Assembly: GCA_937957915.1 (NCBI GenBank)
Contig: CALGNZ010000019.1
Location: 5,262 to 69,261, forward strand
From: an uncultured Granulosicoccaceae bacterium
GTDB lineage: Bacteria; Pseudomonadota; Gammaproteobacteria; Granulosicoccales; Granulosicoccaceae
Length of the DNA: 64,000 nucleotides
Reading direction: 5' to 3'
A model generated the notes under the pieces. That model did not search any database. It worked only from the letters and a program-made list of their open reading frames with translations, and was not told the DNA's origin. Positions within the stretch are counted from its first letter, which is position 1, and the number at the start of each line of letters is the position of its first letter. A program made the position numbers and the translations under genes. Positions 1-64,000 of this stretch are shown here, piece after piece.

Positions 1-333
1 AAGTCGGCGCTGCGAGTGGGATTGCAGCGTTCACTGTTCAATAGCAGGTATCCCCTAACACTATCACGCGTTTTTGCCCGCGTCCAGCATCCGTTGTACA
101 GCCACGCCAACATGCCGGTCAGGCAAATACGCGATTACTACAAGTGTAGTTGAGAAAAATAAAAAAGGGCATAACCAGGAAACCGATCGGTGTCGAGCTT
201 AGTCAGGTGATCTTGAGGTTTTGGCTATATTGAACTGCAGAGGGCAAAACAGACAACATTATTACACCGAGATAACACTGAGTCTGCACCGGACGTCTGC
301 TGACGCAGCAATCCGGTGCGCATTCGGTACTGC

Positions 334-660
334 TTAAGAATTACTATCGATAAATGCCGACAGTTGGGATTTTGAAAGCGCACCAACTTTAGTGCCTTCA
401 ACCGATCCGTTTTTGAACAACATCAGCGTAGGGATACCACGTACACCGTACTTGGGAGGTGTATTTTGGTTGTCGTCAATGTTCAGCTTGGCGATTTTCA
501 CTTTGTCGCCATACTCTTCTGCGATCTCGTCGAGAATGGGAGCGATCATTTTACAAGGGCCACACCACTCAGCCCAGTAATCTACCAACACCGGCAATTC
601 GGACTGTAGAACCTCAGAATCAAAATTACCGTCGTTAACTTCTACTATTTTCTCGTGCAC
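334..660 (-). CDS. trxA: thioredoxin
   Basis: WCGPCK active site and full-length TrxA-like sequence ([23 protein letters not shown]...[11 protein letters not shown]). The GTG at 660 is preceded by GGAGAA, so the ORF-track start at 717 is over-extended. Confidence 0.93.
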
Positions 661-947
661 ATTGTTCTCCTGCGTGGATCGACCCATTATCCAATAAAAA
701 TTGGGCTGGCACATCAATTTTTCAATAGTACGTTGCTGAGATTAACCGTCTGCCCCTGGCACTTATCAGTCAGATTCGCCCCCGCCAACAGCAGTGGACC
801 AGTCAACTATTTGAGCCAAAGATCCCCAAAACCGCGACAGAACCTGATCAGCAACTGCCCCCAATCACGCCAGGCTGCGATCACGAGGAATCCGTCGCCA
901 CTTGTTACCGTCGCACGCAGACCTGTGAAATAGGCTATGCTCTCGCC

Positions 948-2279
948 ATGAAATCCAATTATCTGACGTCCGTCAGTTTCGCTGAATTACCCCTGCACCC
1001 CGTATTAACCGACGCCCTTGCCACCGCCGGATTAGAATACTGCACCGAAATTCAGGAACTCAGCCTGCCGCTTATGCTGCAGGGCAAAGACATTACTGCC
1101 CAATCACAAACGGGGACGGGCAAAACGGCGGCGTTTCTTTTGGGCATGTACCAAAAGTTGCTCGACAACCCGGTTGATCCGGACCGTAATCCGACAGACC
1201 TGCGTGCGCTTATTCTCGCACCGACTCGCGAACTGGCCATCCAGATCTACAAGGATGCGATGGAAATCGGGGACAACACAGAATTTCGCACAGTACTGGC
1301 CTACGGCGGCACTGACTATGAAAAGCAGCGCAAGCAGCTTGAAGCGGGTGTCGATATCCTCATTGGTACACCCGGGCGCATCATTGACTATTTCAAGCAG
1401 CGCGTATTTTCCTTAAAACACGTTGAAGTGATGGTACTGGACGAAGCCGATCGAATGTTTGATCTCGGCTTTATCACTGACATTCGCTATGTGCTGCGCC
1501 GTATGCCAGACCCTGAGAAACGCCTGAACCTGTTGTTTTCAGCAACGCTTTCTCATCGCGTTATGGAACTCGCCTACGAGCATATGAACAGCCCGGTCAA
1601 TCTGAAAACACGCTCTGATCAGATTGCAGCCGAAAAAGTAGTGCAACTGGTTTATCACCCGGCGTCTAACGAGAAAATCCCGCTGCTGGTGGGCTTGATG
1701 CGAAAACTGACGCCGACTCGCAGCATTGTTTTCGTCAACACGAAACGCGTTGCCGAGAAAGTTCAGGCGTATCTCGCGGGTAACGATATTAAGGCTGAAG
1801 TGCTGTCTGGTGATGTACGCCAGAACAAGCGCCAGCGACTGATAACAGATCTTTCCTCCGGTCAGTTGAACACGCTGATTGCGACAGATGTGGCGGCGAG
1901 AGGCCTGCACATTGAAGGGGTCAGCCATGTATTCAATTTTGATTTACCGCAAAACGCAGAAGACTACGTTCACAGGATAGGCCGGACCGCGCGCGCCGGT
2001 GCATCCGGTGAGGCGATTTCATTCGCCTGCGAGGAATATGTTTTTTCGTTGCCAGAAATTGAGGAATTGCTGGGCCATGAAATTGCAGCTGCAAATATCT
2101 CTGATGATCTGATCGCCGAACTGGCGCCTCCGATCAAAACCCAGCGACCAAAAAGTCACGGTCACTCTTCAGGCAACGGCGGCAATCGACGTCGCAGTAA
2201 AGGGCGCAGTGGCAGTGGAGGCAACAGTAACAATCGCCGCCCCAGTCAAAAAAAACCTGTGCAGGAAAAAAGCAACTGA
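948..2279 (+). CDS. rhlB: ATP-dependent RNA helicase RhlB (DEAD-box)
   Basis: Q-motif/Walker A (AQSQTGTGKTAAF), DEAD box (VLDEADRM), SAT and HRIGRTARAG motifs. It has an Arg/Gly/Ser-rich C-terminal tail and lies divergent from trxA, as in enterics. Confidence 0.9.
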   Translation: MKSNYLTSVSFAELPLHPVLTDALATAGLEYCTEIQELSLPLMLQGKDITAQSQTGTGKTAAFLLGMYQKLLDNPVDPDRNPTDLRALILAPTRELAIQIYKDAMEIGDNTEFRTVLAYGGTDYEKQRKQLEAGVDILIGTPGRIIDYFKQRVFSLKHVEVMVLDEADRMFDLGFITDIRYVLRRMPDPEKRLNLLFSATLSHRVMELAYEHMNSPVNLKTRSDQIAAEKVVQLVYHPASNEKIPLLVGLMRKLTPTRSIVFVNTKRVAEKVQAYLAGNDIKAEVLSGDVRQNKRQRLITDLSSGQLNTLIATDVAARGLHIEGVSHVFNFDLPQNAEDYVHRIGRTARAGASGEAISFACEEYVFSLPEIEELLGHEIAAANISDDLIAELAPPIKTQRPKSHGHSSGNGGNRRRSKGRSGSGGNSNNRRPSQKKPVQEKSN

Positions 2280-2477
2280 CGGCATGCCATATCCCGGTAA
2301 CCGCCTGGCGCGCGTATAGCGTGCATTAGCAGTTACGCCTCCAGGCTAAAGTTAAACGCCGATTTTTGCGATACACTGTATATCGCGCCGCGCTCGCTGT
2401 ACCCTGCAAGGGACAAAAGCAGTTCTCTTTCACTCCAATATTCCTTAATATTCGCCGTTTTCACGGATCCTAGACAC

Positions 2478-3146
2478 ATGAATTTCGAACTGGCCCGAGC
2501 CAATATGATAGAGCAGCAGGTGCGCCCCTGGGACGTGCTTGATCAACGCGTACTGAACGCATTGGCCGAGGTGCCGCGCGAGAAATTCCTGCCTGAGGAA
2601 CACAGCGGACTGGCTTACTCTGACACCCGTATTCCGCTGGACAACGGGCGCATGTCGCTAAACCCAAACATCGAGGCCCGGCTGCTACAGGCTGCTGTGC
2701 TGGAAGATGATGATCGCGTGCTGATTATTGGCAGCGGCAGCGGCTACATCGCCGCCTGTGCAGCAAAGCTCTGCAAACATGTTGAATCCGTAGATTCGAG
2801 CGAGGCGATAAACATCACTGCAAGCAACAATGCAGAGCAGTGCAACATCGATAATATAAAGTTTATTACCGGCGATATGCTCGAAGATTTGCCAGATAAA
2901 ACCAGCTATGACGCCATCATCGTTAACGGATCTCTGGAAACTGTCCCTCAGCGATTAAAGACCCGACTGACGAAACTTGGCCGCCTGATTGTCACTGTCG
3001 GCTCAGAAAACAAACCCATCATGGAAACTTTTGTGATTCGTCGCATTGGCGAAGAAGACTGGCTGGAGCAGAGCATATTTGACACGCACATTCCCTGTCT
3101 TTTCAATACAGGGCCAGAAAAAAAGGACACCGGATTCGTTTTCTAG
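2478..3146 (+). CDS. protein-L-isoaspartate O-methyltransferase-like SAM-dependent methyltransferase
   Basis: SAM-binding motif VLIIGSGSGYIAACAA and Pcm-like length. It sits immediately upstream of tolC. Confidence 0.75.
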   Translation: MNFELARANMIEQQVRPWDVLDQRVLNALAEVPREKFLPEEHSGLAYSDTRIPLDNGRMSLNPNIEARLLQAAVLEDDDRVLIIGSGSGYIAACAAKLCKHVESVDSSEAINITASNNAEQCNIDNIKFITGDMLEDLPDKTSYDAIIVNGSLETVPQRLKTRLTKLGRLIVTVGSENKPIMETFVIRRIGEEDWLEQSIFDTHIPCLFNTGPEKKDTGFVF

Positions 3147-3524
3147 CTGTACGCTAAACACACCCGCTTATCGTAAACATTACCCTGACCTGAGTTGTGG
3201 TCAGGCACGACACCCCGCGCTACTCTTCCCCCACTGGTTGCTGAGAGAACTGCCACAGTTCATTTATGCGCACAGGCCTCCTTTGCGACTCCTGCCCTGT
3301 AAAACGGTAGCAAGGCCCGCAGATAGCGACTCGTTGTAGCCAAAACCGCCAGCTCGAACTGTCGAATCCCGGCATCGACGCAATCAGGTGTCGGTAATGT
3401 CACGACTACAATCCGAAATAGTCGTGCCAAATGTCCGTTTTAGTTCTACATTCCTATCAAGGTAAAAATAAAGATCTGCCAGCCTCAGGCAGACCCGTGC
3501 CACATTTCTAGTCGAGAATTTTGT

Positions 3525-4835
3525 ATGAAACTGCAAGCGCCACTTGCACTGATATTCGCTCTTGCCGCCCCTTTGACTGTCACCTCGAATACTCAAGCCG
3601 CAAACCTTGCTGACATTTACAGGCTCGCCAAAGAGCGCGATTCTGTTATTCAGGCGACGCAGGCACAGTACGAGGCCGCCAGACAGGCGTTGCCAATCGC
3701 ACGCGCGGCATTGCTGCCCAGCATTACTCTGCAGGGTGACAAAGCATTGAATGAGACCAATGATGACACCCAGGGTCAATTCGACTCGGACGCCTACGGT
3801 GCCACCATCTCACAGACGATCTATAACCGTTCGACATCGCAAACCCTGCAAAAAGCGCGATTGAGTGTTACTCAGGCCGAGGCCTCGCTGCGCGAAGCCA
3901 CACAAAATCTGATCTATCGAACGGCACAGGCATACTTTAATGTACTGACAGCAGAGGAAGCGTTTCGGGCAGCCAGTTCGTCGCGTGATGCAATATCCCG
4001 ACAGACTGAACAAGCCGAGAAAAGATTTGAGGTTGGCCTGACAGCGGTCACCGATGTAAAAGAAGCACAGGCACAACTCGATCTGGCAGTGGCCCGGGAA
4101 GTTGTTGCAGAAAATCAGGTAGCGCTGGCAAAAGAGGCACTTCGAGTCATCATTGGCCAGGATGTCCCCGACCTCGATCCGCTGTCGGCTTCCGCAAAAC
4201 TTACCGCGCCTGTCCCACAGTCTATTGATCAGTGGATAGCACTGGCGGAAGCGAACAGCCCTCGCCTGCAAATAGCGAATTTCGATTATGAAATCGCACG
4301 TGCCGACATAAAAATTGAACGTGGCGGCAGGCTGCCCTCACTGGCACTGAACGGACGCTATACCAACTCAAACACCGAGGCGACATCCAGCCGACCAAAG
4401 GTGGAGTCCGGTCAACTACAGTTGCAACTCACCTATCCGATACTGACTGGTGGCAGAACCAGCGCGTTAATAAAACAAGCGCGCTCACGATCACGTCAGG
4501 CGGCATTTAACCAGGAAACAGTACGAAGGGCCGTTGAACAGGAAACACGTGACGCCTATCTAAGCGTACTCGCTGACATCAGTCAGGCACGCGCACTGAA
4601 ACAGGCACTGTCGTCAACAGAAGTTGCCAAAGAAGCGACTCAGGCCGGCTTTGATGCAGGCACGCGTACCGCTGTGGAAGTGTTAGTGTCTCTGCGTGAT
4701 ACCTTCAATGCGTACGCCGATTATGCGGCAGCCCGGCACCAGTATGTCGTTAGAAGCCTGCAATTACGGCTGGCCGCAGGGATACTGGCCGACAAACACA
4801 TTGAAGCGGTCAATCGCTCCCTGGAGCCACGATAG
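3525..4835 (+). CDS. tolC: outer membrane channel protein TolC
   Basis: Signal peptide (ALIFALAAPLTVTSNTQA). The N-terminus is TolC-type (NLADIYRLAKERDSVIQATQAQYEAA) and the protein has an internally duplicated OEP architecture, 436 aa. Confidence 0.9.
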   Translation: MKLQAPLALIFALAAPLTVTSNTQAANLADIYRLAKERDSVIQATQAQYEAARQALPIARAALLPSITLQGDKALNETNDDTQGQFDSDAYGATISQTIYNRSTSQTLQKARLSVTQAEASLREATQNLIYRTAQAYFNVLTAEEAFRAASSSRDAISRQTEQAEKRFEVGLTAVTDVKEAQAQLDLAVAREVVAENQVALAKEALRVIIGQDVPDLDPLSASAKLTAPVPQSIDQWIALAEANSPRLQIANFDYEIARADIKIERGGRLPSLALNGRYTNSNTEATSSRPKVESGQLQLQLTYPILTGGRTSALIKQARSRSRQAAFNQETVRRAVEQETRDAYLSVLADISQARALKQALSSTEVAKEATQAGFDAGTRTAVEVLVSLRDTFNAYADYAAARHQYVVRSLQLRLAAGILADKHIEAVNRSLEPR

Positions 4836-4937
4836 TACCTCGTTGTTGGTGCATGAGAGTTATTGGGCAGGTAAAAAAGGCAGTGGGTCGGCTCGTCAGC
4901 GATGGTGCACAGAGCGCTGTCAGCCAAAGGTGCCTGC

Positions 4938-4982
4938 GGCACCCTTGGGACTGGTGCGGCTCGCGTCGCTCACCAACACCCT
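4938..4982 (-). repeat. interspersed intergenic element, copy C (conserved core AGGGTGYYGGTGAGCGAYGYGARCCGCAC...GGGTKCC)
   Basis: The reverse complement reads AGGGTGTTGGTGAGCGACGCGAGCCGCACCAGTCCCAAGGGTGCC. This is near-identical in its core to copies at 31495-31529 and 53485-53529. Confidence 0.7.
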
Positions 4983-5008
4983 ACTTGCAAAACACACTTG
5001 CAAAACAC
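4983..5008. repeat. perfect tandem duplication, 2 x 13 nt (acttgcaaaacac)
   Basis: Read directly from the sequence. It abuts copy C of the interspersed element. Confidence 0.9.
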
Positions 5009-5091
5009 GGTGGGGCGATCAACCGTAAAATCACAGACTGTTGGCTGCGCGACAGCGTGCACCGCCCGCCAGGCGTAATTCAGGAGCCCTT

Positions 5092-5289
5092 TTAATCGAT
5101 TAATTCGAACTGCGTACCGCAATAGGGGCAGTTGCCAACCGGCTCTTCTTCGAGCGGAATATAAACACGGGGATGTGAGTTCCACAGACCCATCGATTCA
5201 GTCGGACAGTGCACAGGCAATTCGCTACGGCTAACCTTTACTACCTGATTGTCACTACCGTTCTGAGCGGTATTTTGGTTGTTACTCAT
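5092..5289 (-). CDS. zinc-finger domain-containing protein (zf-CHCC type)
   Basis: C-terminal PVHCPTES...HPRVYIPL...GNCPYCGTQF matches the CHCC zinc-finger pattern. The ATG at 5289 follows AGGAAACA, so the longer ORF to 5349 runs through the tandem repeats and is unlikely. Confidence 0.7.
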   Translation of the reverse strand: MSNNQNTAQNGSDNQVVKVSRSELPVHCPTESMGLWNSHPRVYIPLEEEPVGNCPYCGTQFELID

Positions 5290-5305
5290 ATTTCTTGTGT
5301 TTCCT

Positions 5306-5363
5306 GAAAGCTCTGTGCAGAAAGCTCTGTGTAAAAAAGTGCTGTGCAAAAAAGTGCTGTGCA
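5306..5363. repeat. tandem array of four 14-15 nt units (gaaagctctgtgca / gaaagctctgtgta / aaaaagtgctgtgca x2)
   Basis: Read directly. It lies 17-74 nt upstream of the zinc-finger gene start on the minus strand. Confidence 0.9.
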
Positions 5364-5451
5364 GTATCGAATAGAGACACGTTTAAAAGGCCAGCCACTT
5401 TACAATACAGCAGTGGGCTGATTCACAGTGACTGACCCCATAAACAGCTGC

Positions 5452-6372
5452 CTACACTACCGTTAACCAGTGCTGGTGTTTCTCGGATTTGCCTTCAACA
5501 GCCTTGAAAAACAGCGACTGCAGTTTCTCTGTAATCGGGCCTCGCGTTCCTTCACCGATAGCACGGTTGTCTACCTCTCTGATAGGTGTAATTTCAGCAG
5601 CCGTGCCACTGAAAAAGGCCTCGTCAGAGATATACACTTCATCGCGCGTGATGCGGCGTTCTATCACATCAATGCCAAGTTCATCAGCCAGTTGCATAAC
5701 GGTTTTGCGCGTTATGCCGTCAAGTGCAGAGGTTAAGTCAGGCGTATGAATCTGCCCTTCACGAACGATAAAAAAGTTCTCTCCTGACCCTTCTGCCACA
5801 TAACCCTCGTTGTCGAGCAACAGAGCTTCGTCATAGCCGTCCTGCAGTGCTTCCTGCAACGCAAGCATTGAATTTATATACTGGCCATTGGCTTTCGCTT
5901 TACACATGGCAATGTTGACATGATGACGGGTAAACGATGACGTTTTAATACGAATACCACGCTCAAGATTTTCTGCGCCCAGGTAGGCCCCCCACTCCCA
6001 CGCTGCCACCATACAATGCACCGATAAATTGTCGGCACGCAACCCCATACCTTCGCTGCCATAAAAACACATGGGCCTGAGGTAGGCAGACTGCAGATTG
6101 TTTTCGCGCACCACCGTTTTTTGTACATCACACAGAGTGTCGTGATCCCAGGGGATATCCATGCGCAGGATCTTCGCGGAATTAAACAGGCGTTTGGTGT
6201 GCTCCTGTAATTTGAAAATCGCGGGACCACGACTGGTCTCATAGGCCCTTACCCCTTCGAACACACCCATGCCATAGTGCAGCGTATGGGTCAGCACATG
6301 CACCGTTGCCTCGCGCCAGGGCACCAGTTTCCCATCTAACCAAATTACGCCGTCTCTATCGGCCATTGACAT
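5452..6372 (-). CDS. ilvE: branched-chain amino acid aminotransferase
   Basis: The N-terminus MSMADRDGVIWLDGKLVPWREATVHVLTHTLHYGMGVFEGVRAY is typical of IlvE. The ATG at 6372 is preceded by a GGAG RBS. It is adjacent to glnE, as in Pseudomonas. Confidence 0.93.
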   Translation of the reverse strand: MSMADRDGVIWLDGKLVPWREATVHVLTHTLHYGMGVFEGVRAYETSRGPAIFKLQEHTKRLFNSAKILRMDIPWDHDTLCDVQKTVVRENNLQSAYLRPMCFYGSEGMGLRADNLSVHCMVAAWEWGAYLGAENLERGIRIKTSSFTRHHVNIAMCKAKANGQYINSMLALQEALQDGYDEALLLDNEGYVAEGSGENFFIVREGQIHTPDLTSALDGITRKTVMQLADELGIDVIERRITRDEVYISDEAFFSGTAAEITPIREVDNRAIGEGTRGPITEKLQSLFFKAVEGKSEKHQHWLTVV

Positions 6373-6486
6373 CGCATTATCTCCAATCATCTTTGCTCAC
6401 GACCTGAGACTCACTCTCTCGTTCGCGATGAGGTTTGCCCACTTGTGCAACAGCTACAAACAGGGTTTAAAAATTCTGTATTTCTA

Positions 6487-9400
6487 TCAGCATTCCCGCA
6501 TTATTTGCTGCCAGCATGCTTTCACAGATGCTCGGTGAAGAATCGTCGCTAACTCGGTATCGCCAATCTTGTCTTCGTCGTTATTGCAACTATTGCTAAT
6601 TGCTGCCAGCGGCTTCTCAAGCGACATTGCACTGCGATGATATAGCCCGCGCAGGTACAGATACGCTTCAGTGAGTTGTTTCGCTTTGTCTGCTGCGAGC
6701 AAACCCTCTCGCTGCAATCCCTCAATTTGGCGAATATTATCAGTAAACTCAAGCAGCGACTGTTTGCACCCTGCATTGTTCAACACGAGATATTGAACCA
6801 TAAACTCAATATCCGCGATACCACCAGCGCCCTGCTTGAGATCAAAAGTGTCATTCGTATCTTTACTTAACTCGCGCCGCATTCGCTGACGCATCTCAAG
6901 CACCTCAACACGCAGGTCTTTGGCGTCGGCCATATTGCACAGTGTATCGACTCTGATCTGTTTAAAGCGACTGCCCATCGCAGCACTGCCCGCCACCACC
7001 CGGGCTCGTACCAGCGCCTGATGCTCCCAGGTCCAGGCTTCCCTGCGCTGATATTCGGCAAAGGCCTGCAGCTCGGTTACCAATACGCCGGCGCGACCAT
7101 TGGGTCGCAACCGTGTGTCGATTTCATACAATACGCCAGCGGCTGTCAGGGTGGTAAGAAAGTTCACCAGTTTCTGTGCCATGCGGGCAAAGAAAACCGT
7201 ATTGTCGAGCGGCTTTTCACCGTCTGTGTGTTGCTCATCACCTCGACTTTCATGCAAAAAAACCAGGTCCAGGTCAGAACCGTAGCTCAACTCGTAGCCA
7301 CCCAGCTTGCCGTAGGCTACGACGGCAATACCAGGTTCAATTCTATGCCCATCGACAGTACAACCCGGCTTTCCATGTTTGTTGCATAACTCGTCATACA
7401 CAATTTCCAGACTGGCGTTGAGAACAGCCTCGGCCAGCCAGCTTAGCCGGTCACTGACCTCCATCACGGTTAGCAGTCCGTTGATGTCTGCTGCTGCAAT
7501 TCGCACCATTCGGGAGTGCTGAAATTGCCGCACCGCATCCATCAATTCACCAAGATCAGTCTCGCCACTGTCTCTGTAGTGCTTCAGTTCCGCAAGCAGC
7601 GTCTGCAATATTTCATTAGCTGAGCCGCCTATTTTGGCGTGTTCAATGTCGAGCAATTCATCAAGCACAACGGGGTGATTGGTGACGAATTCTGCTAGCC
7701 AGGGACTGAGTGCAAAAAGCTGAACCAGGTTGGCGTGAGTGTCTTCACTGTCGCGCAACAGTTGTAAATAGCCACTACGCCCTGCTACGGCATCAAACAA
7801 CCCCAATACTCGCTGCAGTGTCAGCGTGGGTGATTGCTCTGTTGTTAGTATCAAACGCAGCGTTTTAGGGATCAGGCTGTCGATCAGGTCACGCGAACGA
7901 TTTTGGTAGCGCTGATACCGATTACTGGCGGCGTACTGCTGCAGTACTTTGCATAAACTGGCAGCCTCTCGAAAGCCTGCATCGCCCAGAGATGATTCGA
8001 CATCCGCACCCTCCTCGCCGCTGGATGTATCCGCACCGCTTAGCTGAATCCAGATATCCTCGATGTTATCCTGATTAGCATCTTCTTCGTCGGTACTGAA
8101 CACAGCCGCAAACAGCTGGTGTACGTCATCTCTGCGTTTGTCGAGCTCTGCCGCAAAGGCCGAATACCCGTCAAAACACATCGCCATCGCCAACCGCGTT
8201 TGTTCACGCTCCACCGAGGGCAGTGTGTGAGTTTGTCTGTCGCCGACCATCTGTAGTCGATTTTCCGTGCGCCTGAGAAAATCGTAGGCCGTCTGTAAGC
8301 GATCGGTATCGGGTGATGGCAAGTGACCGTTAGCGGCAAGCTCCGTCACCACCTTTCGCAATGCACGTTCCTGCAATGCCGGCTCACGACCGCCGCGCAC
8401 CAGTTGAAAGGACTGTGCAATGAATTCGATTTCCCTGATGCCACCGTAGCCCAGCTTTATATTCATAGCTGAACCGAGCGCATCGACTTTCAGCCCGATT
8501 TGACGCTTCAAATCACGCAACGAATCAAACACCGCGTAGTCAAGGTAACGACGATAAATAAAGGGCTGGAGTAATTTTTCCAGCGCAGCCCCGTCTTCCG
8601 GAGCGCCACAGATAACCCGTGATTTAATCCATGCATATCGCTCCCAGTCGCGACCCTGGGTAAACAAATAGTTTTCCATCGCATCCAGACTAATAACCAG
8701 CGGGCCGCTTGCCCCGAAAGGCCTGAGACGCATGTCCACACGATAGACAAAGCCTGACGAGGTAACTTCATCGAGATACTTAATCAGTAACTGGCCAGTG
8801 CGTCGGAAAAACTCCTGACTCTCTGCCACCTTGGGTCCGTCTGTCTGACCTTCACTTGCATACAAAAACACCAGATCGATATCTGACGAAAAATTTAATT
8901 CGCGCCCGCCGAGCTTACCCATGCCGATAACAACCATTGACTGCGCCTTGCCATCACTGTCGCGGGGTGTACCAAAACGTTTGATGCAGGTTTGTTCGGC
9001 AAATGCGAGTGCTGCGGAAATGCAAACATCAGCCAGATCAGACAGGGACTGCAGCGTACTTTGCACGGTCGCCACACCAGTCAAATCAAACAGCGCGATT
9101 GCGGCCAGTAGCAAATTCCGAAATTCCCGCAGCTCGCGCATAAACGCTTCGGCCGACGCGTCAGGGGACTGCATTGCCAGCCGCAAGCGCCATAAACTGG
9201 AGCGATCGGGTATTCCGTGCTGACAGCTGCCGAGAGTGTCTGCAAATTGTGCAGGGTAGCGCTCAATAACTGAGGCCAGAAACGGACTGCAGGCGAGCGC
9301 GTACTGCACGCTGGACCATGGAATCAATCCACTATCGCCGACTACTGCACCGATTCCTGAAGCAGGTCCAGGGGCAGCTCCGGAGGCAGTGCCAGGGGTG

Positions 9401-9567
9401 CGGTCAAAGTGCGAGCCCGCGCAGACTTGCAGTTGCTCTTTAAGCAGTTTGAGCGGGTCGGCGACTTCATCACAATAGCTCGACAACAGACTGTCTTCGC
9501 AACACGCCTGCGCCAGTGCGTATTCTGCTACCCTGAGTTGTTGATGCGACCCCATCAGACCTTCCAA
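6487..9567 (-). CDS. glnE: bifunctional glutamine synthetase adenylyltransferase/adenylyl-removing enzyme
   Basis: About 1000 aa with two nucleotidyltransferase repeats (GMGKLGGRELNFSSDIDLVF and AYGKLGGYELSYGSDLDLVFL). The start may be the internal MGSHQQ. Confidence 0.93.
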   Translation of the reverse strand: MEGLMGSHQQLRVAEYALAQACCEDSLLSSYCDEVADPLKLLKEQLQVCAGSHFDRTPGTASGAAPGPASGIGAVVGDSGLIPWSSVQYALACSPFLASVIERYPAQFADTLGSCQHGIPDRSSLWRLRLAMQSPDASAEAFMRELREFRNLLLAAIALFDLTGVATVQSTLQSLSDLADVCISAALAFAEQTCIKRFGTPRDSDGKAQSMVVIGMGKLGGRELNFSSDIDLVFLYASEGQTDGPKVAESQEFFRRTGQLLIKYLDEVTSSGFVYRVDMRLRPFGASGPLVISLDAMENYLFTQGRDWERYAWIKSRVICGAPEDGAALEKLLQPFIYRRYLDYAVFDSLRDLKRQIGLKVDALGSAMNIKLGYGGIREIEFIAQSFQLVRGGREPALQERALRKVVTELAANGHLPSPDTDRLQTAYDFLRRTENRLQMVGDRQTHTLPSVEREQTRLAMAMCFDGYSAFAAELDKRRDDVHQLFAAVFSTDEEDANQDNIEDIWIQLSGADTSSGEEGADVESSLGDAGFREAASLCKVLQQYAASNRYQRYQNRSRDLIDSLIPKTLRLILTTEQSPTLTLQRVLGLFDAVAGRSGYLQLLRDSEDTHANLVQLFALSPWLAEFVTNHPVVLDELLDIEHAKIGGSANEILQTLLAELKHYRDSGETDLGELMDAVRQFQHSRMVRIAAADINGLLTVMEVSDRLSWLAEAVLNASLEIVYDELCNKHGKPGCTVDGHRIEPGIAVVAYGKLGGYELSYGSDLDLVFLHESRGDEQHTDGEKPLDNTVFFARMAQKLVNFLTTLTAAGVLYEIDTRLRPNGRAGVLVTELQAFAEYQRREAWTWEHQALVRARVVAGSAAMGSRFKQIRVDTLCNMADAKDLRVEVLEMRQRMRRELSKDTNDTFDLKQGAGGIADIEFMVQYLVLNNAGCKQSLLEFTDNIRQIEGLQREGLLAADKAKQLTEAYLYLRGLYHRSAMSLEKPLAAISNSCNNDEDKIGDTELATILHRASVKACWQQIMREC

Positions 9568-9779
9568 TCAATTTTCGAAGCGGAATATTGACCCGGCTGA
9601 GTTGCTCCACTAGTGTAATGGAACAAATAAGCCGGACCGTTTAAGCGACTGATCAGAGCATTCATTTGAGCTGACCCGGCGTACAATATTGCCACAGAAA
9701 ATACAATGCGAAGCCGACGACTTGCCATACAGATGTTTTACTCAACTAAGCCTGATACAGCAATAGCGGGACGAATGTT

Positions 9780-10829
9780 TTGAATCAATTCGAGCTGGAT
9801 CAGGTCAGCATTAACATTGGCACCACAGCCATTGTGCACGATGTGAGCTTTGCACTGGAGCAGGGACAAATTGGCTGCTTACTCGGCCCCAGCGGGTCAG
9901 GTAAAACCACTTTGCTGCGCGCCATTGCCGGATTTCAGGATCTGAACCATGGATCCATTACGCTGCGAGGCGAGGTAATGAGCAGCACAGACACCATGGT
10001 ACCTGCGGAAAAGCGGCGCATTGGCATGATGTTTCAGGACCTCGCATTGTTCCCGCACTTAAGTGTGGCCGACAATATTGCTTTTGGCATCAGTAATCTG
10101 TCGCGTGCCGATGCCAAACAGCGGGTTGATGATTTACTCAGCATCGTCAATATGAAAGCCCTGCAAACGAAGTACCCGCATGAACTGTCGGGCGGTCAGC
10201 AACAGCGGGTAGCGCTGATACGCGCTATGGCGCCAAAGCCCGATTTAATGTTACTCGACGAACCTTTCAGCAGCCAGGACACCGAACTGCGTGTGCAACT
10301 GGTTCAGGAGGTCCGCGAAATTCTCAAGGAAGATAACGTCACCGCTATTCTGGTAACCCACGATCAACACGAAGCGTTTGCCATTGCCGACGGCATTGGC
10401 GTACTCAATAACGGAAGTTTGTCGCAATGGGATACCGCCTACAATCTATACCATACTCCAACCGACCGGTTTGTTGCGGACTTCGTCGGTGAGGGTGTCC
10501 TCATCTGCGGCAATATTATTGACGGTAAAACCGTACAGACCGAGCTTGGCGATGTAAACGGTGAGCTGGCCTTTGATCTGCCCAGAGGCATGGAAGTAGA
10601 CCTGCTGGTCAGACCCGATGATATTATTCACGATGACTACAGCACCTACCGAGGCACGGTTCTGAAAAAAAGTTTTCGCGGTGCCGATCATCTGTACACA
10701 TTGCGCATGCCCGGTGGCACAAACGTTATGTGTCTGGCGCCAAGCCATCATGATCACAAGCTGGGTGAGAATATTGGCGTGAGATTAAGGATTGACCACC
10801 TGGTGGCGTTTCCAAAAACCGCACCCTGA
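9780..10829 (+). CDS. ABC transporter ATP-binding protein (Fe3+/polyamine/sulfate-importer type with C-terminal TOBE-like domain)
   Basis: Walker A GPSGSGKTT, signature LSGGQQQRV and Walker B LMLLDEP. The start is TTG. No permease or binding-protein gene is adjacent. Confidence 0.85.
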   Translation: MNQFELDQVSINIGTTAIVHDVSFALEQGQIGCLLGPSGSGKTTLLRAIAGFQDLNHGSITLRGEVMSSTDTMVPAEKRRIGMMFQDLALFPHLSVADNIAFGISNLSRADAKQRVDDLLSIVNMKALQTKYPHELSGGQQQRVALIRAMAPKPDLMLLDEPFSSQDTELRVQLVQEVREILKEDNVTAILVTHDQHEAFAIADGIGVLNNGSLSQWDTAYNLYHTPTDRFVADFVGEGVLICGNIIDGKTVQTELGDVNGELAFDLPRGMEVDLLVRPDDIIHDDYSTYRGTVLKKSFRGADHLYTLRMPGGTNVMCLAPSHHDHKLGENIGVRLRIDHLVAFPKTAP

Positions 10830-10903
10830 AAGATGTGATACCGGCATTCACGCTTTACTACCCATTCCACCGTTTCCGGTGGAATGGGTGTGTATCGCTC
10901 GCG

Positions 10904-12553
10904 TTAAAACCCGACAGCGCCCGGAAGGCTGATTTCATCCGGGTCGTGCAGTTCAACGGGCTGTGTAAGTTCTGAATCAAGTTTGGTTAACGAACTTGCA
11001 GCGCCACAACTTCCGAATACCAGATACTCAGCAGCGCTTTTCACCATACCCTCGATGTCACCATCAATCACGCCGAAGTCTCGGGACAAATCATCAAAGA
11101 CGGTACAGTCCGCCGGAATACCTCCAAACACACTGACCCCCCGTGCATTTTCTCCTTCGGCAGACATCGCAAATATACTTTTGCCGCAGAAGTCACGCGC
11201 ACCGGATACATAGGGCTTGCCCGCTGTGCCGGAACCGACAGTCATCACATCGATATAGGGTTTCAATGAGTTAATGACTATTTCGGATGAGGATGCAGTA
11301 GCGTTGGACGTAATTACGACCAATCGCTTCAGACCAAGATTGATCTGTTGCGGTTCAAAAAACCGTTCAGTATCCAGCTGCCGATACTTATCATTATTCC
11401 GATACTTAATGAGCAGCTCGCCATCAGTGTCCGGCCCGGCAATCTGGCTAATAAGCTTGCGCGCTATACGGGTCAGTCCACCACCGTTATAACGAAGATC
11501 GAGGATCAGATCGGTAACATCGTTTTGCAAAAAACTATTTAGCGCCTGGTCAAGTTCAGATTCTGAAGGGCCCAGAAACCTTTCAAATACCAGGTAACCT
11601 ATTTTGCCGCTATATTCGGGGTGCGTGATTATTTGTGAGTGCAGCACGGTATTAATAGTGTACACACTCTGCGTCAACTCGATTTGGCGTGTCTCGTTAG
11701 TGGCTGAATCACGAAACACCCAGATTGTCGGCAACGGGTTGTCTATAGTGCCCAGCAAATCATTATAGAGAGTTGAATCAATATCATCCCACGGAATATT
11801 GTTGACCGATACAATGATGTCGCTACGCTTTACGTTTGCACGCCCCATCGGAGAATCAGCATACACTCGCGCTATTCTGGGCAGTCCGTTGCTATCTCTT
11901 CTTAAGCGATAACCCATACCAAAGCTCGTGCCCTCAGCGAATAGCTCCGCCTGCTGTGCGGCGTCTCTAATATTACTGAAAGGATCCACCTCGGCCACTC
12001 GCAGACTGGCGATTAAATCTTCCGGTCGCTCAAAATCATTGACATTAAGAGTGGGCACTTGCTTGTAAAAAAGATAATAGTCTCGCATTTGCCGATCAAC
12101 CCACCGATTTTGCGATGGCACCGAGCAATCATTGGTCGCAGAAATAGAATACGCAGACGCCTCACGACCAAAGACAATTGCGTACTGTGCATTGTCTGCA
12201 CTGCATATGTCGTCTACATACGCCGAATTTGCTGTGCAAACTATATTGTCGTTAGAAAAATTCTGGTTCGGGTACAAGTAAAGGTTGGCGTTGCCAGAGA
12301 TAGTCGAAAGCACCACCTGACTGCCAGCCGGCACTGAATAGACGCGACTTTCCCCATCTGCAACTGAAGCGGTTATCGGAGCATCTTCTGCAAGAATGCT
12401 GGTAACGCCGGTATTGGCGCAGTCATCGCCTACCGCTGAGTCGCAGTTTTCTCCAACCTGTGGGAGCACCACTGGTGTGCTCGAATCGACAACAGCAGAC
12501 GAATTGCCTCCACATCCGCTCAATAAAACAGCAAACCCGGCAAGAGCCATCAT
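10904..12553 (-). CDS. S41 family peptidase, predicted lipoprotein
   Basis: S41 signatures LILDLRYNGGG and TSNATASSSEIV, plus a lipobox LLSGC after MMALAGFAV. The start is uncertain because the ORF extends to 12688 through a 15-nt tandem repeat. Confidence 0.72.
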   Translation of the reverse strand: MMALAGFAVLLSGCGGNSSAVVDSSTPVVLPQVGENCDSAVGDDCANTGVTSILAEDAPITASVADGESRVYSVPAGSQVVLSTISGNANLYLYPNQNFSNDNIVCTANSAYVDDICSADNAQYAIVFGREASAYSISATNDCSVPSQNRWVDRQMRDYYLFYKQVPTLNVNDFERPEDLIASLRVAEVDPFSNIRDAAQQAELFAEGTSFGMGYRLRRDSNGLPRIARVYADSPMGRANVKRSDIIVSVNNIPWDDIDSTLYNDLLGTIDNPLPTIWVFRDSATNETRQIELTQSVYTINTVLHSQIITHPEYSGKIGYLVFERFLGPSESELDQALNSFLQNDVTDLILDLRYNGGGLTRIARKLISQIAGPDTDGELLIKYRNNDKYRQLDTERFFEPQQINLGLKRLVVITSNATASSSEIVINSLKPYIDVMTVGSGTAGKPYVSGARDFCGKSIFAMSAEGENARGVSVFGGIPADCTVFDDLSRDFGVIDGDIEGMVKSAAEYLVFGSCGAASSLTKLDSELTQPVELHDPDEISLPGAVGF

Positions 12554-12644
12554 ACGTGTACAGGGTTTAAGGGCAAGGGCAAACCGGTGTTGCGCGCTAT
12601 TGGAGATTCTTGATAGTAGAGCGGTCGATATTTTAGCGGTCAAT

Positions 12645-12689
12645 ATTTGAACGGGCGTGATTTGAACGGGCATGATTTGAACGGGCATG
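12645..12689. repeat. tandem repeat 3 x 15 nt (atttgaacgggcrtg)
   Basis: Read directly. On the minus strand it encodes MPVQI/MPVQI/TPVQI at the 5' extreme of the long S41 ORF. Confidence 0.9.
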
Positions 12690-12871
12690 GTGCGTATACT
12701 CCTCGCAGAATGTGCCAGATATCCGAACCCTACTTTGCTGCCAGGAGACTGATTGCCTCAAACGTAATGTGCCACGTTCAGAGAAAGACACTGATCCGGT
12801 GCCTCAATACTAAGGTATCGAACCCCGATGCAACAAGTATTTTACTCACCGGGGTGTAGCACTTAACCCTG

Positions 12872-13192
12872 TCAGCCTGATTTTTTCTCAGCCCGGCGCA
12901 GAAACACACTCATTTCCTTTTCTGCCTGCTTATCTCCTTTTTCAGCAGCAACTGTTATCCCTTGCCGCAGCGTTTCGATAGCTTCGCTGTAAAGACCAGA
13001 CTCGAAATAGCAGCGTCCAAGTAATTTCCAAGCGGCGCTGTATTTTGGATCATGCTCCAGCGCCGCCTTAAAATGCACAATGGATTGTTCGTAGTTTTTT
13101 TCGGTGAAATAGGCATTTCCCAATGAATAGCGCAGCATCGCGTTATCCATACCTTTATCCAGCATCGCAAGAAAAGAGTCTGTTGTGGACAT
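12872..13192 (-). CDS. tetratricopeptide repeat protein (small, ~106 aa)
   Basis: TPR-like helices (LGNAYFTEKNYEQSIVHFKAALEHDPKYSAAWKLLGRCYFESGLYSEAIETL). The ATG at 13192 was chosen because the upstream part of the ORF is low-complexity. Confidence 0.65.
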   Translation of the reverse strand: MSTTDSFLAMLDKGMDNAMLRYSLGNAYFTEKNYEQSIVHFKAALEHDPKYSAAWKLLGRCYFESGLYSEAIETLRQGITVAAEKGDKQAEKEMSVFLRRAEKKSG

Positions 13193-13286
13193 TAGATTAT
13201 CCTTTTGCCATAACCGGGTTACACACTGTTCCCGGGGTGAGAGCCTGCTGTTTTGCCCTGCTGCGTTGCCCTGCTGTGTTGTCCTG

Positions 13287-13871
13287 CTATTTTGACAAGG
13301 GCTTCTGAGCAACCAGGCATGAACGATTTCGACAGCCCTTGTCGGTTTTACCGGTATTTTGCAGATCAATAAAGACCCGGACCTTCAGATTCGGTATAGC
13401 GTTCAGCAACTCATTGTCATCAAGTAAAAACTCGGGATTACCGGGCCCGACAGATTCATCAGTCTTATTTTTTACAAAGGTTTCGTAGTACAACAACCCA
13501 CCCGGCCGGAGCGCCACCTCAAGCCCGGCAAACAAATCTCTTTGCAGGTAGTTTGATACGACGATAACGTCCCACTGACCTTCAGACAATGAACTGCTCG
13601 ACAAAGACTCAGCGCGTATCCGGATATCAAGAGATCGCTTTTGTGCACTGCTTTGTAGCTGCTCGAGCCCGACTGATGAAATATCAATGGCTGTTGTCTG
13701 CAACCCGGCGCCCGCTAACAATAACGCGTTGCCGCCTCTGCCACTGGCTACATCCACAGCTCTGCCACTCTCGGGTAGCAGATAGGCATATTCAGACAGA
13801 ACCCAACATGCCGCTGGCTCTTCAACGCAACTTTTACTATATATTCTGTCCCACTTTTGCCGAGCGTCCAC
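13287..13871 (-). CDS. class I SAM-dependent methyltransferase
   Basis: Motif I VDVASGRGGNALLLAGAG. The GTG at 13871 is preceded by GGAGGAA and overlaps the trkH stop (TAGTG). Confidence 0.75.
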   Translation of the reverse strand: MDARQKWDRIYSKSCVEEPAACWVLSEYAYLLPESGRAVDVASGRGGNALLLAGAGLQTTAIDISSVGLEQLQSSAQKRSLDIRIRAESLSSSSLSEGQWDVIVVSNYLQRDLFAGLEVALRPGGLLYYETFVKNKTDESVGPGNPEFLLDDNELLNAIPNLKVRVFIDLQNTGKTDKGCRNRSCLVAQKPLSK

Positions 13872-15319
13872 TACTTCCTCCAGAACACCGGCGTTAACAA
13901 TATCAACAACGTAAAAATCTCCAGGCGCCCGAGCAACATGGCAATGCATAGCAGGCTCAGCTGAATGCTGTCCAGCGAGCTATAGTTCAAACTGATTTCA
14001 CCGAGTCCGGGACCGAGGTTATTCAGACAGGCGACCACCGCGGAAAACGCTGTTTCCTGATTAAGACCTGTGGCCATTAACAGCAATAGCATCAGTGCAA
14101 ACACCACTACGTAGGTCGCAAAGAACCCCCACACTGCGTCAATTACTCTCGGCGGCATGCTTTTACGCCCTACTTTAACCGGCACAACCGCTGCCGGGTG
14201 AACCATGCGAGTCAGCTCTCGGTAGCCTTGCTTAAACAGCAAAAGTACCCGGATCACCTTCATGCCACCACCGGTTGATCCGGCACAACCACCAACAAAG
14301 CTTGCAAAAAGCAACAGTACGGGCAGAAAGCCCGGCCAGTTGAAATACTCGGCTGTGGTAAACCCGGTGGTCGTGGCAATAGAGACCACCTGAAACAACC
14401 CGTTAAAAAACGAACTTCTTAAATCGGTGGTATCGGTAAAGTAGAGGTAACCAATGGTTACCATACTCAGCACCAGCAACAGCAGTATATAAACCTTAAA
14501 CTCCGTATCTTCGAAGTAAATCCGCAGCGACCATGATCGCCATGCCAGGTAGTGCAAGGCAAAGTTAACCCCGGAGATCAACATAAACACCACGGCAATC
14601 ATCTCGATGGCTTCGCTGTTGTAGTGGCCGATACTGGCATCGTGAGTAGAGAAACCACCAATCGCGACTGTCGAGAAACTGTGGCCGACAGCATCAAACA
14701 AAGGCATTCCCGCTATCCAGTAACAAAGCATACAAACGAAGGTGAGAAACAGATACACATACCAAAGTATTTTTGCCGTGTCGGTAACACGCGGCGTTAT
14801 TTTTTCTTTTTGCGGGCCCGGCGTCTCAGCTCTGAAAAGCTGCATCCCGCCGCTAATCCCCAACAATGGCAAAATTGCCACGGCCAGCACAATAATACCC
14901 ATGCCTCCCAGCCACTGAACCAACTGACGGTACATCAGTATGCCCTGCGGTAGTGAATCAAGGCCGACGATGACGGTGGCACCGGTGGTCGTAAAGCCCG
15001 ACATCGATTCAAAGACACTCTGAGCTATCGACAAATTAACGGTTTCGTCGAGATACAGCGGTATAGCGCCAAATAAACCCAGCACCGTCCAGAACATCAC
15101 AACGATGACAAAACCGTCGCGCAACTGAATTGGCGCCCGATAATTTCTAAGCGGCAAATAGGCAATCAGGCCAATGAACAGCGTAAGCGCAAAGCCCGAG
15201 AAAAATGACTGGGCAGATCCATCGCGATAGCCAAGCGAAACCAGTGCCGGTACCAGCATGGTTACACTAAAGATCGACAGCAATAACCCGAGTACCCGCA
15301 ATACAACCAGTATCTGCAT
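13871..15319 (-). CDS. trkH: Trk system potassium uptake protein TrkH
   Basis: Polytopic membrane protein with TrkH-type selectivity-filter-like repeats (TTTGAT, IGGFST, TTTGFT, STGGGMK). The ATG at 15319 follows GAGG. Confidence 0.9.
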   Translation of the reverse strand: MQILVVLRVLGLLLSIFSVTMLVPALVSLGYRDGSAQSFFSGFALTLFIGLIAYLPLRNYRAPIQLRDGFVIVVMFWTVLGLFGAIPLYLDETVNLSIAQSVFESMSGFTTTGATVIVGLDSLPQGILMYRQLVQWLGGMGIIVLAVAILPLLGISGGMQLFRAETPGPQKEKITPRVTDTAKILWYVYLFLTFVCMLCYWIAGMPLFDAVGHSFSTVAIGGFSTHDASIGHYNSEAIEMIAVVFMLISGVNFALHYLAWRSWSLRIYFEDTEFKVYILLLLVLSMVTIGYLYFTDTTDLRSSFFNGLFQVVSIATTTGFTTAEYFNWPGFLPVLLLFASFVGGCAGSTGGGMKVIRVLLLFKQGYRELTRMVHPAAVVPVKVGRKSMPPRVIDAVWGFFATYVVVFALMLLLLMATGLNQETAFSAVVACLNNLGPGLGEISLNYSSLDSIQLSLLCIAMLLGRLEIFTLLILLTPVFWRK

Positions 15320-15398
15320 CGTGGTTACCTCGGCTGTGCGCGATACGAAAGCCAACAAGGCCTGTCGCTAACGCAAACCATGGCCTGGATATTAACCA

Positions 15399-16775
15399 TC
15401 AGTATGTAACACCCACCTGAAACAATTTCTCGATTTCGGCTATATGATTTTTATCTACAACCAGTATTATTACGTGATCCTCTGCCTCAATCACCAGATC
15501 ATCATGCGCGATAATAACGTCGCGGCCACGCACCACAGCACCTATTACACTGCTACTATGTAACGGTAAATCACTGATTTTTCGCCCCACAACCTCTGAG
15601 GTGTCCATATCGCCGTGAGCTATAGCCTCAAGCGCTTCAGCTGATCCCTTGCGCAGTGAGTGCACGGCTACCACATCACCACGCCTTACATGGCGCAACA
15701 AAGCACCGATAGTAACGTTGTGCGGAGAGATGGCTATATCGACAAAACCCTGCTCGACCAGGTCTACATAGGCAGGCCGATTAATTAGTGACATCACTTT
15801 GCGAGCGCCCATATCTCTGGCCACCATCGCAGATAGAATATTTGCCTCATCATCATTCGTTAAAGCGCAAAACAAACCCATTGAATCAATGTTTTCTGTT
15901 TGCAACAACTCCTGATCTGCAACATCACCCGCAAGTACACTGGTGTTTTGCAGCACGTCTGCAAGGTACAGCGCACGCTCCTGATTTTTTTCAATCAGCT
16001 TGACGCGATACCGGCCCTTTTCAAGTTTCTCTGCCAGCGCAAGTCCGATGTTTCCACCACCGGCAATCATCACGTGTTTAAAATGCTTTTCAACCCGATG
16101 AAACTGAGACATCGCCTCAACTGCCTTATCACTCGCAGCAATAAAAAAGACAATGTCGCCCTCTTCGATAATTACCGACTTTTCTTCCGGTAGAATGGGC
16201 TCGTTCTTTCGATAAATCGTAGCCAGGCAAATATCTACCTCTGGGAGTAACTCCTTCAGATACGATGGATCACGACCACACATGGCCGCATCTTTTTCAG
16301 TGACTACACCAACCAGTCTGACCAGACCATCCGCGAAATCGACTACTTGTAATGCACCCGGATGTTCGATGATTCGCTGTATGTGATCAGTGACCAGCTG
16401 CTCCGGACTGATCAACACATCGATCGGTATATGCTTTTTCTGGAATAAAACATCTTTTCTGGCAAGGTACTGCTGCGATCGCACACGAGCAATGCGACTG
16501 GTGGTTCGAAACAACGTGTACGCAATCTGACAGGCAATCATATTGGTTTCATCGCTGCTGGTAGCCGCTATGATCATATCCGCGTCCTCAGCACCAGCCT
16601 CCGTCAGCACATTAGGATGGGCTGCGTGACCACGCACCAGGCTGAGGTCAATGGAGCCAAAACTGTCAAGTGCACGCTTATTTAAGTCAACGACGGTGAC
16701 ATCGTTTTTTTCGTCCACCAGATTTCTGGCAACCGCAGAACCAACCTGCCCTGCCCCTAACACTATAATTTTCAC
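15399..16775 (-). CDS. trkA: Trk system potassium uptake protein TrkA
   Basis: 458 aa with duplicated RCK/NAD-binding folds (MKIIVLGAGQVGSAV and VMIAGGGNIGLALA). Confidence 0.93.
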   Translation of the reverse strand: MKIIVLGAGQVGSAVARNLVDEKNDVTVVDLNKRALDSFGSIDLSLVRGHAAHPNVLTEAGAEDADMIIAATSSDETNMIACQIAYTLFRTTSRIARVRSQQYLARKDVLFQKKHIPIDVLISPEQLVTDHIQRIIEHPGALQVVDFADGLVRLVGVVTEKDAAMCGRDPSYLKELLPEVDICLATIYRKNEPILPEEKSVIIEEGDIVFFIAASDKAVEAMSQFHRVEKHFKHVMIAGGGNIGLALAEKLEKGRYRVKLIEKNQERALYLADVLQNTSVLAGDVADQELLQTENIDSMGLFCALTNDDEANILSAMVARDMGARKVMSLINRPAYVDLVEQGFVDIAISPHNVTIGALLRHVRRGDVVAVHSLRKGSAEALEAIAHGDMDTSEVVGRKISDLPLHSSSVIGAVVRGRDVIIAHDDLVIEAEDHVIILVVDKNHIAEIEKLFQVGVTY

Positions 16776-16918
16776 AAAATTGCCCGGTAATGTTCGGCTA
16801 TGCAGGATCGGTGTAGAAAAGTCACGCTGGACCGGATAAAAGTATCTATCAACTTGCGCTGCGCCTGAGCACGTCGGGTTCGCAGCATAGACAAAACGTT
16901 ATTGAAAATTTCCCTGAA

Positions 16919-16966
16919 CGCCACTTTCAACGTCACTTTCAACGTCACTGTGAGCGCCACTTTGAA
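16919..16966. repeat. tandem repeat 4 x 12 nt (cgycacttkcaa-like)
   Basis: Units are cgccactttcaa, cgtcactttcaa, cgtcactgtgag and cgccactttgaa, read directly. It lies in the intergenic region between trkA and the response regulator. Confidence 0.85.
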
Positions 16967-17082
16967 TGCAGGGCACAGCGATAATCCGGTGTAATTGATG
17001 CGCATTGTGAATGTCATTTGAGCTGTCAGTCAGATTTTCAATAACAGACGGTTAGCGCGTTGCAGACAGACTTGTGTGCTGG

Positions 17083-18438
17083 CTAGCCTCGTTTTCGACC
17101 AGCCTTAATACCCACACTGCGGAGCTTGCGATAGAGATGGGTTCGTTCCATCCCGACGATTCGTGCCAGTTCCACGATATTGCCATCAACCTTTTCAAGC
17201 TGTCTTGATAAATAGAGCCTTTCGAACTCGGCTCTGGCTTCGCGCAATGGAACATCCAGCGGCAGTTTCATCACATCGCCAGCCATCTCATAGGATCGCT
17301 CACGATCACTGCCCTGTAGCTGCTCTACTTCGGCTAAGTCAATTTCCACGCCATTGCCCAATATGAGCAATCGCTGCACGAAGTTAATTAGCTCCAATAC
17401 ATTGCCGGGCCAATCCATGTTTCTAAGCTTGTTTTGCGCTGAGACACTAAAGTGGCGATAAGGCAAACCCTCCTGCTCCACCAGCCGATCAACGGTATAC
17501 GTCAGCAATGCGGGAACATCTTCGCGATGATCACGCAGCGGTAAAGTATTAATGACCAATACTGCAAGACGATAATACAGTGCCTCACTGAAATCGCCAC
17601 TGGCCACCGCCTTTTGCGCATCTGCCGAAGCACAGGCAATAATGCGAGCATCAAACGGCACAGACTTTCCACGTACAACCAACTCACCACTCTCAATAGT
17701 CGCGAGCACAATCGCCTGGGCCGCTTTTGGCAACTCGTCGAGATCGGTCAGGCAAAGCGTACCGCCACAAGCGGAACCCAGGTACCCGACATGGTTCTCA
17801 TTGCCAAGCAACTCTCGCTCTGCATTCGCGTCAGACAGGCTATCGCAACGGAGCGTCACAAAGGGTTTGTCTCGACGGTTACTTGCCTGATGGATATGCT
17901 GCGCGATTAGCATCTTGCCGGTTGCTCGATCACCCTGTATCAGGATGCCGGTCTCGTTGTTGCTCGCCGACTTTTCAATGGTGGCCCGAAGCTCTGTGGC
18001 GTATTGACTGCTGCCAACAAACAACGGTAATTTTCTCTCTGCGCGACGTTCACTTTGATCCGGAACGGCATAGTTACTAATTGCCTTTTCTGCTGCCAGT
18101 AACAGCCTCGCCAGCGACAAGGGCTTCTCAATAAAATCTACTGCCCCTAATCGGGTTGCCTCAACAGCTGTTTCAACTGTGCCATGGCCGGAGATCATCA
18201 CCACCGGAAACTTCAGTTGTCCGCCATCTCGCCACTCTTTTAGCAAACTGATACCGTCTTGCTCTGGCATCCAGATATCAAGCAATACCAGATCTGGTGT
18301 TTGCTCGCTGATCGCCTCGCGCGCCACCTTTACATCTTCCGCAACAATTACCGCATAGCCTTCGTCTTCCAATATTTCTTTAACCAGATCGCGAATATCC
18401 GGTTCATCATCTACAACCATAACCAGGGATTGACTCAT
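17083..18438 (-). CDS. NtrX-like response regulator (REC + degenerate AAA+ + Fis-type HTH)
   Basis: REC domain (VMVVDDEPDIRDL...DLVLLDIWMP). The AAA+ region has an atypical Walker A (GDRATGK) and no GAFTGA loop. The C-terminal HTH is NIVELARIVGMERTHLYRKL. Confidence 0.85.
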   Translation of the reverse strand: MSQSLVMVVDDEPDIRDLVKEILEDEGYAVIVAEDVKVAREAISEQTPDLVLLDIWMPEQDGISLLKEWRDGGQLKFPVVMISGHGTVETAVEATRLGAVDFIEKPLSLARLLLAAEKAISNYAVPDQSERRAERKLPLFVGSSQYATELRATIEKSASNNETGILIQGDRATGKMLIAQHIHQASNRRDKPFVTLRCDSLSDANAERELLGNENHVGYLGSACGGTLCLTDLDELPKAAQAIVLATIESGELVVRGKSVPFDARIIACASADAQKAVASGDFSEALYYRLAVLVINTLPLRDHREDVPALLTYTVDRLVEQEGLPYRHFSVSAQNKLRNMDWPGNVLELINFVQRLLILGNGVEIDLAEVEQLQGSDRERSYEMAGDVMKLPLDVPLREARAEFERLYLSRQLEKVDGNIVELARIVGMERTHLYRKLRSVGIKAGRKRG

Positions 18439-20723
18439 GCCGCATCTCCGTAGCTGTCTTTATCAGTTGTCGCCGGCTGAACAGTGCCATTTGCAACAGT
18501 GGTTTCATTGGGTGCTTGTGTTTTGTGCTCAACCGCAGGTATCAGGACAGTTAAGCGTCCACCACCGTCGTCACTGCTGATGTTTTCCGCTCTGACTACG
18601 CCACCATGCTCTTCAACAATTTTTTTTACAATAGCAAGGCCAAGGCCGGTGCCTTTTCGTTTGCTGGTTACGTAGGGTTCAAACAATCGGTCGCGCAAAT
18701 CGGCTGGAAAGCCGGGACCTTTGTCTTCGAAAATCAATTCCACTGAAGGTTTGTCTTTGTAGGCGCCAGAACGACTGGTAATCGTCATTTCCTGCTGCGG
18801 CTGTTGCGCCATAGCTTCAAACGAATTTTTTATAACATTATGGAGCACCTGACGAATGCGAACCGGATCGCAGGAAATCAACGGCAGATTTTCCTGAAGT
18901 TGTAGTGAGATAGCGTCCAGCTCGTTACCTTCACGATAAAGCCAGCTGATTTCAGTGACCAGATCATTCAGTTGCAGAACCTTGAATTCTACCCCGGGCG
19001 TGGTTGCATAGTCTGCAAACGCTTTAACCATGCCTTTCATGGATTCGACCTGTTGCACAATGGTGTTGGTCAGCTTTTTCAAGGTCGTGGCATCGTCACC
19101 ATGTAACTTGGATGCATATTTGTGTTGCAATCGCTCCGCCGAGAGCTGAATAGGTGTCAGCGGGTTTTTAATTTCATGAGCGAGACGACGGGCAACTTCA
19201 CTCCAGGCAGCATTCCGTTGTGCCTCTACCACATCACTAATGTCGTCAAATACAAGCACGTGACCTGCGTGCTCATCTCCACCGCTACGCATGCTCGCCC
19301 CCCGACACATCACCGGATGACGACCTGGCTCGCCCACCAGTTCAAACTCGATCCCCCAATCTGAACGGTTGGCTGCAAGCATCGGCTTAATGTTGCTAAA
19401 AAACTGCCTGACAAAATCATTATCGTCACCATCGGTAACCAGCGAGTCAGTTACCAGTGCATCAATCGATTGCAGCACCTCGGCCGATACGCGCAATATT
19501 TTGGCCGCACTGGCATTGCAGGTTCTAACTCGATTGTTCTCATCAAGCGTGATTACACCGGTTGAAATACGACTTAACACCAGTTCCAGATAGGCGCGCT
19601 GGTTTTCAACCAATAGCTGACTTTGAGCCGCACTTGCCCTGGCTGCCTCTATTCGATCCGTCATATCGTTGAAAGACTGAACAAGGTAACCCAGTTCATC
19701 TCTGCCACTGGTGGTGAGCCGGGTAGAGTAATCTCCTTCCGCTACTGATCGCGTGCCTTCTACCAGATCATGAACCGGTACAATCAAACGACGTGCGGTA
19801 TAAAACGCCACCCAAACAGCCATCATCAGACTAAGAAATACAGCCAGTGTCAGGGTTGCAATAGAGCTTTGCTTAAGCGGCGTTCGCAGGTAAGCCAGTT
19901 GACGATAATTGCGAAAACTCTCCTGTACGTTTGCAGCAAGCACGCTTGAGTTTCGCGGTACTGGATAGGTTGCATAGAGTACGGGTGTGCCACGAGACGG
20001 ATCTGAGAGAAACACTGGCACGACAGATAACACCTGCAGATCACCATCACTGCCAGGGTCGATACTAAGATAGGAAATACCCGCCCGGGCTCGAGAAACA
20101 ATATCATCGGCAGGTCGTTCCGGGGCAACTGACAGATCGTCACCAAACGCGGTGGTGGCTATCACACGATTATCTGCACCGATCAGTGTGAGCTCTGTTA
20201 CATCTGAGTCGGCACCAAAATCATTCAATACTAAAATAGCCAGTTCGTCCGGTATTTCGGCCAGACGTTCAGCAACATTGAGCGTTGTGTCCTGCCGCAT
20301 ACGCATATAGACATTGAGTGATTCGCGACTGAGCCCAAGTGCATCATCCAGCGCGCTTTCTACTTCAACATCAAACCAGCTATCGATATTCGAGTGCAGA
20401 AACTTCACAGAAAACGAATATACAAGCGTCACTGGCAACAGCGCCATAACAACCAGAATAACAACCAGCTTCAGGCTCAGTCGTGAGCCGGAGACATTGT
20501 TGCGCAAATCGGCGACCAATCGCCACAGGCTGGCACAGATCAGAATACCGATCAGGCCAAGCGCCATAACTATGCCAAACATCCACCACTGATAGGAGCG
20601 GCCAAAGCTGTCGAGATGCTCTCCAGTATTGGCAACAAAAAACAGCGTCGCCATGAGAAACAAAAACAGGAACAGCATCAGCGCCAAACTGTTCGCGAGG
20701 TTGCGTATCAGTTTAATGACCAC
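18435..20723 (-). CDS. NtrY-like sensor histidine kinase (multi-TM, HAMP, PAS, HisKA, HATPase)
   Basis: H-box ARRLAHEIKNPLTPI and a G-box region GTGLGLAIVKKIVEEHGG, with N-terminal TM segments. The GTG at 20723 is preceded by GGAGGAG. The gene overlaps the RR start by 4 nt. Confidence 0.85.
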   Translation of the reverse strand: MVIKLIRNLANSLALMLFLFLFLMATLFFVANTGEHLDSFGRSYQWWMFGIVMALGLIGILICASLWRLVADLRNNVSGSRLSLKLVVILVVMALLPVTLVYSFSVKFLHSNIDSWFDVEVESALDDALGLSRESLNVYMRMRQDTTLNVAERLAEIPDELAILVLNDFGADSDVTELTLIGADNRVIATTAFGDDLSVAPERPADDIVSRARAGISYLSIDPGSDGDLQVLSVVPVFLSDPSRGTPVLYATYPVPRNSSVLAANVQESFRNYRQLAYLRTPLKQSSIATLTLAVFLSLMMAVWVAFYTARRLIVPVHDLVEGTRSVAEGDYSTRLTTSGRDELGYLVQSFNDMTDRIEAARASAAQSQLLVENQRAYLELVLSRISTGVITLDENNRVRTCNASAAKILRVSAEVLQSIDALVTDSLVTDGDDNDFVRQFFSNIKPMLAANRSDWGIEFELVGEPGRHPVMCRGASMRSGGDEHAGHVLVFDDISDVVEAQRNAAWSEVARRLAHEIKNPLTPIQLSAERLQHKYASKLHGDDATTLKKLTNTIVQQVESMKGMVKAFADYATTPGVEFKVLQLNDLVTEISWLYREGNELDAISLQLQENLPLISCDPVRIRQVLHNVIKNSFEAMAQQPQQEMTITSRSGAYKDKPSVELIFEDKGPGFPADLRDRLFEPYVTSKRKGTGLGLAIVKKIVEEHGGVVRAENISSDDGGGRLTVLIPAVEHKTQAPNETTVANGTVQPATTDKDSYGDAA

Positions 20724-21307
20724 TGAAACTCCTCCGTCTCGAGTTGCCATTCACGCGACCTGAGCGCCTGTGCCATCAATGGTCCGGGCAGTCTGGTCAG
20801 GTCAAGTTCGAGCTGGATGCTGGCAACATACTGGCGACGGTTATTAATTTCATTGGCGGGCAACAGTGCATATCGTGACAAACTGCCAAGCTCTCGCAAG
20901 GCTGCCGCCACACTGCGGAAATTTTCGCTTTTGCCGCTCTGCAGATTCGTGACCCGATAGTGCTGCGTCAATTCGTAGTAGTCGAGCCGGTAGCGCAACC
21001 GACGCTCGAGAATGGGCGTGTCTATCCACCAGCGACGGGTCTTGTACACGGCAAGCTGAACCAGAAAATGCAGCTCTACACCGTTCACCAGTGCCTGAAT
21101 TGGCTCCATTCCCAGGTCAACACGGGCAAACGCATCGAGATAATAGGTATCGTTACTGACATAGGTACCCGCACTTTCGAATCGCATCGAACCGGCATAC
21201 GAAAGCCCGCAACAGATCAACACGGTAATCGCCACCCGCAGGCAATACCGGATACCAGCCAGCAATCGATGATATGACGAGACCAGATACATCGTTTCAG
21301 TGCGCAT
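20708..21307 (-). CDS. DUF4390-like protein
   Basis: About 195-aa protein with an N-terminal hydrophobic segment. It occupies the position between rsmB and the NtrY-like kinase that I recall DUF4390 genes usually taking. The assignment is from context and length, not a motif. Confidence 0.5.
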   Translation of the reverse strand: MRTETMYLVSSYHRLLAGIRYCLRVAITVLICCGLSYAGSMRFESAGTYVSNDTYYLDAFARVDLGMEPIQALVNGVELHFLVQLAVYKTRRWWIDTPILERRLRYRLDYYELTQHYRVTNLQSGKSENFRSVAAALRELGSLSRYALLPANEINNRRQYVASIQLELDLTRLPGPLMAQALRSREWQLETEEFQWSLN

Positions 21308-22676
21308 CCTCAGCGAATTTTTTTCTGATTATCGCATAATAGAAACCGTCCGCTTCATGCTGACCCGGCAAGATCTGTCGGCCCACTTTGCAGGCCTGGC
21401 CCCAATTGGCTTCTATTGGTTGTTCCTGCGCATCGTTATTGGCTGTCAGAAATTCGATCATCTGCTGCTCATTCTCCTGCTTCAGGATTGAGCAGGTTAC
21501 ATAAACAAGCTTGCCCCCCGGCTTAACAGTCTGCCACAGCGAGGCGAGAAGCCGCTTTTGCTGCTCCACAAGGCTATTGATATCTGTTTCACGCCGAAGC
21601 AGGCGAATATCCGGATGCCGGCGCAATACGCCCAGCGCTGAGCAGGGAGCATCCAGCAACACTGAGTCGAAAGGCTCGCTATCCCACCAACTGTCGAGGT
21701 CGGCGGCGTCGGCACAAATGCAGTTGGCGTCAAGCTTCAGACGATCGAGATTCTCTTTAACGCGCACCATGCGTTTTTCACTGTTATCGATCGCTGTAAC
21801 CTGGCTGTCGGTCTGCAATTCGAGCAGATGACAGGTTTTTCCACCAGGCGCAGCACAGGCATCCAGAATCCTTTGCTGTGCCAGCGGTGCCACCAATTCA
21901 GCGGCAAGTTGTGCCGCACTGTCCTGCACCGAAAACGCGCCCTGCTTGAACCCCGGCAGTTCCGTTATCCTGACAGGCGTTTCCAAAATCAGCGAATGCT
22001 GTCCCAGCTCGCCGTCGCGACAGAGGAAATCTGCTGCCGGTAACGACGACTGCAGGCGCTGGCGATACTCATCACGCGTACCCTGAGACTGATTAACCCT
22101 GAGCACCAGTGGCGCTTTTTTATTGCCAGCCTGAACAATCTCTTCTGCGTGCGCGGGCCAATCAGCCCTGATCTGCCGGAAAATCCAGGTTGGCAACGAC
22201 GTTCGACCAGCATCGAGCTTGTCTGCCTTGGCGGTAATCTCGGCCTGGCCGCGCAAAAATTGTCGCAAAACCCCGTTGACCAGTGACTTCGCCCATTTTT
22301 TGCGCAATTTTGACGTGAGATCAGTGTAGGCATTAACAACTGCGTAATCAGGCGACCGCATGTACTGGATTTCGTACAGCGCAAGCCACATCAGCACATT
22401 GACGTCTGAATCTTTGCGCCGCAGCGGCTTCTTCAGCAGCAGACCCAATTCGCAATCCAGTCGACCGGACCAGCGCGTCACGCCAAAAACCAGCTCCTGC
22501 AACTGTGCCGCATCGCGCGCGGTAAGATTTTCCTGGGCTGCCGGCAAAAGCTCTCCAAGCGATGCGCCATCCATCACCACACGCGTAGCCATCTGCACCG
22601 CCAGCAACCGTACATCCTTTGATTGATCAGCCAAGCTGCTGTCCAGCCCTGAGCGCGCGGCTACTGACGTACTCAT
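21297..22676 (-). CDS. rsmB: 16S rRNA (cytosine967-C5)-methyltransferase
   Basis: NusB-like N-terminal region plus a SAM MTase core (ILDACAAPGGKT, LLDAPCSALGVLRRHPD, VYVTCS). It follows fmt. The start is uncertain: ATG at 22676, or TTG near 22630. Confidence 0.88.
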   Translation of the reverse strand: MSTSVAARSGLDSSLADQSKDVRLLAVQMATRVVMDGASLGELLPAAQENLTARDAAQLQELVFGVTRWSGRLDCELGLLLKKPLRRKDSDVNVLMWLALYEIQYMRSPDYAVVNAYTDLTSKLRKKWAKSLVNGVLRQFLRGQAEITAKADKLDAGRTSLPTWIFRQIRADWPAHAEEIVQAGNKKAPLVLRVNQSQGTRDEYRQRLQSSLPAADFLCRDGELGQHSLILETPVRITELPGFKQGAFSVQDSAAQLAAELVAPLAQQRILDACAAPGGKTCHLLELQTDSQVTAIDNSEKRMVRVKENLDRLKLDANCICADAADLDSWWDSEPFDSVLLDAPCSALGVLRRHPDIRLLRRETDINSLVEQQKRLLASLWQTVKPGGKLVYVTCSILKQENEQQMIEFLTANNDAQEQPIEANWGQACKVGRQILPGQHEADGFYYAIIRKKFAEDAH

Positions 22677-23577
22677 GTGCCGCAACGGGCTTCTTACCGG
22701 GCGCCTGCACCCTGAGTAAACGCAAAACGCCATCCCCCGTCATCACATCAATACCGTGCTCAAGGCCAACAATGGTTCCCGGGGTAGTGTCGGTTTCAAC
22801 TGCTGAGTGTTCCAGCGGCTCTGATTGCCACACACGCAAAACATCACCGTCGCAAGCCGTTTGGGCAACCGGCCATGCGTTAAACGCGCAAACTTTTCGA
22901 TGTAATGCGGTGGCAGAAAGCGACCAGTCGATTACCGCCTCAGCCTTGTTGAGTTTGTGCGCGTAAGTAACCTCGCTGTCATTCTGTACTTCAGCAGTCA
23001 GCGTGCTTGCGTGAATCTGATCTATTACTTCCAGCAAGGCATCGGCGCCGGCCGCAGCCAGTAAATCGTGCAGCGTTGCTGCCGTCATATCCGATGTGAT
23101 ATCGACAGTTTTCCTGAGCAGCATGTCACCAGTGTCGAGCCCGGCCGCCATTTGCATTATCGTGACACCGCTGCGCTCATCTCCAGCCTCTATGGCACGC
23201 TGAATCGGAGCCGCCCCGCGCCAGCGCGGCAGTAGCGAAGCATGAATATTGATACAGCCGTGCACCGGCAGATCGAGCACCGTCTGCGGCAGTATCAGGC
23301 CGTAGGCTGCAACCACCATTAAATCTGCCTGCAACGCAGCGAGCTCTGCGATCGCAGCCTCTTCTTTCAGCGCCACTGGCTGAAACACCTCAAGCCCCAG
23401 CTCAAGTGCAGTAGTTTTCACGGGCCCGTGCACAAGCTTGCGACCACGGCCCGACCTGCGATCGGGCTGGGTGTAGACCCCGACTACGTTGTAGCCCGCT
23501 TCAACCAGCGCCTTCAGCGGTGGCGTTGCGAAATCCGGGGTACCCGCATAAACGATGCGAAATGACTGATTTTTCAT
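22627..23577 (-). CDS. fmt: methionyl-tRNA formyltransferase
   Basis: IVYAGTPDFATPPLKAL, SLLPRWRGAAPIQRAI and HKL motifs, in the def-fmt order. Confidence 0.93.
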   Translation of the reverse strand: MKNQSFRIVYAGTPDFATPPLKALVEAGYNVVGVYTQPDRRSGRGRKLVHGPVKTTALELGLEVFQPVALKEEAAIAELAALQADLMVVAAYGLILPQTVLDLPVHGCINIHASLLPRWRGAAPIQRAIEAGDERSGVTIMQMAAGLDTGDMLLRKTVDITSDMTAATLHDLLAAAGADALLEVIDQIHASTLTAEVQNDSEVTYAHKLNKAEAVIDWSLSATALHRKVCAFNAWPVAQTACDGDVLRVWQSEPLEHSAVETDTTPGTIVGLEHGIDVMTGDGVLRLLRVQAPGKKPVAAHEYVSSRALRAGQQLG

Positions 23578-23719
23578 GTCTTGCGTGTTACTTCCGGCAA
23601 ACGGCCAACGCTCGCACAGACAGCGATCAGACCTCTATATAGGGATAGGAGGACGACGAACCCTCTGTGAAAAATTCTAACGCGCGAACCGCCTGAAAGA
23701 AGCTCAGCGAGCGCTGAAT

Positions 23720-24214
23720 CTACTTTTCGTGCTTCAGCATTTTCTTTCTAATTCTGCGTTTCTTGAGCGCGGACAGATAATCGACAAACAGCTTGCCATC
23801 AAGGTGGTCGACCTCGTGTTGAACGCATACCGCCAACAAACCATCGGCCTCCCTCTCGTAAGCCACACCATCCTTGTCGAGCGCTTTGAAGACAATACTC
23901 TCGGCTCGGTCTACCGTTTCATAAATGCCAGGGATTGACAGACACCCTTCCTCGCCTGCGAGCTTGCCGTGCGTGCTGACAATTTCAGGGTTGATTAACG
24001 TCAGGGGCTGATCTTTATCCTCTGACACGTCAATTACAACAATTCTCTGATGCACATCTACCTGGGTTGCCGCAAGACCAACTCCGGGTGCATCGTACAT
24101 TGTCTCAAACATATCATCGACCAGGTTGCGAGTCGCATTGTCAACGGATGATACAGGAGCCGCCACCTGGCGCAGTCGGTCATCAGGGTAGACCAGGATG
24201 TCTAGTAAAGGCAT
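23720..24214 (-). CDS. def: peptide deformylase
   Basis: The three Def motifs are present: [13 protein letters not shown] and HEVDH. Confidence 0.94.
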
Positions 24215-24466
24215 TGCTGTCAGAAAAGTTCAGATTTAATCGCTAAGTGTAAGCACTCCCACCCGGATATCAAAGCCCTGATCGCCACCAATAATCGACG
24301 TTAATGCAAATTTCACACGAAAACGGTAGCCCATCCCCAGTTGCTTGGCACTGATTTTGGTTTCTCATTCGACTACATAACGTGAGATTTGAGTCTCGCA
24401 AGCGAGTTTACTATCGCCTGTGGCCCAGGTTTCACACCACTATTCAGCCTTGCGATCCGGATCAAT

Positions 24467-25663
24467 ATGACATTCCAAGCCCCGCTGACCGCTGCACGTC
24501 ACAACTTGACCAGCACATTGACCAGTCTTGCGCTTGCCGCGACAACGCTTGCGCTAGGCGCTTGTGCTGTCACCGAGCCGAGTGATGTTTTTACGAATTC
24601 TAACGCTACGCCTGCCACCAGCGCACTGCAAAACCCCGCCGGCGATACTGCTGCAGTAACCTCGGCCAACCTGACCGGAACTGCTGCGCTAAGCACCGGG
24701 GCCAACAGAAAGCGCGCTTTGCGAGCACTGGCCGAGGGATCAGTTCGAACCGATAATCCAGGCAACTACACGGTTGTCAAAGGAGATACGCTGTGGGATA
24801 TCTCTGAGCGATTTTTGAGTCGACCCTGGTTATGGCCAGAAATCTGGCACGTCAATCCGCAGATTGCGAACCCCCATCTGATCTACCCTGATGACCAGAT
24901 TTCCCTGACCTACGTAAACGGTAAGCCACGCCTTGAGCTGATTCGCGCAAGCAGCAAAAGCACCGGGCCAATTTCACAATTTCCACTGGGCGCCATCGAG
25001 GAGTTTTTGATTGAACCCAAGGTCGTGACCAGCAAGGAGCTGTACACCGCCCCTTATGTCGTCGCTGCCGACGAAGGCCGCCTGATCAGTGCCAAAGGAA
25101 ATCACGTCTACGTTCGCGGTGACACCAGCTCTGATCGTTACAGCGTGTTCCGCCCGGGTGATGCGCTGGTCGATCCGGACACCGGCGAAGTACTTGGACA
25201 CGAGGCCATTCATGTTTCCAAAGCGAGCATGGTCGCGTCAGGTGACCCAAGCAAAATGGTGCTTACCAGCAACAAGCGAGAAACCCTGATCGGTGATCGC
25301 CTGATGAGCAACCCCGACGCGCTGCAGATTTCGTTTCAGCCACGCACGTCAACGGCGAACAAAGCCGGAAAAATCATCTCTCTGTTTGATGCCGTTTCAC
25401 GAGCAGGTAAAAACCAGGTTGTGGTGTTGAACCTGGGTGAAAACGATGGCGTTCAGGCCGGCGACGTTATGTCAGTAATCAGCGATGATCGCCAGGTGCG
25501 AGACAAAATCTCTCGTAAAAAGAATGATTTCGTGACCATCCCGGGCGACGAGTCTGGTGTAATTATGGTGTTTCGAACCTTTGAGCGGGTGAGCTACGCG
25601 CTGATCATGAGCTCTCATCGGTCCATTAATCTGTACGATCGTGTCGACAGCATGGTCAAATAG
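24467..25663 (+). CDS. LysM peptidoglycan-binding protein (TsaP-like), probable lipoprotein
   Basis: LysM motif YTVVKGDTLWDISERFL, and LALGAC after the ATG at 24467. It is divergent from def and upstream of dprA, as in Pseudomonas. Confidence 0.8.
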   Translation: MTFQAPLTAARHNLTSTLTSLALAATTLALGACAVTEPSDVFTNSNATPATSALQNPAGDTAAVTSANLTGTAALSTGANRKRALRALAEGSVRTDNPGNYTVVKGDTLWDISERFLSRPWLWPEIWHVNPQIANPHLIYPDDQISLTYVNGKPRLELIRASSKSTGPISQFPLGAIEEFLIEPKVVTSKELYTAPYVVAADEGRLISAKGNHVYVRGDTSSDRYSVFRPGDALVDPDTGEVLGHEAIHVSKASMVASGDPSKMVLTSNKRETLIGDRLMSNPDALQISFQPRTSTANKAGKIISLFDAVSRAGKNQVVVLNLGENDGVQAGDVMSVISDDRQVRDKISRKKNDFVTIPGDESGVIMVFRTFERVSYALIMSSHRSINLYDRVDSMVK

Positions 25664-25698
25664 CCGAGCGCTATTTCTACCCTTGTAAAATGGATTAC

Positions 25699-25721
25699 GG
25701 TAGCCACCTGGCGTGGCTGCC
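25699..25721 (+). terminator. stem-loop downstream of the LysM gene
   Basis: ggtagccac-ctggc-gtggctgcc, one mismatch, no clear U-run. Confidence 0.35.
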
Positions 25722-25963
25722 GAGTCTCACCCGGAAAGTAAGCTGTCAGAGTACGGTTGACAGGTGCATCGCTGACTGCACCCGGTTAAACTAAAAGCCG
25801 GTCAACCCCGACCGGTTATCCGCGGATATTTAGCTGTGCCGCCAACACTCCACTATTATTTAATCAACGTTATAGAGACTGGCCGCCAGACACTCAGCGA
25901 CATTGCGGCTTCACGCCACCACACTGACAACTCTCCCGGCACAGTGCAATCAGAAACAGCACA

Positions 25964-27229
25964 ATGTCAGAGTTAAGAGATTGGCTGGCGTTCGTCCACT
26001 GCCACGGCGTGGGCCCGAGAACAGTCTACAAATTATTGCAGGGCTTTGACTCGCCGGAGGCTATTTTATCTGCCTCGAACGGCCAGCTTACAAACGCCGG
26101 CTTGAGCACTCAAAAAATCAAGGCGCTGCGCGAAGTTGATCAATCCGAGATCGATCGCGACATCAACTGGAGCGAAGGCAGCGACGATTGCCATATCATT
26201 CCGTATTACTCTGATCTTTATCCACCGATGCTGCGGCAGATTGCCGACCCTCCGCTGGTCCTTTTTGTGCGCGGTGACCTGGAAGTTTTACACACTCCGC
26301 AACTGGCAATCGTTGGCAGTCGCAAGCCCAGTAACAGCGCCGCCTCACACGCAACCTCGATGGCTGCGCAGTTAAGCGGTTATGGCTTAACGATAACCAG
26401 TGGATTGGCGGTTGGTGTGGACACCTGCGCGCATCGTGGTGCATTGCAAGCTCAGGGATTAACGATCGCTGTTACAGCCACCGGGCTTGACCGGGTGTAC
26501 CCGGCTGCCAATCAGGCACTGGCACACGAGATCGTAGAAAACGGCGCCATTGTCTCTGAATTCCCGATTGGCACCACACCCAAACCTGCTTACTTTCCGA
26601 GGCGCAATCGCATTATCAGCGGATTATGTTTCGGTACGCTGGTGGTTGAAGCAGCACTGAAAAGCGGCACACTGACAACCGCTGCACACGCCACTGAGCA
26701 GTCTCGGGAAGTGTTCGCAATACCAGGAAGTATCGATAACCCGCAAAGCCGCGGATGCCATGCACTGATTCGAAATGGCGCGACACTGGTTGAAACGATT
26801 GACGATATACTCGTACAACTGGCTCCACTGTTACCGTCGACTGTCGGATTTGACAACACGGCGGCTACCGCAGCAAAGAAAGAGAAAACACAGTCAGATA
26901 CAGAGTCCGCGTCACCAGAACCTCTGGCAACAGCGAATTCAGAATCGACTGAGCAATCTGGCACAACAGCCGGTAAATCAAAACAGACTACCGTCTCAAC
27001 CAAGCCTGACGAAAAAAATCCGCCTTCCGACGATGCAATACAACCGGACAACAATCTGTCTGCCGACATGCAAAAAGCACTCGATGCATTTGATTACACT
27101 CCGCTGTCCCTGGACGCTATAGTAGAAACCACCGGCTTTGATATTGTTACCGTTACTAACCTGGCGTTTGATCTTGAATTGAGCGGTGCGATCGTAAAAG
27201 TGGCTGGCGGTAAATACGTAAAATCATAG
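25964..27229 (+). CDS. dprA: DNA-processing protein DprA
   Basis: Rossmann-like DprA core (LAIVGSRKPS..., SGLAVGVDTCAHRGAL, FPRRNRIISGL, EAALKSGTLTTA). A C-terminal winged-helix-like segment follows a long low-complexity linker. Confidence 0.9.
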   Translation: MSELRDWLAFVHCHGVGPRTVYKLLQGFDSPEAILSASNGQLTNAGLSTQKIKALREVDQSEIDRDINWSEGSDDCHIIPYYSDLYPPMLRQIADPPLVLFVRGDLEVLHTPQLAIVGSRKPSNSAASHATSMAAQLSGYGLTITSGLAVGVDTCAHRGALQAQGLTIAVTATGLDRVYPAANQALAHEIVENGAIVSEFPIGTTPKPAYFPRRNRIISGLCFGTLVVEAALKSGTLTTAAHATEQSREVFAIPGSIDNPQSRGCHALIRNGATLVETIDDILVQLAPLLPSTVGFDNTAATAAKKEKTQSDTESASPEPLATANSESTEQSGTTAGKSKQTTVSTKPDEKNPPSDDAIQPDNNLSADMQKALDAFDYTPLSLDAIVETTGFDIVTVTNLAFDLELSGAIVKVAGGKYVKS

Positions 27230-27378
27230 CTTCCAGCAGGGCACCAGAGAAGACCAGAACAGTCAGTTTCTATTGTTTACGTGCTCCATTAACCACAGCC
27301 TCTGCAGCTGACTCGTGCTCCCATCGCATGTGCCGAGCTGCCGGCAACAAAATTCAACCTCCGATACCTCGACTCCCA

Positions 27379-27933
27379 ATGCAACAAGGCAAAGACATAA
27401 CAAAAGCTGCACTGTGTATTCAACACGGTGGAATTGTAGGCTACCCGACGGAAGGCGTGTTCGGGCTTGGGTGCGACCCTCTAAACAGCGCTGCTCTGGA
27501 GCGACTGATTGATCTGAAGCAACGCGACTCGAACAAAGGGTTAATTATAATTGCAGCACACCGCAAGCAACTGGACCCGTACATCGCCGCTGTCGACCCT
27601 GCTATAGAAAAAAGACTGAATGAATTCTGGCCCGGCCCGGTAACCTGGATACTGAAGTCAAGTGCCACTGCATCAGCTTTGCTGACCGGAAATCGCAGCA
27701 CCGTTGCCACACGCGTAACCAGCCACGCGACGGCAGCAGAACTCTGTATCGCAGCAGGTCATGCCATTGTTTCAACTTCAGCCAACCTCAGTGGCCAGCC
27801 GTCTTGCAAAGATGCACAGGCCGTCGCAGACTGCTTTGGCAACCAGATAGACTACCTGTTAGATCTGCCAGTTGGCGATCTGGATAATCCCACCCCAATT
27901 TTTGATGGCGCGACCGGTAAACAGTTGCGATAA
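27379..27933 (+). CDS. tsaC: L-threonylcarbamoyladenylate synthase, type 1 (YrdC/TsaC)
   Basis: GGIVGYPTEGVFGLGCDP, WPGPVTW and STSANLSGQP motifs. The ATG at 27379 was chosen. Confidence 0.87.
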   Translation: MQQGKDITKAALCIQHGGIVGYPTEGVFGLGCDPLNSAALERLIDLKQRDSNKGLIIIAAHRKQLDPYIAAVDPAIEKRLNEFWPGPVTWILKSSATASALLTGNRSTVATRVTSHATAAELCIAAGHAIVSTSANLSGQPSCKDAQAVADCFGNQIDYLLDLPVGDLDNPTPIFDGATGKQLR

Positions 27934-28854
<921 letters not shown>

Positions 28855-29278
28855 CTACTCCACTGAGTCCGTGGCCCGTAGGCAAGCGAGCCAAGCAGCT
28901 GTGGTTAGTGCAGTGTAAGTAAACCAGACATGTTGTATGGACATGGTTCACAACGAGAATATCAATAACAAGCGGCAATCTGATTCACAGGTCGCAGCCG
29001 GGGTTCGCCGCAGCACACCCATGGCAAAGGCGAGAATTACGGATCGGACAGACTGCCTTTTCCGGAAAAAAACTGTGAATCACGGCACAATAACCACCCA
29101 ACCCAAACGGCAACATGTGACCCACTTGTTATCCACACAGTGAGTTTGCGCACATTTTTCCGGATAGTCGTCAGACCAATCGGTTTAGACCTTTGTTGGC
29201 AGCAGCCAGATAGTCCTGATTCGGCCGGAGCCAGAAACCGCAGCAGTCACTGCCACTTAAACTACTTTGGGTTTACAC

Positions 29279-30382
29279 ATGAACGTGTTGAAGATTGCAG
29301 CATTTTGCTGCACAGCTTTGTGCGCCTCGGCAACAATGGCCGAAGACTACGTCGCCATCAAGGTTGAAGCCGAAAATTACTTTTCAAAAGACGGGCGCTG
29401 GACTCTGACAAGCGCAACCGTTAATTCCGGCATAACGCCCGATCCGGACGGCTCGCACCACGGAAGTGCCAGTGGCCAGGCTTATCTTGAACTTCTGTCA
29501 GACACACGGGTAACGCACGGCGACCCGTTAATCAGCGGGGTTAATTTCTGGCCGCAGGGAGGCACTGGCCCCGCAATAGATTACATCGTCAATATTCCCG
29601 AAGCAGGTCGATATACCGTATGGGTTAAGGCCTATTCAACCGGTACCGAAGACAACGGCATACACGTCGGACTCAACTCATCTAACCCGGCCAGTGGTGA
29701 GCGCATCCAGTGGTGCAGTGGTAAAAATCAATGGACCTGGTCAAGTGCGCAACGAACCACCAGCAACCATTGCGGCACAACCCGAACAATCTACCTGGAC
29801 ATTGGAAGTGCTGGTGCCAATACCGTTCGATTCACCGCTCGCGAAGACGGATTCGAAATGGACCAGTTCATGTTAATCAAGGAAAACGTTAGTGGCCTGC
29901 TGTGCCAGCCAAACGGTAACGACTCGGTCAGCTGCAACCAAAATGCAACGCCCTCCCAGCCAATCACGCAGCCGGTAGCACAGCCAGAACCGCAACCGGA
30001 ACCACAACCGGAGCCACAGCCGGACACCACAGAAAACACAGGCTCAGATTCTGCTGCCAGGCCTCAGTGCACATCTGGCAGTTCTGATCCCGACGGCGAC
30101 GGATACGGTTGGGAGAATGACCAAACCTGCATTGTTAGTAACTCAACACCCGCGCCCTCTCCCGCGCCATCTGGGGCTGCGACAAACGGCACCCCGGCTT
30201 GCTCTTCAGCGTCAAGCGACTCTGATGGTGACGGCTATGGCTGGGAGAACGAGCAGACCTGTATTGTTGGCGCAAGTGGCGCAGCAAACGACAGTGGCAC
30301 CAATTACTGTGCAAGCGCTGATTCAGATAGCGACGGTGACGGTTGGGGCTGGGAAATGAGTCGATCCTGCGTGGTTCGCTAA
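29279..30382 (+). CDS. secreted protein: CBM6/35-like beta-sandwich domain, PEPQ linker, three Cys-bounded DGDG(Y/W)GWE mini-repeats
   Basis: Signal peptide MNVLKIAAFCCTALCASATMA. The N-terminal domain starts VEAENYF and ends DGFEMDQFMLI, a pattern seen in CBM6-like modules. The linker is QPEPQPEPQPEPQP. The repeats lie at 30068-30136, 30200-30268 and 30308-30376. Confidence 0.6.
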   Translation: MNVLKIAAFCCTALCASATMAEDYVAIKVEAENYFSKDGRWTLTSATVNSGITPDPDGSHHGSASGQAYLELLSDTRVTHGDPLISGVNFWPQGGTGPAIDYIVNIPEAGRYTVWVKAYSTGTEDNGIHVGLNSSNPASGERIQWCSGKNQWTWSSAQRTTSNHCGTTRTIYLDIGSAGANTVRFTAREDGFEMDQFMLIKENVSGLLCQPNGNDSVSCNQNATPSQPITQPVAQPEPQPEPQPEPQPDTTENTGSDSAARPQCTSGSSDPDGDGYGWENDQTCIVSNSTPAPSPAPSGAATNGTPACSSASSDSDGDGYGWENEQTCIVGASGAANDSGTNYCASADSDSDGDGWGWEMSRSCVVR

Positions 30383-30415
30383 CAACTCCCGGTAAGTAAG
30401 TCGATTTGCAAACAG

Positions 30416-30464
30416 AAAAGGAGCGCTAGGAGTCTGCGCGGCAGGCTCCTAGCTCCTTTTCTTC
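30416..30464 (+). terminator. Rho-independent terminator
   Basis: Long interrupted stem aaaggagc(gc)taggag ... ctcctagctccttt, followed by ttttcttc. Confidence 0.7.
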
Positions 30465-30576
30465 AGCTCGACTCGCACCAGTGCAGGTGGAGTCATTGAC
30501 TACCGCTCTCGAACAGTTGTTGCAACTCTGGTTATTGCGATAAATAATCTATCATCTGATCGGGGAGAAATAAGTC

Positions 30577-31338
30577 ATGCTCAGCGACGAAGAAGTGGCG
30601 CACTATCACGAAAACGGATACGTAACACCCGGCTTCAGACTGTCTGATGCGCAGGTCGACAGCATCAGGGAGCGGCACCGCAAGTTACTGCTCAAACATC
30701 CTGAATTTAATAACTACTGTCCATCGCTGCTGGCCTATGATCGCGACTTTCTCGACGTTGCTAAAAACAACGATATTCTGGATATGGTGGCGCAGCTCAT
30801 TGGCCCTGACATAGCACTTTGGAATTCCAGTTTTTTTGCCAAGCCAGCCAGTGGCGGACATGCCACACCATGGCATCAGGACGGAGAATACTGGCCTATC
30901 AGACCACTGGCCACCTGCACAGTATGGATCGCGCTTGACCCAGCCACACCAGAAAACGGTTGCCTTGAAGTAATTCCGGGTTCGCATAAACAACAGACTT
31001 TGCTGCAACACAATACCAACCAGAGTAAAGACATCACGCTCAACCAGGAACTCGATACCTCACAGTATAATTCGCAGGATGCACAGCCCATAGTGCTCGA
31101 CGTTGGCCAGGTGTCACTTCACGATGTCTATATCGTACATGGTTCTGCAGCCAACAATTCAGCACAATCAAGACGAGGCATGACACTTCGATTTATGCCT
31201 ACCACATCGATATACGATCGCGAGTTAGCAAGCTCCATGAGCCAGAACAAAGGCCTGATTGATCAGAGCGAGCGAACGCTATATCTCATGCGAGGCTCCG
31301 ATGCCAGCGGCAAAAACGATTTCAGCTTGCGACACTAG
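30577..31338 (+). CDS. phytanoyl-CoA dioxygenase (PhyH) family Fe(II)/2-oxoglutarate oxygenase
   Basis: PhyH-like N-terminus (YHENGYVTPG), HxD (PWHQDGEYWPI), distal His (VHGSAANNS) and Arg (RRGMTLRF). Confidence 0.8.
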   Translation: MLSDEEVAHYHENGYVTPGFRLSDAQVDSIRERHRKLLLKHPEFNNYCPSLLAYDRDFLDVAKNNDILDMVAQLIGPDIALWNSSFFAKPASGGHATPWHQDGEYWPIRPLATCTVWIALDPATPENGCLEVIPGSHKQQTLLQHNTNQSKDITLNQELDTSQYNSQDAQPIVLDVGQVSLHDVYIVHGSAANNSAQSRRGMTLRFMPTTSIYDRELASSMSQNKGLIDQSERTLYLMRGSDASGKNDFSLRH

Positions 31339-31494
31339 GAGATCACGCCGCGGCAAGCGGTGCGCTGTCGCGCAGCTGATTACTCTATTGGGTTTCTCAC
31401 GTAGGACATCCCCTGCGGGGGGCCATCATTTTTAGAAAGACTAAAAGCGAAGCAAATAAGGACTGTGCAATTTCGATATTAGATCCGAAGACGT

Positions 31495-31529
31495 AGGTGC
31501 CTGGTGAGCGACGTGAACCGCACTAATCC
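31495..31529 (+). repeat. interspersed intergenic element, copy A (core)
   Basis: AGGTGCCTGGTGAGCGACGTGAACCGCACTAATCCCAAGGGTTCC. The core is enclosed by the stem atccgaag/cttcggat. Weaker similarity to copy B extends over 31476-31647. Confidence 0.7.
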
Positions 31530-31786
31530 CAAGGGTTCCTTCGGATTTTATGAGAGTAATCGAGTAGCAGACCCGCTGATACGCTGGTACCCCCTGAAAA
31601 CAGGCGAAAAGCGCCTTGCCGATGCGTTTTATCGATCGTAACCGGGGCAATTGAGTTGCTATACGCCGCTAAGGATTGCCCTTAATTCATATGAGCACGG
31701 CCTTCGATATTATACGTTCTTGCTACGCTGTTTCGCGATATGATAGTGCCGCCCAATAATCGAATAAGGCCAATGCCACAACGACT

Positions 31787-32671
31787 ATGCAGCAAGTAGA
31801 AGAAATACAGCGCAACCTTGCTGCCGCCGGCTATATTGCGGATACTGACCTGGCAAGCATTATTCATCTGACGCAGGTTCTAAAGCGCCCGTTGCTTCTG
31901 GAAGGTGACGCCGGCGTAGGTAAAACTGCAGTTGCAGTTGCCCTGTCGCAAATGATGCAACAGGAACTGATACGCCTGCAGTGCTACGAAGGCCTTGATG
32001 CCAGCACTGCCCTTTACGAGTGGAACTATCAACGGCAGTTGATGGCGGTCAGGCTACGAGAAACTGAAAACACTGACGCCGACGCTATCGAAGCAGAGCT
32101 GTTTAGTAAGGAGTATCTTCTACCGCGCCCATTGTTGCAGGCGATAACAACACCCAAACCCTGCGTGTTGCTAATTGATGAGATAGATCGAGCTGATGAT
32201 GAGTTTGAAGCCTTTTTGCTGGAAGTGTTATCGGACTTTCAAATAACGATTCCGGAACTCGGCACTATCAAGGCTCAACACCGTCCAACCGTGCTGCTTA
32301 CCTCCAACGCGACGAGAGATTTAAGCGATGCATTACGCAGACGCTGCCTGTTTCACTTTGTCGATTACCCGGACGCCGAAAAAGAGCTCAATATACTATC
32401 TACACAGTTGCCAGATCTGGATCTGCATCTCGCACGCGCCATCACACGCTTTGTCCAAAAACTCCGTCAGGAAAGCCTGAAGAAAACACCCGGGGTAGCA
32501 GAGACTCTGGATTGGGCTGCTGCATTGATGCATTTGCAAACCGGTGAACTCGAGCAGTCTATGCCACAGATAGAGGCTACATTAGGTTGTCTGCTAAAAA
32601 CACAGCCCGACCGTGAGCTGGCTACTCCAGTCTGGCTGAAACAACTGCTCAATCCGACCAGTGACAGTTGA
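31787..32671 (+). CDS. MoxR-family AAA+ ATPase (CoxD-like)
   Basis: Walker A LEGDAGVGKT, Walker B VLLIDEIDRADDE, and the length and architecture of MoxR/CoxD proteins. Confidence 0.85.
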   Translation: MQQVEEIQRNLAAAGYIADTDLASIIHLTQVLKRPLLLEGDAGVGKTAVAVALSQMMQQELIRLQCYEGLDASTALYEWNYQRQLMAVRLRETENTDADAIEAELFSKEYLLPRPLLQAITTPKPCVLLIDEIDRADDEFEAFLLEVLSDFQITIPELGTIKAQHRPTVLLTSNATRDLSDALRRRCLFHFVDYPDAEKELNILSTQLPDLDLHLARAITRFVQKLRQESLKKTPGVAETLDWAAALMHLQTGELEQSMPQIEATLGCLLKTQPDRELATPVWLKQLLNPTSDS

Positions 32672-33860
32672 TCAACAAAACCTGTTGCAACGACGATCAG
32701 AGCCTGATCCGGTAGCTGTAGTCCGGCACAGGCTGGACAGTTTTATCCATACCCTGAGAACGGCGGGCTACGAAACCACTCCCGCCAATGTGCAAATGGC
32801 CCACCAACTCTGCTGCACACCAATGGTAGAGTCTGCTCAATCATTACGCACAGCACTGCGAGCTTTGTTCAGCCAAAACAAAGATCAATGGCTTGGTTTT
32901 AACCCTCTTTTTGATCTCTACTGGTTTGACCCTGAACGCGAAGAAGTAACTGCCGACGCAAGCCTGCTGATATCGCGTAGCGCTGGCGCAAGCGCCGGGA
33001 TCGCTTTTTTCTCGGAATCGCAAAGCCAGGACGCCGCATCATCTGAAGCTTCAGAGTCTGGCACCGAGCAAATCGCCGGCGGTGCGGGTGAGGCCCGTAT
33101 GCTGTCCAAGCGTGATTTTAGATTTGTTTTCAACCCAAATGACATGCGTAACATCGAGCACCTCGTTGATGAGCTGGCGCGAAAAGTCAAAAAACAAATT
33201 CGCAGTCGCAACCGGCTATCAGCACACAAGGGCAAAATAGACGCGGCAAAAGTAGCGCGTAAAAATCTGGGTTATGGTGGCTGGCCGTTCAAACTTCAGT
33301 TTCGGCGTAAAACAAAATCCCCCGCCAGGTTTGTGCTGCTCATGGATGTCAGTCAATCAATGGAAATTTACAGCACTTTGTTTTTGCGTTTTGCGCGCGG
33401 CATATTGCAGGCATTCGCCGATACCGACGCATTTGCCTTTCACACGGATTTGATCCCGATCGGCAATGAATTAAAGGAAAAAAACTCACGCAGGCTGGAA
33501 ACAAAGCTCAAAGAGCTTTCCAGTGGCTGGTTAGGGGGAACACGCATTGCCCATTCTATACAGAGCTTTAACCACGACTATGCGGCAAACGTTGTCAATC
33601 GTCAGACAATAGTATTCATATTCAGTGATGGCTACGACAGTTGCGAGCCAGAGGAACTGGTGGCCGAAGTTCGAGATATAAAGCAGCGCTGCAAAAAACT
33701 TGTATGGATAAACCCGTTACTCGGACGACAAACCAATGATGACGTGTCCTACCCTATCGAAAGGTGTATGAATGCGGTAATACCGGAGGTCGATCTCTAC
33801 ACATCAGCGCACAATCTGGACAGCCTAAAGTTGCTGACTCCTGCATTCTCTTTAAGATGA
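32661..33860 (+). CDS. VWA domain-containing CoxE-like protein
   Basis: MIDAS motif LLMDVSQSM in the C-terminal VWA domain. The GTG start overlaps the MoxR gene stop. Confidence 0.78.
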   Translation: MTVDQQNLLQRRSEPDPVAVVRHRLDSFIHTLRTAGYETTPANVQMAHQLCCTPMVESAQSLRTALRALFSQNKDQWLGFNPLFDLYWFDPEREEVTADASLLISRSAGASAGIAFFSESQSQDAASSEASESGTEQIAGGAGEARMLSKRDFRFVFNPNDMRNIEHLVDELARKVKKQIRSRNRLSAHKGKIDAAKVARKNLGYGGWPFKLQFRRKTKSPARFVLLMDVSQSMEIYSTLFLRFARGILQAFADTDAFAFHTDLIPIGNELKEKNSRRLETKLKELSSGWLGGTRIAHSIQSFNHDYAANVVNRQTIVFIFSDGYDSCEPEELVAEVRDIKQRCKKLVWINPLLGRQTNDDVSYPIERCMNAVIPEVDLYTSAHNLDSLKLLTPAFSLR

Positions 33861-33911
33861 GGGTGCTTGGCGGCTGACGACCGTCAGCAGTCGCAGGCAA
33901 CAGGCGCGGGC

Positions 33912-33937
33912 ACAAAAAAGCCCGCTATTGCGGGCTT
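33912..33937 (-). terminator. Rho-independent terminator downstream of rpsI (potentially bidirectional)
   Basis: aagcccgc-tatt-gcgggctt hairpin. It is followed by a T-run on the minus strand (the A-run at 33914-33919 on plus). Confidence 0.75.
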
Positions 33938-34046
33938 CAGAGAATTTTCCTGGCTTTCACAATAGCGATTCATGTGCCCATTACGAATGAGCATCGCATG
34001 TTTGCGTCGAGTCTGTAAACCCGAACCAAAAGCCTCGAATATATAA

Positions 34047-34436
34047 CTAGCGCTTCGAGTACTGAGTAGCGCGTCTTGCTTTGCGCAGACCAACTTTCTT
34101 ACGCTCAACCTTTCGAGCGTCTCGAGTCAGGAAGCCAGCTTTACGGAGATCAGATCGCATCTCTTCGTCGTACTTCAATAGCGCTCTGGCGATACCGTGT
34201 CGAATCGCTCCAGCCTGTCCGGTGTTTCCACCTCCGGCTACGGTAATTTTGAAGTCAAACTTTCCAGTCATTTCGAGGCTTTCGAGCGGCTGGCGAACAA
34301 CCATTCGAGCAGTCTCTCTGCCGAAATACTCATCGAGCGGACGATTGTTGACCACTATGTCGCCTTTGCCCGCGCTCATGAAAACTCGTGCGCTGGACGT
34401 TTTGCGTCGACCTGTACCGTAATACTGTTCAGCCAT
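34047..34436 (-). CDS. rpsI: 30S ribosomal protein S9
   Basis: [19 protein letters not shown] ... ends [12 protein letters not shown]. Confidence 0.96.
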
Positions 34437-34439
34437 GAC

Positions 34440-34871
34440 TTATCTCAGTTCCAGTGTTTCAGGAGATTGCGCTGCGTGTTGGTGGTCTTTACCAGCATAC
34501 ACTTTCAGCTTGCGGAACATAGCGCGGCCAAGTGCATTCTTGGGCAGCATGCCTTTAATGGCCAGCTGAACTGCACGCCCGGGTGCTTTTTCCTGCATTT
34601 TCTCGAAGCTTATGGATTTAAGGTTGCCAATGTACCCAGTATGGTGGTGATACATTTTGTCTGTCGCTTTCTTACCAGTAACAGCAACCTTGTCCGCATT
34701 GACCACGACTATATAGTCGCCCGTGTCTACGTGCGGCGTGTATTCAGGCTTGTGCTTGCCACGCAATACATGCGCACAGGTACTCGCCAGTCTTCCTAAC
34801 GTTTTGCCTTCTGCATCAATGACATACCATTGACGCTTTACCTCGGCCGGCTTGGCACTAAAGGTTTTCAT
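34440..34871 (-). CDS. rplM: 50S ribosomal protein L13
   Basis: [30 protein letters not shown]. The ATG at 34871 follows GGAG. Confidence 0.96.
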
Positions 34872-35104
34872 TGAAACTCCGAGAATCGAGGAGAGCAATT
34901 ATGCCCAGAAAAGCCCTCCATTATAGTAGATGCTTCTTACACTAACAAGCTCCGCGCCTACACGCAGCACCTTCAGACATTTAAACAGCGCATTCGCGTA
35001 TGGGCGCGACGCATTTGCTCTCAAATTTTCCGCTGAAACCATTGTTTCGGCGAGAATTATTCTATTTGTGAGAGCTGTTTAGACGTAAGGCAGGAATTTA
35101 AAGC

Positions 35105-35127
35105 GACGCGGCCTGAGAGGCCGCGTC
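35105..35127. terminator. GC-rich perfect hairpin (gacgcggcc-tgaga-ggccgcgtc)
   Basis: Read directly. It lies downstream of osmC on the minus strand and upstream of rplM. There is no strong U-run. Confidence 0.45.
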
Positions 35128-35230
35128 TAACCATCTTTGGAGGATGGAGGAGGAAATCTTTCCGCAAGGCTACCGGATTCCGGACAAAAGATCAATACCT
35201 GTTGAAGACTTTGTCAACCAACGCGCATTC

Positions 35231-35262
35231 AAGCAGAAAATCGTGCAAGCAGGAAATCGTGC
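35231..35262. repeat. tandem duplication 2 x 16 nt (aagcagraaatcgtgc)
   Basis: Read directly, with one mismatch. Confidence 0.85.
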
Positions 35263-35347
35263 TGCCCGGTTCAGGGCCTATTGTACTGCTCGCTCATGCT
35301 GCCGCCCGGCATCGCAACGGTTGGTGGCGCCGCCTACGGAACGTAAT

Positions 35348-35773
35348 CTAACTGTCGGCGATGTCGACGATTTCAGTCTCGAAGCTGATATCGACACTCC
35401 CTTCCAGCATTTTGGTGACGGAACAATACTTTTCAACTGACAGAGCGACCACGCGCTCTACCTGTTTGGTCGAGAGGTTCCGGCCCTCGATAACAAACTT
35501 CAGCGCCACCCTGGTGAACACAGCCGGAACCGCATCAGCACGATCGGCCTCCACCAGCACCTGGCAGTCTGTAACATCCTGACGCGCTTTTTTTAACATC
35601 AGGATAACATCGATAGACGAACACCCGCCAAGCCCAAGCAGCACCATTTCCATGGGACGCACGCCCAGGTCCCGGCCGCCATGCTCGACCGACCCATCCA
35701 TCACAACACTGTGGCCACTGCCAGACTCGCCGACGAAGCTCAGGTTATCGAGCCATTTCACTCTTGACTGCAT
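35348..35773 (-). CDS. OsmC family peroxiredoxin-like protein
   Basis: OsmC-like pattern (GGRDLGVRPMEMVLLGLGGCSSIDV ... SVEKYCSVTKML). The ATG at 35773 gives about 141 aa. It is adjacent to vfr/crp, as in Pseudomonas. Confidence 0.8.
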   Translation of the reverse strand: MQSRVKWLDNLSFVGESGSGHSVVMDGSVEHGGRDLGVRPMEMVLLGLGGCSSIDVILMLKKARQDVTDCQVLVEADRADAVPAVFTRVALKFVIEGRNLSTKQVERVVALSVEKYCSVTKMLEGSVDISFETEIVDIADS

Positions 35774-36130
35774 GCGGTGTATCTCGTTTGGATGACAGAT
35801 AGCGTAACGCGGACAGGCAATACACGCCAGCGGAGACCAATTCGTCAGCAGACCATCACTGCTTTCACATATGACGGCAGGAAATTCGCGTCGTTCTTCC
35901 GTACTCGCCGAAGTCGTCAAATAATTTTGTACTGCTAAAAGTGCGGACGAAGTCACATTCACATCGAATTTTAACCACTGCGGCCAGTTATTCCCTTTCT
36001 TGAGAGCATTCCTGACAGTTCAAGTTCACACTTCTTAACATGCAATCAGAACCCAAGTCGCAGTGTGAACAGTTTTTGCTCTATCTCCGTTATCTCGAAG
36101 CCGACAGTGAACAGCCCGGAGAACGGACAC

Positions 36131-36769
36131 ATGCTTCCACCTCGTAACACACCGCCTAAAGCCGAATGGTTAGAAACGCTTTTACGCCATAGTCATCGCA
36201 GACAATACCCTGCAAAAACCACCATCATCCACCATGGTGATAAGCCAGATACGCTCTACTACATGGTTGACGGCTCTGTGAGCGTCGTCATCGAAGATGA
36301 TGAAGGACGAGAAATTGTTCTGGCCTATCTGAACAACGGAGATTTCTTCGGTGAAATGGGTTTGTTCGAAGAGGAAAGCGAGCGCAGTGCATGGGTAGTC
36401 GCGCGCAACAAATGTGAAGTCGCTGAAATTAATTACGAACAATTCCGCAGACTGGCTGACCAGTCTCCTGAAATCCTGTTCGCACTTTCCACACAACTCG
36501 CCTCACGCTTGCGTAAGACGAGCACCAAGGTTCGTGATCTGGCGTTTCTTGATGTCACCGGCCGGGTTGCCTCTACGTTACTTGATCTTGCGAAACAGCC
36601 AGACTCAATTACTCACCCCGATGGCATGCAGATTCGCATCACTCGCCAGGAGATAGCCAGAATAGTTGGTTGTTCACGAGAAATGGTTGGCCGGGTTCTG
36701 AAAGATCTGGAGGATCGAGGTTTGATCCACGCCCGTGGTAAAACAATGGTTATCTACGGCACTCGCTAG
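36131..36769 (+). CDS. crp: cAMP-receptor protein family global regulator (Crp/Vfr)
   Basis: cNMP-binding domain ([33 protein letters not shown]) and C-terminal HTH ([25 protein letters not shown]). The ATG follows GGAGAA. Confidence 0.9.
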
Positions 36770-36849
36770 AAGTTATAGATTCTGCGGCACAGGAAACTCT
36801 GTCAGCTGTAATAACTGAAAGAGCCTTTGCCTGACTGCTCTGACACTTT

Positions 36850-36871
36850 GGCCCGCCAACACTGGCGGGCC
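36850..36871. terminator. perfect hairpin ggcccgcc-aacact-ggcgggcc between convergent crp and trpC
   Basis: Read directly. There is no clear U-run on either strand. Confidence 0.45.
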
Positions 36872-36993
36872 AGAATGTGAAACAACCGTATTACCACTGG
36901 CCTCACCCATCTGGCCTCACCGTGCTCAATCCCTGATCGCGAGTCCTCATTGACATCTGTGCCTGGCTTTTCAGCCCCATACCTGCCCTGTAG

Positions 36994-37021
36994 CTCTAGA
37001 TCTTAAACTCTAGATCTTAAA
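36994..37021. repeat. perfect tandem duplication 2 x 14 nt (ctctagatcttaaa) spanning the trpC stop codon
   Basis: Read directly. The promoter-proximal copy encodes the last codons (F K I stop) of trpC. Confidence 0.9.
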
Positions 37022-37813
37022 CAATGCATCGAGCGTCTGACCTGGTGACTCTGTGCGCATAAAAGCCTCTCCGACCAGGAAAGCATTAACCTGATTGTTG
37101 CGCATGAGCTGCACATCAGCCCTGGACAGAATACCGCTTTCTGTGACGACCAAAACGCCGTCCGGAATTTGCGCTAGCAAGTTGAGGGTAGTTTGCAAGG
37201 TTACATCGAAGGTACGCAGATCACGATTGTTTATGCCGATCATCTCCGGGGCCAGTTGTAGCGCTCTCTCCAGTTCGTCCTGATCATGGACTTCAATTAA
37301 CACGTCCATATCCAGGTGGCGGGCAAGACCATAGAGCTCTGCGAGCATTGCGTCGCCAAGGGCCGCAACAATAAGCAGTACGCAGTCAGCACCCATCGCT
37401 CGCGCCTCGTAAACCTGATACTGGTCAATGATGAAATCCTTTCGGATCACTGGCAGATTGCACGCTGCTCTGGCATCTATCAGATACTGCTCAGACCCTT
37501 GAAAGAAGTCTTTATCAGTCAAAACCGATAGACATGCTGCCCCGCCGTCAGCGTAACTACGTGCAATTTCTACCGGATCAAAGTTCTCGCGTATAACGCC
37601 TTTACTGGGAGAGGCTTTTTTTATTTCAGCTATAACCGCAGACTCGCCTTGAGAGACACGAGTATTTAACGCCGACAGAAACCCGCGTGGCAATGACGCC
37701 TGAGTAGCTCTTTGCGACAACGCCGATAAGCTTTCAACTGCAACGGCTGCAGATATTTCTTCTACTTTGCGTTTGAGAATTTTTCTCAGCACATCTGGAG
37801 TATTTACAGTCAT
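37010..37813 (-). CDS. trpC: indole-3-glycerol phosphate synthase
   Basis: [20 protein letters not shown] and IGINNRDL motifs, in the trpGDC order. Confidence 0.94.
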
Positions 37814-37818
37814 AACAA

Positions 37819-38868
37819 TCAGTCCGCCCCTGCAGTATCTGCACAGGCATTACTACAGTCGATTAAGTCCTGTAATTTATTTGCAGCACTGCCATCAGCT
37901 ATCAGGCTACCGGCCATCTCAACCCCCTGCTGGTGGTCCTTTGCAAGCCCGCCTACATAAATAGCCGCGCCAGCGTTTAACGCAACAATGTCTCTTGCCG
38001 GTCCGGGTTCATTTGCCAAAACCCGCTTCACCATTGCAAGGCTCTCAGCCGCACTTGAAACCTTAAGCGCTTTCAGATCTGCTATTTCGAGCTTAAAGTC
38101 TGCCGGCTTGACCGTATAACACGTGATGTTTCCATCTTTCAGTTCAGCCACACTGGTTGCAGAGCCGATGCTGATCTCATCCATACCATCCTCTGCATGC
38201 ACAACCATCGCCCCTTCGCTGCCAAGCTTCTGCAGCACCTTCGCCATAGGCTTGACCAAATGCTCACTATAGACGCCAAGCACCTGCCTTGGTGCAGACG
38301 CCGGATTGGTTAGTGGTCCAAGTACATTAAATATGGTGCGCATGCCCAACTCCTTACGCGGACCAATTGCATAGCGCATGGCACCGTGATGTTTGGGCGC
38401 GAACATAAAACCAACCCCGACAGTATCAACACACCGGGCCACCTGACTGGCTTCGAGGTTTATATTAACACCAGCTACTTCAAGCAAATCTGCGGCACCT
38501 GAACTACTCGATACTGCGCGGTTACCGTGTTTGGCGATCTTGATACCTGCCGCCGCGGCTACAAAAGCACTGGTCGTCGAGATATTAAACGTGCTGTGGC
38601 TGTCGCCACCGGTACCAACTATGTCGAGTAAATTAGTTGTATTGCAACTAACACCACTCGCAAGTTCTCTCATAACCTGTGCAGCTGCTGCAATTTCATC
38701 GACTGTCTCTCCTTTGCAGCGCAATGCGACCAGCAAACCGCCTATCTGTGCGTCACCGCAGGCTCCGGACATAATTTGACGCATTGCGCCGACCATCTCA
38801 TCAGCATCCAGATTTTCACCCTCGACTACTCTGGCGATGGTTGCGCGTATGTCTGTAACAGTGTTCAT
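37819..38868 (-). CDS. trpD: anthranilate phosphoribosyltransferase
   Basis: [31 protein letters not shown] and GPLTNP motifs. Confidence 0.94.
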
Positions 38869-39104
38869 TTGCTAGCCTGCATTATTCATTAGCCAATTTT
38901 TAAAAGCGCGGACATCTGCATTCCATAACACGAGCCAGATCAACCGGCAGATAGTGCTCCGTTCCCGGTCATGCACTACTTCCAACAGATGTGATGCAAG
39001 GCGCTACCGGATCTGATACAGATATGACTTTTGTGTAGTTTCAAAACCGGGTACCACAGCCACACACCGCTGACAGAAAAAAATATTCAACCTGATCGCA
39101 AGCC

Positions 39105-39701
39105 TTACGATTTGCGCGGGCTTGTCCCGGTTAAAAAATTCTGCAACATGTCATGACCATGCTCGGTCAATATTGATTCCGGGTGAAACTGTACACCTTC
39201 AACAGCAAGCTCACGGTGTCGCAAACCCATTATTTCGTCAACGCCGCCGCTTTCTGTTTGCGTCCAGGCGGTTATCTCAAAACACGCCGGTAAAGATTCT
39301 TTATCAACCACCAGTGAATGATAACGCGTCGCCGTAAACGGATTCGGCAACCCTGCAAACACCCCGCAGTCACTATGATACACCGGAGAGGTTTTTCCGT
39401 GCATAACCTGGCCTGCCCGAACAATTTTGCCACCAAATGCTGCACCAATGCACTGATGCCCGAGACAGACACCCAGTAACGGTATATCTCCAGCTACAGC
39501 CTTGATCAGATCAACTGATATGCCGGCTTCAGAAGGCGTGCACGGACCGGGCGATATGACAATGTGGGCGCTATCAGATTGCTGAACCTTATCGACACTG
39601 ACGGCGTCGTTGCGGTGTACCTCCACCTGCGCACCAAGCTCGGCAAAGTATTGCACGAGATTAAAAGTAAACGAATCATAGTTGTCTATCATGGTCAGCA
39701 T
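39105..39701 (-). CDS. trpG: anthranilate synthase component II (glutamine amidotransferase)
   Basis: [19 protein letters not shown], the catalytic GVCLGHQ, and HPES. Confidence 0.93.
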
Positions 39702-41305
39702 CAGACATCGCTCCGCATTTGCAGCGCATGACTATCGAGGCCTGCTTCTGCCAGTGCTGCCGCTCGAAAAATTGCCCGAGCTTTGTTTAAGGTTTCCTCC
39801 CACTCGCTTTGCGGATCAGAATCAAACACCACCCCTGCTCCCGCCTGTATTGATAACACGCCATCTTTTATAACTGCCGTGCGGATAGCAATGGCTGTAT
39901 CCATATTGCCGTTCCACGACAGGTATCCAACTGCTCCGGAATAGATACCACGCTTGATTGGTTCGAGCTCCTCGATTATTTCCATTGCGCGTATTTTGGG
40001 TGCACCACTGACAGTACCCGCAGGAAAAGTGGCGCGCAAAACATCGATGGCAGTCAACCCTGGTTTAAGTTCACCTATAACATTAGACACAATGTGCATT
40101 ACGTGCGAATAACGCTCAACCAGCATTTTTTCGGTGAGCCTCACACTGCCAGTCTTTGCCACACGCCCGGCGTCATTTCGACCAAGGTCTATTAACATCA
40201 GGTGCTCCGCCAGCTCCTTGGGGTCTGCCAGCAAATCTGCTTCAAGCGCGGCATCTTCCGGCTCTGATGCTCCACGACGCCTGGTACCGGCAATCGGGCG
40301 CACAGTCACTTCGTTGTTTTCCAGTCGCACAAGAATTTCAGGCGAGGATCCGACCACCTGATGATCCCCCAGATCAAGAAAATACATATACGGCGACGGA
40401 TTTAAGGTGCGCAGTGCCCGATACAAATCCAGGGCAGATGCAGAGTATTTTGTACTGAGACGCTGCGACAGCACTACCTGCATACAATCGCCGGCTTTTA
40501 TATAGTCACGGATGCGATCAACGCCGGCCATAAAACTGTTCTGACCGAAGCCGGATACAAAATCGGTTTCGTCCAGAACCTGGCTTTGCTTGCTGCGCGG
40601 CACATCCAGCGGCGCACGAAGCAGGGCTTCGATCTCCAGCAACCGAGACTCTGCCGCGTCGATATTTTCTCCATCGGCATGCACAACAATAATCAGCTTG
40701 CCCGTCAGGTTGTCGAAAACGATCACCTCCCTCGATACCAGCAGTAGAATATCGGGCGTTTGCAACGGGTCGGTTTGTGTGGCGTTTTTATGCGCGATTA
40801 AAGACGGCTCGATATAGCGCACTGTCTCGTAGCCAAAATACCCGACCAGACCACCGGTGAACCGCGGCAGGCCGGCGAGTGGCGCCACTTCGAACTTTTG
40901 CTGAAAGCTTTCGATCCACTGCAGCGGATCTGGTGCGGTTTCAGAGTGAACTATTTCCCCATCGAGGTAATGTTCAATCTGATTGCCATGTACCTGAATT
41001 TTTTCAGTGCAGGGCAAACCAATAATTGAGTACCGGCCCCACTTATCTCCACCGGTGACTGACTCAAACAGGTAGGTGCCGGGACCGTTGGCAACTTTCA
41101 GGTATGTGCTTAGCGGAGTGTCGAGGTCTGCCAGAATTTCTCGAACAACAATCTGATGCACAACCGAACCTGAGTTGTGCTGTCGATCCTGATCGGGATT
41201 GGGCTGCGCGCTTGCTTCAGAATGACCCTGTACAGCGTTAGTAACAGTGTCGTCAGGTCTGGCTCGACTTTCCTGACCATTGGCAGAAGAGATAGTGCGT
41301 TTCAT
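39701..41305 (-). CDS. trpE: anthranilate synthase component I
   Basis: [16 protein letters not shown], the chorismate-binding core, and [20 protein letters not shown]. The 5' ~45 codons are low-complexity, so the start may lie further downstream. Confidence 0.92.
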
Positions 41306-41659
41306 GGGTAATACCGGGTGACAGTGACGTTAGAGAGGTAACTATGGCGTGGCGCAATTGCGCCCGTGGGCAGAATCGCCAGGGCCAGGCCCCCAAGCTT
41401 GTCATGTCAGTTAAAGCCATGCTGCACGTTTACTCTGATAGGAATGTTAAATTTATCCACATGGGTTCTTTGAGTCAAGCGCTGATCTATCAACAATGGC
41501 TCATCAACAATACCCAGTGCGCAAGTCGGCTGATCTTCGCCAACCACGAACCTCACCCCTCAATAAGCCTGTGTTTGCCAACAATTTACCGCCAGGTTGA
41601 TGCTATCACCGTGAACAGCCGCTATATTTACGATAATCCCTGACTCTGTGACATTACCT

Positions 41660-43192
41660 ATGACCACTATTAATCAACAGCACCTCATCGATAGCGTGGC
41701 CGACGCGCTGCAGTTTATTTCTTACTATCACCCGAAGGATTTCATCGATGCGGTGCATGAGGCTTATCAGCGAGAGGAGTCAAAACCGGCCAAAGACGCA
41801 ATGGCGCAGATACTGATCAACTCACGCATGTGCGCAGAGGGGCATCGGCCTATTTGTCAGGACACAGGCATCGTAACCGTGTTTGTCAAAGTCGGCATGG
41901 ACGTCAGATGGGAAGGCGAAATGACGCCTGCGGATATGATCAATGAAGGCGTCCGGCGCGCCTATCTGCACCCCGACAACAAATTGCGCGCGTCCATTCT
42001 CGCCGATCCGGCTGGCAGTCGCACCAACACCAGGGACAATACTCCCGCGGTCATCCACATGGAAATTGTCGCTGGTGACAAAGTCGAAGTCGATATCGCA
42101 GCCAAAGGCGGTGGCTCTGAAAACAAATCAAAAATGGCGATGCTGAACCCGAGTGACAGTATTGTTGACTGGGTTGTAAAAACGGTACCAACGATGGGGG
42201 CTGGCTGGTGTCCACCCGGTATGCTCGGCATCGGCATCGGCGGCACAGCAGAGAAATCTGCTGTGCTGGCTAAACAGGTGCTGATGGACCCGATCGATAT
42301 TCACGAACTCAAGGCCCGCGGCGCAAAGACCAGAACCGAGGAGCTGCGACTGGAGATTTTCGAAAAAGTAAATGCACTGGGCATCGGTGCGCAGGGGCTG
42401 GGCGGACTGACGACCGTGCTGGACGTTAAAATAGCGGACTACCCAACGCACGCAGCATCGCTGCCGGTCAGCATGATCCCTAACTGCGCAGCCACCCGCC
42501 ACGCTCATTTCGTGCTGGACGGCACAGGGCCATCGCTACAAGCTCCGCCAAAACTGTCTGACTGGCCCGAAATCACCTGGGACGTTGGCCCGAGCGCACG
42601 CAGCGTTAATCTCGACACGCTAACCGCGGAAGAGACCAGCACCTTCAAGCCCGGTGAAACACTGTTGCTGAATGGCACGCTGTTAACCGGTCGCGACGCA
42701 GCTCACAAGCGAATCAAGGAACTGCTGGATAACGGTGAAGAACTGCCCGTCGATTTAAGTGGCAAGCTAATCTACTACGTCGGCCCTGTCGACGCGGTAC
42801 GCGACGAAGCAGTAGGCCCTGCCGGACCTACAACTTCGACCCGCATGGACAAGTTTACCGAAATGATGCTCGCACAAACCGGTCTGCTGGGCATGGTTGG
42901 GAAAGCGGAACGCGGACCGGCTGGTATCGATGCCATAAAAAAACATAAGTCAGTCTACTTAATGGCGGTAGGCGGTGCCGCCTATCTGGTATCGCGAGCA
43001 ATCACATCCGCGCGCATTATCGCTTTCGAGGAACTGGGTATGGAAGCTATCCATGAGTTCGTGGTTAAAGATATGCCGGTTACCGTCGCAGTCGATTGCC
43101 ACGGCGAGGCAGTGCATCAGACCGGCCCGCAGACCTGGCGCGAAAAAATCGCCAGTGGTGAGGTGCAACCGATCTACTTCAGCCAGAAATAG
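41660..43192 (+). CDS. class I (Fe-S dependent) fumarate hydratase
   Basis: LIDSVADALQFISYYHPKDFI, ICQDTGIV, and a C-terminal beta-type domain (GRDAAHKRI, GPTTSTRMD), about 510 aa. Confidence 0.9.
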   Translation: MTTINQQHLIDSVADALQFISYYHPKDFIDAVHEAYQREESKPAKDAMAQILINSRMCAEGHRPICQDTGIVTVFVKVGMDVRWEGEMTPADMINEGVRRAYLHPDNKLRASILADPAGSRTNTRDNTPAVIHMEIVAGDKVEVDIAAKGGGSENKSKMAMLNPSDSIVDWVVKTVPTMGAGWCPPGMLGIGIGGTAEKSAVLAKQVLMDPIDIHELKARGAKTRTEELRLEIFEKVNALGIGAQGLGGLTTVLDVKIADYPTHAASLPVSMIPNCAATRHAHFVLDGTGPSLQAPPKLSDWPEITWDVGPSARSVNLDTLTAEETSTFKPGETLLLNGTLLTGRDAAHKRIKELLDNGEELPVDLSGKLIYYVGPVDAVRDEAVGPAGPTTSTRMDKFTEMMLAQTGLLGMVGKAERGPAGIDAIKKHKSVYLMAVGGAAYLVSRAITSARIIAFEELGMEAIHEFVVKDMPVTVAVDCHGEAVHQTGPQTWREKIASGEVQPIYFSQK

Positions 43193-43574
43193 CTCTCGCG
43201 CTGTATCAGGCGCAATGGGAGACCCTGCGCGCAGAACCACATACCCGCCACGGCAAATCTGTCGTGGCTAAATTACCACAGCAAAATTCTGACACGACAG
43301 TGCTACAAGCATTAGCCACCATCCACTGTGTGGCACAGCTGCAACAGCCATGAAAGCCAGGCACACGCACCAACATCTGACGGCGCAAAACCGAAACACG
43401 AATAAGCACAGAGTGCTCAAACTGTGTGGCTTACACACAACAATGGAAACTCGAATTCGGTAAAAAAAAAGCGCGCCCTTGTAATCTGGACGCTCATACT
43501 TCGTGATAGCATTTGTCACAACATCCAGTAGCGGATGTTGCGATAAAGCACTAGAGTTTGTAGGCGAAGATATT

Positions 43575-44681
43575 ATGTTAACTGCCCCGTCCAGCGTTAC
43601 TGCCGCGTTTGTCGCGCTAATGCTGGTGTTGTTTCTGATTGATTTAGTTACCTCTTTCACTCGACGACACAAAGACTTCCGATCCATTATTGTCAGTGTC
43701 GGTGTACTTGGAACATTCACCGGCGTTTTTATTGGTCTGCTGGGCTTCGACGCTGGCGACATTCGCGGCAGTGTTCCCAGACTGCTCGACGGGATGAAAA
43801 TAGCATTCCTGACCTCGGTGGTCGGCATGGGCTTATCAGTCGCACTGTCGATTCTATATCGATTCATATCCAGCACCAGTGACGATGAAGCTGAAGCACT
43901 GAACGCAATCAGTAGAAAACTCGATGGGCTGAACAAACTCGACAACCTGGAAAAACTGGACACGCTTGACCAGGTAAGTGCTCAGCTAAATGCAGCAGTC
44001 AATGGCATCAGTGACATTCGCGGCGACATGCAGTACTCACGCAGTGAACTCAATGCACATTTCAAGGCCACTCAACATACACTGAACGATGCGCTTGAAA
44101 GAATCTCTCGAAATGCCAGTGAAGAAATAGTCAAATCGCTGGAAACAGTGATCACTGACTTCAACAACAACCTGACCGAACAGTTTGGCGATAACTTTAA
44201 GCAATTGAATGCAGGTATAGCCAACTTGCTTGAGTGGCAGAATCACTACAGAGATACGGTCACAAGCAACACAGAGTTACTGGGTAAAATAACCGAGAGC
44301 CTCGACAGCTCACGCTCTACTCTGGATTCAGTAGCAAGCCGAAACAAAGAAACAATCGAAGTTTATCAAAACCTCGGGGAACTCATTCAAGTACAAAAAC
44401 AGCAATCAGAAATGCTGAAAGCACAAATGAAGGAATACGCTGATCTCAGTCAGCGCGCCACTGCTGCGTTCGCCACTATGCAAACCGGGTTTGGCAATAT
44501 ACAAGCAGGCATGCAAGTACAGTCCGAAGCTGTTGCAACACTTACAACGGATATCAGCAAACAACTTCCGGAAGCCCTCAATGAACTCGAAAACACACTG
44601 ACCGGGTTAACTAATAAATTCGCACGCGACTACCAGTCATTTCTGGAACGCTACCGACTTCTGCTGGTTGATGAAGAATGA
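43575..44681 (+). CDS. MotA/ExbB-family channel protein with long coiled-coil tail (ZorA-like)
   Basis: Three TM segments are present. The last two carry a MotA_ExbB-like signature (GVLGTFTGVFIGLLGF ... LLDGMKIAFLTSVVGMGLSVA). A heptad-rich, Cys-free tail of about 250 aa follows. The stop overlaps the next gene's ATG (ATGA). Confidence 0.6.
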   Translation: MLTAPSSVTAAFVALMLVLFLIDLVTSFTRRHKDFRSIIVSVGVLGTFTGVFIGLLGFDAGDIRGSVPRLLDGMKIAFLTSVVGMGLSVALSILYRFISSTSDDEAEALNAISRKLDGLNKLDNLEKLDTLDQVSAQLNAAVNGISDIRGDMQYSRSELNAHFKATQHTLNDALERISRNASEEIVKSLETVITDFNNNLTEQFGDNFKQLNAGIANLLEWQNHYRDTVTSNTELLGKITESLDSSRSTLDSVASRNKETIEVYQNLGELIQVQKQQSEMLKAQMKEYADLSQRATAAFATMQTGFGNIQAGMQVQSEAVATLTTDISKQLPEALNELENTLTGLTNKFARDYQSFLERYRLLLVDEE

Positions 44682-45373
44682 GAAGTAGCAGCAGTAACGA
44701 ATGGATATCAATCTCGGACATGATGGCCGGACTGATGATGATTTTCCTGTTGATCGCCATTGCTTTCATGTATCAAACCGATCAGGAAAAAAAGGCAATG
44801 GCGAATATTGCCGTCGAATTCGAGCGCTCACGTAATGATCTCAACCAGGCTTTGCGCCACGAGTTTCGCGATGACCTGCCAGTCTGGGGAGCAGAAATTC
44901 TCGATGACAACACGATTCGATTTAATGAGCCACAGGTTCTGTTTGCCCGCAACAGTGCAGAGATTAACGAAAAATTCAAATTGATATTAGACAATTTCTT
45001 CCCGCGTTATCTGACCATACTGGCTCGAGATCAATTTAAATCAGAGATCGATGAGGTGCGCGTTGAGGGCCATACATCGTCTGACTGGCGTGGCACTGAC
45101 AGCAGACAAATCGCCTACATAAAAAATGCAAGGTTGTCGCAAAACCGCTCCTTTTCGGTACTTGACTACATCCATACCATGCAGGCCAGTGACCCCTATC
45201 GTGACTGGCTGCAAAAGGTACTCAGGGCAAACGGACTATCGTCAGCGAAGCCTGTTATAACAGCCTCGGGCACAGAGGACGTCAATCGCAGCAGACGAGT
45301 TGAATTTCGCGTCATCACTAAAACCGAAGAGAGAATCTTTCGCATACTTCGTGAAGCAGAAAACCTGTCGTGA
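44678..45373 (+). CDS. MotB/OmpA-family peptidoglycan-binding protein (ZorB-like)
   Basis: The N-terminal TM has a conserved Asp (WISISDMMAGLMMIFLLIAIAF). The C-terminal OmpA-like domain reads VEGHTSSDW..., NARLSQNRSFSV and NRSRRVEFRV. Confidence 0.68.
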   Translation: MRSSSSNEWISISDMMAGLMMIFLLIAIAFMYQTDQEKKAMANIAVEFERSRNDLNQALRHEFRDDLPVWGAEILDDNTIRFNEPQVLFARNSAEINEKFKLILDNFFPRYLTILARDQFKSEIDEVRVEGHTSSDWRGTDSRQIAYIKNARLSQNRSFSVLDYIHTMQASDPYRDWLQKVLRANGLSSAKPVITASGTEDVNRSRRVEFRVITKTEERIFRILREAENLS

Positions 45374-46212
45374 GGCTTACCCGCTTTTATCGCCTTAAGG
45401 AATCCGTGAGGCAACTTCAGGCCCGTGAGGGTATTAACGGCCTGGCCTTTCGTCTTAAAGAGGAGCCGTTTCGTATCGACCCTGCCGAACTGATATTCGG
45501 CGAAACCGGTATCTTTAACCTGACTGTTTCCGGCGCACTGACCCGCGTTACTCTCTACGATGCTGAACAAAGAGTTGACTCAGATCAATTGGACCCACTC
45601 CTGCGGTCAAATGTTGTCAGTGGCGGGTTCGATAATCTGTCTCTGATCGAACAACTGCCTCGCTTCCATTTTTTATTCTGCGAGCACTTGCAGCAACAAC
45701 ACCGGAACGAATGGCGTGAACCGCACGCGTGGCAGATTTCACATCGCGATAAAAGCCGATTTATATTCAGCTACACCACCCAAAGCGGGGTGTTGTGCGA
45801 TATGGACACACAACGCTTGCTGCCATGCGCTCACTGCACAAAAGCGATGAATGAACTCGGCTACATGAAAGCAGAAATCACTGATTCCGGCCATTTACTA
45901 TCATTGCTCGATAGCAGTGAGTTCTATACCCGGCAAAAGGCCATTCGGCCTTCATCCTGTCCATCTGTGCCGAAGTGTTTCTGGGTTGACTGGCGTCACT
46001 TAGCCACGCGATGCCGATCCATTTCAAAGCGTTGCGCTAACTCACACTCGGGAACAGCTGATTGCGATAGCACAGGCCAGAGCACACACTATTCACACTG
46101 TGATATCACTCACAAAAATTTTCACTACCTGACCAACCTCTGCCACCCTTGCCATCAACAAAAGCCAGGACATGAACATCTGCGTCTGGCCGAGCCCGCA
46201 GAGTTGCTATAG
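45370..46212 (+). CDS. Cys/His-rich protein with C-terminal HNH-like signature (ZorE-like candidate)
   Basis: The GTG start overlaps the upstream stop (GTGA). The C-terminus STHYSHCDITHKNFHYLTNLCHPCHQQKPGH resembles the H-N-(N)L-C-x2-CH-x-H layout of HNH nucleases but is atypical. The N-terminal 200 aa are unassigned. Confidence 0.45.
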   Translation: MRLTRFYRLKESVRQLQAREGINGLAFRLKEEPFRIDPAELIFGETGIFNLTVSGALTRVTLYDAEQRVDSDQLDPLLRSNVVSGGFDNLSLIEQLPRFHFLFCEHLQQQHRNEWREPHAWQISHRDKSRFIFSYTTQSGVLCDMDTQRLLPCAHCTKAMNELGYMKAEITDSGHLLSLLDSSEFYTRQKAIRPSSCPSVPKCFWVDWRHLATRCRSISKRCANSHSGTADCDSTGQSTHYSHCDITHKNFHYLTNLCHPCHQQKPGHEHLRLAEPAELL

Positions 46213-46489
46213 GAAAGTGCGCCCGGGCGAGCGGCGCGCTGTCTTACAGCTAACAACTTCATGACACACCCCGCCGGGGGCCTTCATTTTAAACAACCAA
46301 AACCCGGGCAAAAACAACATACTGTCCGGCACACCTGCATCCACAAATTGGCATCACAGAGACCACCGTTTCATTTGCTAACCGCATCACCGAACCGCAT
46401 AGCTGCCGCTATATGCATTGTCAAAAACTGTCGACTCAAATCCTGCGGACTCAGAGCAGACAGTGCAAGCTAACGGAGCAATCTGGCTT

Positions 46490-47809
46490 ATGCAACACAA
46501 TCCTCGAAGAGAAACATTCGAATCTCCGGAGATATCAAATACTTCCAGCCTGGTAGTAAATCTGGATCACTGGTGCAGCGCCGCTAATGACGACTCCATA
46601 CAGTGCTTTTTGAAAACAACGCTGCAATCCATGATTAGCGGGCAGTCACGTGAACTGCATATCGAGCAGGAAACAGAATTCTGCCGAGTCAGAATCAGAA
46701 TCAATGGCCGACTGACCGAGCAAAAATTTTACAATCCCGATTTCGCCACTGAATTGCTGACCGCCATCAATCAGGAAAGTAACGGCAAAAATCCGCACGC
46801 ACGGAGGCCGGGCGATACAGGAAACAACGGGGTGGATTCTGACAACGCCGGAGCAGTCAACGCAGCAAACGACGAATTCGGCAGTCTGACCATTCCGGTA
46901 CAAATAGACGGGGAAAAATGTGACCTCAACATTTGCCGCTACGACACTATTAGCGGTAAATGCTTAACACTTTCTGTTAGCGCGGCGAGCACCATTCCTG
47001 AAGTTCTTGAGCAAACGCGACTGGACACTGCCACCAAACAGGATATCAGGCACCACTATAGTTCAATGCCAGTCAAAGGCATCACTATGATATGCAGCCA
47101 CTCTGATGATCTGCTGCGTTCTGTATACTATGCCCTGCTTGGCGAGGTGAACAACGTCGAGCGTAAAATCGTGTCCCTTCAGAACAACATAGACAAGCAG
47201 GTACCACGAGTTAGTCAGATATTGGCAAATGGCAATGCAAACCAATCGGGCAATAAGCGCAGCCTGCTAACAGCGGTATCTACTGTAACCCGGCTGTCTG
47301 ATCATGTGTTCGTCGACTGGGAAACCGCCTGCGACGAAGGCATCATCAACGCACTGCAAAGTAACGCACAATCCACTCTGTTCTGGCGGGGTAATGTTAG
47401 CAGCGGACTACTACAGTTGTTCTCGGCTGAGAATTTACGCTTAAATCTGCATACAATAATTGAACTAGAGGATACCGCTTTAATATGTCCGCACTGCGCA
47501 GAAACCTATAAGCCCGGAAAACTCGATTTCAAACGGTTACCTGAAACGATGTCAGACCAGAAATCCGGGTCCTTCTTCTTTGCCAACGGATGCGATCGTT
47601 GTGACGACACGGGTGTATCGTCACTTGCCACGGTCACTTCAATGTGTAAGGGAACAGACGCCATCAGAGAAGCACTGGCTAACCGGTCCCTGCAGGCAAC
47701 TGAACAAGCGCTTGCAAGTGCACAAGGCCGCACATCAATCCGGCTACAACTGGAAGCACTGGCAAAAACCGGGAAAATCAGTTTCGAAGACTGGATAGGT
47801 CAACAATAG
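46490..47809 (+). CDS. GspE/PilB-fold protein lacking all ATPase motifs (pseudo-ATPase)
   Basis: It is collinear with T2SS/T4P ATPases: ELHIEQETEFCRVRIRINGRLTEQ vs DIHIEP..VR.RIDG.L, and the tetra-Cys site is retained (CPHC...CDRC). The catalytic motifs are replaced: Walker A by CSHSDDLL, the Asp box by QNNID, Walker B by HVFVDWETACD, and the His box by STLFWRGNVSS. Confidence 0.55.
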   Translation: MQHNPRRETFESPEISNTSSLVVNLDHWCSAANDDSIQCFLKTTLQSMISGQSRELHIEQETEFCRVRIRINGRLTEQKFYNPDFATELLTAINQESNGKNPHARRPGDTGNNGVDSDNAGAVNAANDEFGSLTIPVQIDGEKCDLNICRYDTISGKCLTLSVSAASTIPEVLEQTRLDTATKQDIRHHYSSMPVKGITMICSHSDDLLRSVYYALLGEVNNVERKIVSLQNNIDKQVPRVSQILANGNANQSGNKRSLLTAVSTVTRLSDHVFVDWETACDEGIINALQSNAQSTLFWRGNVSSGLLQLFSAENLRLNLHTIIELEDTALICPHCAETYKPGKLDFKRLPETMSDQKSGSFFFANGCDRCDDTGVSSLATVTSMCKGTDAIREALANRSLQATEQALASAQGRTSIRLQLEALAKTGKISFEDWIGQQ

Positions 47810-47994
47810 TCGGCGCAGGGATTGGAAATAATCGTATTCGGGAACGGGCACATACACAAAGTGCCCGCAACAAAGTCCGTTACACGCCCGACACGGCGCC
47901 CGATAGTTGGGTTAGAAAACCGTTATCACTTAACTAAACACGAGAGACCCAACCATCCACTGAGCACGCCCTGCTAAACAATACCAGGTAGTTG

Positions 47995-49311
47995 TTATAC
48001 CGCAACGTTCTGACGAGTAACCTCGGGCACCACCGTATTTTTCCGCTCCTTTCGACCAGCGTTTATATCTACCACATTGTCAAAAGTAGCCTGCAAGTGT
48101 GTTTTGTATTTTTCACCGCACCAGTTAACACCCAGAGCACTTTTAGCGTTGGTGATACCGGTATAGATGCTTCCATTAAGTTGAGTAGTTGCAATTAGAT
48201 AATTTCTATATGCCGTGTACTTGCTTACATCAACCTTCTCTGGATTCTGCCAGAATGACTCCAGCGAACCCTGATGAGTGAGTCCGGGCAAATCGTAGAT
48301 TGCTTTACCCATCGCTTTCACCGGTGTCTGATGATACATGGAAGAGATACCAACCGTGCTGTTAATTAAAACGGCACCCTCTGCACGCTGCAAAAGACGA
48401 GGCAGATCAGTATCGTGAATGTAGTGCACCCGACCTTTTAACCCGTAATCACCGGCCAGGCGCTCAATCAGTTTCCGATAATTCTTGTAGCCACGATCAT
48501 AGGGGTGATGCTTGAATGCAATAGAAGTATTTTCATCTGCAGTAGAAAACGAAATCAACACTCTATCTATAAACTCTTCGACGCTTCCAAAATCTGAGTG
48601 CTGAATAACCTGCATGTCGTTGTGTACCTGCAGCGGCACCAGGAAAAATCTATTTTTCCCTTTCAGCAGTTTTCTACTGGTTTGATACTCAGTGAATTTA
48701 TATAACCACTTCCTCCACCCGGATCTAATCCAGATAGAACCTTCTGACAGCGTTTTCAGAGGACGATGATGAACATAATTTGGAAAACGCCACCGTAACG
48801 CTGAAGAGGCCATATAGTATTTCATAGCAAGACAAGCTGCCTTGAAAAATACACTTTTGACCGGCTGCGACGATTTACTGGTCTCGGTCGTTGAATCCGC
48901 ACGGGCCTCCAGCTGCGTGTTAACGGTATCGGGGTCACAGGCACTGGAAAACCCGTTTACTCCATCGCGCTCAAGCGTAATGTAATTGGGCCTGACATAG
49001 CCTTCCTCAAAAACATAGACTTCAATGTTCAGGCGTCTCGCGATGGTAATGGCCTGTCGATGATAGCTTCGGCAGTCGCCAAACAGATAGATGCGGTCAA
49101 TCTGACGCCCGACCATGACCGATTCGATCCAGTACGGCCACACCACCGCATCTTCCCGAAAATTAAGCACGCTGCCGCTGTGGTAAAAAAGCCAGTCACC
49201 GCCATTGAGATTGACCTTGACTACGTTGTGCCCATGCTGCTCCAGATCTGTAGCCAGATTCCTAAAAAACGGGCCAACAGGTCCCTGTAACAGCAGCACA
49301 TTACGCGGCAT
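47995..49311 (-). CDS. kpsS: capsule polysaccharide export/beta-Kdo transferase KpsS
   Basis: The N-terminus VLLLQGPVGPFFRNLATDLEQHGHNVVKVNLNGGD is typical of KpsS. It lies downstream of and overlapping kpsC. Confidence 0.82.
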   Translation of the reverse strand: MPRNVLLLQGPVGPFFRNLATDLEQHGHNVVKVNLNGGDWLFYHSGSVLNFREDAVVWPYWIESVMVGRQIDRIYLFGDCRSYHRQAITIARRLNIEVYVFEEGYVRPNYITLERDGVNGFSSACDPDTVNTQLEARADSTTETSKSSQPVKSVFFKAACLAMKYYMASSALRWRFPNYVHHRPLKTLSEGSIWIRSGWRKWLYKFTEYQTSRKLLKGKNRFFLVPLQVHNDMQVIQHSDFGSVEEFIDRVLISFSTADENTSIAFKHHPYDRGYKNYRKLIERLAGDYGLKGRVHYIHDTDLPRLLQRAEGAVLINSTVGISSMYHQTPVKAMGKAIYDLPGLTHQGSLESFWQNPEKVDVSKYTAYRNYLIATTQLNGSIYTGITNAKSALGVNWCGEKYKTHLQATFDNVVDINAGRKERKNTVVPEVTRQNVAV

Positions 49312-51364
49312 AAGTAAGGCCTTTTTTTATGTTGCGAACAATGTTCACGTATTTCCTGATTCCAGCTTCAGTAATCGGCGACGTCGCAGCATGTTTTTCC
49401 GACAGAAGCGCTTTGACCGTTTGCTCCACACTGACGTGCTCACCAGACGCAATATCCAGATAAGCCGGATAACGTATATAACTGATAAAAATCAGTTCAT
49501 CCAGCGTACGTCTTCGACTGCGACGAGCAAATTCACATCGATCGGTTGTCAACCCCCAACCGGCGTAAAACGGTCTACCGTATGTAACGACACGCTTGTT
49601 GTAAAGTAGTGCTTCAACCCCGGCCAGAGAACTTATTGTATGAACTTCGTCACACTGTTGGAGCACAACATCAATTGGCAGCTCTGTTTCGATACGATCA
49701 CACAGCGTCAGTAATTCACAGTTTTTATCGATTCCATCAGATCTGTTACCACTGACCACATCCGGGTGGGGTTTATACACAACGATCGCGTCCGGATTCA
49801 ACTGCCTCACCGCTTTAATCAGACCTAGATTGCTGCGTGCTGCGCCTGACCCAAAACGCAATGACGCATCGCCGTCGACCTGCCCTACCACCAGCAAAGC
49901 CTGCTTACCCTGATAATAGGTACAATCAAACGTACCATCTGATGGTCTCGTGTATTTACTGATTCGCTCTCGGAGCAACACATGCATCAATTGACGTGCA
50001 CGGTGCAAATCAATATCGCTGCAATTGTAGAGTTCAAGCAGAGACTCCAGTTTCGATGGTCCTGTCGCATCGAAATATATCCCCTCAGCGTCAATCACCA
50101 GAGACCTCGGTGCCGTAAAGTTACTGCCAAGGCCAACCGACCGCACAAAGCCATCCTCCATGCGAGTTATTTGGTGCCGCTGCAGCGCCTGCTCCACCTT
50201 AGACTCTGGTGGCTTTCTGCCCCAAACCAGAACTTGAGCGGGTTCCCGCTGAGTGCTGTCCCATCGCAAAAACTGCGATACTGACAAATGTTTGTGATTG
50301 TAATCGGAGTTAAACAGGTAGCGATCAATGTATCGTCTTTTCCACGGTGTAATTCCCACGCAAACAAGACGCCCCCCTACCCTTTCCCTTTGTTCAATTT
50401 GCACTTCAATGTGATCAACAATGGTTGCGAGATCACACAAGCTGTTTGTAACCGGATCAACATAGGTCGGGTAGATCAGGTAGGCCGCGACAAACAACTG
50501 GCTCAGCGATCTGGTTTGTACACGTCGTGCGAGTGGCTGGCGATCTTCAGTTAGCCCCCAACCCGCATAAAATGGCTGTCCGTGACAGACAACGCGGGCC
50601 CCTCGCATCAGCACCTCGAGCCCATACAGAGAGGTGCCAACATGTACGCTGTCACAGGCGTTCAGCTGCGCCTGGCTGATGTCTCCGGTTACCAGCGTAA
50701 GACCAAGTTGTTGTGCGCGATCGACAAGGTAGCCACGCTTCCTGCCAGCCAGCACCTGCGGATGCACTTTGACAACAACTTTTTCTTGCGGATAGCGACT
50801 CAGGACGTCACTGAGCATCTCGTCAAATGCCAAAGCATTCATGCCACCCAGACGCACTGACTGATCTCCAACTGTTTGATCAACGATCAGTGCAAAGTCT
50901 GTGAGAGAACCAAGATCCGCCGACTGTTCAGGCAGGTGATTGTATTTACTGATTCCAGCCTTGACCAGACGTGCCATCAATTCGCCAGCGGCACCGACCA
51001 TACCCGGATCGTCGAGCTTCCAGGACTCCGCATCTACACCATTTAGCAGGTTTTCAAGCCTTGAGGGGCAAGTCGCGTCGTAGTAAATACCAATATTATC
51101 GGTGACGATTGAGTATTTACGATTAGACGCATGCTTGCCTAGCGAGCAGATAAATCCGTCCTCGAGGCGGATATGCGGCAGCGCAAATTGAGTAGCTATC
51201 CGCAGCGCTCTGGCACTGTACGGTTTAGAGCCCCATGAGTACACCCCAGCACAATTGTCGCCGAACAATTGCAAGGGACTACGGGATAGACTGGAGAGAC
51301 CCAGAAAAGTCTCTATACGGTTTATTCTCCCGATACCTGACGATAGGGTAAACCCGGATTTCAC
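49301..51364 (-). CDS. kpsC: capsule polysaccharide modification protein KpsC (tandem beta-Kdo transferase domains)
   Basis: About 690 aa with an internally duplicated Capsule_synth-like module (two copies of PFYAGWGLT). It is paired with kpsS. Confidence 0.85.
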   Translation of the reverse strand: MKSGFTLSSGIGRINRIETFLGLSSLSRSPLQLFGDNCAGVYSWGSKPYSARALRIATQFALPHIRLEDGFICSLGKHASNRKYSIVTDNIGIYYDATCPSRLENLLNGVDAESWKLDDPGMVGAAGELMARLVKAGISKYNHLPEQSADLGSLTDFALIVDQTVGDQSVRLGGMNALAFDEMLSDVLSRYPQEKVVVKVHPQVLAGRKRGYLVDRAQQLGLTLVTGDISQAQLNACDSVHVGTSLYGLEVLMRGARVVCHGQPFYAGWGLTEDRQPLARRVQTRSLSQLFVAAYLIYPTYVDPVTNSLCDLATIVDHIEVQIEQRERVGGRLVCVGITPWKRRYIDRYLFNSDYNHKHLSVSQFLRWDSTQREPAQVLVWGRKPPESKVEQALQRHQITRMEDGFVRSVGLGSNFTAPRSLVIDAEGIYFDATGPSKLESLLELYNCSDIDLHRARQLMHVLLRERISKYTRPSDGTFDCTYYQGKQALLVVGQVDGDASLRFGSGAARSNLGLIKAVRQLNPDAIVVYKPHPDVVSGNRSDGIDKNCELLTLCDRIETELPIDVVLQQCDEVHTISSLAGVEALLYNKRVVTYGRPFYAGWGLTTDRCEFARRSRRRTLDELIFISYIRYPAYLDIASGEHVSVEQTVKALLSEKHAATSPITEAGIRKYVNIVRNIKKGLTYAA

Positions 51365-51373
51365 AACCGCACT

Positions 51374-52000
51374 CTACCGAACCAGGTTAATAGCAAGACA
51401 CGTCATTACCAGGCATATCGCACTATCTATTGCCAGGGGCTTCCAGTTTTCACGCATCAACACGACAAGCTGCTGCAGTGATGACAGGCGTTCAAACTCA
51501 CCGCTGGCTGCATCATTTGCTGCAAAAGTATCGGGTACTGATTCTGTGCTCGTGGCTTGCGACGGCACAACACTGGAATCTGCAGCGTCATCATTCATTA
51601 GCAGATGCAATTGCCTGATCACCGATGCACCATGATCGTCCGGACTTTGCCTGGCCGCCTGACCCACTACAGTGAGCAATCCGCCGCTAATGCCGTTTTC
51701 GCGTGCCACTTTTTGCAGGGTGGTTATTTCTTCCTGCAGCTTAACGAGTTCAGCTAAAGTCTCGCCACAGTGCTTTCTTTTATCTTCGTTGTTGCCACCA
51801 TACTCGACCTTGTCCAGATTTATAGTATCGAGCAGGAAATCATGATCCAGATGGTCTGTGGTAGTCGCTGCGTCAACGATGTACCTGTTCAACATTACCC
51901 TGTCGATGCCGCAGTCGATCAACGACACCTTGCCATTTTGCAGACTGGTGACCAGCGTCGTGTAATCTTGAATCAGCGAGGGGCATTGCGCCGCAGCCAT
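51374..52000 (-). CDS. hypothetical protein with C-terminal hydrophobic anchor
   Basis: ORF only, with no recognisable motif. The C-terminus is WKPLAIDSAICLVMTCLAINLV. It ends 10 nt upstream of kpsC. The start is uncertain (ATG at 52000 or GTG at 52063). Confidence 0.4.
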   Translation of the reverse strand: MAAAQCPSLIQDYTTLVTSLQNGKVSLIDCGIDRVMLNRYIVDAATTTDHLDHDFLLDTINLDKVEYGGNNEDKRKHCGETLAELVKLQEEITTLQKVARENGISGGLLTVVGQAARQSPDDHGASVIRQLHLLMNDDAADSSVVPSQATSTESVPDTFAANDAASGEFERLSSLQQLVVLMRENWKPLAIDSAICLVMTCLAINLVR

Positions 52001-52197
52001 TGATTTTCCGGGGGTTCGTATCCGACCAGACTGAGCAGTAAACGCGCCATCGGCAGGCGGCACTGTGTGGGTAGCTTCCTATGCTGCCAACTCCGTTCGA
52101 TACTATCTGCCCGGCACTTGAATTCGCCTCGGAAGCTCGTCGCGGATCAACTGCGGCAACCAAACATTATGTATCGAGTGCCCAACCAATCGGCCAT

Positions 52198-53391
52198 TCA
52201 ACCATTCACCCGCCTCGCTGTGCGATACAGCGTCAATCCGATGACAACAAAAATCAATAAGCAACCAAGCAGCGACTGATATCCTCCGACAGACCAGACC
52301 ACTGCTCCGAAAAACGGCGACACAGCAGAACCCAGTAAGTAAAAGAGTGCCAGTAAACCACTTTTTGAACCAAATGCATCGCTGCCCAGTATTTCACGGG
52401 CGATAAGGGGCCGAATGACACTGACAATCCCGTAGCCACTACCAAACAGCACAACAAACGGTAGTGCGAGTGCGTCAATCCAGTGGGTTGCAAGCAGCAG
52501 CATCATCGCCATTGCCAACGCTATAAAACAACATACGGCTACAAAATCATTCGTTGTACGCTTGTCCATGGCCATAATGACAATTCTGCCAAATACCTGC
52601 ATTGGCCCTATGATCGACGCAATCAACACAGCCTGGTGAAGCGCCAGGCCGCGTTCAACGAGAATCGGAATCAAGTGATGGAGGGTCGCGCCATGAACCA
52701 CTGCTAACAGCGCAAAAGCAACCGCAAGTAACACAAACCGGGGCGTTAACAATCGCCGGAACTGTACAGCCTGGCTGGCATTAACACGGCTTACATCCGC
52801 TGCCGCTTCCAGTCGCGTTGCACCAACCCATAGTAACGGTGCTGCTACTGTTATTGCGACAATGCCGCAAACATTCACGGCTATGCGCCACCCGTAAATA
52901 TCGGCCAGCCAGTGTGCCGCAGGAAAGCTGATAGTACTGGCGAAACCCGCAATCAATGTAATCGTAATAATACTGCTTTTGGCGTCCGCACCGTATGCTC
53001 GCGTCACAAGTGAAAAGCACGGTTCATACAAACAACCAGCCATGGCACAACCGACTATGGCGCTGAGTGCCATAAAGTGCCAGGGCACAACAACTTGCGA
53101 CAACAGAAAAATCGCAACACCGCCCAGACAACAGCTGCCTGCCATAAGCACTGCACCTCGGCCTCGATCAATCATTCGACCTGCCAGCGGAGAAAAACAG
53201 GCCGACATCAACAGTGCCAAAGAAATAGCAATAGTAAGCAACGTTTTCGACCAGCCCAGGCTTTGCTCCCAGCGGAGCAAAAGCGCAGGAAACACATACA
53301 GCAAACTTGCCCACGCCATGGTCTGTCCTGCAGCCATAGCAAGAACACCTGGTTTAATCATTGTCGCTTTACCATAGTCTACGGATACCAC
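52198..53391 (-). CDS. MFS transporter
   Basis: About 12 predicted TM segments with MFS-like loop motifs (GRMIDRGRG). The start may be the internal MIKPG. Confidence 0.8.
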   Translation of the reverse strand: MVSVDYGKATMIKPGVLAMAAGQTMAWASLLYVFPALLLRWEQSLGWSKTLLTIAISLALLMSACFSPLAGRMIDRGRGAVLMAGSCCLGGVAIFLLSQVVVPWHFMALSAIVGCAMAGCLYEPCFSLVTRAYGADAKSSIITITLIAGFASTISFPAAHWLADIYGWRIAVNVCGIVAITVAAPLLWVGATRLEAAADVSRVNASQAVQFRRLLTPRFVLLAVAFALLAVVHGATLHHLIPILVERGLALHQAVLIASIIGPMQVFGRIVIMAMDKRTTNDFVAVCCFIALAMAMMLLLATHWIDALALPFVVLFGSGYGIVSVIRPLIAREILGSDAFGSKSGLLALFYLLGSAVSPFFGAVVWSVGGYQSLLGCLLIFVVIGLTLYRTARRVNG

Positions 53392-53484
53392 ATGTTCAGG
53401 TGCTGTGGCCAGGAGATTACACCTCGGCGAACGGTGCGCGGTCTTACCACCACAGCATTACCAAAATATTTGATCCGAAAAAGC

Positions 53485-53529
53485 AGGGTGTCGGTGAGCG
53501 ATGCGAACCGCACAAAACCTATGGGTGCC
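53485..53529 (+). repeat. interspersed intergenic element, copy B (core)
   Basis: AGGGTGTCGGTGAGCGATGCGAACCGCACAAAACCTATGGGTGCC. Weaker collinear similarity to copy A extends over 53466-53608. Confidence 0.7.
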
Positions 53530-53750
53530 AGCAGCATTCTAAGATTAAACGCGGGAGAGCAACAGCAAACACTTTGCGTTTCTTATCTGCTCATCCGTCT
53601 TACCGGGTCACTCACATTTGTATGCGCCGAAAATTCTTAAACAAAAAACATACGTTTCTAATTAAGTTAGATGAAAGGCTGACCAAAAGATCGCACCCGC
53701 AGCAGAACATTCATTCTATTTGATTTTTCTGAATGCGACAGTAATCAACA

Positions 53751-54737
53751 TCAATGGCTGACGTGTAAAGACCGTGTGTTTTTTTCAATGCGCTGCAGTA
53801 GTGTTTGACGAAGTTTCACCTCTGCAGGCCAATTGTGCGCGGGAGAAATCGGCTCTCTGTCATAGCTGTGATTTTGCGTTGGTACCCTCTCCGAAAAACC
53901 GGCGACCAAACCATCCTTCCCTGTCACATCAATATATTTTTCAAGACAGGACAGCAACAACAAACCCGCAGATGGAGAGGCACCCAATTGCTCGACGAGC
54001 GAGCACCAAAGGTTCCTCGGAACGGTATGTATGCCAACGTACGATGGACGATCTTCAAATCGCCGCCAGACCTTGCTACGACGGTAAAATATCGAATTAC
54101 CAGTAATAATCAGATGCCTGCCGGGCACTTGCTGTGCAGATCTCCACGACGGTGTAACAACGTGCACATCAGCGTCCCCCTCAATGCGAGCGTTGAGATG
54201 ATAGTTATTAAAACAGATTGACAGGTGATCTTCGCGAAGCGATATTCTGTCATCAACATCTGCCGCAGGCGCATTGCCAATAACCGAAAAACCACTTTTC
54301 ACATTTACCAGATCCGCCAATCGGCTCAGGAGAGCAGTGTCAGGTAATGTTTGACTGACACCAACAGAGCCTGAATATTTTTCCTGCAAATAATCAAGAC
54401 ATTGGCTGCCCCCTCTGCTGAGGCGCGGACAGGCAAGGCCAGTCCCGCGGCAATATAGCATCAGCATAGAAAACCACTTCATTTCTCTGGATGCTCTGCC
54501 GGTGCCTCTGAGCAGATCGCGAGCTTTATCGGCCTCCCCCAACTGAAGATAAAGAGAGGCCGCATAATAGACCAGTGCCTTACCGGAACACCGTCGCGAG
54601 AGCACTGCAGCCACGATATCGTCGAGAGTCTGACTGTCAAAACAACCGGAATAGGCCATTTTGTCAAGTGCCCTCAGTTGAGAGCCACCAAGGTATTCGC
54701 GGATATTCACGGCTTTTGCCAGCTGCACATTGGCCAC
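53751..54737 (-). CDS. sialyltransferase-fold (GT29/GT42-like) glycosyltransferase
   Basis: FSVIGNAPAA..., SICFNNYH and GASPSAGLLLL resemble the GNGPS / (C)N / SG motifs of bacterial sialyl- and Kdo-type transferases. This is inferred from motif resemblance only. Confidence 0.45.
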   Translation of the reverse strand: MANVQLAKAVNIREYLGGSQLRALDKMAYSGCFDSQTLDDIVAAVLSRRCSGKALVYYAASLYLQLGEADKARDLLRGTGRASREMKWFSMLMLYCRGTGLACPRLSRGGSQCLDYLQEKYSGSVGVSQTLPDTALLSRLADLVNVKSGFSVIGNAPAADVDDRISLREDHLSICFNNYHLNARIEGDADVHVVTPSWRSAQQVPGRHLIITGNSIFYRRSKVWRRFEDRPSYVGIHTVPRNLWCSLVEQLGASPSAGLLLLSCLEKYIDVTGKDGLVAGFSERVPTQNHSYDREPISPAHNWPAEVKLRQTLLQRIEKNTRSLHVSH

Positions 54738-54831
54738 AGAAACTCACTGTCCAGAGGGCTCATCCTGCATAGCCTTGTGTACCTCAACGTACCCACCGCA
54801 TCGATGTGCGCTCGATTACAGCCCATGCCTT

Positions 54832-55839
54832 CTATGATGCACGTCGATGTTCAGGGTCGACATCAATCGCCCTTACAGGCTCAGGGAACAAAGCGGCAAC
54901 CGCACTGCTACCGGGCAGTGTCGAATCCTTGAAGAACGCCCGCGGATCTTCCATAAGCTTGCGTGCCTTGCGTCGGGTCAACACCGTAGTATTCGCCACC
55001 TTGCGCCTCCATAATTGTTGCCACAATACCCCCGTACGAACAACCGGATCCGTGCCACAACTATCATTCACACAGCTTGCACTGGTATCGACCAGACTCT
55101 CAGTCATCGCGGACTGCAGCGCGTAACGGGTATTCTCAACTGAAAAAATACCTTCCATATCTGGCACAGGCTTATTTGTTTTCTGGTGAGGTAATATCAT
55201 TCTGCAACAGTTCAACCGGGCAATCGCTGTGTGCAGCGCCGGAAAAACGGGATTGTTCGAATAAACATCTCCGGCAATCAAACTGCATGGTACACCAATC
55301 ATAGCCGCATCAAGAGCTCTGGCTGTATCTACAAACACAACGTGCGCTGCATTTCTGTACAAACACAAAAGTGAAGCGGCACACCACCAGCGAGGACTGA
55401 TTACATTGAACTTCACCGATAGCATGTCGCATATCTCTTTTAGTCGGGTCGAATACTGATCGGATAACAAAACGACGTTTGCTTTCGCGGGGTTTTTCAA
55501 GCAATGTTTTTCTATCTCTACTGTCAGAGCCAACTCAAGACCTGTCCACCAGAATTGACAGTCCACTATCAGTGTTTCCGCCGAAACTTCCACAGCAACG
55601 GGGTACCCCAACGCTTCATAGACAGCGTCGAGCGATTCAAACCGAGGGCTGGGAAACTCATTGATGCCGGACGAACCATCAACGCCAATCAGCGCTATTT
55701 GGTTGAACAACATCGACCCCGGGTACAGGGGCATACAACTGATGTTGCGATTTTTGACCGCAGTGATTTGCTTTACACCACGATTGATCTCACACCGTTG
55801 ATGCCGCTCCCAGTCACCGGCTCTGCACGAAACAATCAC
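54832..55839 (-). CDS. putative capsule biosynthesis protein
   Basis: The GTG start overlaps the upstream stop. The C-terminal RRKARKLMEDPRAFFKDS resembles the tail motif recurrent in capsule polymer-synthesis proteins. Otherwise it is unassigned. Confidence 0.4.
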   Translation of the reverse strand: MIVSCRAGDWERHQRCEINRGVKQITAVKNRNISCMPLYPGSMLFNQIALIGVDGSSGINEFPSPRFESLDAVYEALGYPVAVEVSAETLIVDCQFWWTGLELALTVEIEKHCLKNPAKANVVLLSDQYSTRLKEICDMLSVKFNVISPRWWCAASLLCLYRNAAHVVFVDTARALDAAMIGVPCSLIAGDVYSNNPVFPALHTAIARLNCCRMILPHQKTNKPVPDMEGIFSVENTRYALQSAMTESLVDTSASCVNDSCGTDPVVRTGVLWQQLWRRKVANTTVLTRRKARKLMEDPRAFFKDSTLPGSSAVAALFPEPVRAIDVDPEHRRAS

Positions 55840-56876
55840 GCCGCGGCACTCAGCATCTTCTGCAAAACCGGCAATCTGGCTTGCACCGAGTAACTTTGCT
55901 TTAAACGCTCACTACTGGAGTTATCAAACCCGGACTGGTCGTTTGCACAATGCAGCAGCATTGCCGGCCAATCCGCCTCATCTTTAACCAACAGGGACAT
56001 TGGATTCTGATGATCACGCATATCGCCGTTCTCAGTCGCGAGAATCGGGGTTCCCACTGATACAGATTCAATAAGCTTTACTGCCGACTTTGCATCGTTA
56101 AAAACATTTGCCTGCAAAGGTGCAATTGAGAGGTCGACCTGTGCCAACTGTTCCAGGTACTGGCTGTAATCAACAAATGATTTGAATGTAACCTGTTGCG
56201 ACGAGAATGGCAGGCTCTCAGGCTCCATCCGCCCCATCACCACCAGTTTACTGTCGGGCATTGCCGTGAAAAGACCGGCCAGCGCACCACGAATCATCTC
56301 CACATCGTGCGAATGACTGTTACTGCCAGGGAAGTATCCGATAGTAAATCTTTTGTTAGAGACTGCACGCTTTTGCGGCGCCTGAAAAAGGCGCGGCAAT
56401 GAGTTGGGTAAAATGGTTACTGACATTTGAGGCCGTGATGACAGCACATGTTTTGCCAAAGCCCCTGTCGATACTACAATACTTTCAAAGCACTGCATCG
56501 CTTGCCGGTTGTCCGAGAAGTATGCCTCAACTTTATCAAGAGGCCTGTTTCCATTGATGTACAGCGGACTACTCGACGCCAGCGCAGTATCAAATATGAG
56601 GTCATCGTAGTCGGCATGCAACACTACATCACAGCGCCGACACAGCTCAATTGCCTTTGCAAACCTGCCGGTGAACTTGGGTCGATGAAAAATAACATGT
56701 CGAAACTGCCGCACCAATAATTCGCTCAAACGGTCTATATGAACAACCTGGCTTATCCATGAATCTGCGACCAGCGCGTCCGCATAGTGATAACATCGGT
56801 GCCTGGCAGACGGATCATTCCAGGCATTTTGACCGTATCGGGTATCAGTAACATACAGCACGCTCGATAGATTCAT
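55836..56876 (-). CDS. GT-B fold glycosyltransferase
   Basis: Assigned from size, capsule context, and a C-terminal GT1/GT4-like segment (SVGTPILATENGDM). Confidence 0.55.
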   Translation of the reverse strand: MNLSSVLYVTDTRYGQNAWNDPSARHRCYHYADALVADSWISQVVHIDRLSELLVRQFRHVIFHRPKFTGRFAKAIELCRRCDVVLHADYDDLIFDTALASSSPLYINGNRPLDKVEAYFSDNRQAMQCFESIVVSTGALAKHVLSSRPQMSVTILPNSLPRLFQAPQKRAVSNKRFTIGYFPGSNSHSHDVEMIRGALAGLFTAMPDSKLVVMGRMEPESLPFSSQQVTFKSFVDYSQYLEQLAQVDLSIAPLQANVFNDAKSAVKLIESVSVGTPILATENGDMRDHQNPMSLLVKDEADWPAMLLHCANDQSGFDNSSSERLKQSYSVQARLPVLQKMLSAAA

Positions 56877-56920
56877 CGATCAGGCCACCGCTATACCGAA
56901 ACAGCCCGTCACCGTTACAC

Positions 56921-57895
56921 CTACCCTATTATCAACGGACTGTTCGGTAGTTCAAATGATCCATCATGTGTCCGAACTGATATGATATCACCTGCTGCAA
57001 CACGACCCAGTTTATCAAGTGGTATTTCAAACCCGCAGTTACCATTAATGTGTATACCCTTACGCTGAATATCCGCACGAAACATATCAGCTGTATAGTC
57101 AAACTTTCGTTTACCATTCACCATCACTCTGAGCTTTGCGGGTTTGTCGCTCTCCCGATCCACGGTCCAGCCAATCATTTTTTCATTTCGAACACCGCCA
57201 AGATAACCACTGTAGCGCGGGACAGTCGCCAGTGCCGGGCGGACACTATCGTCCTGACTATCAAAGTGCTCGACTGCCTGCTGATAGAGTTTTACATCGT
57301 CCTGATTGAGCAACTGAATTTCCTCTATCTCTTCATCGGTAGCACGATGGGCGTCTTTCTCGTAGTTACCCCGGTTCAGGTTTGCCATCGGGAAATTCGT
57401 GCTATAGCGCTGATTAAATTTGAGCAGGCTCTCTTCATAGTTTTCAGTGAGACCGTAGAAATCCAGGTCAATCGGATTTGCACCCGACAGCACTCGAGAC
57501 TGTCTATTGCGGAACTGATCCTTGCGATAAAACTCTCTCAGTGAACCCTCGAATCCGTAGTGCGTGGTAAAATGAACGTACTCAGAGATTACCCGCTTAA
57601 CCGGATCGCGGAAGAAGGTCACCACCGGTGAATCCGGAAAGTGCTCTCGATACTTCGCCAGCGAAAAATGACCGGTAAAGAATTTTTTCTGTGTTACCTT
57701 CGAATACAGTAGTTCAAAATCCTTTTTTTCATAGAACGCAGTCTTTATCTCCTCAGAAGTTGCCGGAGAATTCTCACCATAGTCCTTAACAACATTCCAT
57801 GGGCCAAAATAATGCTCCGCACTAATCCGAAAGCTGGTACCCGCAGTTTTCGGGATATGCAGGCAAATTATCGGGAGACTCATCTTTTCACTCAT
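56921..57895 (-). CDS. sulfotransferase family protein
   Basis: N-terminal PAPS 5'-phosphosulfate-binding motif ICLHIPKTAGTSF and a downstream RDPVKRVISEY (3'-PB-like). An extra C-terminal domain of about 100 aa is present. Confidence 0.8.
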   Translation of the reverse strand: MSEKMSLPIICLHIPKTAGTSFRISAEHYFGPWNVVKDYGENSPATSEEIKTAFYEKKDFELLYSKVTQKKFFTGHFSLAKYREHFPDSPVVTFFRDPVKRVISEYVHFTTHYGFEGSLREFYRKDQFRNRQSRVLSGANPIDLDFYGLTENYEESLLKFNQRYSTNFPMANLNRGNYEKDAHRATDEEIEEIQLLNQDDVKLYQQAVEHFDSQDDSVRPALATVPRYSGYLGGVRNEKMIGWTVDRESDKPAKLRVMVNGKRKFDYTADMFRADIQRKGIHINGNCGFEIPLDKLGRVAAGDIISVRTHDGSFELPNSPLIIG

Positions 57896-57955
57896 GTCTG
57901 TCTAACTATTTATCAAGCACACTAATAATAATTCTGACTAGCAATCAGCCGAACT

Positions 57956-60268
57956 CTAGGCTGCCAGCGAGAAATCTTCTCGCGATCGAGTTAGATTGCG
58001 GTTATAGGCGGGGTCACTCATTAAAGACTTACCCCACTTTTTTTGCATGAATCGAGCTTCACTGGTAAACCGTCGTTGCTTTTCACTCGTATCTTCCTGC
58101 CCGCGACTGAGAGATTCATGATGATACAAAACAGCATAGGGCGTCCACAGGTTCCGATAGCCCAACGCCCTGACTGCAAGACAGAAGTCAACATCATTAA
58201 AGGCGACCTTCAAATCGGTCTCGTTGAGTCCACCCACTGACTCATAGATACGCCGTTCAACCGTGAGACACGCCGCAGTCACAGCTGACATATTTTGCGT
58301 CAGATGCAGCCTTGAAAAATAGCCCGCCGATTCGGCATCAAAATATTTGTGCGCATGGCCTGCAACACCACCAATGCCAAGAATCACGCCAGCGTGTTGT
58401 ACCATGTTATTTTTATAAAGCAATTTTGCACCGACACACCCGATAGACGGGCGAATCGCATGTGTCACCATTTCAGTCAGCCAATCCGGTGAAATCACCT
58501 CTATATCATTGTTCATCAGCGTCAACACACTGCCGCGCGCTTCACCAACAGCAAAGTTGTTGATCGCTGAATAATTAAAATCACCGTTGTAACGAACCAC
58601 TCTGACACCACTCAGAAGCTCGACACCCTTAAGATAATCATGGGTTTCCTGCTCCTCAGAACGATTATCGACAACAATTATTTCATAGTTAGGATAGTTC
58701 GTAAGATTCCTGACACTGTCTATACATTGAGACAATATATCGACCCTGTCCCGCGTCGGAATAATTATCGAAACCAGAGGCGCATCCTTTGGCAACTCCC
58801 TTAGTATCCGATACGTATTAGGATACTTCCCCGCTACTACTTCCGCCCGCTCACCGTTGGTACCAAGAAAGTCCGCTACCGCACGGACGCCACTGTCAGA
58901 CGTATAACCCTTGGCACTGGCATTCGATGCCGTAGATTCAGCAGTCATTCTCCAGTGATAGAGAATCTGTGAAATATGGTGAACCTCGTGATGCTCCAGC
59001 GTGCGAGTCACACGCAGCAACAGATCATGATCTTGCGCGCCATCGTATCCCGATCGACACCAGCCGCTTAGAGCAAGCACGTCTCTGCGGATTGCGGTCA
59101 GGTGGCAAATGTAGTTCTGAGCCAGCAATAAATCGGGGTTCCAGTCCGGCTTGAAGTGGGGTTCCGTACGATCGCCACTCTCGTTGATTTTGTCTTCATC
59201 TGAATAGATCAGCTTTACTTCCGGACGCGTTACTGCAACAGACGCTACTTCGTGCAGCGCATGTGGTGCGAGCAAATCGTCATGATCGAGAAATGCACAA
59301 TAGTCGCCAGTCGCCAGCTCCAGCGCGGCATTGGTATTTTCGGATATTCCAACCCGGTCAGACTGGAAAACAAATCGAACCCGAGGATCTTCCTTTGCAT
59401 TTCTTTTAATCACTTCCAGCGTAGCAGCCTGACGGGACGCATCGTCAGAAATGCACAGCTCCCAGTTGTCGTACAGTTGGGATCTGACAGAATCGATTGT
59501 CTGTTGAAGCAGTTCCGGGTCAGTTTCGCATGTCGGTACGATGACCGAGATCAACGGCTTGTCTGCACTTTCGTTGACTTTCTCTACTTCAGGCGACGCG
59601 GGCAGATTACTGGACTCTACTGTTTCTATCCAGTCTTTGTATCTATGACTCTCCATTGGTGCAACAAACAGAGCACCATAGTGCTTCAGTAGTACATTTT
59701 CGTAACTGACTCTGTCTTCGATCGCGGTCTGCTGCAGAATTTTCCGAGCACTATTTACATCGGTATCCAGACAAGACGCACTCCATCTGGTCAATCGCAG
59801 AATCATCCTGCTCTCGGCATACTGAAAAGTCACTGGTGTAATATTGAATTTTTTGACTTTGAATTCGCCCGCAACACTTTGCGGATCAAATCGCATTTTG
59901 TGCATCTTTCGCGAAAATTTAACAAAACGCTTCGCCACAATCCCTGACCGATAAGGAATTGAAACAGCAAGATTCTCTGAATACCCGGAACCATCACTAT
60001 CAATGTAAATTTTCGCGACATCAAACGCACCACTGCACTCAATCTCTAGAGAAATGAGATACCAGCCAGTGTGGAGATCAAGCAAGGGAAACTTACATAC
60101 AAACTGAGGATCTGACCCGGAGGAAGTCCAGCTACCTGTGCGGGCTGTTCGTTTTTCCTCGATATCATTAGCAGGCTTGAGAACCGGCTTTAGCCTCGGC
60201 GTCAACCTGCTAAAGGGTTCAAGTACGCGCTTAATTGTAATTTTTTTTGACGTATCTCGGCTCATCAT
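57956..60268 (-). CDS. dual-domain family 2 glycosyltransferase with unassigned N-terminal domain
   Basis: Two GT2 cores are present: ISVIVPTCETDPELLQQTIDSVRSQ...ISDDAS...LDHDD, and VSIIIPTRDRVDILSQCIDSV...VDNRSEE...NNDIE. Confidence 0.85.
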   Translation of the reverse strand: MMSRDTSKKITIKRVLEPFSRLTPRLKPVLKPANDIEEKRTARTGSWTSSGSDPQFVCKFPLLDLHTGWYLISLEIECSGAFDVAKIYIDSDGSGYSENLAVSIPYRSGIVAKRFVKFSRKMHKMRFDPQSVAGEFKVKKFNITPVTFQYAESRMILRLTRWSASCLDTDVNSARKILQQTAIEDRVSYENVLLKHYGALFVAPMESHRYKDWIETVESSNLPASPEVEKVNESADKPLISVIVPTCETDPELLQQTIDSVRSQLYDNWELCISDDASRQAATLEVIKRNAKEDPRVRFVFQSDRVGISENTNAALELATGDYCAFLDHDDLLAPHALHEVASVAVTRPEVKLIYSDEDKINESGDRTEPHFKPDWNPDLLLAQNYICHLTAIRRDVLALSGWCRSGYDGAQDHDLLLRVTRTLEHHEVHHISQILYHWRMTAESTASNASAKGYTSDSGVRAVADFLGTNGERAEVVAGKYPNTYRILRELPKDAPLVSIIIPTRDRVDILSQCIDSVRNLTNYPNYEIIVVDNRSEEQETHDYLKGVELLSGVRVVRYNGDFNYSAINNFAVGEARGSVLTLMNNDIEVISPDWLTEMVTHAIRPSIGCVGAKLLYKNNMVQHAGVILGIGGVAGHAHKYFDAESAGYFSRLHLTQNMSAVTAACLTVERRIYESVGGLNETDLKVAFNDVDFCLAVRALGYRNLWTPYAVLYHHESLSRGQEDTSEKQRRFTSEARFMQKKWGKSLMSDPAYNRNLTRSREDFSLAA

Positions 60269-60542
60269 CCGGCCTATCTGTTGGCACTGACAGCGTTCTT
60301 TCCCGACACCCGATATCCCCGCGTGGAAACTCAGGTCTGGAGTCCTGCTGCCCTCGGGCTTGAACCCGATTTATTATTGTTAATCCCTGGTATTGCCGCT
60401 ATCCATGCGCGCTCATCACGCCACAGTAACGTCGCAATCTCCTTGCCGAGCAGACACGATGCAGTCCACAGAGACACACATCGTTAGTAAATTGATCGAA
60501 GAGTGCGGATCAGGCCAGATAGACGGAGTATCCGGCCAGGAC

Positions 60543-62300
60543 TTATATTGATAGTGCGACGGAAGTCGCAACAGCGATTTTGTAAAGAATATCGGTAATG
60601 CTGGCTGCTAATTGCAGGTTCTTTGTCGGCGCTTTTGGTAATACCAGCAGCTCATCTCCGGCATCAACACTGGTACTGCCGGCATCCAAGATTCGACCGT
60701 CCTGTTTTACAACCAGCACTGACTTTTTATTGGCGTTATTGGAGTAGCCTCCGGCCATCGCAATATACTCGGACGCATTCAACCGACGTTCCCACAGAAA
60801 CGCACGCGGCAATCTGACTTCACCGGTTACCAACACACTCGGCGACTTCCTTGGAATATAGATCGTGTCATCGTTTTCCAGGATAATATCGGCAACCTCA
60901 CCAGCCGATGCCACTACCAGCGTGCCATTGGGCTCTATGCGACTCACCTTGCGCACGAAGTCGGAAATCAGCTTTGCTTCCTGGGCTCTAATTTTGGATT
61001 CATTATCTGTTGCAGAAGATGCAGTCAGATACTCGGCTTCGAGTCGCTGGAGGCTCTCCTCAATTGAACGCTTCTGGCGCTCTGCAACACTTTTCCGCTT
61101 GATATATATCCGACGGAAGGCACTGAGCTCCGGGTCGACCTCTACCAGATCCAGCACCTCTCGCAGGGTCGCATGCTGCGCAACCGTCAATGCAGATGCA
61201 CCTCTGTGTGCGCCGTCAATATTAACGGTAATATTTCTTTCAACCAGATCAGACCGGAAAGCTGCGATATCGCCATTGCCTAGTGTGATATCAGCAAAAG
61301 CTTCAAGAGGGACATACTCAGAGCGGGTTTCGCCATTTTCGATTCTACTGATAGCAACATGCGTAGCACCCGGCTTCGGGGTTGCCAACGCCACGATTTG
61401 AGAGCCGCTAATTTTCTGATCTGAAAACTCAAAGCGAAATGGCTTGGCAACTTCACCCTGAACAATGACAGTATTCAACAACGGCTTTACAATAATTGCA
61501 TCGCCTTCTTTCAAACTTAGCCCCGGCAGCTTGCCGTACTGAATAAAATCATAGAGATCAACCGTGGCAATTGTCTTACCACTGCGCACAACCTCAATGT
61601 CGCGAAAACTACCACTCGACGGGTTGATACCACCCGCCCTGTCTACAAAATTCAACAATGACCCATTAGACAAGCCACTAAACTTTCCGGGCTTGCTAAC
61701 AAAACCCGTAACATAAACGCTAATCATTTGCGCCGTCAGCAGATTGGTATAAACCTCCACATCATTGGTATAGACACGCGATACCGCCTTTTTTACTTTC
61801 GAGTTGATGTATTTGTTGGCCACTCCGCCAAGCTTGACCGGCCCTACCTCCGGAATAAAAATATTGCCCTGACCGTCTACCGTTTGCACAGCGTCAAATG
61901 AAGCAGCGCCCCAAATTCGTACAGCAACGCGGTCGCCTGCATCAACGATATAATCTGCATTCAGACCACTGGATTCATCGGTACCAAACCCACCGCTAAA
62001 CAAAGAATGACCAAACGGCTGAGCTTTGCGTCTTATCGTATCAAGCTGACTCGGCTGTTGCTGCTCCAGAACCTCACTATGCGTTGACGGCTGTGCTGAA
62101 TCGGGCTCCGCGACCATTTGAGCCCACGCCGAACCTGCACCGACTGCTATCGATGTAGCAATGACGCAGGCAGAAGCTGCAAGCCGGAAGATCAGACACG
62201 GGTAGCTGCTAACATTGAAAAAGGCATTACGTGGCAAAATCAATATGCTCCCGAATTGTGGCTCTGCACAATGCAAAAATCGTGTAGAAGAGCATGGCAA
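60543..62300 (-). CDS. kpsD: capsule polysaccharide export protein KpsD (Poly_export/SLBB periplasmic protein)
   Basis: LFSGGF...YIVDAGDRVAVRIWGA followed by repeated SLBB-like segments. The signal peptide ends GAGSAWA. The true start is probably the TTG near 62243. Confidence 0.8.
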   Translation of the reverse strand: MPCSSTRFLHCAEPQFGSILILPRNAFFNVSSYPCLIFRLAASACVIATSIAVGAGSAWAQMVAEPDSAQPSTHSEVLEQQQPSQLDTIRRKAQPFGHSLFSGGFGTDESSGLNADYIVDAGDRVAVRIWGAASFDAVQTVDGQGNIFIPEVGPVKLGGVANKYINSKVKKAVSRVYTNDVEVYTNLLTAQMISVYVTGFVSKPGKFSGLSNGSLLNFVDRAGGINPSSGSFRDIEVVRSGKTIATVDLYDFIQYGKLPGLSLKEGDAIIVKPLLNTVIVQGEVAKPFRFEFSDQKISGSQIVALATPKPGATHVAISRIENGETRSEYVPLEAFADITLGNGDIAAFRSDLVERNITVNIDGAHRGASALTVAQHATLREVLDLVEVDPELSAFRRIYIKRKSVAERQKRSIEESLQRLEAEYLTASSATDNESKIRAQEAKLISDFVRKVSRIEPNGTLVVASAGEVADIILENDDTIYIPRKSPSVLVTGEVRLPRAFLWERRLNASEYIAMAGGYSNNANKKSVLVVKQDGRILDAGSTSVDAGDELLVLPKAPTKNLQLAASITDILYKIAVATSVALSI

Positions 62301-63315
62301 ACAAAATGGCGCTGATAGCGTCGACTATTCTGTCAGGCTCGGTTGAGGCGTCTGGCAAATTTGGAGTAACAAAAGTAGCCAGATAACGTTTCTGCTGACG
62401 TGTCTCGGCTCGCGCTGTTTCCAGCGCCATCAACGCAGCTGCATATCGTTGGCGAGCCAGTTCTTCTTCCACCATCAGTGGTTTATACCGACCCAACAGT
62501 TGACCAACTCCTTCACCTCGATCATCAGAGAGCCTGGCTCGCTCACGAGTGACTTCAGTTTCCAGACCGGCGATTCGATTTTGCAGACCTCTAATTTCCG
62601 CCGAAGACTGTCGCAAATAGGCTGACTTTTCAGCGTATACCGCTCGGGCCTCGGCAAGTTTTCCTTCAAGTGCTGATATCACGCCAAAGATAGAGCTGGT
62701 TTCAACTTCGGGATTTAGTGAATGATTATCCACCGCGAATCGTGACATGCGCTCACTCACATCAGTCGCATTGTTCAACGCCAACTGCACTTCCGCCTGT
62801 GCAGCGCCGATTGCGTCCGTAGCGATACGGTCTGAGAGAGCATTTATCAATAATTCACTCTTATTAATGATTTCTCTGTTTATGGCGCGAGCCATTTCCG
62901 GCGTGTAAGCCTGCACCGTGATTGATATGATCTCAGTCGTCTCTTCATAGACGACACCTATTTTCCCCGACAGGTATTCGACGAATCCTTCAGCACTTAT
63001 TAACGGATCAAGCCGTGACAAAAAATCGACCTGTTTAGACGAGTAATGCTCTCGCAGGGAAAATTTTTCCTCGAGGTGCTGCGCCATCTCCATAGAGGCA
63101 ATGTAGTCAGAAACAACCACGACATCCTGGACACTTGAACCGCCAAGCGGAATTAAACCACCGAAGGAAATTGTCTGAGCGGACGAGTTGCCACTTCTGA
63201 TGACCACACTTGATTCCGAAACAAACCGATCTGTGGCGATCAATCCAAAATAGGTAAAAGCAACAATAACCGGAATCGCCAACGAGAACGCGACACGCAA
63301 AGCAACCGGGTTCAT
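62227..63315 (-). CDS. kpsE: capsule polysaccharide export inner-membrane protein KpsE
   Basis: PCP-3-like architecture: N-terminal TM, a long coiled-coil periplasmic region, and a C-terminal hydrophobic segment. The ATG overlaps the kpsT stop (ATGA). Confidence 0.8.
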   Translation of the reverse strand: MNPVALRVAFSLAIPVIVAFTYFGLIATDRFVSESSVVIRSGNSSAQTISFGGLIPLGGSSVQDVVVVSDYIASMEMAQHLEEKFSLREHYSSKQVDFLSRLDPLISAEGFVEYLSGKIGVVYEETTEIISITVQAYTPEMARAINREIINKSELLINALSDRIATDAIGAAQAEVQLALNNATDVSERMSRFAVDNHSLNPEVETSSIFGVISALEGKLAEARAVYAEKSAYLRQSSAEIRGLQNRIAGLETEVTRERARLSDDRGEGVGQLLGRYKPLMVEEELARQRYAAALMALETARAETRQQKRYLATFVTPNLPDASTEPDRIVDAISAILFAMLFYTIFALCRATIREHIDFAT

Positions 63316-63980
63316 GCGGCAGCGCTCCCAAGTAACACACGTCGATACAAAAGGAATGCATCATCGATGTCGTCGAAGTAGTGCAGCTTGCCACCCGTCA
63401 GTACAGCGGCACAGTCACAATTTCTGCGAATCGTTTGTTCGTTGTGGGATACGAGTATCACGGAAGAAGTTTGTCGTCTCTCTTTAAATATTTGTCTGAA
63501 TTTCTCTCTCAATCTCGCATCGCCAGTTTCCAGTGCCTCGTCGATCAGATAGTAGTCAAAATCCAGTGCGTAGCTGACCGCCATGGCAAAACGCGCCCGC
63601 ATTCCAGCCGAGTACGATCCCAGTGGCCGATCAAAATAGTGTCCCAGCTCCGAGAACTCGATTGCCTTGCTTTCAACGCTGCGGAAGTCTGCGCCGTAAA
63701 TGCGAGCGACGAACCTTGCATTTTCCCTGCCTGTCATGGTTCTCTGAAATCCACCGGCAAAGCCCATCGGCCAGGACAGCCGACTGGTGCGGACAACCCG
63801 CCCGGTGTCCGGTTTTTCAGCACCGCCGATGATGCGTATCAGCGTACTTTTACCCGCACCGTTAGCGCCCAGTATTCCAACACTCTTGAGATACGGAAAG
63901 CTGAATGAGATATCATCGAGCACACGGTGTTGCTGTGCTCCCACACCGTAGGTTTTGGATACATGCTGCAATGAAATCAA
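63312..63980 (-). CDS. kpsT: capsule polysaccharide ABC transporter ATP-binding protein KpsT
   Basis: Walker A GANGAGKST, signature YSAGMRARF, Walker B YLIDEAL, about 220 aa. The start is TTG. Confidence 0.88.
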   Translation of the reverse strand: MISLQHVSKTYGVGAQQHRVLDDISFSFPYLKSVGILGANGAGKSTLIRIIGGAEKPDTGRVVRTSRLSWPMGFAGGFQRTMTGRENARFVARIYGADFRSVESKAIEFSELGHYFDRPLGSYSAGMRARFAMAVSYALDFDYYLIDEALETGDARLREKFRQIFKERRQTSSVILVSHNEQTIRRNCDCAAVLTGGKLHYFDDIDDAFLLYRRVLLGSAAA

Positions 63981-64000
63981 AGCGAGCCCCGACCGGTATT
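63977..64000 (-). CDS. kpsM: 3' end of probable ABC-2 permease KpsM (truncated by window edge)
   Basis: An open frame ends in a TGA that overlaps the kpsT TTG start. The identity is inferred only from the canonical kpsM-kpsT order. Confidence 0.3.
   Translation of the reverse strand, partial: NTGRGSL

What the first reader, a model, noticed from the sequence alone, without database searches (positions are those of the whole stretch)
43575..47809. Compact island between fumarase and the capsule locus: MotA/MotB-like stator pair, HNH-like protein and a catalytically dead GspE/PilB-like protein (Zorya-related system of unusual composition?)
Four co-oriented genes sit between a conserved housekeeping gene (class I fumarase) and the kps locus.
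- Genes 1-3 are translationally coupled (ATGA at 44678, GTGA at 45370).
- Gene 1 has a MotA/ExbB-type channel signature followed by a coiled-coil tail of about 250 aa.
- Gene 2 has a MotB-type TM segment with Asp14 and an OmpA-like peptidoglycan-binding domain.
- Gene 3 ends in a Cys/His-rich HNH-like motif.

A proton-channel stator with a long tail plus a nuclease matches the published type II Zorya layout (ZorA-ZorB-ZorE). No flagellar, Tol or TonB genes are nearby that could otherwise explain a MotAB/ExbBD pair. The fourth gene encodes a secretion-ATPase fold with every catalytic motif destroyed but its zinc site kept. It is not a component of any Zorya type I know. No integrase or transposase flanks the island.
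Basis: partly seen in the sequence, partly recalled or inferred. Interest (0 to 1): 0.85.

Follow-up and report, generated by a model that had tools for sequence, protein, structure and literature searches.

The report
Ordinary Zorya II plus unrelated neighbour
Three of the four genes are a standard type II Zorya anti-phage operon, and the fourth, a catalytically dead secretion-ATPase look-alike, is an older resident of the same chromosomal site that also occurs without Zorya in related bacteria.

Summary

Genes 1-3 (43575-46212) are a canonical type II Zorya operon.
- PADLOC hits are ZorA2 1.2e-61, ZorB2 1.6e-89 and ZorE2 1.2e-11.
- ZorA and ZorB match the solved 8VVI ZorAB complex end to end.

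Gene 4 (46490-47809) is a GspE/PilB-fold protein. Its Walker A, Asp box, Walker B glutamate and His box are lost, and its four zinc cysteines are invariant.

The "Zorya of unusual composition" reading fails.
- Five related Granulosicoccaceae-type loci keep fumarase, gene 4 and (where the contig extends far enough) kpsS/kpsC with no zorABE.
- Three more distant relatives of gene 4 sit in unrelated housekeeping contexts, with neither Zorya nor kps nearby.
- Gene 4 is not coupled to zorE: 277 bp separate them.
- Gene 4 evolves several times faster than its neighbours, though still under purifying selection (dN/dS 0.15-0.18).
- In 15 of 15 loci it is preceded by one conserved GCCGNTA box, which matches the sigma-28 -10 consensus GCCGATAA.

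The Zorya operon itself looks vertically inherited and was cleanly lost at least once. The Zorya part is a new member of a known kind. The only novel lead is the small, uncharacterised family of dead GspE-like proteins.

The parts
43575..44681 (+). zorA (type II): a three-TM MotA/ExbB-like channel subunit with a C-terminal helical tail of about 260 aa; 368 aa in all
   Evidence: PADLOC ZorA2 1.2e-61. NCBIfam best hit ZorA2 1.5e-41, below the equivalog cut-off. 8VVI_F (378 aa) 4.9e-29, aligned 13-362 against 10-369. Pfam MotA_ExbB sub-threshold.
44678..45373 (+). zorB (type II): a single-TM MotB-like subunit with Asp14 (44717-44719) and an OmpA-like peptidoglycan-binding domain; ATGA overlap with zorA
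   Evidence: PADLOC ZorB2 1.6e-89. 8VVI_A 2.8e-47, with SISDMM aligned to SLSDMM. Pfam OmpA 28.4 bits against a cut-off of 27.2. Overlap read.
45370..46212 (+). zorE: the effector, with a C-terminal HNH-like Cys/His motif (H240...H/N252...C258xxC261-H262, about 46087-46155); GTGA overlap with zorB
   Evidence: PADLOC ZorE2 1.2e-11. All 11 orthologues hit ZorE2 models, best 2e-13. Invariant residues. No Pfam HNH hit. The AF2 model was unusable.
46206..46250 (+). G+C-rich hairpin starting at the zorE stop codon, with no U-run after it; possibly a weak terminator or stabiliser
   Evidence: Predicted fold -24.2 kcal/mol, z = -1.9. It was not picked up by the terminator scan. Suggestive only.
46403..46413 (+). 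CTGCCGCTATA box 77-87 nt upstream of the gene 4 ATG; a sigma-28 (FliA) -10-like element (consensus GCCGATAA)
   Evidence: It is the only match in the 64-kb window. Exactly one GCCGNTA box lies within 150 nt upstream of gene 4 in 15 of 15 loci, against a background probability of 0.05 per 150 nt. The consensus is quoted from PMC12784957.
46490..47809 (+). Gene 4: a catalytically dead GspE/PilB-like protein (N2E plus C-terminal ATPase-domain core, no N1E domain), 439 aa. It is NOT part of the Zorya operon. Walker-A-equivalent ICSHSDDLLRS at 47090-47122. Zinc cysteines at 47486-47497 and 47591-47602. A lineage-specific 20-aa low-complexity insert at 46799-46858.
   Evidence: Pfam T2SSE 1.1e-9. 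A profile of the family against PDB gives PilF/GspE 2e-13 over the full length, with the motif substitutions visible. Invariant columns. dN/dS 0.15-0.18. The family is 11 clusters with E below 1e-30 among 1.84 billion representatives.
41648..43192 (+). Class I fumarase, the conserved left flank
   Evidence: tblastn identity of 88-95% across all related loci. Pfam Fumerase/Fumerase_C in the precomputed gene calls.
47995..51364 (-). kpsS and kpsC (capsule beta-Kdo transferases), the conserved right flank, convergent with gene 4
   Evidence: Pfam Capsule_synth 8.3e-84 and 1.6e-72.

Best explanation
Two independent units lie side by side.

**Unit 1 (43575-46212)** is a canonical type II Zorya anti-phage operon, zorA-zorB-zorE. 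By homology to the solved and tested systems, ZorA5B2 forms a peptidoglycan-anchored, ion-driven inner-membrane motor with a bundled cytoplasmic ZorA tail. On phage attack it recruits or activates the soluble HNH nickase ZorE at the membrane, where ZorE damages DNA. Membership of the family is shown here. Activity is inferred.

**Unit 2 (46490-47809)** is a separately transcribed, vertically inherited gene for a GspE/PilB-fold protein that cannot hydrolyse ATP. The loss of the P-loop lysine, the catalytic glutamate and the His box is shown here. It keeps its zinc-binding C-terminal subdomain. It predates, or is at least independent of, the Zorya operon at this site.

Its conserved upstream box matches the sigma-28 -10 consensus. 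My inferred reading is that it is a late-flagellar-regulon pseudo-ATPase acting through protein-protein contacts. It might occupy the platform of a type IV pilus or type II secretion machine, or poison the hexamer of one of its active ATPases, while the cell is swimming. It is not a defence or capsule component.
For: **Zorya II.**
- PADLOC ZorA2, ZorB2 and ZorE2 hits.
- NCBIfam best hits are the type II Zorya models.
- 8VVI ZorA and ZorB match end to end.
- The gene order and the coupled stop/start overlaps were read directly.
- The published mechanism is in PMC11890865.

**Independence of gene 4.**
- zorABE is absent but gene 4 is present between fumarase and kpsS in L009, L010, L099 and L103. 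The same holds next to fumarase in L007 and L104, whose contigs end before kps.
- L008 (Zorya present) and L009 (Zorya absent) are sisters in the housekeeping tree.
- The distant relatives L100/L101 lie between a CarO-like porin gene and purK (purK-purE in L101). L102 lies among cytochrome c, rpe and ATP-grasp genes. None has Zorya or kps nearby.
- There is a 277-bp gap between zorE and gene 4, with a hairpin at the zorE stop.

**Gene 4 is functional but catalytically dead.**
- The motif substitutions are visible against PilF.
- The Cys4 site is invariant.
- dN/dS is 0.15-0.18.

**Sigma-28 box.**
- 15 of 15 loci carry one GCCGNTA box upstream of gene 4, eight of eight bases matching in five of them.
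- L100 and L101 add a TAAAAG -35-like element at the right spacing.
- The consensus GCCGATAA / TCTAAAG comes from PMC12784957.
- Granulosicoccus genomes encode flagella, type IV pili and chemotaxis (PMC9238374).
Against: - No phage assay exists for this operon. The NCBIfam equivalog cut-offs are missed by a wide margin, so it is a divergent member.
- ZorE has no Pfam HNH hit, and its structure model was unusable.
- In the window itself the box is GCCGCTAT (6 of 8 bases) and no TAAA -35 element is evident. No known sigma-28 target promoter from this lineage was available for comparison.
- The proposed partner of gene 4 is pure inference. No pilus or secretion gene lies within 10 kb in any locus.
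- The Zorya-less genomes may carry Zorya elsewhere; only about 10 kb on each side was seen.
Confidence: 0.85

Rival explanations
1. The four genes form one Zorya variant, in which the dead GspE-like protein is an accessory sensor or adaptor for ZorAB/ZorE.
For: The genes are co-oriented and adjacent, and that adjacency is conserved in seven Zorya-positive loci: the window, L001/L002, L003, L004, L005, L006 and L008.
Against: - Gene 4 persists at the same site without zorABE in five loci, and in other contexts in three more.
- There is no translational coupling, and the gap is 277 bp.
- Gene 4 has its own conserved upstream box downstream of zorE.
- Its dN is 3-15 times that of zorABE in the same genome pairs.
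- No PADLOC model matches it.
- Published Zorya II needs only ZorA, ZorB and ZorE (PMC11890865).
Confidence: 0.04
2. Gene 4 belongs functionally to the kps capsule locus, for example as a scaffold or regulator of capsule export.
For: Gene 4 is adjacent to kpsS/kpsC in every Granulosicoccaceae-type locus whose contig extends far enough, whether or not Zorya is present.
Against: - It is convergent with kpsS, so it is not in that operon.
- The distant family members L100, L101 and L102 have no kps genes nearby.
- From general knowledge, KpsMT-KpsED export does not use a GspE-type ATPase.
- Synteny across this lineage is conserved for the whole trp-fumA-kps region, so adjacency alone carries little information.
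Confidence: 0.08
3. Gene 4 is a decaying relic of a lost secretion or pilus operon and has no function.
For: All catalytic motifs are lost. It is the fastest-evolving gene in the region. The window copy carries a 20-aa low-complexity insertion.
Against: - Intact ORFs of 388-457 aa are kept in at least 15 diverged lineages, down to about 20% identity.
- dN/dS is 0.15-0.18 where dS is unsaturated.
- The Cys4 site and about 17 other columns are invariant.
- The upstream box is conserved.
Confidence: 0.06
4. The zorABE-like genes have been domesticated in this lineage for a non-defence role. For example, they might serve as a housekeeping envelope stator with a nuclease.
For: - They sit at a fixed chromosomal position, with no mobility genes nearby.
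- Their tree is congruent with the housekeeping genes.
- zorA has dN/dS 0.015, as low as fumarase.
Against: - They are dispensable: cleanly absent in L009, the sister of the Zorya-positive L008, and in four other loci.
- All three proteins find Zorya II models as their best hits.
- Strong purifying selection is expected for a multi-subunit motor, whatever its role.
Confidence: 0.05

Closest known systems
Type II Zorya (ZorA-ZorB-ZorE). Structural reference: PDB 8VVI, presumably the Sulfuricurvum kujiense ZorA5B2 of PMC11890865 (the PDB search output does not name the organism). Functional reference: the E. coli Zorya II studied in PMC11890865.
   Same: - The gene order is the same, with coupled stop/start overlaps.
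- ZorA has the same length class (368 against 378 aa) and aligns end to end.
- ZorB has the conserved TM aspartate and an OmpA-like domain.
- The third gene matches ZorE2 models and ends in a Cys/His HNH-like motif.
   Different: - It is divergent from the E. coli-type reference: all three NCBIfam equivalog cut-offs are missed.
- ZorE has no Pfam HNH hit.
- The operon sits at a fixed, vertically inherited chromosomal site rather than in a mobile defence island.
GspE/PilB/PilF secretion and pilus-assembly ATPases (PDB 1P9R EpsE; 5OIU and 5IT5 PilF)
   Same: Gene 4 aligns over the whole N2E plus C-terminal ATPase-domain core and keeps the tetracysteine zinc subdomain, CPHC...GCxRC.
   Different: - The Walker A, Asp box, Walker B glutamate and His box are all substituted.
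- There is no N1E or MshEN-type N-terminal domain.
- There is no neighbouring gspF/L or pilC/M gene.
- The family is small and confined to Granulosicoccaceae-like lineages.
Sigma-28 (FliA) dependent late flagellar promoters
   Same: The -10 box GCCGATAA is matched exactly in five orthologous loci and at 6-7 of 8 bases in the others. L100 and L101 also have a TAAAAG -35-like element (consensus from PMC12784957).
   Different: The window copy has GCCGCTAT and no clear -35 element. No dependence on FliA has been tested. A GspE-like gene is not a known member of any FliA regulon that I can recall (from memory).

Membership tests
Zorya type II | ZorA: a MotA/ExbB-like membrane channel subunit with a long C-terminal helical tail | tested here: met
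   PADLOC ZorA2 1.2e-61. 8VVI_F 4.9e-29 over residues 13-362 of 368. Pfam MotA_ExbB is only sub-threshold, 17.1 against 22.9 bits.
Zorya type II | ZorB: a MotB-like TM helix with a conserved Asp, plus a peptidoglycan-binding OmpA-like domain | tested here: met
   PADLOC ZorB2 1.6e-89. 8VVI_A 2.8e-47, with D14 aligned in SxSDMM. Pfam OmpA is above its cut-off.
Zorya type II | ZorE homologue as the third gene, and no ZorC/D or ZorF/G | tested here: met
   PADLOC ZorE2 1.2e-11 for the window protein. All 11 orthologues match, best 2e-13. No ZorC/D/F/G hit among the four proteins.
Zorya type II | An intact HNH catalytic motif in ZorE | tested here: inconclusive
   H240, C258, C261 and H262 are invariant, position 252 is H or N, and C153xxC156 are conserved. 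There is no Pfam HNH hit, and the AF2 model had pLDDT 38.6.
Zorya type II | NCBIfam equivalog score cut-offs (ZorA2 700, ZorB2 400, ZorE 600 bits) | tested here: not met
   Scores were 142.6, 229.1 and 15.5 bits. These cut-offs define close orthologues of the reference system, not the system type, so this marks divergence rather than exclusion.
Zorya type II | Protection against phage that depends on ion flow, the ZorA tail and ZorE | not testable with these tools
   Needs cloning and phage challenge.
GspE/PilB secretion ATPase family (gene 4) | Sequence homology over the N2E and C-terminal ATPase domains | tested here: met
   Pfam T2SSE 37.9 bits against a cut-off of 24.9, residues 56-455. 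A profile of the family against PDB gives PilF/GspE 2e-13.
GspE/PilB secretion ATPase family (gene 4) | Walker A P-loop GxxGxGK[ST] | tested here: not met
   CSHSDDLLRS aligns to GPTGSGKS. The lysine is replaced by leucine, and this holds in all family members.
GspE/PilB secretion ATPase family (gene 4) | Asp box, Walker B catalytic Glu and His box | tested here: not met
   The GE of Walker B is replaced by D-W (W277 invariant). Both His-box histidines are replaced. The Asp-box acidic residues are not conserved.
GspE/PilB secretion ATPase family (gene 4) | Tetracysteine zinc-binding subdomain | tested here: met
   C333, C336, C368 and C371 are invariant in 14 sequences, down to 20% identity.
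GspE/PilB secretion ATPase family (gene 4) | Genetic linkage to platform or pilus genes (gspF/L, pilC/M) | tested here: not met
   None of the gene calls within 10 kb on either side shows such a gene in any locus.
Sigma-28 dependent promoter (upstream of gene 4) | -10 element GCCGATAA | tested here: inconclusive
   The window has GCCGCTAT (6 of 8). Five orthologous loci match 8 of 8, three have GCCGATAC, and 15 of 15 have GCCGNTA.
Sigma-28 dependent promoter (upstream of gene 4) | -35 element TCTAAAG / TAAA at about 11-12 nt spacing | tested here: inconclusive
   It is clear in L100 and L101 (GTAAAAG) and partial in L007 (CCAAAG). It is not evident in the window.
Sigma-28 dependent promoter (upstream of gene 4) | Transcription depends on FliA | not testable with these tools
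   Needs a fliA mutant or in vitro transcription.

The most novel reading that the evidence does not exclude
Gene 4 may found an uncharacterised family of catalytically dead, zinc-binding GspE/PilB-like proteins expressed from sigma-28-type promoters. In that reading, swimming cells of Granulosicoccaceae and their relatives use it to silence or re-purpose a type IV pilus or type II secretion motor, through platform competition or mixed hexamers. That would be a protein-level switch between swimming and surface attachment on algal hosts.
Probability: 0.15. Interest if true: 0.6.

Novelty: new member of a known kind. Interest (0 to 1): 0.3.

Why it matters
- **For annotation.** The locus should be called Zorya type II (three genes). 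The neighbouring GspE-like gene should not be added to the system. Adjacency in one genome was misleading, and comparison with Zorya-less relatives resolved it.
- **On Zorya stability.** A Zorya II operon can be a long-lived, vertically inherited chromosomal resident under selection as strong as on fumarase, with clean loss in sister lineages. This bears on how stable defence systems can be outside mobile islands.
- **On gene 4.** The dead GspE-like family is small and uncharacterised. If its sigma-28-like promoter is real, it offers a testable link between flagellar gene expression and pilus or secretion machinery in abundant kelp-surface bacteria.

Tried and rejected
- **Structure prediction.** The AlphaFold2 models of gene 4 (pLDDT 50.5) and ZorE (pLDDT 38.6) were too poor for fold searches, so none was run.
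- **Metagenome scan.** The scan with a profile of distant gene 4 relatives first failed for lack of a conserved stretch. It then returned 79 loci at no more than 29% identity (nearly all 18-26%). I took these, without inspecting them, to be ordinary GspE/PilB ATPases. None carried zorABE.
- **Betaproteobacterial hits.** The hits in the genome scan (L011-L019) have intact GPTGSGKTT Walker A motifs. They matched only through the shared LICPHCAE stretch and are not family members.
- **Literature.** Searches for degenerate GspE/PilB paralogues found nothing relevant.
- **Other sigma-28 sites in the window.** Only three intragenic GCCGATAA matches were found, at chance level, and there was no TAAA-N15-GCCGMTA site. 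The promoter idea could therefore not be cross-checked against known flagellar promoters of this organism.
- **Insertion boundaries.** DNA alignment of the intergenic regions between Zorya-positive and Zorya-negative loci aligned only fumarase. No target-site duplications or scars could be mapped.
- **Uninformative contigs.** L105 and L106 are too short.
- **Spurious ORF.** The minus-strand ORF 43268-43963, which overlaps the start of zorA, is Ser-rich and not called in any related locus. I treated it as spurious.

Full report
**Observation.** The region holds four co-oriented ORFs.
- Gene 1 is 43575-44681 (368 aa from the ATG).
- Gene 2 is 44678-45373 (231 aa).
- Gene 3 is 45370-46212 (280 aa).
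- Gene 4 is 46490-47809 (439 aa from the ATG; a TTG at 46418 is also in frame).

Gene 4 lies 277 bp downstream of gene 3. G+C content is 0.45-0.52 across the block, against 0.45-0.57 in the flanks, so there is no compositional island. The left flank is trpCDGE and class I fumarase. The right flank is kpsS/kpsC followed by a glycosyltransferase-rich capsule locus ending in a KpsD-like exporter. The part of the window that was scanned upstream (about 1-29 kb) is core housekeeping: def-fmt-rsmB, trkAH, dprA and glnE. No integrase, flagellar, Tol or Ton gene turned up.

**Genes 1-3 are a type II Zorya operon.**
- Against PADLOC-DB the three proteins hit ZorA2 (1.2e-61), ZorB2 (1.6e-89) and ZorE2 (1.2e-11).
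- NCBIfam gives the type II Zorya models as best hits, all far below the equivalog cut-offs, so the system is divergent from the E. coli-type reference.
- ZorA aligns end to end (13-362 of 368) with chain F of 8VVI (378 aa, 4.9e-29).
- ZorB aligns with chain A of 8VVI (2.8e-47), with Asp14 in SISDMM opposite SLSDMM.
- 8VVI is presumably the ZorA5B2 type II complex described in PMC11890865; the PDB search output does not name the organism. The "short" ZorA is therefore the normal length for this subclass.
- Pfam supports OmpA above its cut-off and MotA_ExbB only below it.
- ZorE has no Pfam HNH hit. All 11 orthologues match ZorE2 models.
- The ZorE alignment shows invariant H240, C258, C261 and H262, H or N at position 252, and an upstream CxxC. 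This is compatible with a zinc-stabilised HNH motif.
- The AlphaFold model of ZorE was too poor to confirm the fold.

The published mechanism is a peptidoglycan-anchored, ion-driven ZorA5B2 motor whose cytoplasmic tail is needed to recruit the ZorE nickase to the membrane on infection (PMC11890865). It is taken over here by homology and is not shown for this operon.

**Gene 4 is a dead GspE/PilB-like protein.**
- Pfam T2SSE matches residues 56-455 of the ORF read from the upstream TTG (463 aa), i.e. nearly its whole length (1.1e-9, above cut-off).
- A profile of the family matches PilF, EpsE and PilB structures over the whole N2E plus C-terminal domain core (2e-13).
- In that alignment GPTGSGKS is replaced by CSHSDDLLRS.
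- The Walker B GE is replaced by D-W, and the Trp is invariant.
- Both His-box histidines are lost, and the Asp box is not conserved.
- CPHC...GCxRC is invariant even among members at 20% identity.
- There is no N1E domain.

**Gene 4 is not part of the Zorya system.** Homologues of gene 4 are rare. There are 14 close proteins in the 5.8-billion-protein index. There are 11 clusters with E below 1e-30 among 1.84 billion representatives, after which scores fall to those of ordinary ATPases. A genome scan places them in Granulosicoccaceae and a "Chromatiales" MAG.

The contexts fall into three groups.
- **Zorya present:** L001/L002, L003, L004, L005, L006 and L008 (plus the window) carry zorABE before gene 4, in the order trp, fumarase, zorABE, gene 4, kps wherever the contig extends that far.
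- **Zorya absent, same site:** L007, L009, L010, L099 and L103/L104 have fumarase followed directly by gene 4, 90-230 bp later. kpsS/kpsC follow where the contig continues. There is no zorABE within 10 kb.
- **Other contexts:** The more distant, equally degenerate relatives lie elsewhere. L100 and L101 sit between a CarO-like porin gene and purK (purK-purE in L101). L102 sits among cytochrome c, rpe and ATP-grasp genes. None has Zorya or kps nearby.

In neighbour-joining trees, gene 4 and zorABE both follow the housekeeping tree. The Zorya-positive L008 is sister to the Zorya-negative L009. The simplest history is an old insertion of zorABE between fumarase and gene 4, vertical descent, and at least one clean loss. 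It is met in the negative sense.

**Selection.** In pairs where dS is unsaturated (L004/L006 and L002/L005), gene 4 has dN/dS of 0.15 and 0.18. In L004/L006, zorA is at 0.015, zorB at 0.041, zorE at 0.050 and fumarase at 0.017. Gene 4 is thus functional but evolves several times faster than anything around it. The Zorya genes are as constrained as a housekeeping enzyme.

**A conserved box upstream of gene 4.** The intergenic DNA is otherwise unalignable between the deeper lineages. Even so, exactly one GCCGNTA box lies within 150 nt upstream of gene 4 in 15 of 15 loci. The background probability is 0.05 per 150 nt.
- It reads CTGCCGATAA in L007, L008, L009, L010 and L103.
- It reads GCCGATAC in L003, L099 and the unrelated-context L102.
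- It reads GCCGCTAT or GCCGCTAC in the window's clade. The window copy is at 46403-46413 and is the only match in 64 kb.
- L100 and L101 share GTAAAAG-N14-GCCG[CT]TAG.

GCCGATAA is the sigma-28 -10 consensus and TCTAAAG the -35 consensus (PMC12784957). Granulosicoccus genomes encode flagella, type IV pili and chemotaxis (PMC9238374). In Zorya-positive loci the box lies downstream of zorE. A G+C-rich hairpin without a U-run overlaps the zorE stop.

I infer that gene 4 has its own promoter, probably sigma-28 dependent. The -35 element is weak or absent in the window, and no known flagellar promoter of this lineage was available for comparison. This is therefore a lead at roughly even odds, not a result.

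**Mechanism committed to.** For zorABE it is Zorya II defence as published. Membership is shown, and activity is inferred. For gene 4 I propose a non-catalytic GspE/PilB-fold protein acting through protein contacts with a pilus or secretion machine. It would be expressed with late flagellar genes, and I put this at about 0.15-0.25. That it cannot hydrolyse ATP and that it is independent of Zorya rest on the sequence and comparative evidence above. Its partner and its regulon are inferred.

**Comparison and novelty.** The Zorya part is a new, divergent member of a known kind. PADLOC or DefenseFinder would be expected to call it Zorya II. The proposed four-gene variant does not exist. The dead GspE-like family appears uncharacterised. 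Two literature searches found nothing, and I recall no described catalytically dead GspE paralogue (from memory). It is a side finding of moderate interest.

**Verdict.** Interest is 0.3.

Noticed in passing
window 46403-46413, and the equivalent positions in L002-L010, L099, L100-L103: A CTGCCG[AC]TA box is conserved upstream of every gene 4 family member, including those in unrelated genomic contexts. It matches the sigma-28 -10 consensus GCCGATAA.
   Followed up: partly
window 43575-46212 compared with L003-L008: The Zorya II genes are under purifying selection as strong as fumarase (zorA dN/dS 0.015). Their tree follows the housekeeping tree, which is unusual stability for a defence system. 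They are cleanly absent from L009, the sister lineage of L008.
   Followed up: yes
window 46799-46858: The window's gene 4 carries a 20-aa low-complexity insertion (ARRPGDTGNNGVDSDNAGAV) that is absent from the seven orthologues aligned with it.
   Followed up: no
L100 700-915 and L101 800-960: Two distant gene 4 relatives share a second conserved context: a divergent CarO-like porin gene upstream and purK downstream (purK-purE in L101). They also share a near-identical upstream motif, GTAAAAGATTGAGTCTG.
   Followed up: partly
L001 1863-2519 and 4061-4969; L006 11532-13000: In these MAG contigs zorE (L001) and kpsS (L001, L006) appear truncated or split. This could be assembly error or real pseudogenisation.
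   Followed up: no
window 51374-57895: The centre of the kps locus holds several conserved ORFs with no Pfam or NCBIfam family (51374-52063, 53751-54737, 54832-55839, 56921-57895) and an MFS transporter. The ORFs at 53751-55839 are far more divergent between genomes (26-61% identity) than their neighbours, which fits a serotype-specific region.
   Followed up: no
window 46206-46250: A G+C-rich hairpin (-24 kcal/mol) starts at the zorE stop codon and has no U-run after it.
   Followed up: partly
window 43268-43963 (minus strand): A 231-aa Ser-rich ORF lies antisense to the zorA start. It is not called in any related locus and is probably spurious.
   Followed up: no
window 17083-21307 (minus strand): An NtrC-type response regulator, a HAMP histidine kinase and a DUF4390 protein lie directly downstream of rsmB-fmt-def and upstream of trkA/trkH.
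   Followed up: no

Follow-up and report, generated by a model that had tools for sequence, protein, structure and literature searches.

The window, the 64-kb stretch of uncultured Granulosicoccaceae DNA analyzed here, carries on its forward strand an ORF of 439 aa (46490-47809, ATG at 46490, stop at 47809). Its upstream neighbor on the same strand is a type II Zorya-like operon, zorA-zorB-zorE (ZorA2, ZorB2, and ZorE matches), and the stretch that separates the zorE stop from the gene holds a conserved box; on the other side is a group-2-type capsule (kps) locus. We took the ATG at 46490 as the start, since homologs share the same first Met, which makes a longer version beginning with TTG at 46418 unlikely. 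The GC content of the gene (approximately 0.49) matches that of its flanks, and its composition gives no sign of foreign origin. The features of the locus, all on the + strand, are as follows.

46403..46412, +: upstream box CTGCCGCTAT, sigma-28 -10-like (conserved 9-mer upstream of orthologs)
46490..47809, +: coding sequence of the GspE/PilB-like pseudo-ATPase (ORF, PF00437, EpsE profile, AF2 with Foldseek)
46583..46984, +: N2-like domain, residues 32-165, block ELHIEQE..CRVRIRINGRLTE (aligned to EpsE/PilF N2)
46796..46870, +: insertion of about 20 residues, HARRPGDTGNNGVDSDNAGAV, at the arginine-finger loop position (absent from all homologs)
46865..46891, +: degenerate arginine-finger loop (82-sequence alignment)
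47078..47119, +: degenerate Walker A, GITMICSHSDDLLR versus GxxLVTGPTGSGKT (profile and 82-sequence alignments)
47168..47197, +: degenerate Asp box, IVSLQNNIDK versus ILTVEDPIEY (profile and 82-sequence alignments)
47291..47335, +: degenerate Walker B, RLSDHVFVDWETACD versus LRQDPDVILVGEIRD (profile and 82-sequence alignments)
47354..47401, +: degenerate His box, LQSNAQSTLFWRGNVS versus ALTGHLVLSTLHTNDA (82-sequence alignment)
47486..47602, +: tetracysteine, putative zinc subdomain C333-P-H-C336...C368-D-R-C371, CxxC-X31-CxxC (alignment)

The original prediction had placed no other secretion or pilus genes in the window. We scanned the window's ORFs of at least 180 aa, apart from those at 35348-35962, 54832-55839, 55836-56876, and 56921-57895, and the statement held for most of them; the exceptions were a TolC-like OEP gene at 3525-4835 and the capsule export genes. 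No platform (GspF/PilC), pilin, or secretin gene was present among the scanned ORFs, and no pil or gsp gene lay within 10 kb of the orthologs in about 15 lineages (Pfam-matched genes, on contigs reaching that far). The small ORFs neighboring the deeper orthologs had no Pfam matches.

Fold and motifs of the pseudo-ATPase

The predicted collinearity with the assembly ATPases of type II secretion systems (T2SS) and type IV pili (T4P) was borne out by profile searches. Pfam PF00437 (T2SSE) matched with a significant 38.2 bits versus a gathering score of 24.9, aligning residues 32 to 431 with profile positions 3 to 364 of 370, and a 9-sequence family profile matched Vibrio cholerae EpsE (1P9R) collinearly over positions 35 to 420 (E = 1.8e-13) and was also collinear with PilF and PilB. 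The NCBIfam equivalog cutoffs were missed for both GspE (38.5 versus 630 bits) and PilB (26.7 versus 676 bits). Furthermore, an AF2 model built from an 82-sequence alignment (pLDDT 88.7, pTM 0.87) had as its best Foldseek matches PilB (5TSH, from G. metallireducens), PilF (5IT5/5OIU, from T. thermophilus), and EpsE (1P9R), with E values of 1e-23 to 1e-24 and TM scores of 0.67 to 0.77, as expected if the fold is retained; the canonical fold is favored in this model because the input alignment contains active ATPases. A model from 9 close homologs alone was unusable (pLDDT 46) and was superseded by the 82-sequence model.

The protein consists of an N2 domain and a C-terminal RecA-like domain with the zinc subdomain, without N1. 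Active relatives are 530 to 600 aa long with PF05157, and the pseudo-ATPase begins about 30 residues before N2, with the N1/MshEN domain (GspL docking or c-di-GMP binding) absent. Among known systems, V. cholerae EpsE (1P9R, 4KSR) is the best sequence-profile match, with collinear N2 and C-terminal domains, the same fold, and the same CxxC...CxxC zinc subdomain (PMC5061722), whereas PilB 5TSH and PilF 5IT5/5OIU are the best structural matches (E = 2e-24, about 415 columns) and have the same zinc motif. Unlike GspE/EpsE, the pseudo-ATPase lacks N1, the catalytic motifs, and the arginine fingers and has no gsp genes nearby; unlike PilB/PilF, to which it is 14 to 17% identical, it has lost the catalytic motifs and MshEN/N1 and has no pilC, pilM, or pilin genes nearby. 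No description of a GspE/PilB pseudo-ATPase was found in the literature searched, which is absence of evidence only.

We read the motif replacements from the 82-sequence alignment, which holds degenerate and active family members. Walker A (GPTGSGKTT) has become CSHSDDLLR, with the Gly-rich loop and the Lys gone; the Asp box (VEDPIE) has become LQNNID; and Walker B (PDVILIGE) has become DHVFVDWE, with HVFVDW aligned to VILIGE and Trp277 standing where the catalytic Glu would be. All three replacements agree with the original prediction. The His box (TGHxVLSTLHTN) reads SNAQSTLFWRGN (SNAQSTLFWRG), both His residues being lost; its replacement had also been predicted, in a register shifted by about 2 residues, an immaterial difference. 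In addition, the arginine-finger loop of the N2 domain, RLPQDGR, has become ANDEFGS, a loss that the prediction had missed, and the insertion at this position, found in this allele alone, is predicted to be disordered (pLDDT <50 at residues 112 to 126). An intact Walker A or B was not found anywhere else in the protein. Read from the alignment, this pattern shows that the protein would be unable to work as a P-loop NTPase.

The blocks predicted to be retained were all found at the expected positions. The N2 block ELHIEQETEFCRVRIRINGRLTEQ spans residues 55 to 78, and R66, R68, and E77 of this domain are invariant in 22 orthologs; the block IDGEKCDL...GKCLTL spans residues 139 to 161; and the cysteine pairs are CPHC, residues 333 to 336 (DNA 47486-47497), and CDRC, residues 368 to 371 (DNA 47591-47602). 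Across the 82 family members, dead and live, no columns are invariant other than those of the four zinc cysteines. The tetracysteine subdomain is a trait of assembly, not retraction, ATPases, and in EpsE the equivalent cysteine motif coordinates zinc and is essential, the mechanism of its role being unclear (PMC5061722). Judged from this conservation, the subdomain of the pseudo-ATPase probably binds zinc as well. Profile alignment, structure prediction, and fold search together bear out the original prediction, and the gene very probably encodes a pseudoenzyme that descends from an assembly ATPase of the GspE/PilB type.

Orthologs, selection, and independence from Zorya

The relatives of the gene are positional orthologs in uncultured Granulosicoccaceae, a family of marine bacteria, and related gammaproteobacteria, single copy and vertically inherited. 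All members came from metagenomes or MAGs, and no cultured or named carrier organism was found. The locus is fixed, with the fumarase side on one flank of the gene and the capsule genes kpsS/kpsC on the other, except in relative P0026 (L024), where the gene adjoins purK/purE. All orthologs group on one side of a neighbor-joining tree. The deeper ones retain a partial P-loop (GPLDSGKK or GPAGSHKK) without the His box and without the Walker B Glu, and the less degenerate orthologs score slightly higher with GspE than with PilB models. The sequences thus appear to form a single old orthologous group with progressive decay of the motifs.

The ORF was unbroken, without frameshifts or stops, in all lineages examined (>15), and this intactness persists across divergence at which synonymous sites are saturated; with a dN/dS of 0.15 to 0.19 (at dS 0.26 to 0.59), the gene is not a frameshifted pseudogene. 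The ratio was uniform over the N2, core, and zinc/C-terminal thirds (0.14 to 0.22), with no region standing out, and twelve invariant residues, the four Cys included, are common to the 22 orthologs at about 20% identity. The gene is also the fastest evolving of its neighborhood, being 17 to 59% identical between lineages where fumarase is 77 to 95% identical. Between strains that are otherwise 97 to 98% identical, its nucleotide identity is 85 to 94%, with a dS of 0.27 versus 0.07 to 0.12 in the flanks, a threefold excess of synonymous divergence. The closest pairs differ by 6 nonsynonymous and 2 synonymous changes (W versus L001) and by 6 and 1 (W versus L002), a dN/dS of about 1, and the corresponding counts for the neighboring genes are 3:17 (first pair; Fisher P = 0.005) and 1:11 (second pair; P = 0.002); this excess of nonsynonymous changes would also fit weak constraint. 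These results indicate that purifying selection maintains the whole protein, though it evolves several times faster than its neighbors.

We then considered the position next to the Zorya-like operon and the capsule locus, to which the original prediction had drawn attention. The adjacency itself stood, but orthologs occupy the same place without the operon. Fumarase and kpsS/C flank Zorya-less orthologs in L012, L013, L023, L026, and L029/L030, and only one of those flanks is on the contig in L010, L027, and L028. The presence of the gene in several lineages without the Zorya operon argues that it is not a Zorya component, and its adjacency to the operon is incidental. Furthermore, PADLOC gave no match of the protein to a Zorya component, only a chance-level match to DrmMII (E = 0.034). 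We consider it very probable that the pseudo-ATPase is maintained by selection and is not a part of Zorya. In locus L003, zorE and kpsS show apparent deletions where the scaffold has a run of N, and these were left uninterpreted.

Upstream box and possible promoter

The box is the sole conserved element of the 278-bp intergenic region, the remainder of which is unalignable. Its form across orthologs is CTGCCG(A/C)TA, and the same 9-mer lies 39 to 94 nt upstream of the ortholog in L001-L013, L023, and L025; L026, L028, and L029 have near matches. Compared with the sigma-28 -10 consensus GCCGATAA (PMC12784957), the box is identical in L010-L013 and L023 and matches at 7/8 positions in L005, L025, L026, and L028; in the window, at 46405-46412, it reads GCCGCTAT, a match of 6/8 with a C at the melting-critical -11 position. 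Good -35 matches (versus TCTAAAG, 14 to 15 nt upstream) were found in L010 (TCCAAAG-N15), L023 (TCTAAGT-N14), and L026 (CCTAAGC-N14), and no convincing -35 element was found in the window, L008, or L006. The combined -35/-10 pattern has a background of about 2 matches per 64 kb and is not significant alone; its positional conservation is.

From its conservation and its resemblance to a sigma-28 -10 element, the box putatively marks the gene's own promoter. In the window, sigma-28 dependence is questionable because of the C at -11 and the lack of a convincing -35 element, and we regard sigma-28 control in this particular genome as doubtful. Rfam returned nothing in the whole window at gathering thresholds, nor in the intergenic region at E values up to 1. 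An apparent CTGCCG...CGGCAG inverted repeat found no support as an RNA element, as RNAalifold gave no consensus structure in the 5' region, and a generic scan for sigma-70 promoters and terminators was uninformative, at or below shuffle expectation.

Possible role and alternative explanations

The roles offered in the original prediction, a scaffold, a sensor, or a decoy, are speculative; the evidence shows only a protein that is maintained by selection and is unable to function as a P-loop NTPase. The protein would act by binding rather than by catalysis, perhaps as a zinc-stabilized regulatory or adaptor subunit, and the most likely target would be a machine of the same cell, either its type IV pilus or one of the type II secretion type. 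As many as 17 type IV pilus genes, together with flagella, are found in Granulosicoccus genomes (PMC9238374). Like dominant-negative ATPase mutants, the pseudo-ATPase might assemble together with the active hexameric ATPase or its platform, or might compete with them, and its expression is possibly linked with that of the flagellar sigma-28 regulon. Inactive variants of EpsE have a dominant-negative effect on the wild type (PMC5061722), and the engineered zinc- or nucleotide-site mutants of GspE/PilB resemble the present protein in being inactive with the fold kept, and they interfere with the wild-type machine (PMC5061722). Those mutants, however, carry point changes in the ATPase that belongs to the machine itself and keep N1 and the interfaces, whereas the pseudo-ATPase is a paralog of about 15 to 20% identity. 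Canonical GspL docking is impossible because the GspE-docking N1 domain is absent, and the loss of the nucleotide and arginine-finger contacts, which hold the hexamer interfaces, may preclude co-assembly with active subunits. We lean toward this explanation as a whole, a dead relative of the assembly ATPases that would act by binding on a pilus or secretion target; taken separately, action on such a machine is a tentative proposal. A more specific version, in which a dead, zinc-stabilized PilB/GspE paralog made from a sigma-28-type promoter would be a natural "poison subunit" or adaptor, is rather unlikely: it would attach to the motor of the pilus or secretion machine or to the platform, or else send a signal to the neighboring capsule locus, and surface structures would be switched off or on while the cell swims.

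Several other explanations were weighed against this one. The protein might be functionally linked with the neighboring capsule locus, for instance by regulating capsule synthesis or export or by serving there as an adaptor, which we consider distinctly unlikely. In its favor, kpsS lies 0.2 to 2.3 kb from the gene in 11 of the 12 lineages whose flanking sequence is long enough, and rearrangements recur on the upstream side (Zorya, LysR, cytochromes c, rpe, a 112-aa ORF). Myxococcus xanthus PilB offers a precedent: it is a PilB-fold protein that signals for exopolysaccharide (EPS) production, its regulatory output needs no ATP hydrolysis, its ATPase-deficient form still supports EPS production, and the nucleotide-free form is the proposed signaling state (PMC5544727). 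With nucleotide binding lost, a protein would stay in that state permanently; M. xanthus PilB, in contrast, has full motor activity and N-terminal domains that bind c-di-GMP, whereas the pseudo-ATPase is predicted to be permanently nucleotide free. The gene is convergent with kpsS, so the two do not form one operon; deeper lineages have RimK-like, DNA_alkylation, and small ORFs in between; and P0026 has purK/purE beside the gene instead. The crp-trp-fumarase-kps region is syntenic in the clade, so the adjacency may be inheritance only, and we know of no T2SSE-like component in Kps systems. A decoy or guard against phage inhibitors of PilB, engaged in an arms race near Zorya and capsule, would account for the fast evolution, the high local divergence between otherwise nearly identical strains, and the nonsynonymous excess in the closest pair, and PilB-binding phage proteins are reported (PMC8143254). 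The overall dN/dS is well below 1, however, the gene belongs to the syntenic core and not to an island, and an identity of about 15 to 20% to the cell's real PilB would be poor mimicry, all of which makes a decoy highly improbable.

The evidence from selection and synteny bears on the remaining alternatives. That the gene is a functionless, decaying relic of a secretion or pilus ATPase would suit the loss of every catalytic motif, its rank as the fastest-evolving gene locally, the dN/dS of about 1 in the closest strain pairs, and the disordered insertion unique to this allele. This reading is nevertheless very unlikely given an ORF that stays unbroken through saturated synonymous divergence, constraint in every third of the protein, the residues invariant across 22 orthologs, and the conserved upstream box. 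Membership in the type II Zorya-like system, as an effector or as an accessory fourth component, would explain why the gene lies on the same strand directly 3' of zorE (with a gap of 62 to 278 bp in Zorya-bearing lineages) and evolves fast, as many defense genes do. It is largely refuted, and to us scarcely credible, since at least 8 lineages have the ortholog at the same locus without zorABE; moreover, a PADLOC match is absent, the gene's own upstream box is present in Zorya-less genomes too, and the Zorya genes differ in divergence pattern (dN/dS of 0.02 to 0.10 versus 0.15 to 0.19). The type II Zorya system is thus a physical neighbor of which the pseudo-ATPase is not a member. Finally, the P-loop lysine kept in deeper orthologs (GPLDSGKK, GPSGSQKK) suggests that the ancestor probably bound nucleotide, and the protein might still be an NTPase or nucleotide sensor via a noncanonical site. 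The window's clade, however, lacks the glycine-rich loop, the P-loop lysine, the Walker B acid, and the His-box histidine, and the substituted positions drift (CSHS, CSQT, CSNS, SSPS, ICNE), which argues against a new defined site and leaves this idea exceedingly improbable.

For a pseudo-ATPase that acts by binding, the reading that we prefer, the consequences concern both annotation and the motor family itself. GspE/PilB-type motors are annotated as ATPases by default in pipelines, and NCBI lists one ortholog as "Flp pilus assembly complex ATPase component TadA," so this clade is misannotated as an enzyme. The locus also calls for caution in the annotation of defense systems, as a same-strand gene just 3' of a Zorya operon need not belong to that operon. 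The ortholog series, running from a partial P-loop to its full loss, documents a motor ATPase becoming a pseudoenzyme, a natural experiment on a well-studied family in which every catalytic residue was free to drift while the fold and the four zinc cysteines stayed. Such a pattern argues for a structural or interaction role of the metal-binding subdomain that can be separated from ATP turnover, and if the "poison subunit" version were true, the tetracysteine subdomain of assembly ATPases would serve in interactions that do not depend on ATP hydrolysis.

Motifs and fold of the T2SSE-like protein

We placed the start of the T2SSE-like ORF at ATG 46490 because its homologues begin at the same Met, which made a start at the upstream TTG 46418 unlikely. 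The coordinates and sequence blocks quoted for this ORF in the original prediction were all verified against the sequence.

Features of the T2SSE-like gene and its upstream region
46490-47809, + strand: T2SSE-like ORF (439 aa)
46796-46870, + strand: insertion of ~20 residues (HARRPGDTGNNGVDSDNAGAV), predicted to be disordered, replacing the arginine-finger loop
46403-46412, + strand: upstream box CTGCCG(A/C)TA (9-mer at 46403-46411), conserved 5' of the T2SSE-like gene
43503-46212, + strand: type II Zorya-like operon (NCBIfam and PADLOC matches)

Pfam PF00437 (T2SSE) matched the protein at 38.2 bits (gathering score, 24.9) over residues 32-431 and profile positions 3-364 of 370, and the matches to the NCBIfam equivalogs for GspE (38.5 bits versus a cut-off of 630) and PilB (26.7 bits versus 676) were weak. 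A single-sequence search of the PDB retrieved PilF, PilB, and GspE (E values of 6e-6 to 5e-3), and a nine-member family profile matched Vibrio cholerae EpsE (E value = 1.8e-13) in a collinear alignment of positions 35-420. By sequence and fold, the protein is a member of the T2SSE superfamily. None of the catalytic features that serve as membership criteria of the T2SSE family was found in it, and its scores fall short of the equivalog thresholds; therefore, GspE, PilB, and TadA are all unsuitable names for it. Our searches of the accessible literature turned up no conserved pseudo-ATPase of the GspE/PilB type. The orthologue P0058 (MCB1754100.1; locus L026, 6662-7969), in which the His box and Walker B are degenerate, carries the NCBI name "Flp pilus assembly complex ATPase component TadA", a probable mis-annotation of the whole clade.

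Next, we compared motifs in an alignment (A3) of 20 degenerate relatives and 62 active ATPases. The Walker A, Asp box, Walker B, and His box motifs had been predicted to be replaced, and A3 confirmed this motif by motif.

Nucleotide-site motifs in A3
Walker A: active, GPTGSGKTT; protein, CSHSDDLLR
Asp box: active, VEDPIE; protein, LQNNID
Walker B: active, PDVILIGE; protein, DHVFVDWE (Trp in place of the catalytic Glu)
His box: active, TGHxVLSTLHTN; protein, SNAQSTLFWRGN
N2 arginine loop: active, RLPQDGR; protein, ANDEFGS

The ~20-residue insertion directly precedes the degenerate N2 arginine loop and is limited to the window allele and its 99% identical relatives. The predicted tetra-Cys site is retained, with C333, C336, C368, and C371 being the sole invariant columns among the 82 sequences. 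The equivalent motif of EpsE, CxxC-X29-CxxC, is an essential zinc-binding site (PMC5061722); the spacing between the Cys pairs is X31 in the 439-aa protein. Judged by its sequence, the protein cannot be a P-loop NTPase.

AlphaFold gave an unusable model with a nine-sequence alignment (pLDDT = 46); with the 82-sequence alignment, it gave a model (pLDDT = 88.7, pTM = 0.87) in which confidence was low only for the first 14 residues and for the insertion (residues 112-126). Foldseek matched this model to Geobacter metallireducens PilB, Thermus thermophilus PilF/PilB, and V. cholerae EpsE in the PDB (E values of 2e-24 to 4e-23, TM of 0.67-0.77, ~415 columns), with PilT, PilU, and DotB in the next tier at ~1e-12. 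The model and its matches agree with the proposed GspE/PilB-type fold and support it, although active homologues in the alignment steer the model.

Orthology, selection, and local divergence

A genome scan showed that the close relatives belong to uncultured Granulosicoccaceae MAGs, and the gene order in all close homologues was crp / trpCDGE / fumarase / zorA-zorB-zorE-like / T2SSE-like / kpsS-kpsC. At loci L012 and L013, the orthologues (30-32% identity) lie between fumarase and kpsS/kpsC without Zorya genes, and at L010, likewise free of Zorya genes, it comes after fumarase on a contig that breaks off there; in L011, the sister of L012, Zorya genes are present. The relatives P0031, P0032, P0038, P0058, P0080, and P0123 (17-24% identity) are positional orthologues, from the fumarase side to kpsS/kpsC, with intercalated genes (LysR, cytochromes c, rpe, RimK-like, DNA_alkylation, and small ORFs) and no Zorya at their loci; P0026 adjoins purK/purE. 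Identity across lineages was 77-95% for fumarase and 46-83% for KpsS and fell to 17-59% for the T2SSE-like protein. In a crude, midpoint-rooted neighbour-joining tree, all T2SSE-like relatives fell on one side and the active ATPases on the other. In the deeper orthologues, a partial P-loop survives (GPLDSGKK, GPAGSHKK, GPSGSQKK), but the His box and the Glu of Walker B are already gone; these orthologues reach ~165 bits with the GspE equivalog and slightly less with PilB. The shared position, the tree, and the partial P-loops argue that the family is one old orthologous group with stepwise loss of the nucleotide site.

In deeper loci, the gene is directly followed by a set of three conserved small ORFs of 72-82 aa without Pfam matches (- strand; L023 11351-12359, L026 7992-8956, and L028 3632-4564), beyond which lies a RimK-like ATP-grasp gene; the small ORFs are not present in the window's clade.

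A word-indexed search found 14 close homologues (44-62% identity), and an exhaustive profile search found 12 representatives below an E value of 1e-30, followed by a sharp fall to ordinary ATPases at ~100 bits. All homologues are intact ORFs of 388-457 aa. By Nei-Gojobori estimates, dN/dS was 0.15-0.19 at a dS of 0.26-0.59, compared with 0.02-0.13 in neighbouring genes, whose dN was exceeded 3- to 10-fold. The intact ORFs and this dN/dS rule out a pseudogene, and the gene is kept by selection. Moreover, dN/dS was uniform (0.14-0.22) over thirds of the gene (N2, former catalytic core, and zinc/C-terminal), and therefore the former catalytic core remains constrained.

In the closest strain pair, the gene carried 6 non-synonymous and 2 synonymous substitutions, versus 3 and 17 in the pooled neighbours (Fisher P value = 0.005). 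The gene was 85-94% identical in nucleotides between strains 97-98% identical in its flanks, with a dS of 0.27 versus 0.07-0.12 there (~3 times the neighbours), and is a local divergence hot spot (orthologues of window 46490-47809 at L004 3334-4602 versus L008 10001-11269). Divergence exceeding that of near-identical flanks suggests recombination or locally elevated change, and diversifying dynamics are possible. Together, the 6:2 count and the local divergence point to unusual dynamics of this gene.

The upstream box and the Zorya-like operon

Three genes upstream match ZorA2, ZorB2, and ZorE (NCBIfam, PADLOC): a ZorA2-like protein of 368-392 aa, short compared with the PADLOC ZorA2 models of 420-590 positions; a ZorB2 of 231 aa (PADLOC E value = 1.6e-89); and a ZorE-like HNH protein of 280 aa (E value = 1.2e-11). 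They are under strong purifying selection (dN/dS of 0.02-0.10). Several Granulosicoccaceae lineages carry the operon at one and the same chromosomal site and the sister lineages L010, L012, and L013 lack it, a presence/absence polymorphism located between fumarase and the next gene's candidate promoter box.

That box lies between the zorE stop (46212) and the start of the T2SSE-like gene; the 278-bp intergenic region is otherwise unalignable between lineages. In L001-L013, L023, and L025, it precedes the orthologue by 39-94 nt; L026, L028, and L029 have near matches. The box persists across lineages whose T2SSE-like protein diverged to ~20% identity. Chance alone would yield the 9-mer about once in 64 kb with both strands counted, and we found no Rfam family or consensus RNA structure explaining it. 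The PADLOC search gave no match for the T2SSE-like protein, the gene occurs without Zorya, and it has its own box, which is also present in Zorya-less genomes; these observations argue that it is probably a unit independent of Zorya, both transcriptionally and phylogenetically.

The core of the box, GCCGATAA, is the sigma-28 (FliA) -10 consensus, and the Pseudomonas aeruginosa fliC promoter reads TCTAAAG-N14-GCCGATAA (PMC12784957). Both sigma-28 elements fit in L010 (TCCAAAG-N15-GCCGATAA), L023 (TCTAAGT-N14-GCCGATAA), and L026 (CCTAAGC-N14-GCCGATAT); the combined -35/-10 pattern by itself is not significant. The -10 element of the window allele and of its closest clades is GCCGCTAT or GCCGCTAC, which has C at -11, the position whose base flips out during melting, and we saw no good -35 element there. 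For the window allele, sigma-28 control is thus doubtful; for the family, it would be a reasonable lead.

Genomic context and possible function

The remainder of the window consists of housekeeping genes and a group-2-type capsule locus, which includes an MFS transporter and glycosyltransferases, among them a 770-aa double GT2 (57956-60268).

Capsule locus of the window
47995-63980, - strand: group-2-type capsule locus
47995-49311, - strand: kpsS
49301-51364, - strand: kpsC
60543-62300, - strand: KpsD-like Poly_export/SLBB protein
62227-63315, - strand: probable KpsE (no Pfam match)
63312-63980, - strand: KpsT-like ABC ATPase

Between kpsC and the MFS gene, a conserved 229-aa ORF (51374-52063, - strand) is present in all related loci (42-79% identity) and has no family match (HD_4 is sub-threshold at an E value of 0.09). 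A MoxR-like AAA ATPase (294 aa) and, immediately after it, a VWA CoxE-like protein (399 aa) form a typical chaperone pair at 31787-33860 (+ strand), with no relation to the T2SSE-like gene. Downstream of fmt and rsmB, the region 17083-21307 (- strand) encodes a DUF4390 protein, a HAMP/PAS histidine kinase, and a sigma-54-dependent response regulator. As predicted, and apart from a TolC-like OEP (3525-4835) and the capsule export genes, we found no other pilus or secretion-system genes in the window among the scanned ORFs of at least 180 aa (a set leaving out 35348-35962, 54832-55839, 55836-56876, and 56921-57895).

The T2SSE-like gene has no linked partner gene among these ORFs. A capsule-linked role for this neighbour of kpsS/kpsC is the main specific rival to the reading that we favour, and we consider it improbable. 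The other alternatives are minor: a relic, set against retention under selection; an accessory of the adjacent Zorya-like operon, set against occurrence without it; a non-canonical NTPase, set against the replaced motifs; and a phage-effector decoy.

Tentatively and by analogy, we favour a protein that would work by binding, as a regulator or adaptor of a pilus- or secretion-type machine. Simple co-assembly with an active ATPase is disfavoured by the absence of the N1 domain and the loss of the interface arginines. Inactive variants of EpsE act as poisons of the wild-type system (PMC5061722), and ATPase-deficient Myxococcus xanthus PilB still signals to exopolysaccharide production, its nucleotide-free form having been proposed as the one that signals (PMC5544727). 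The family does possess a cognate machine, since up to 17 type IV pilus genes, along with flagella, are encoded in Granulosicoccus genomes (PMC9238374), and it is on such a machine that the protein may act.
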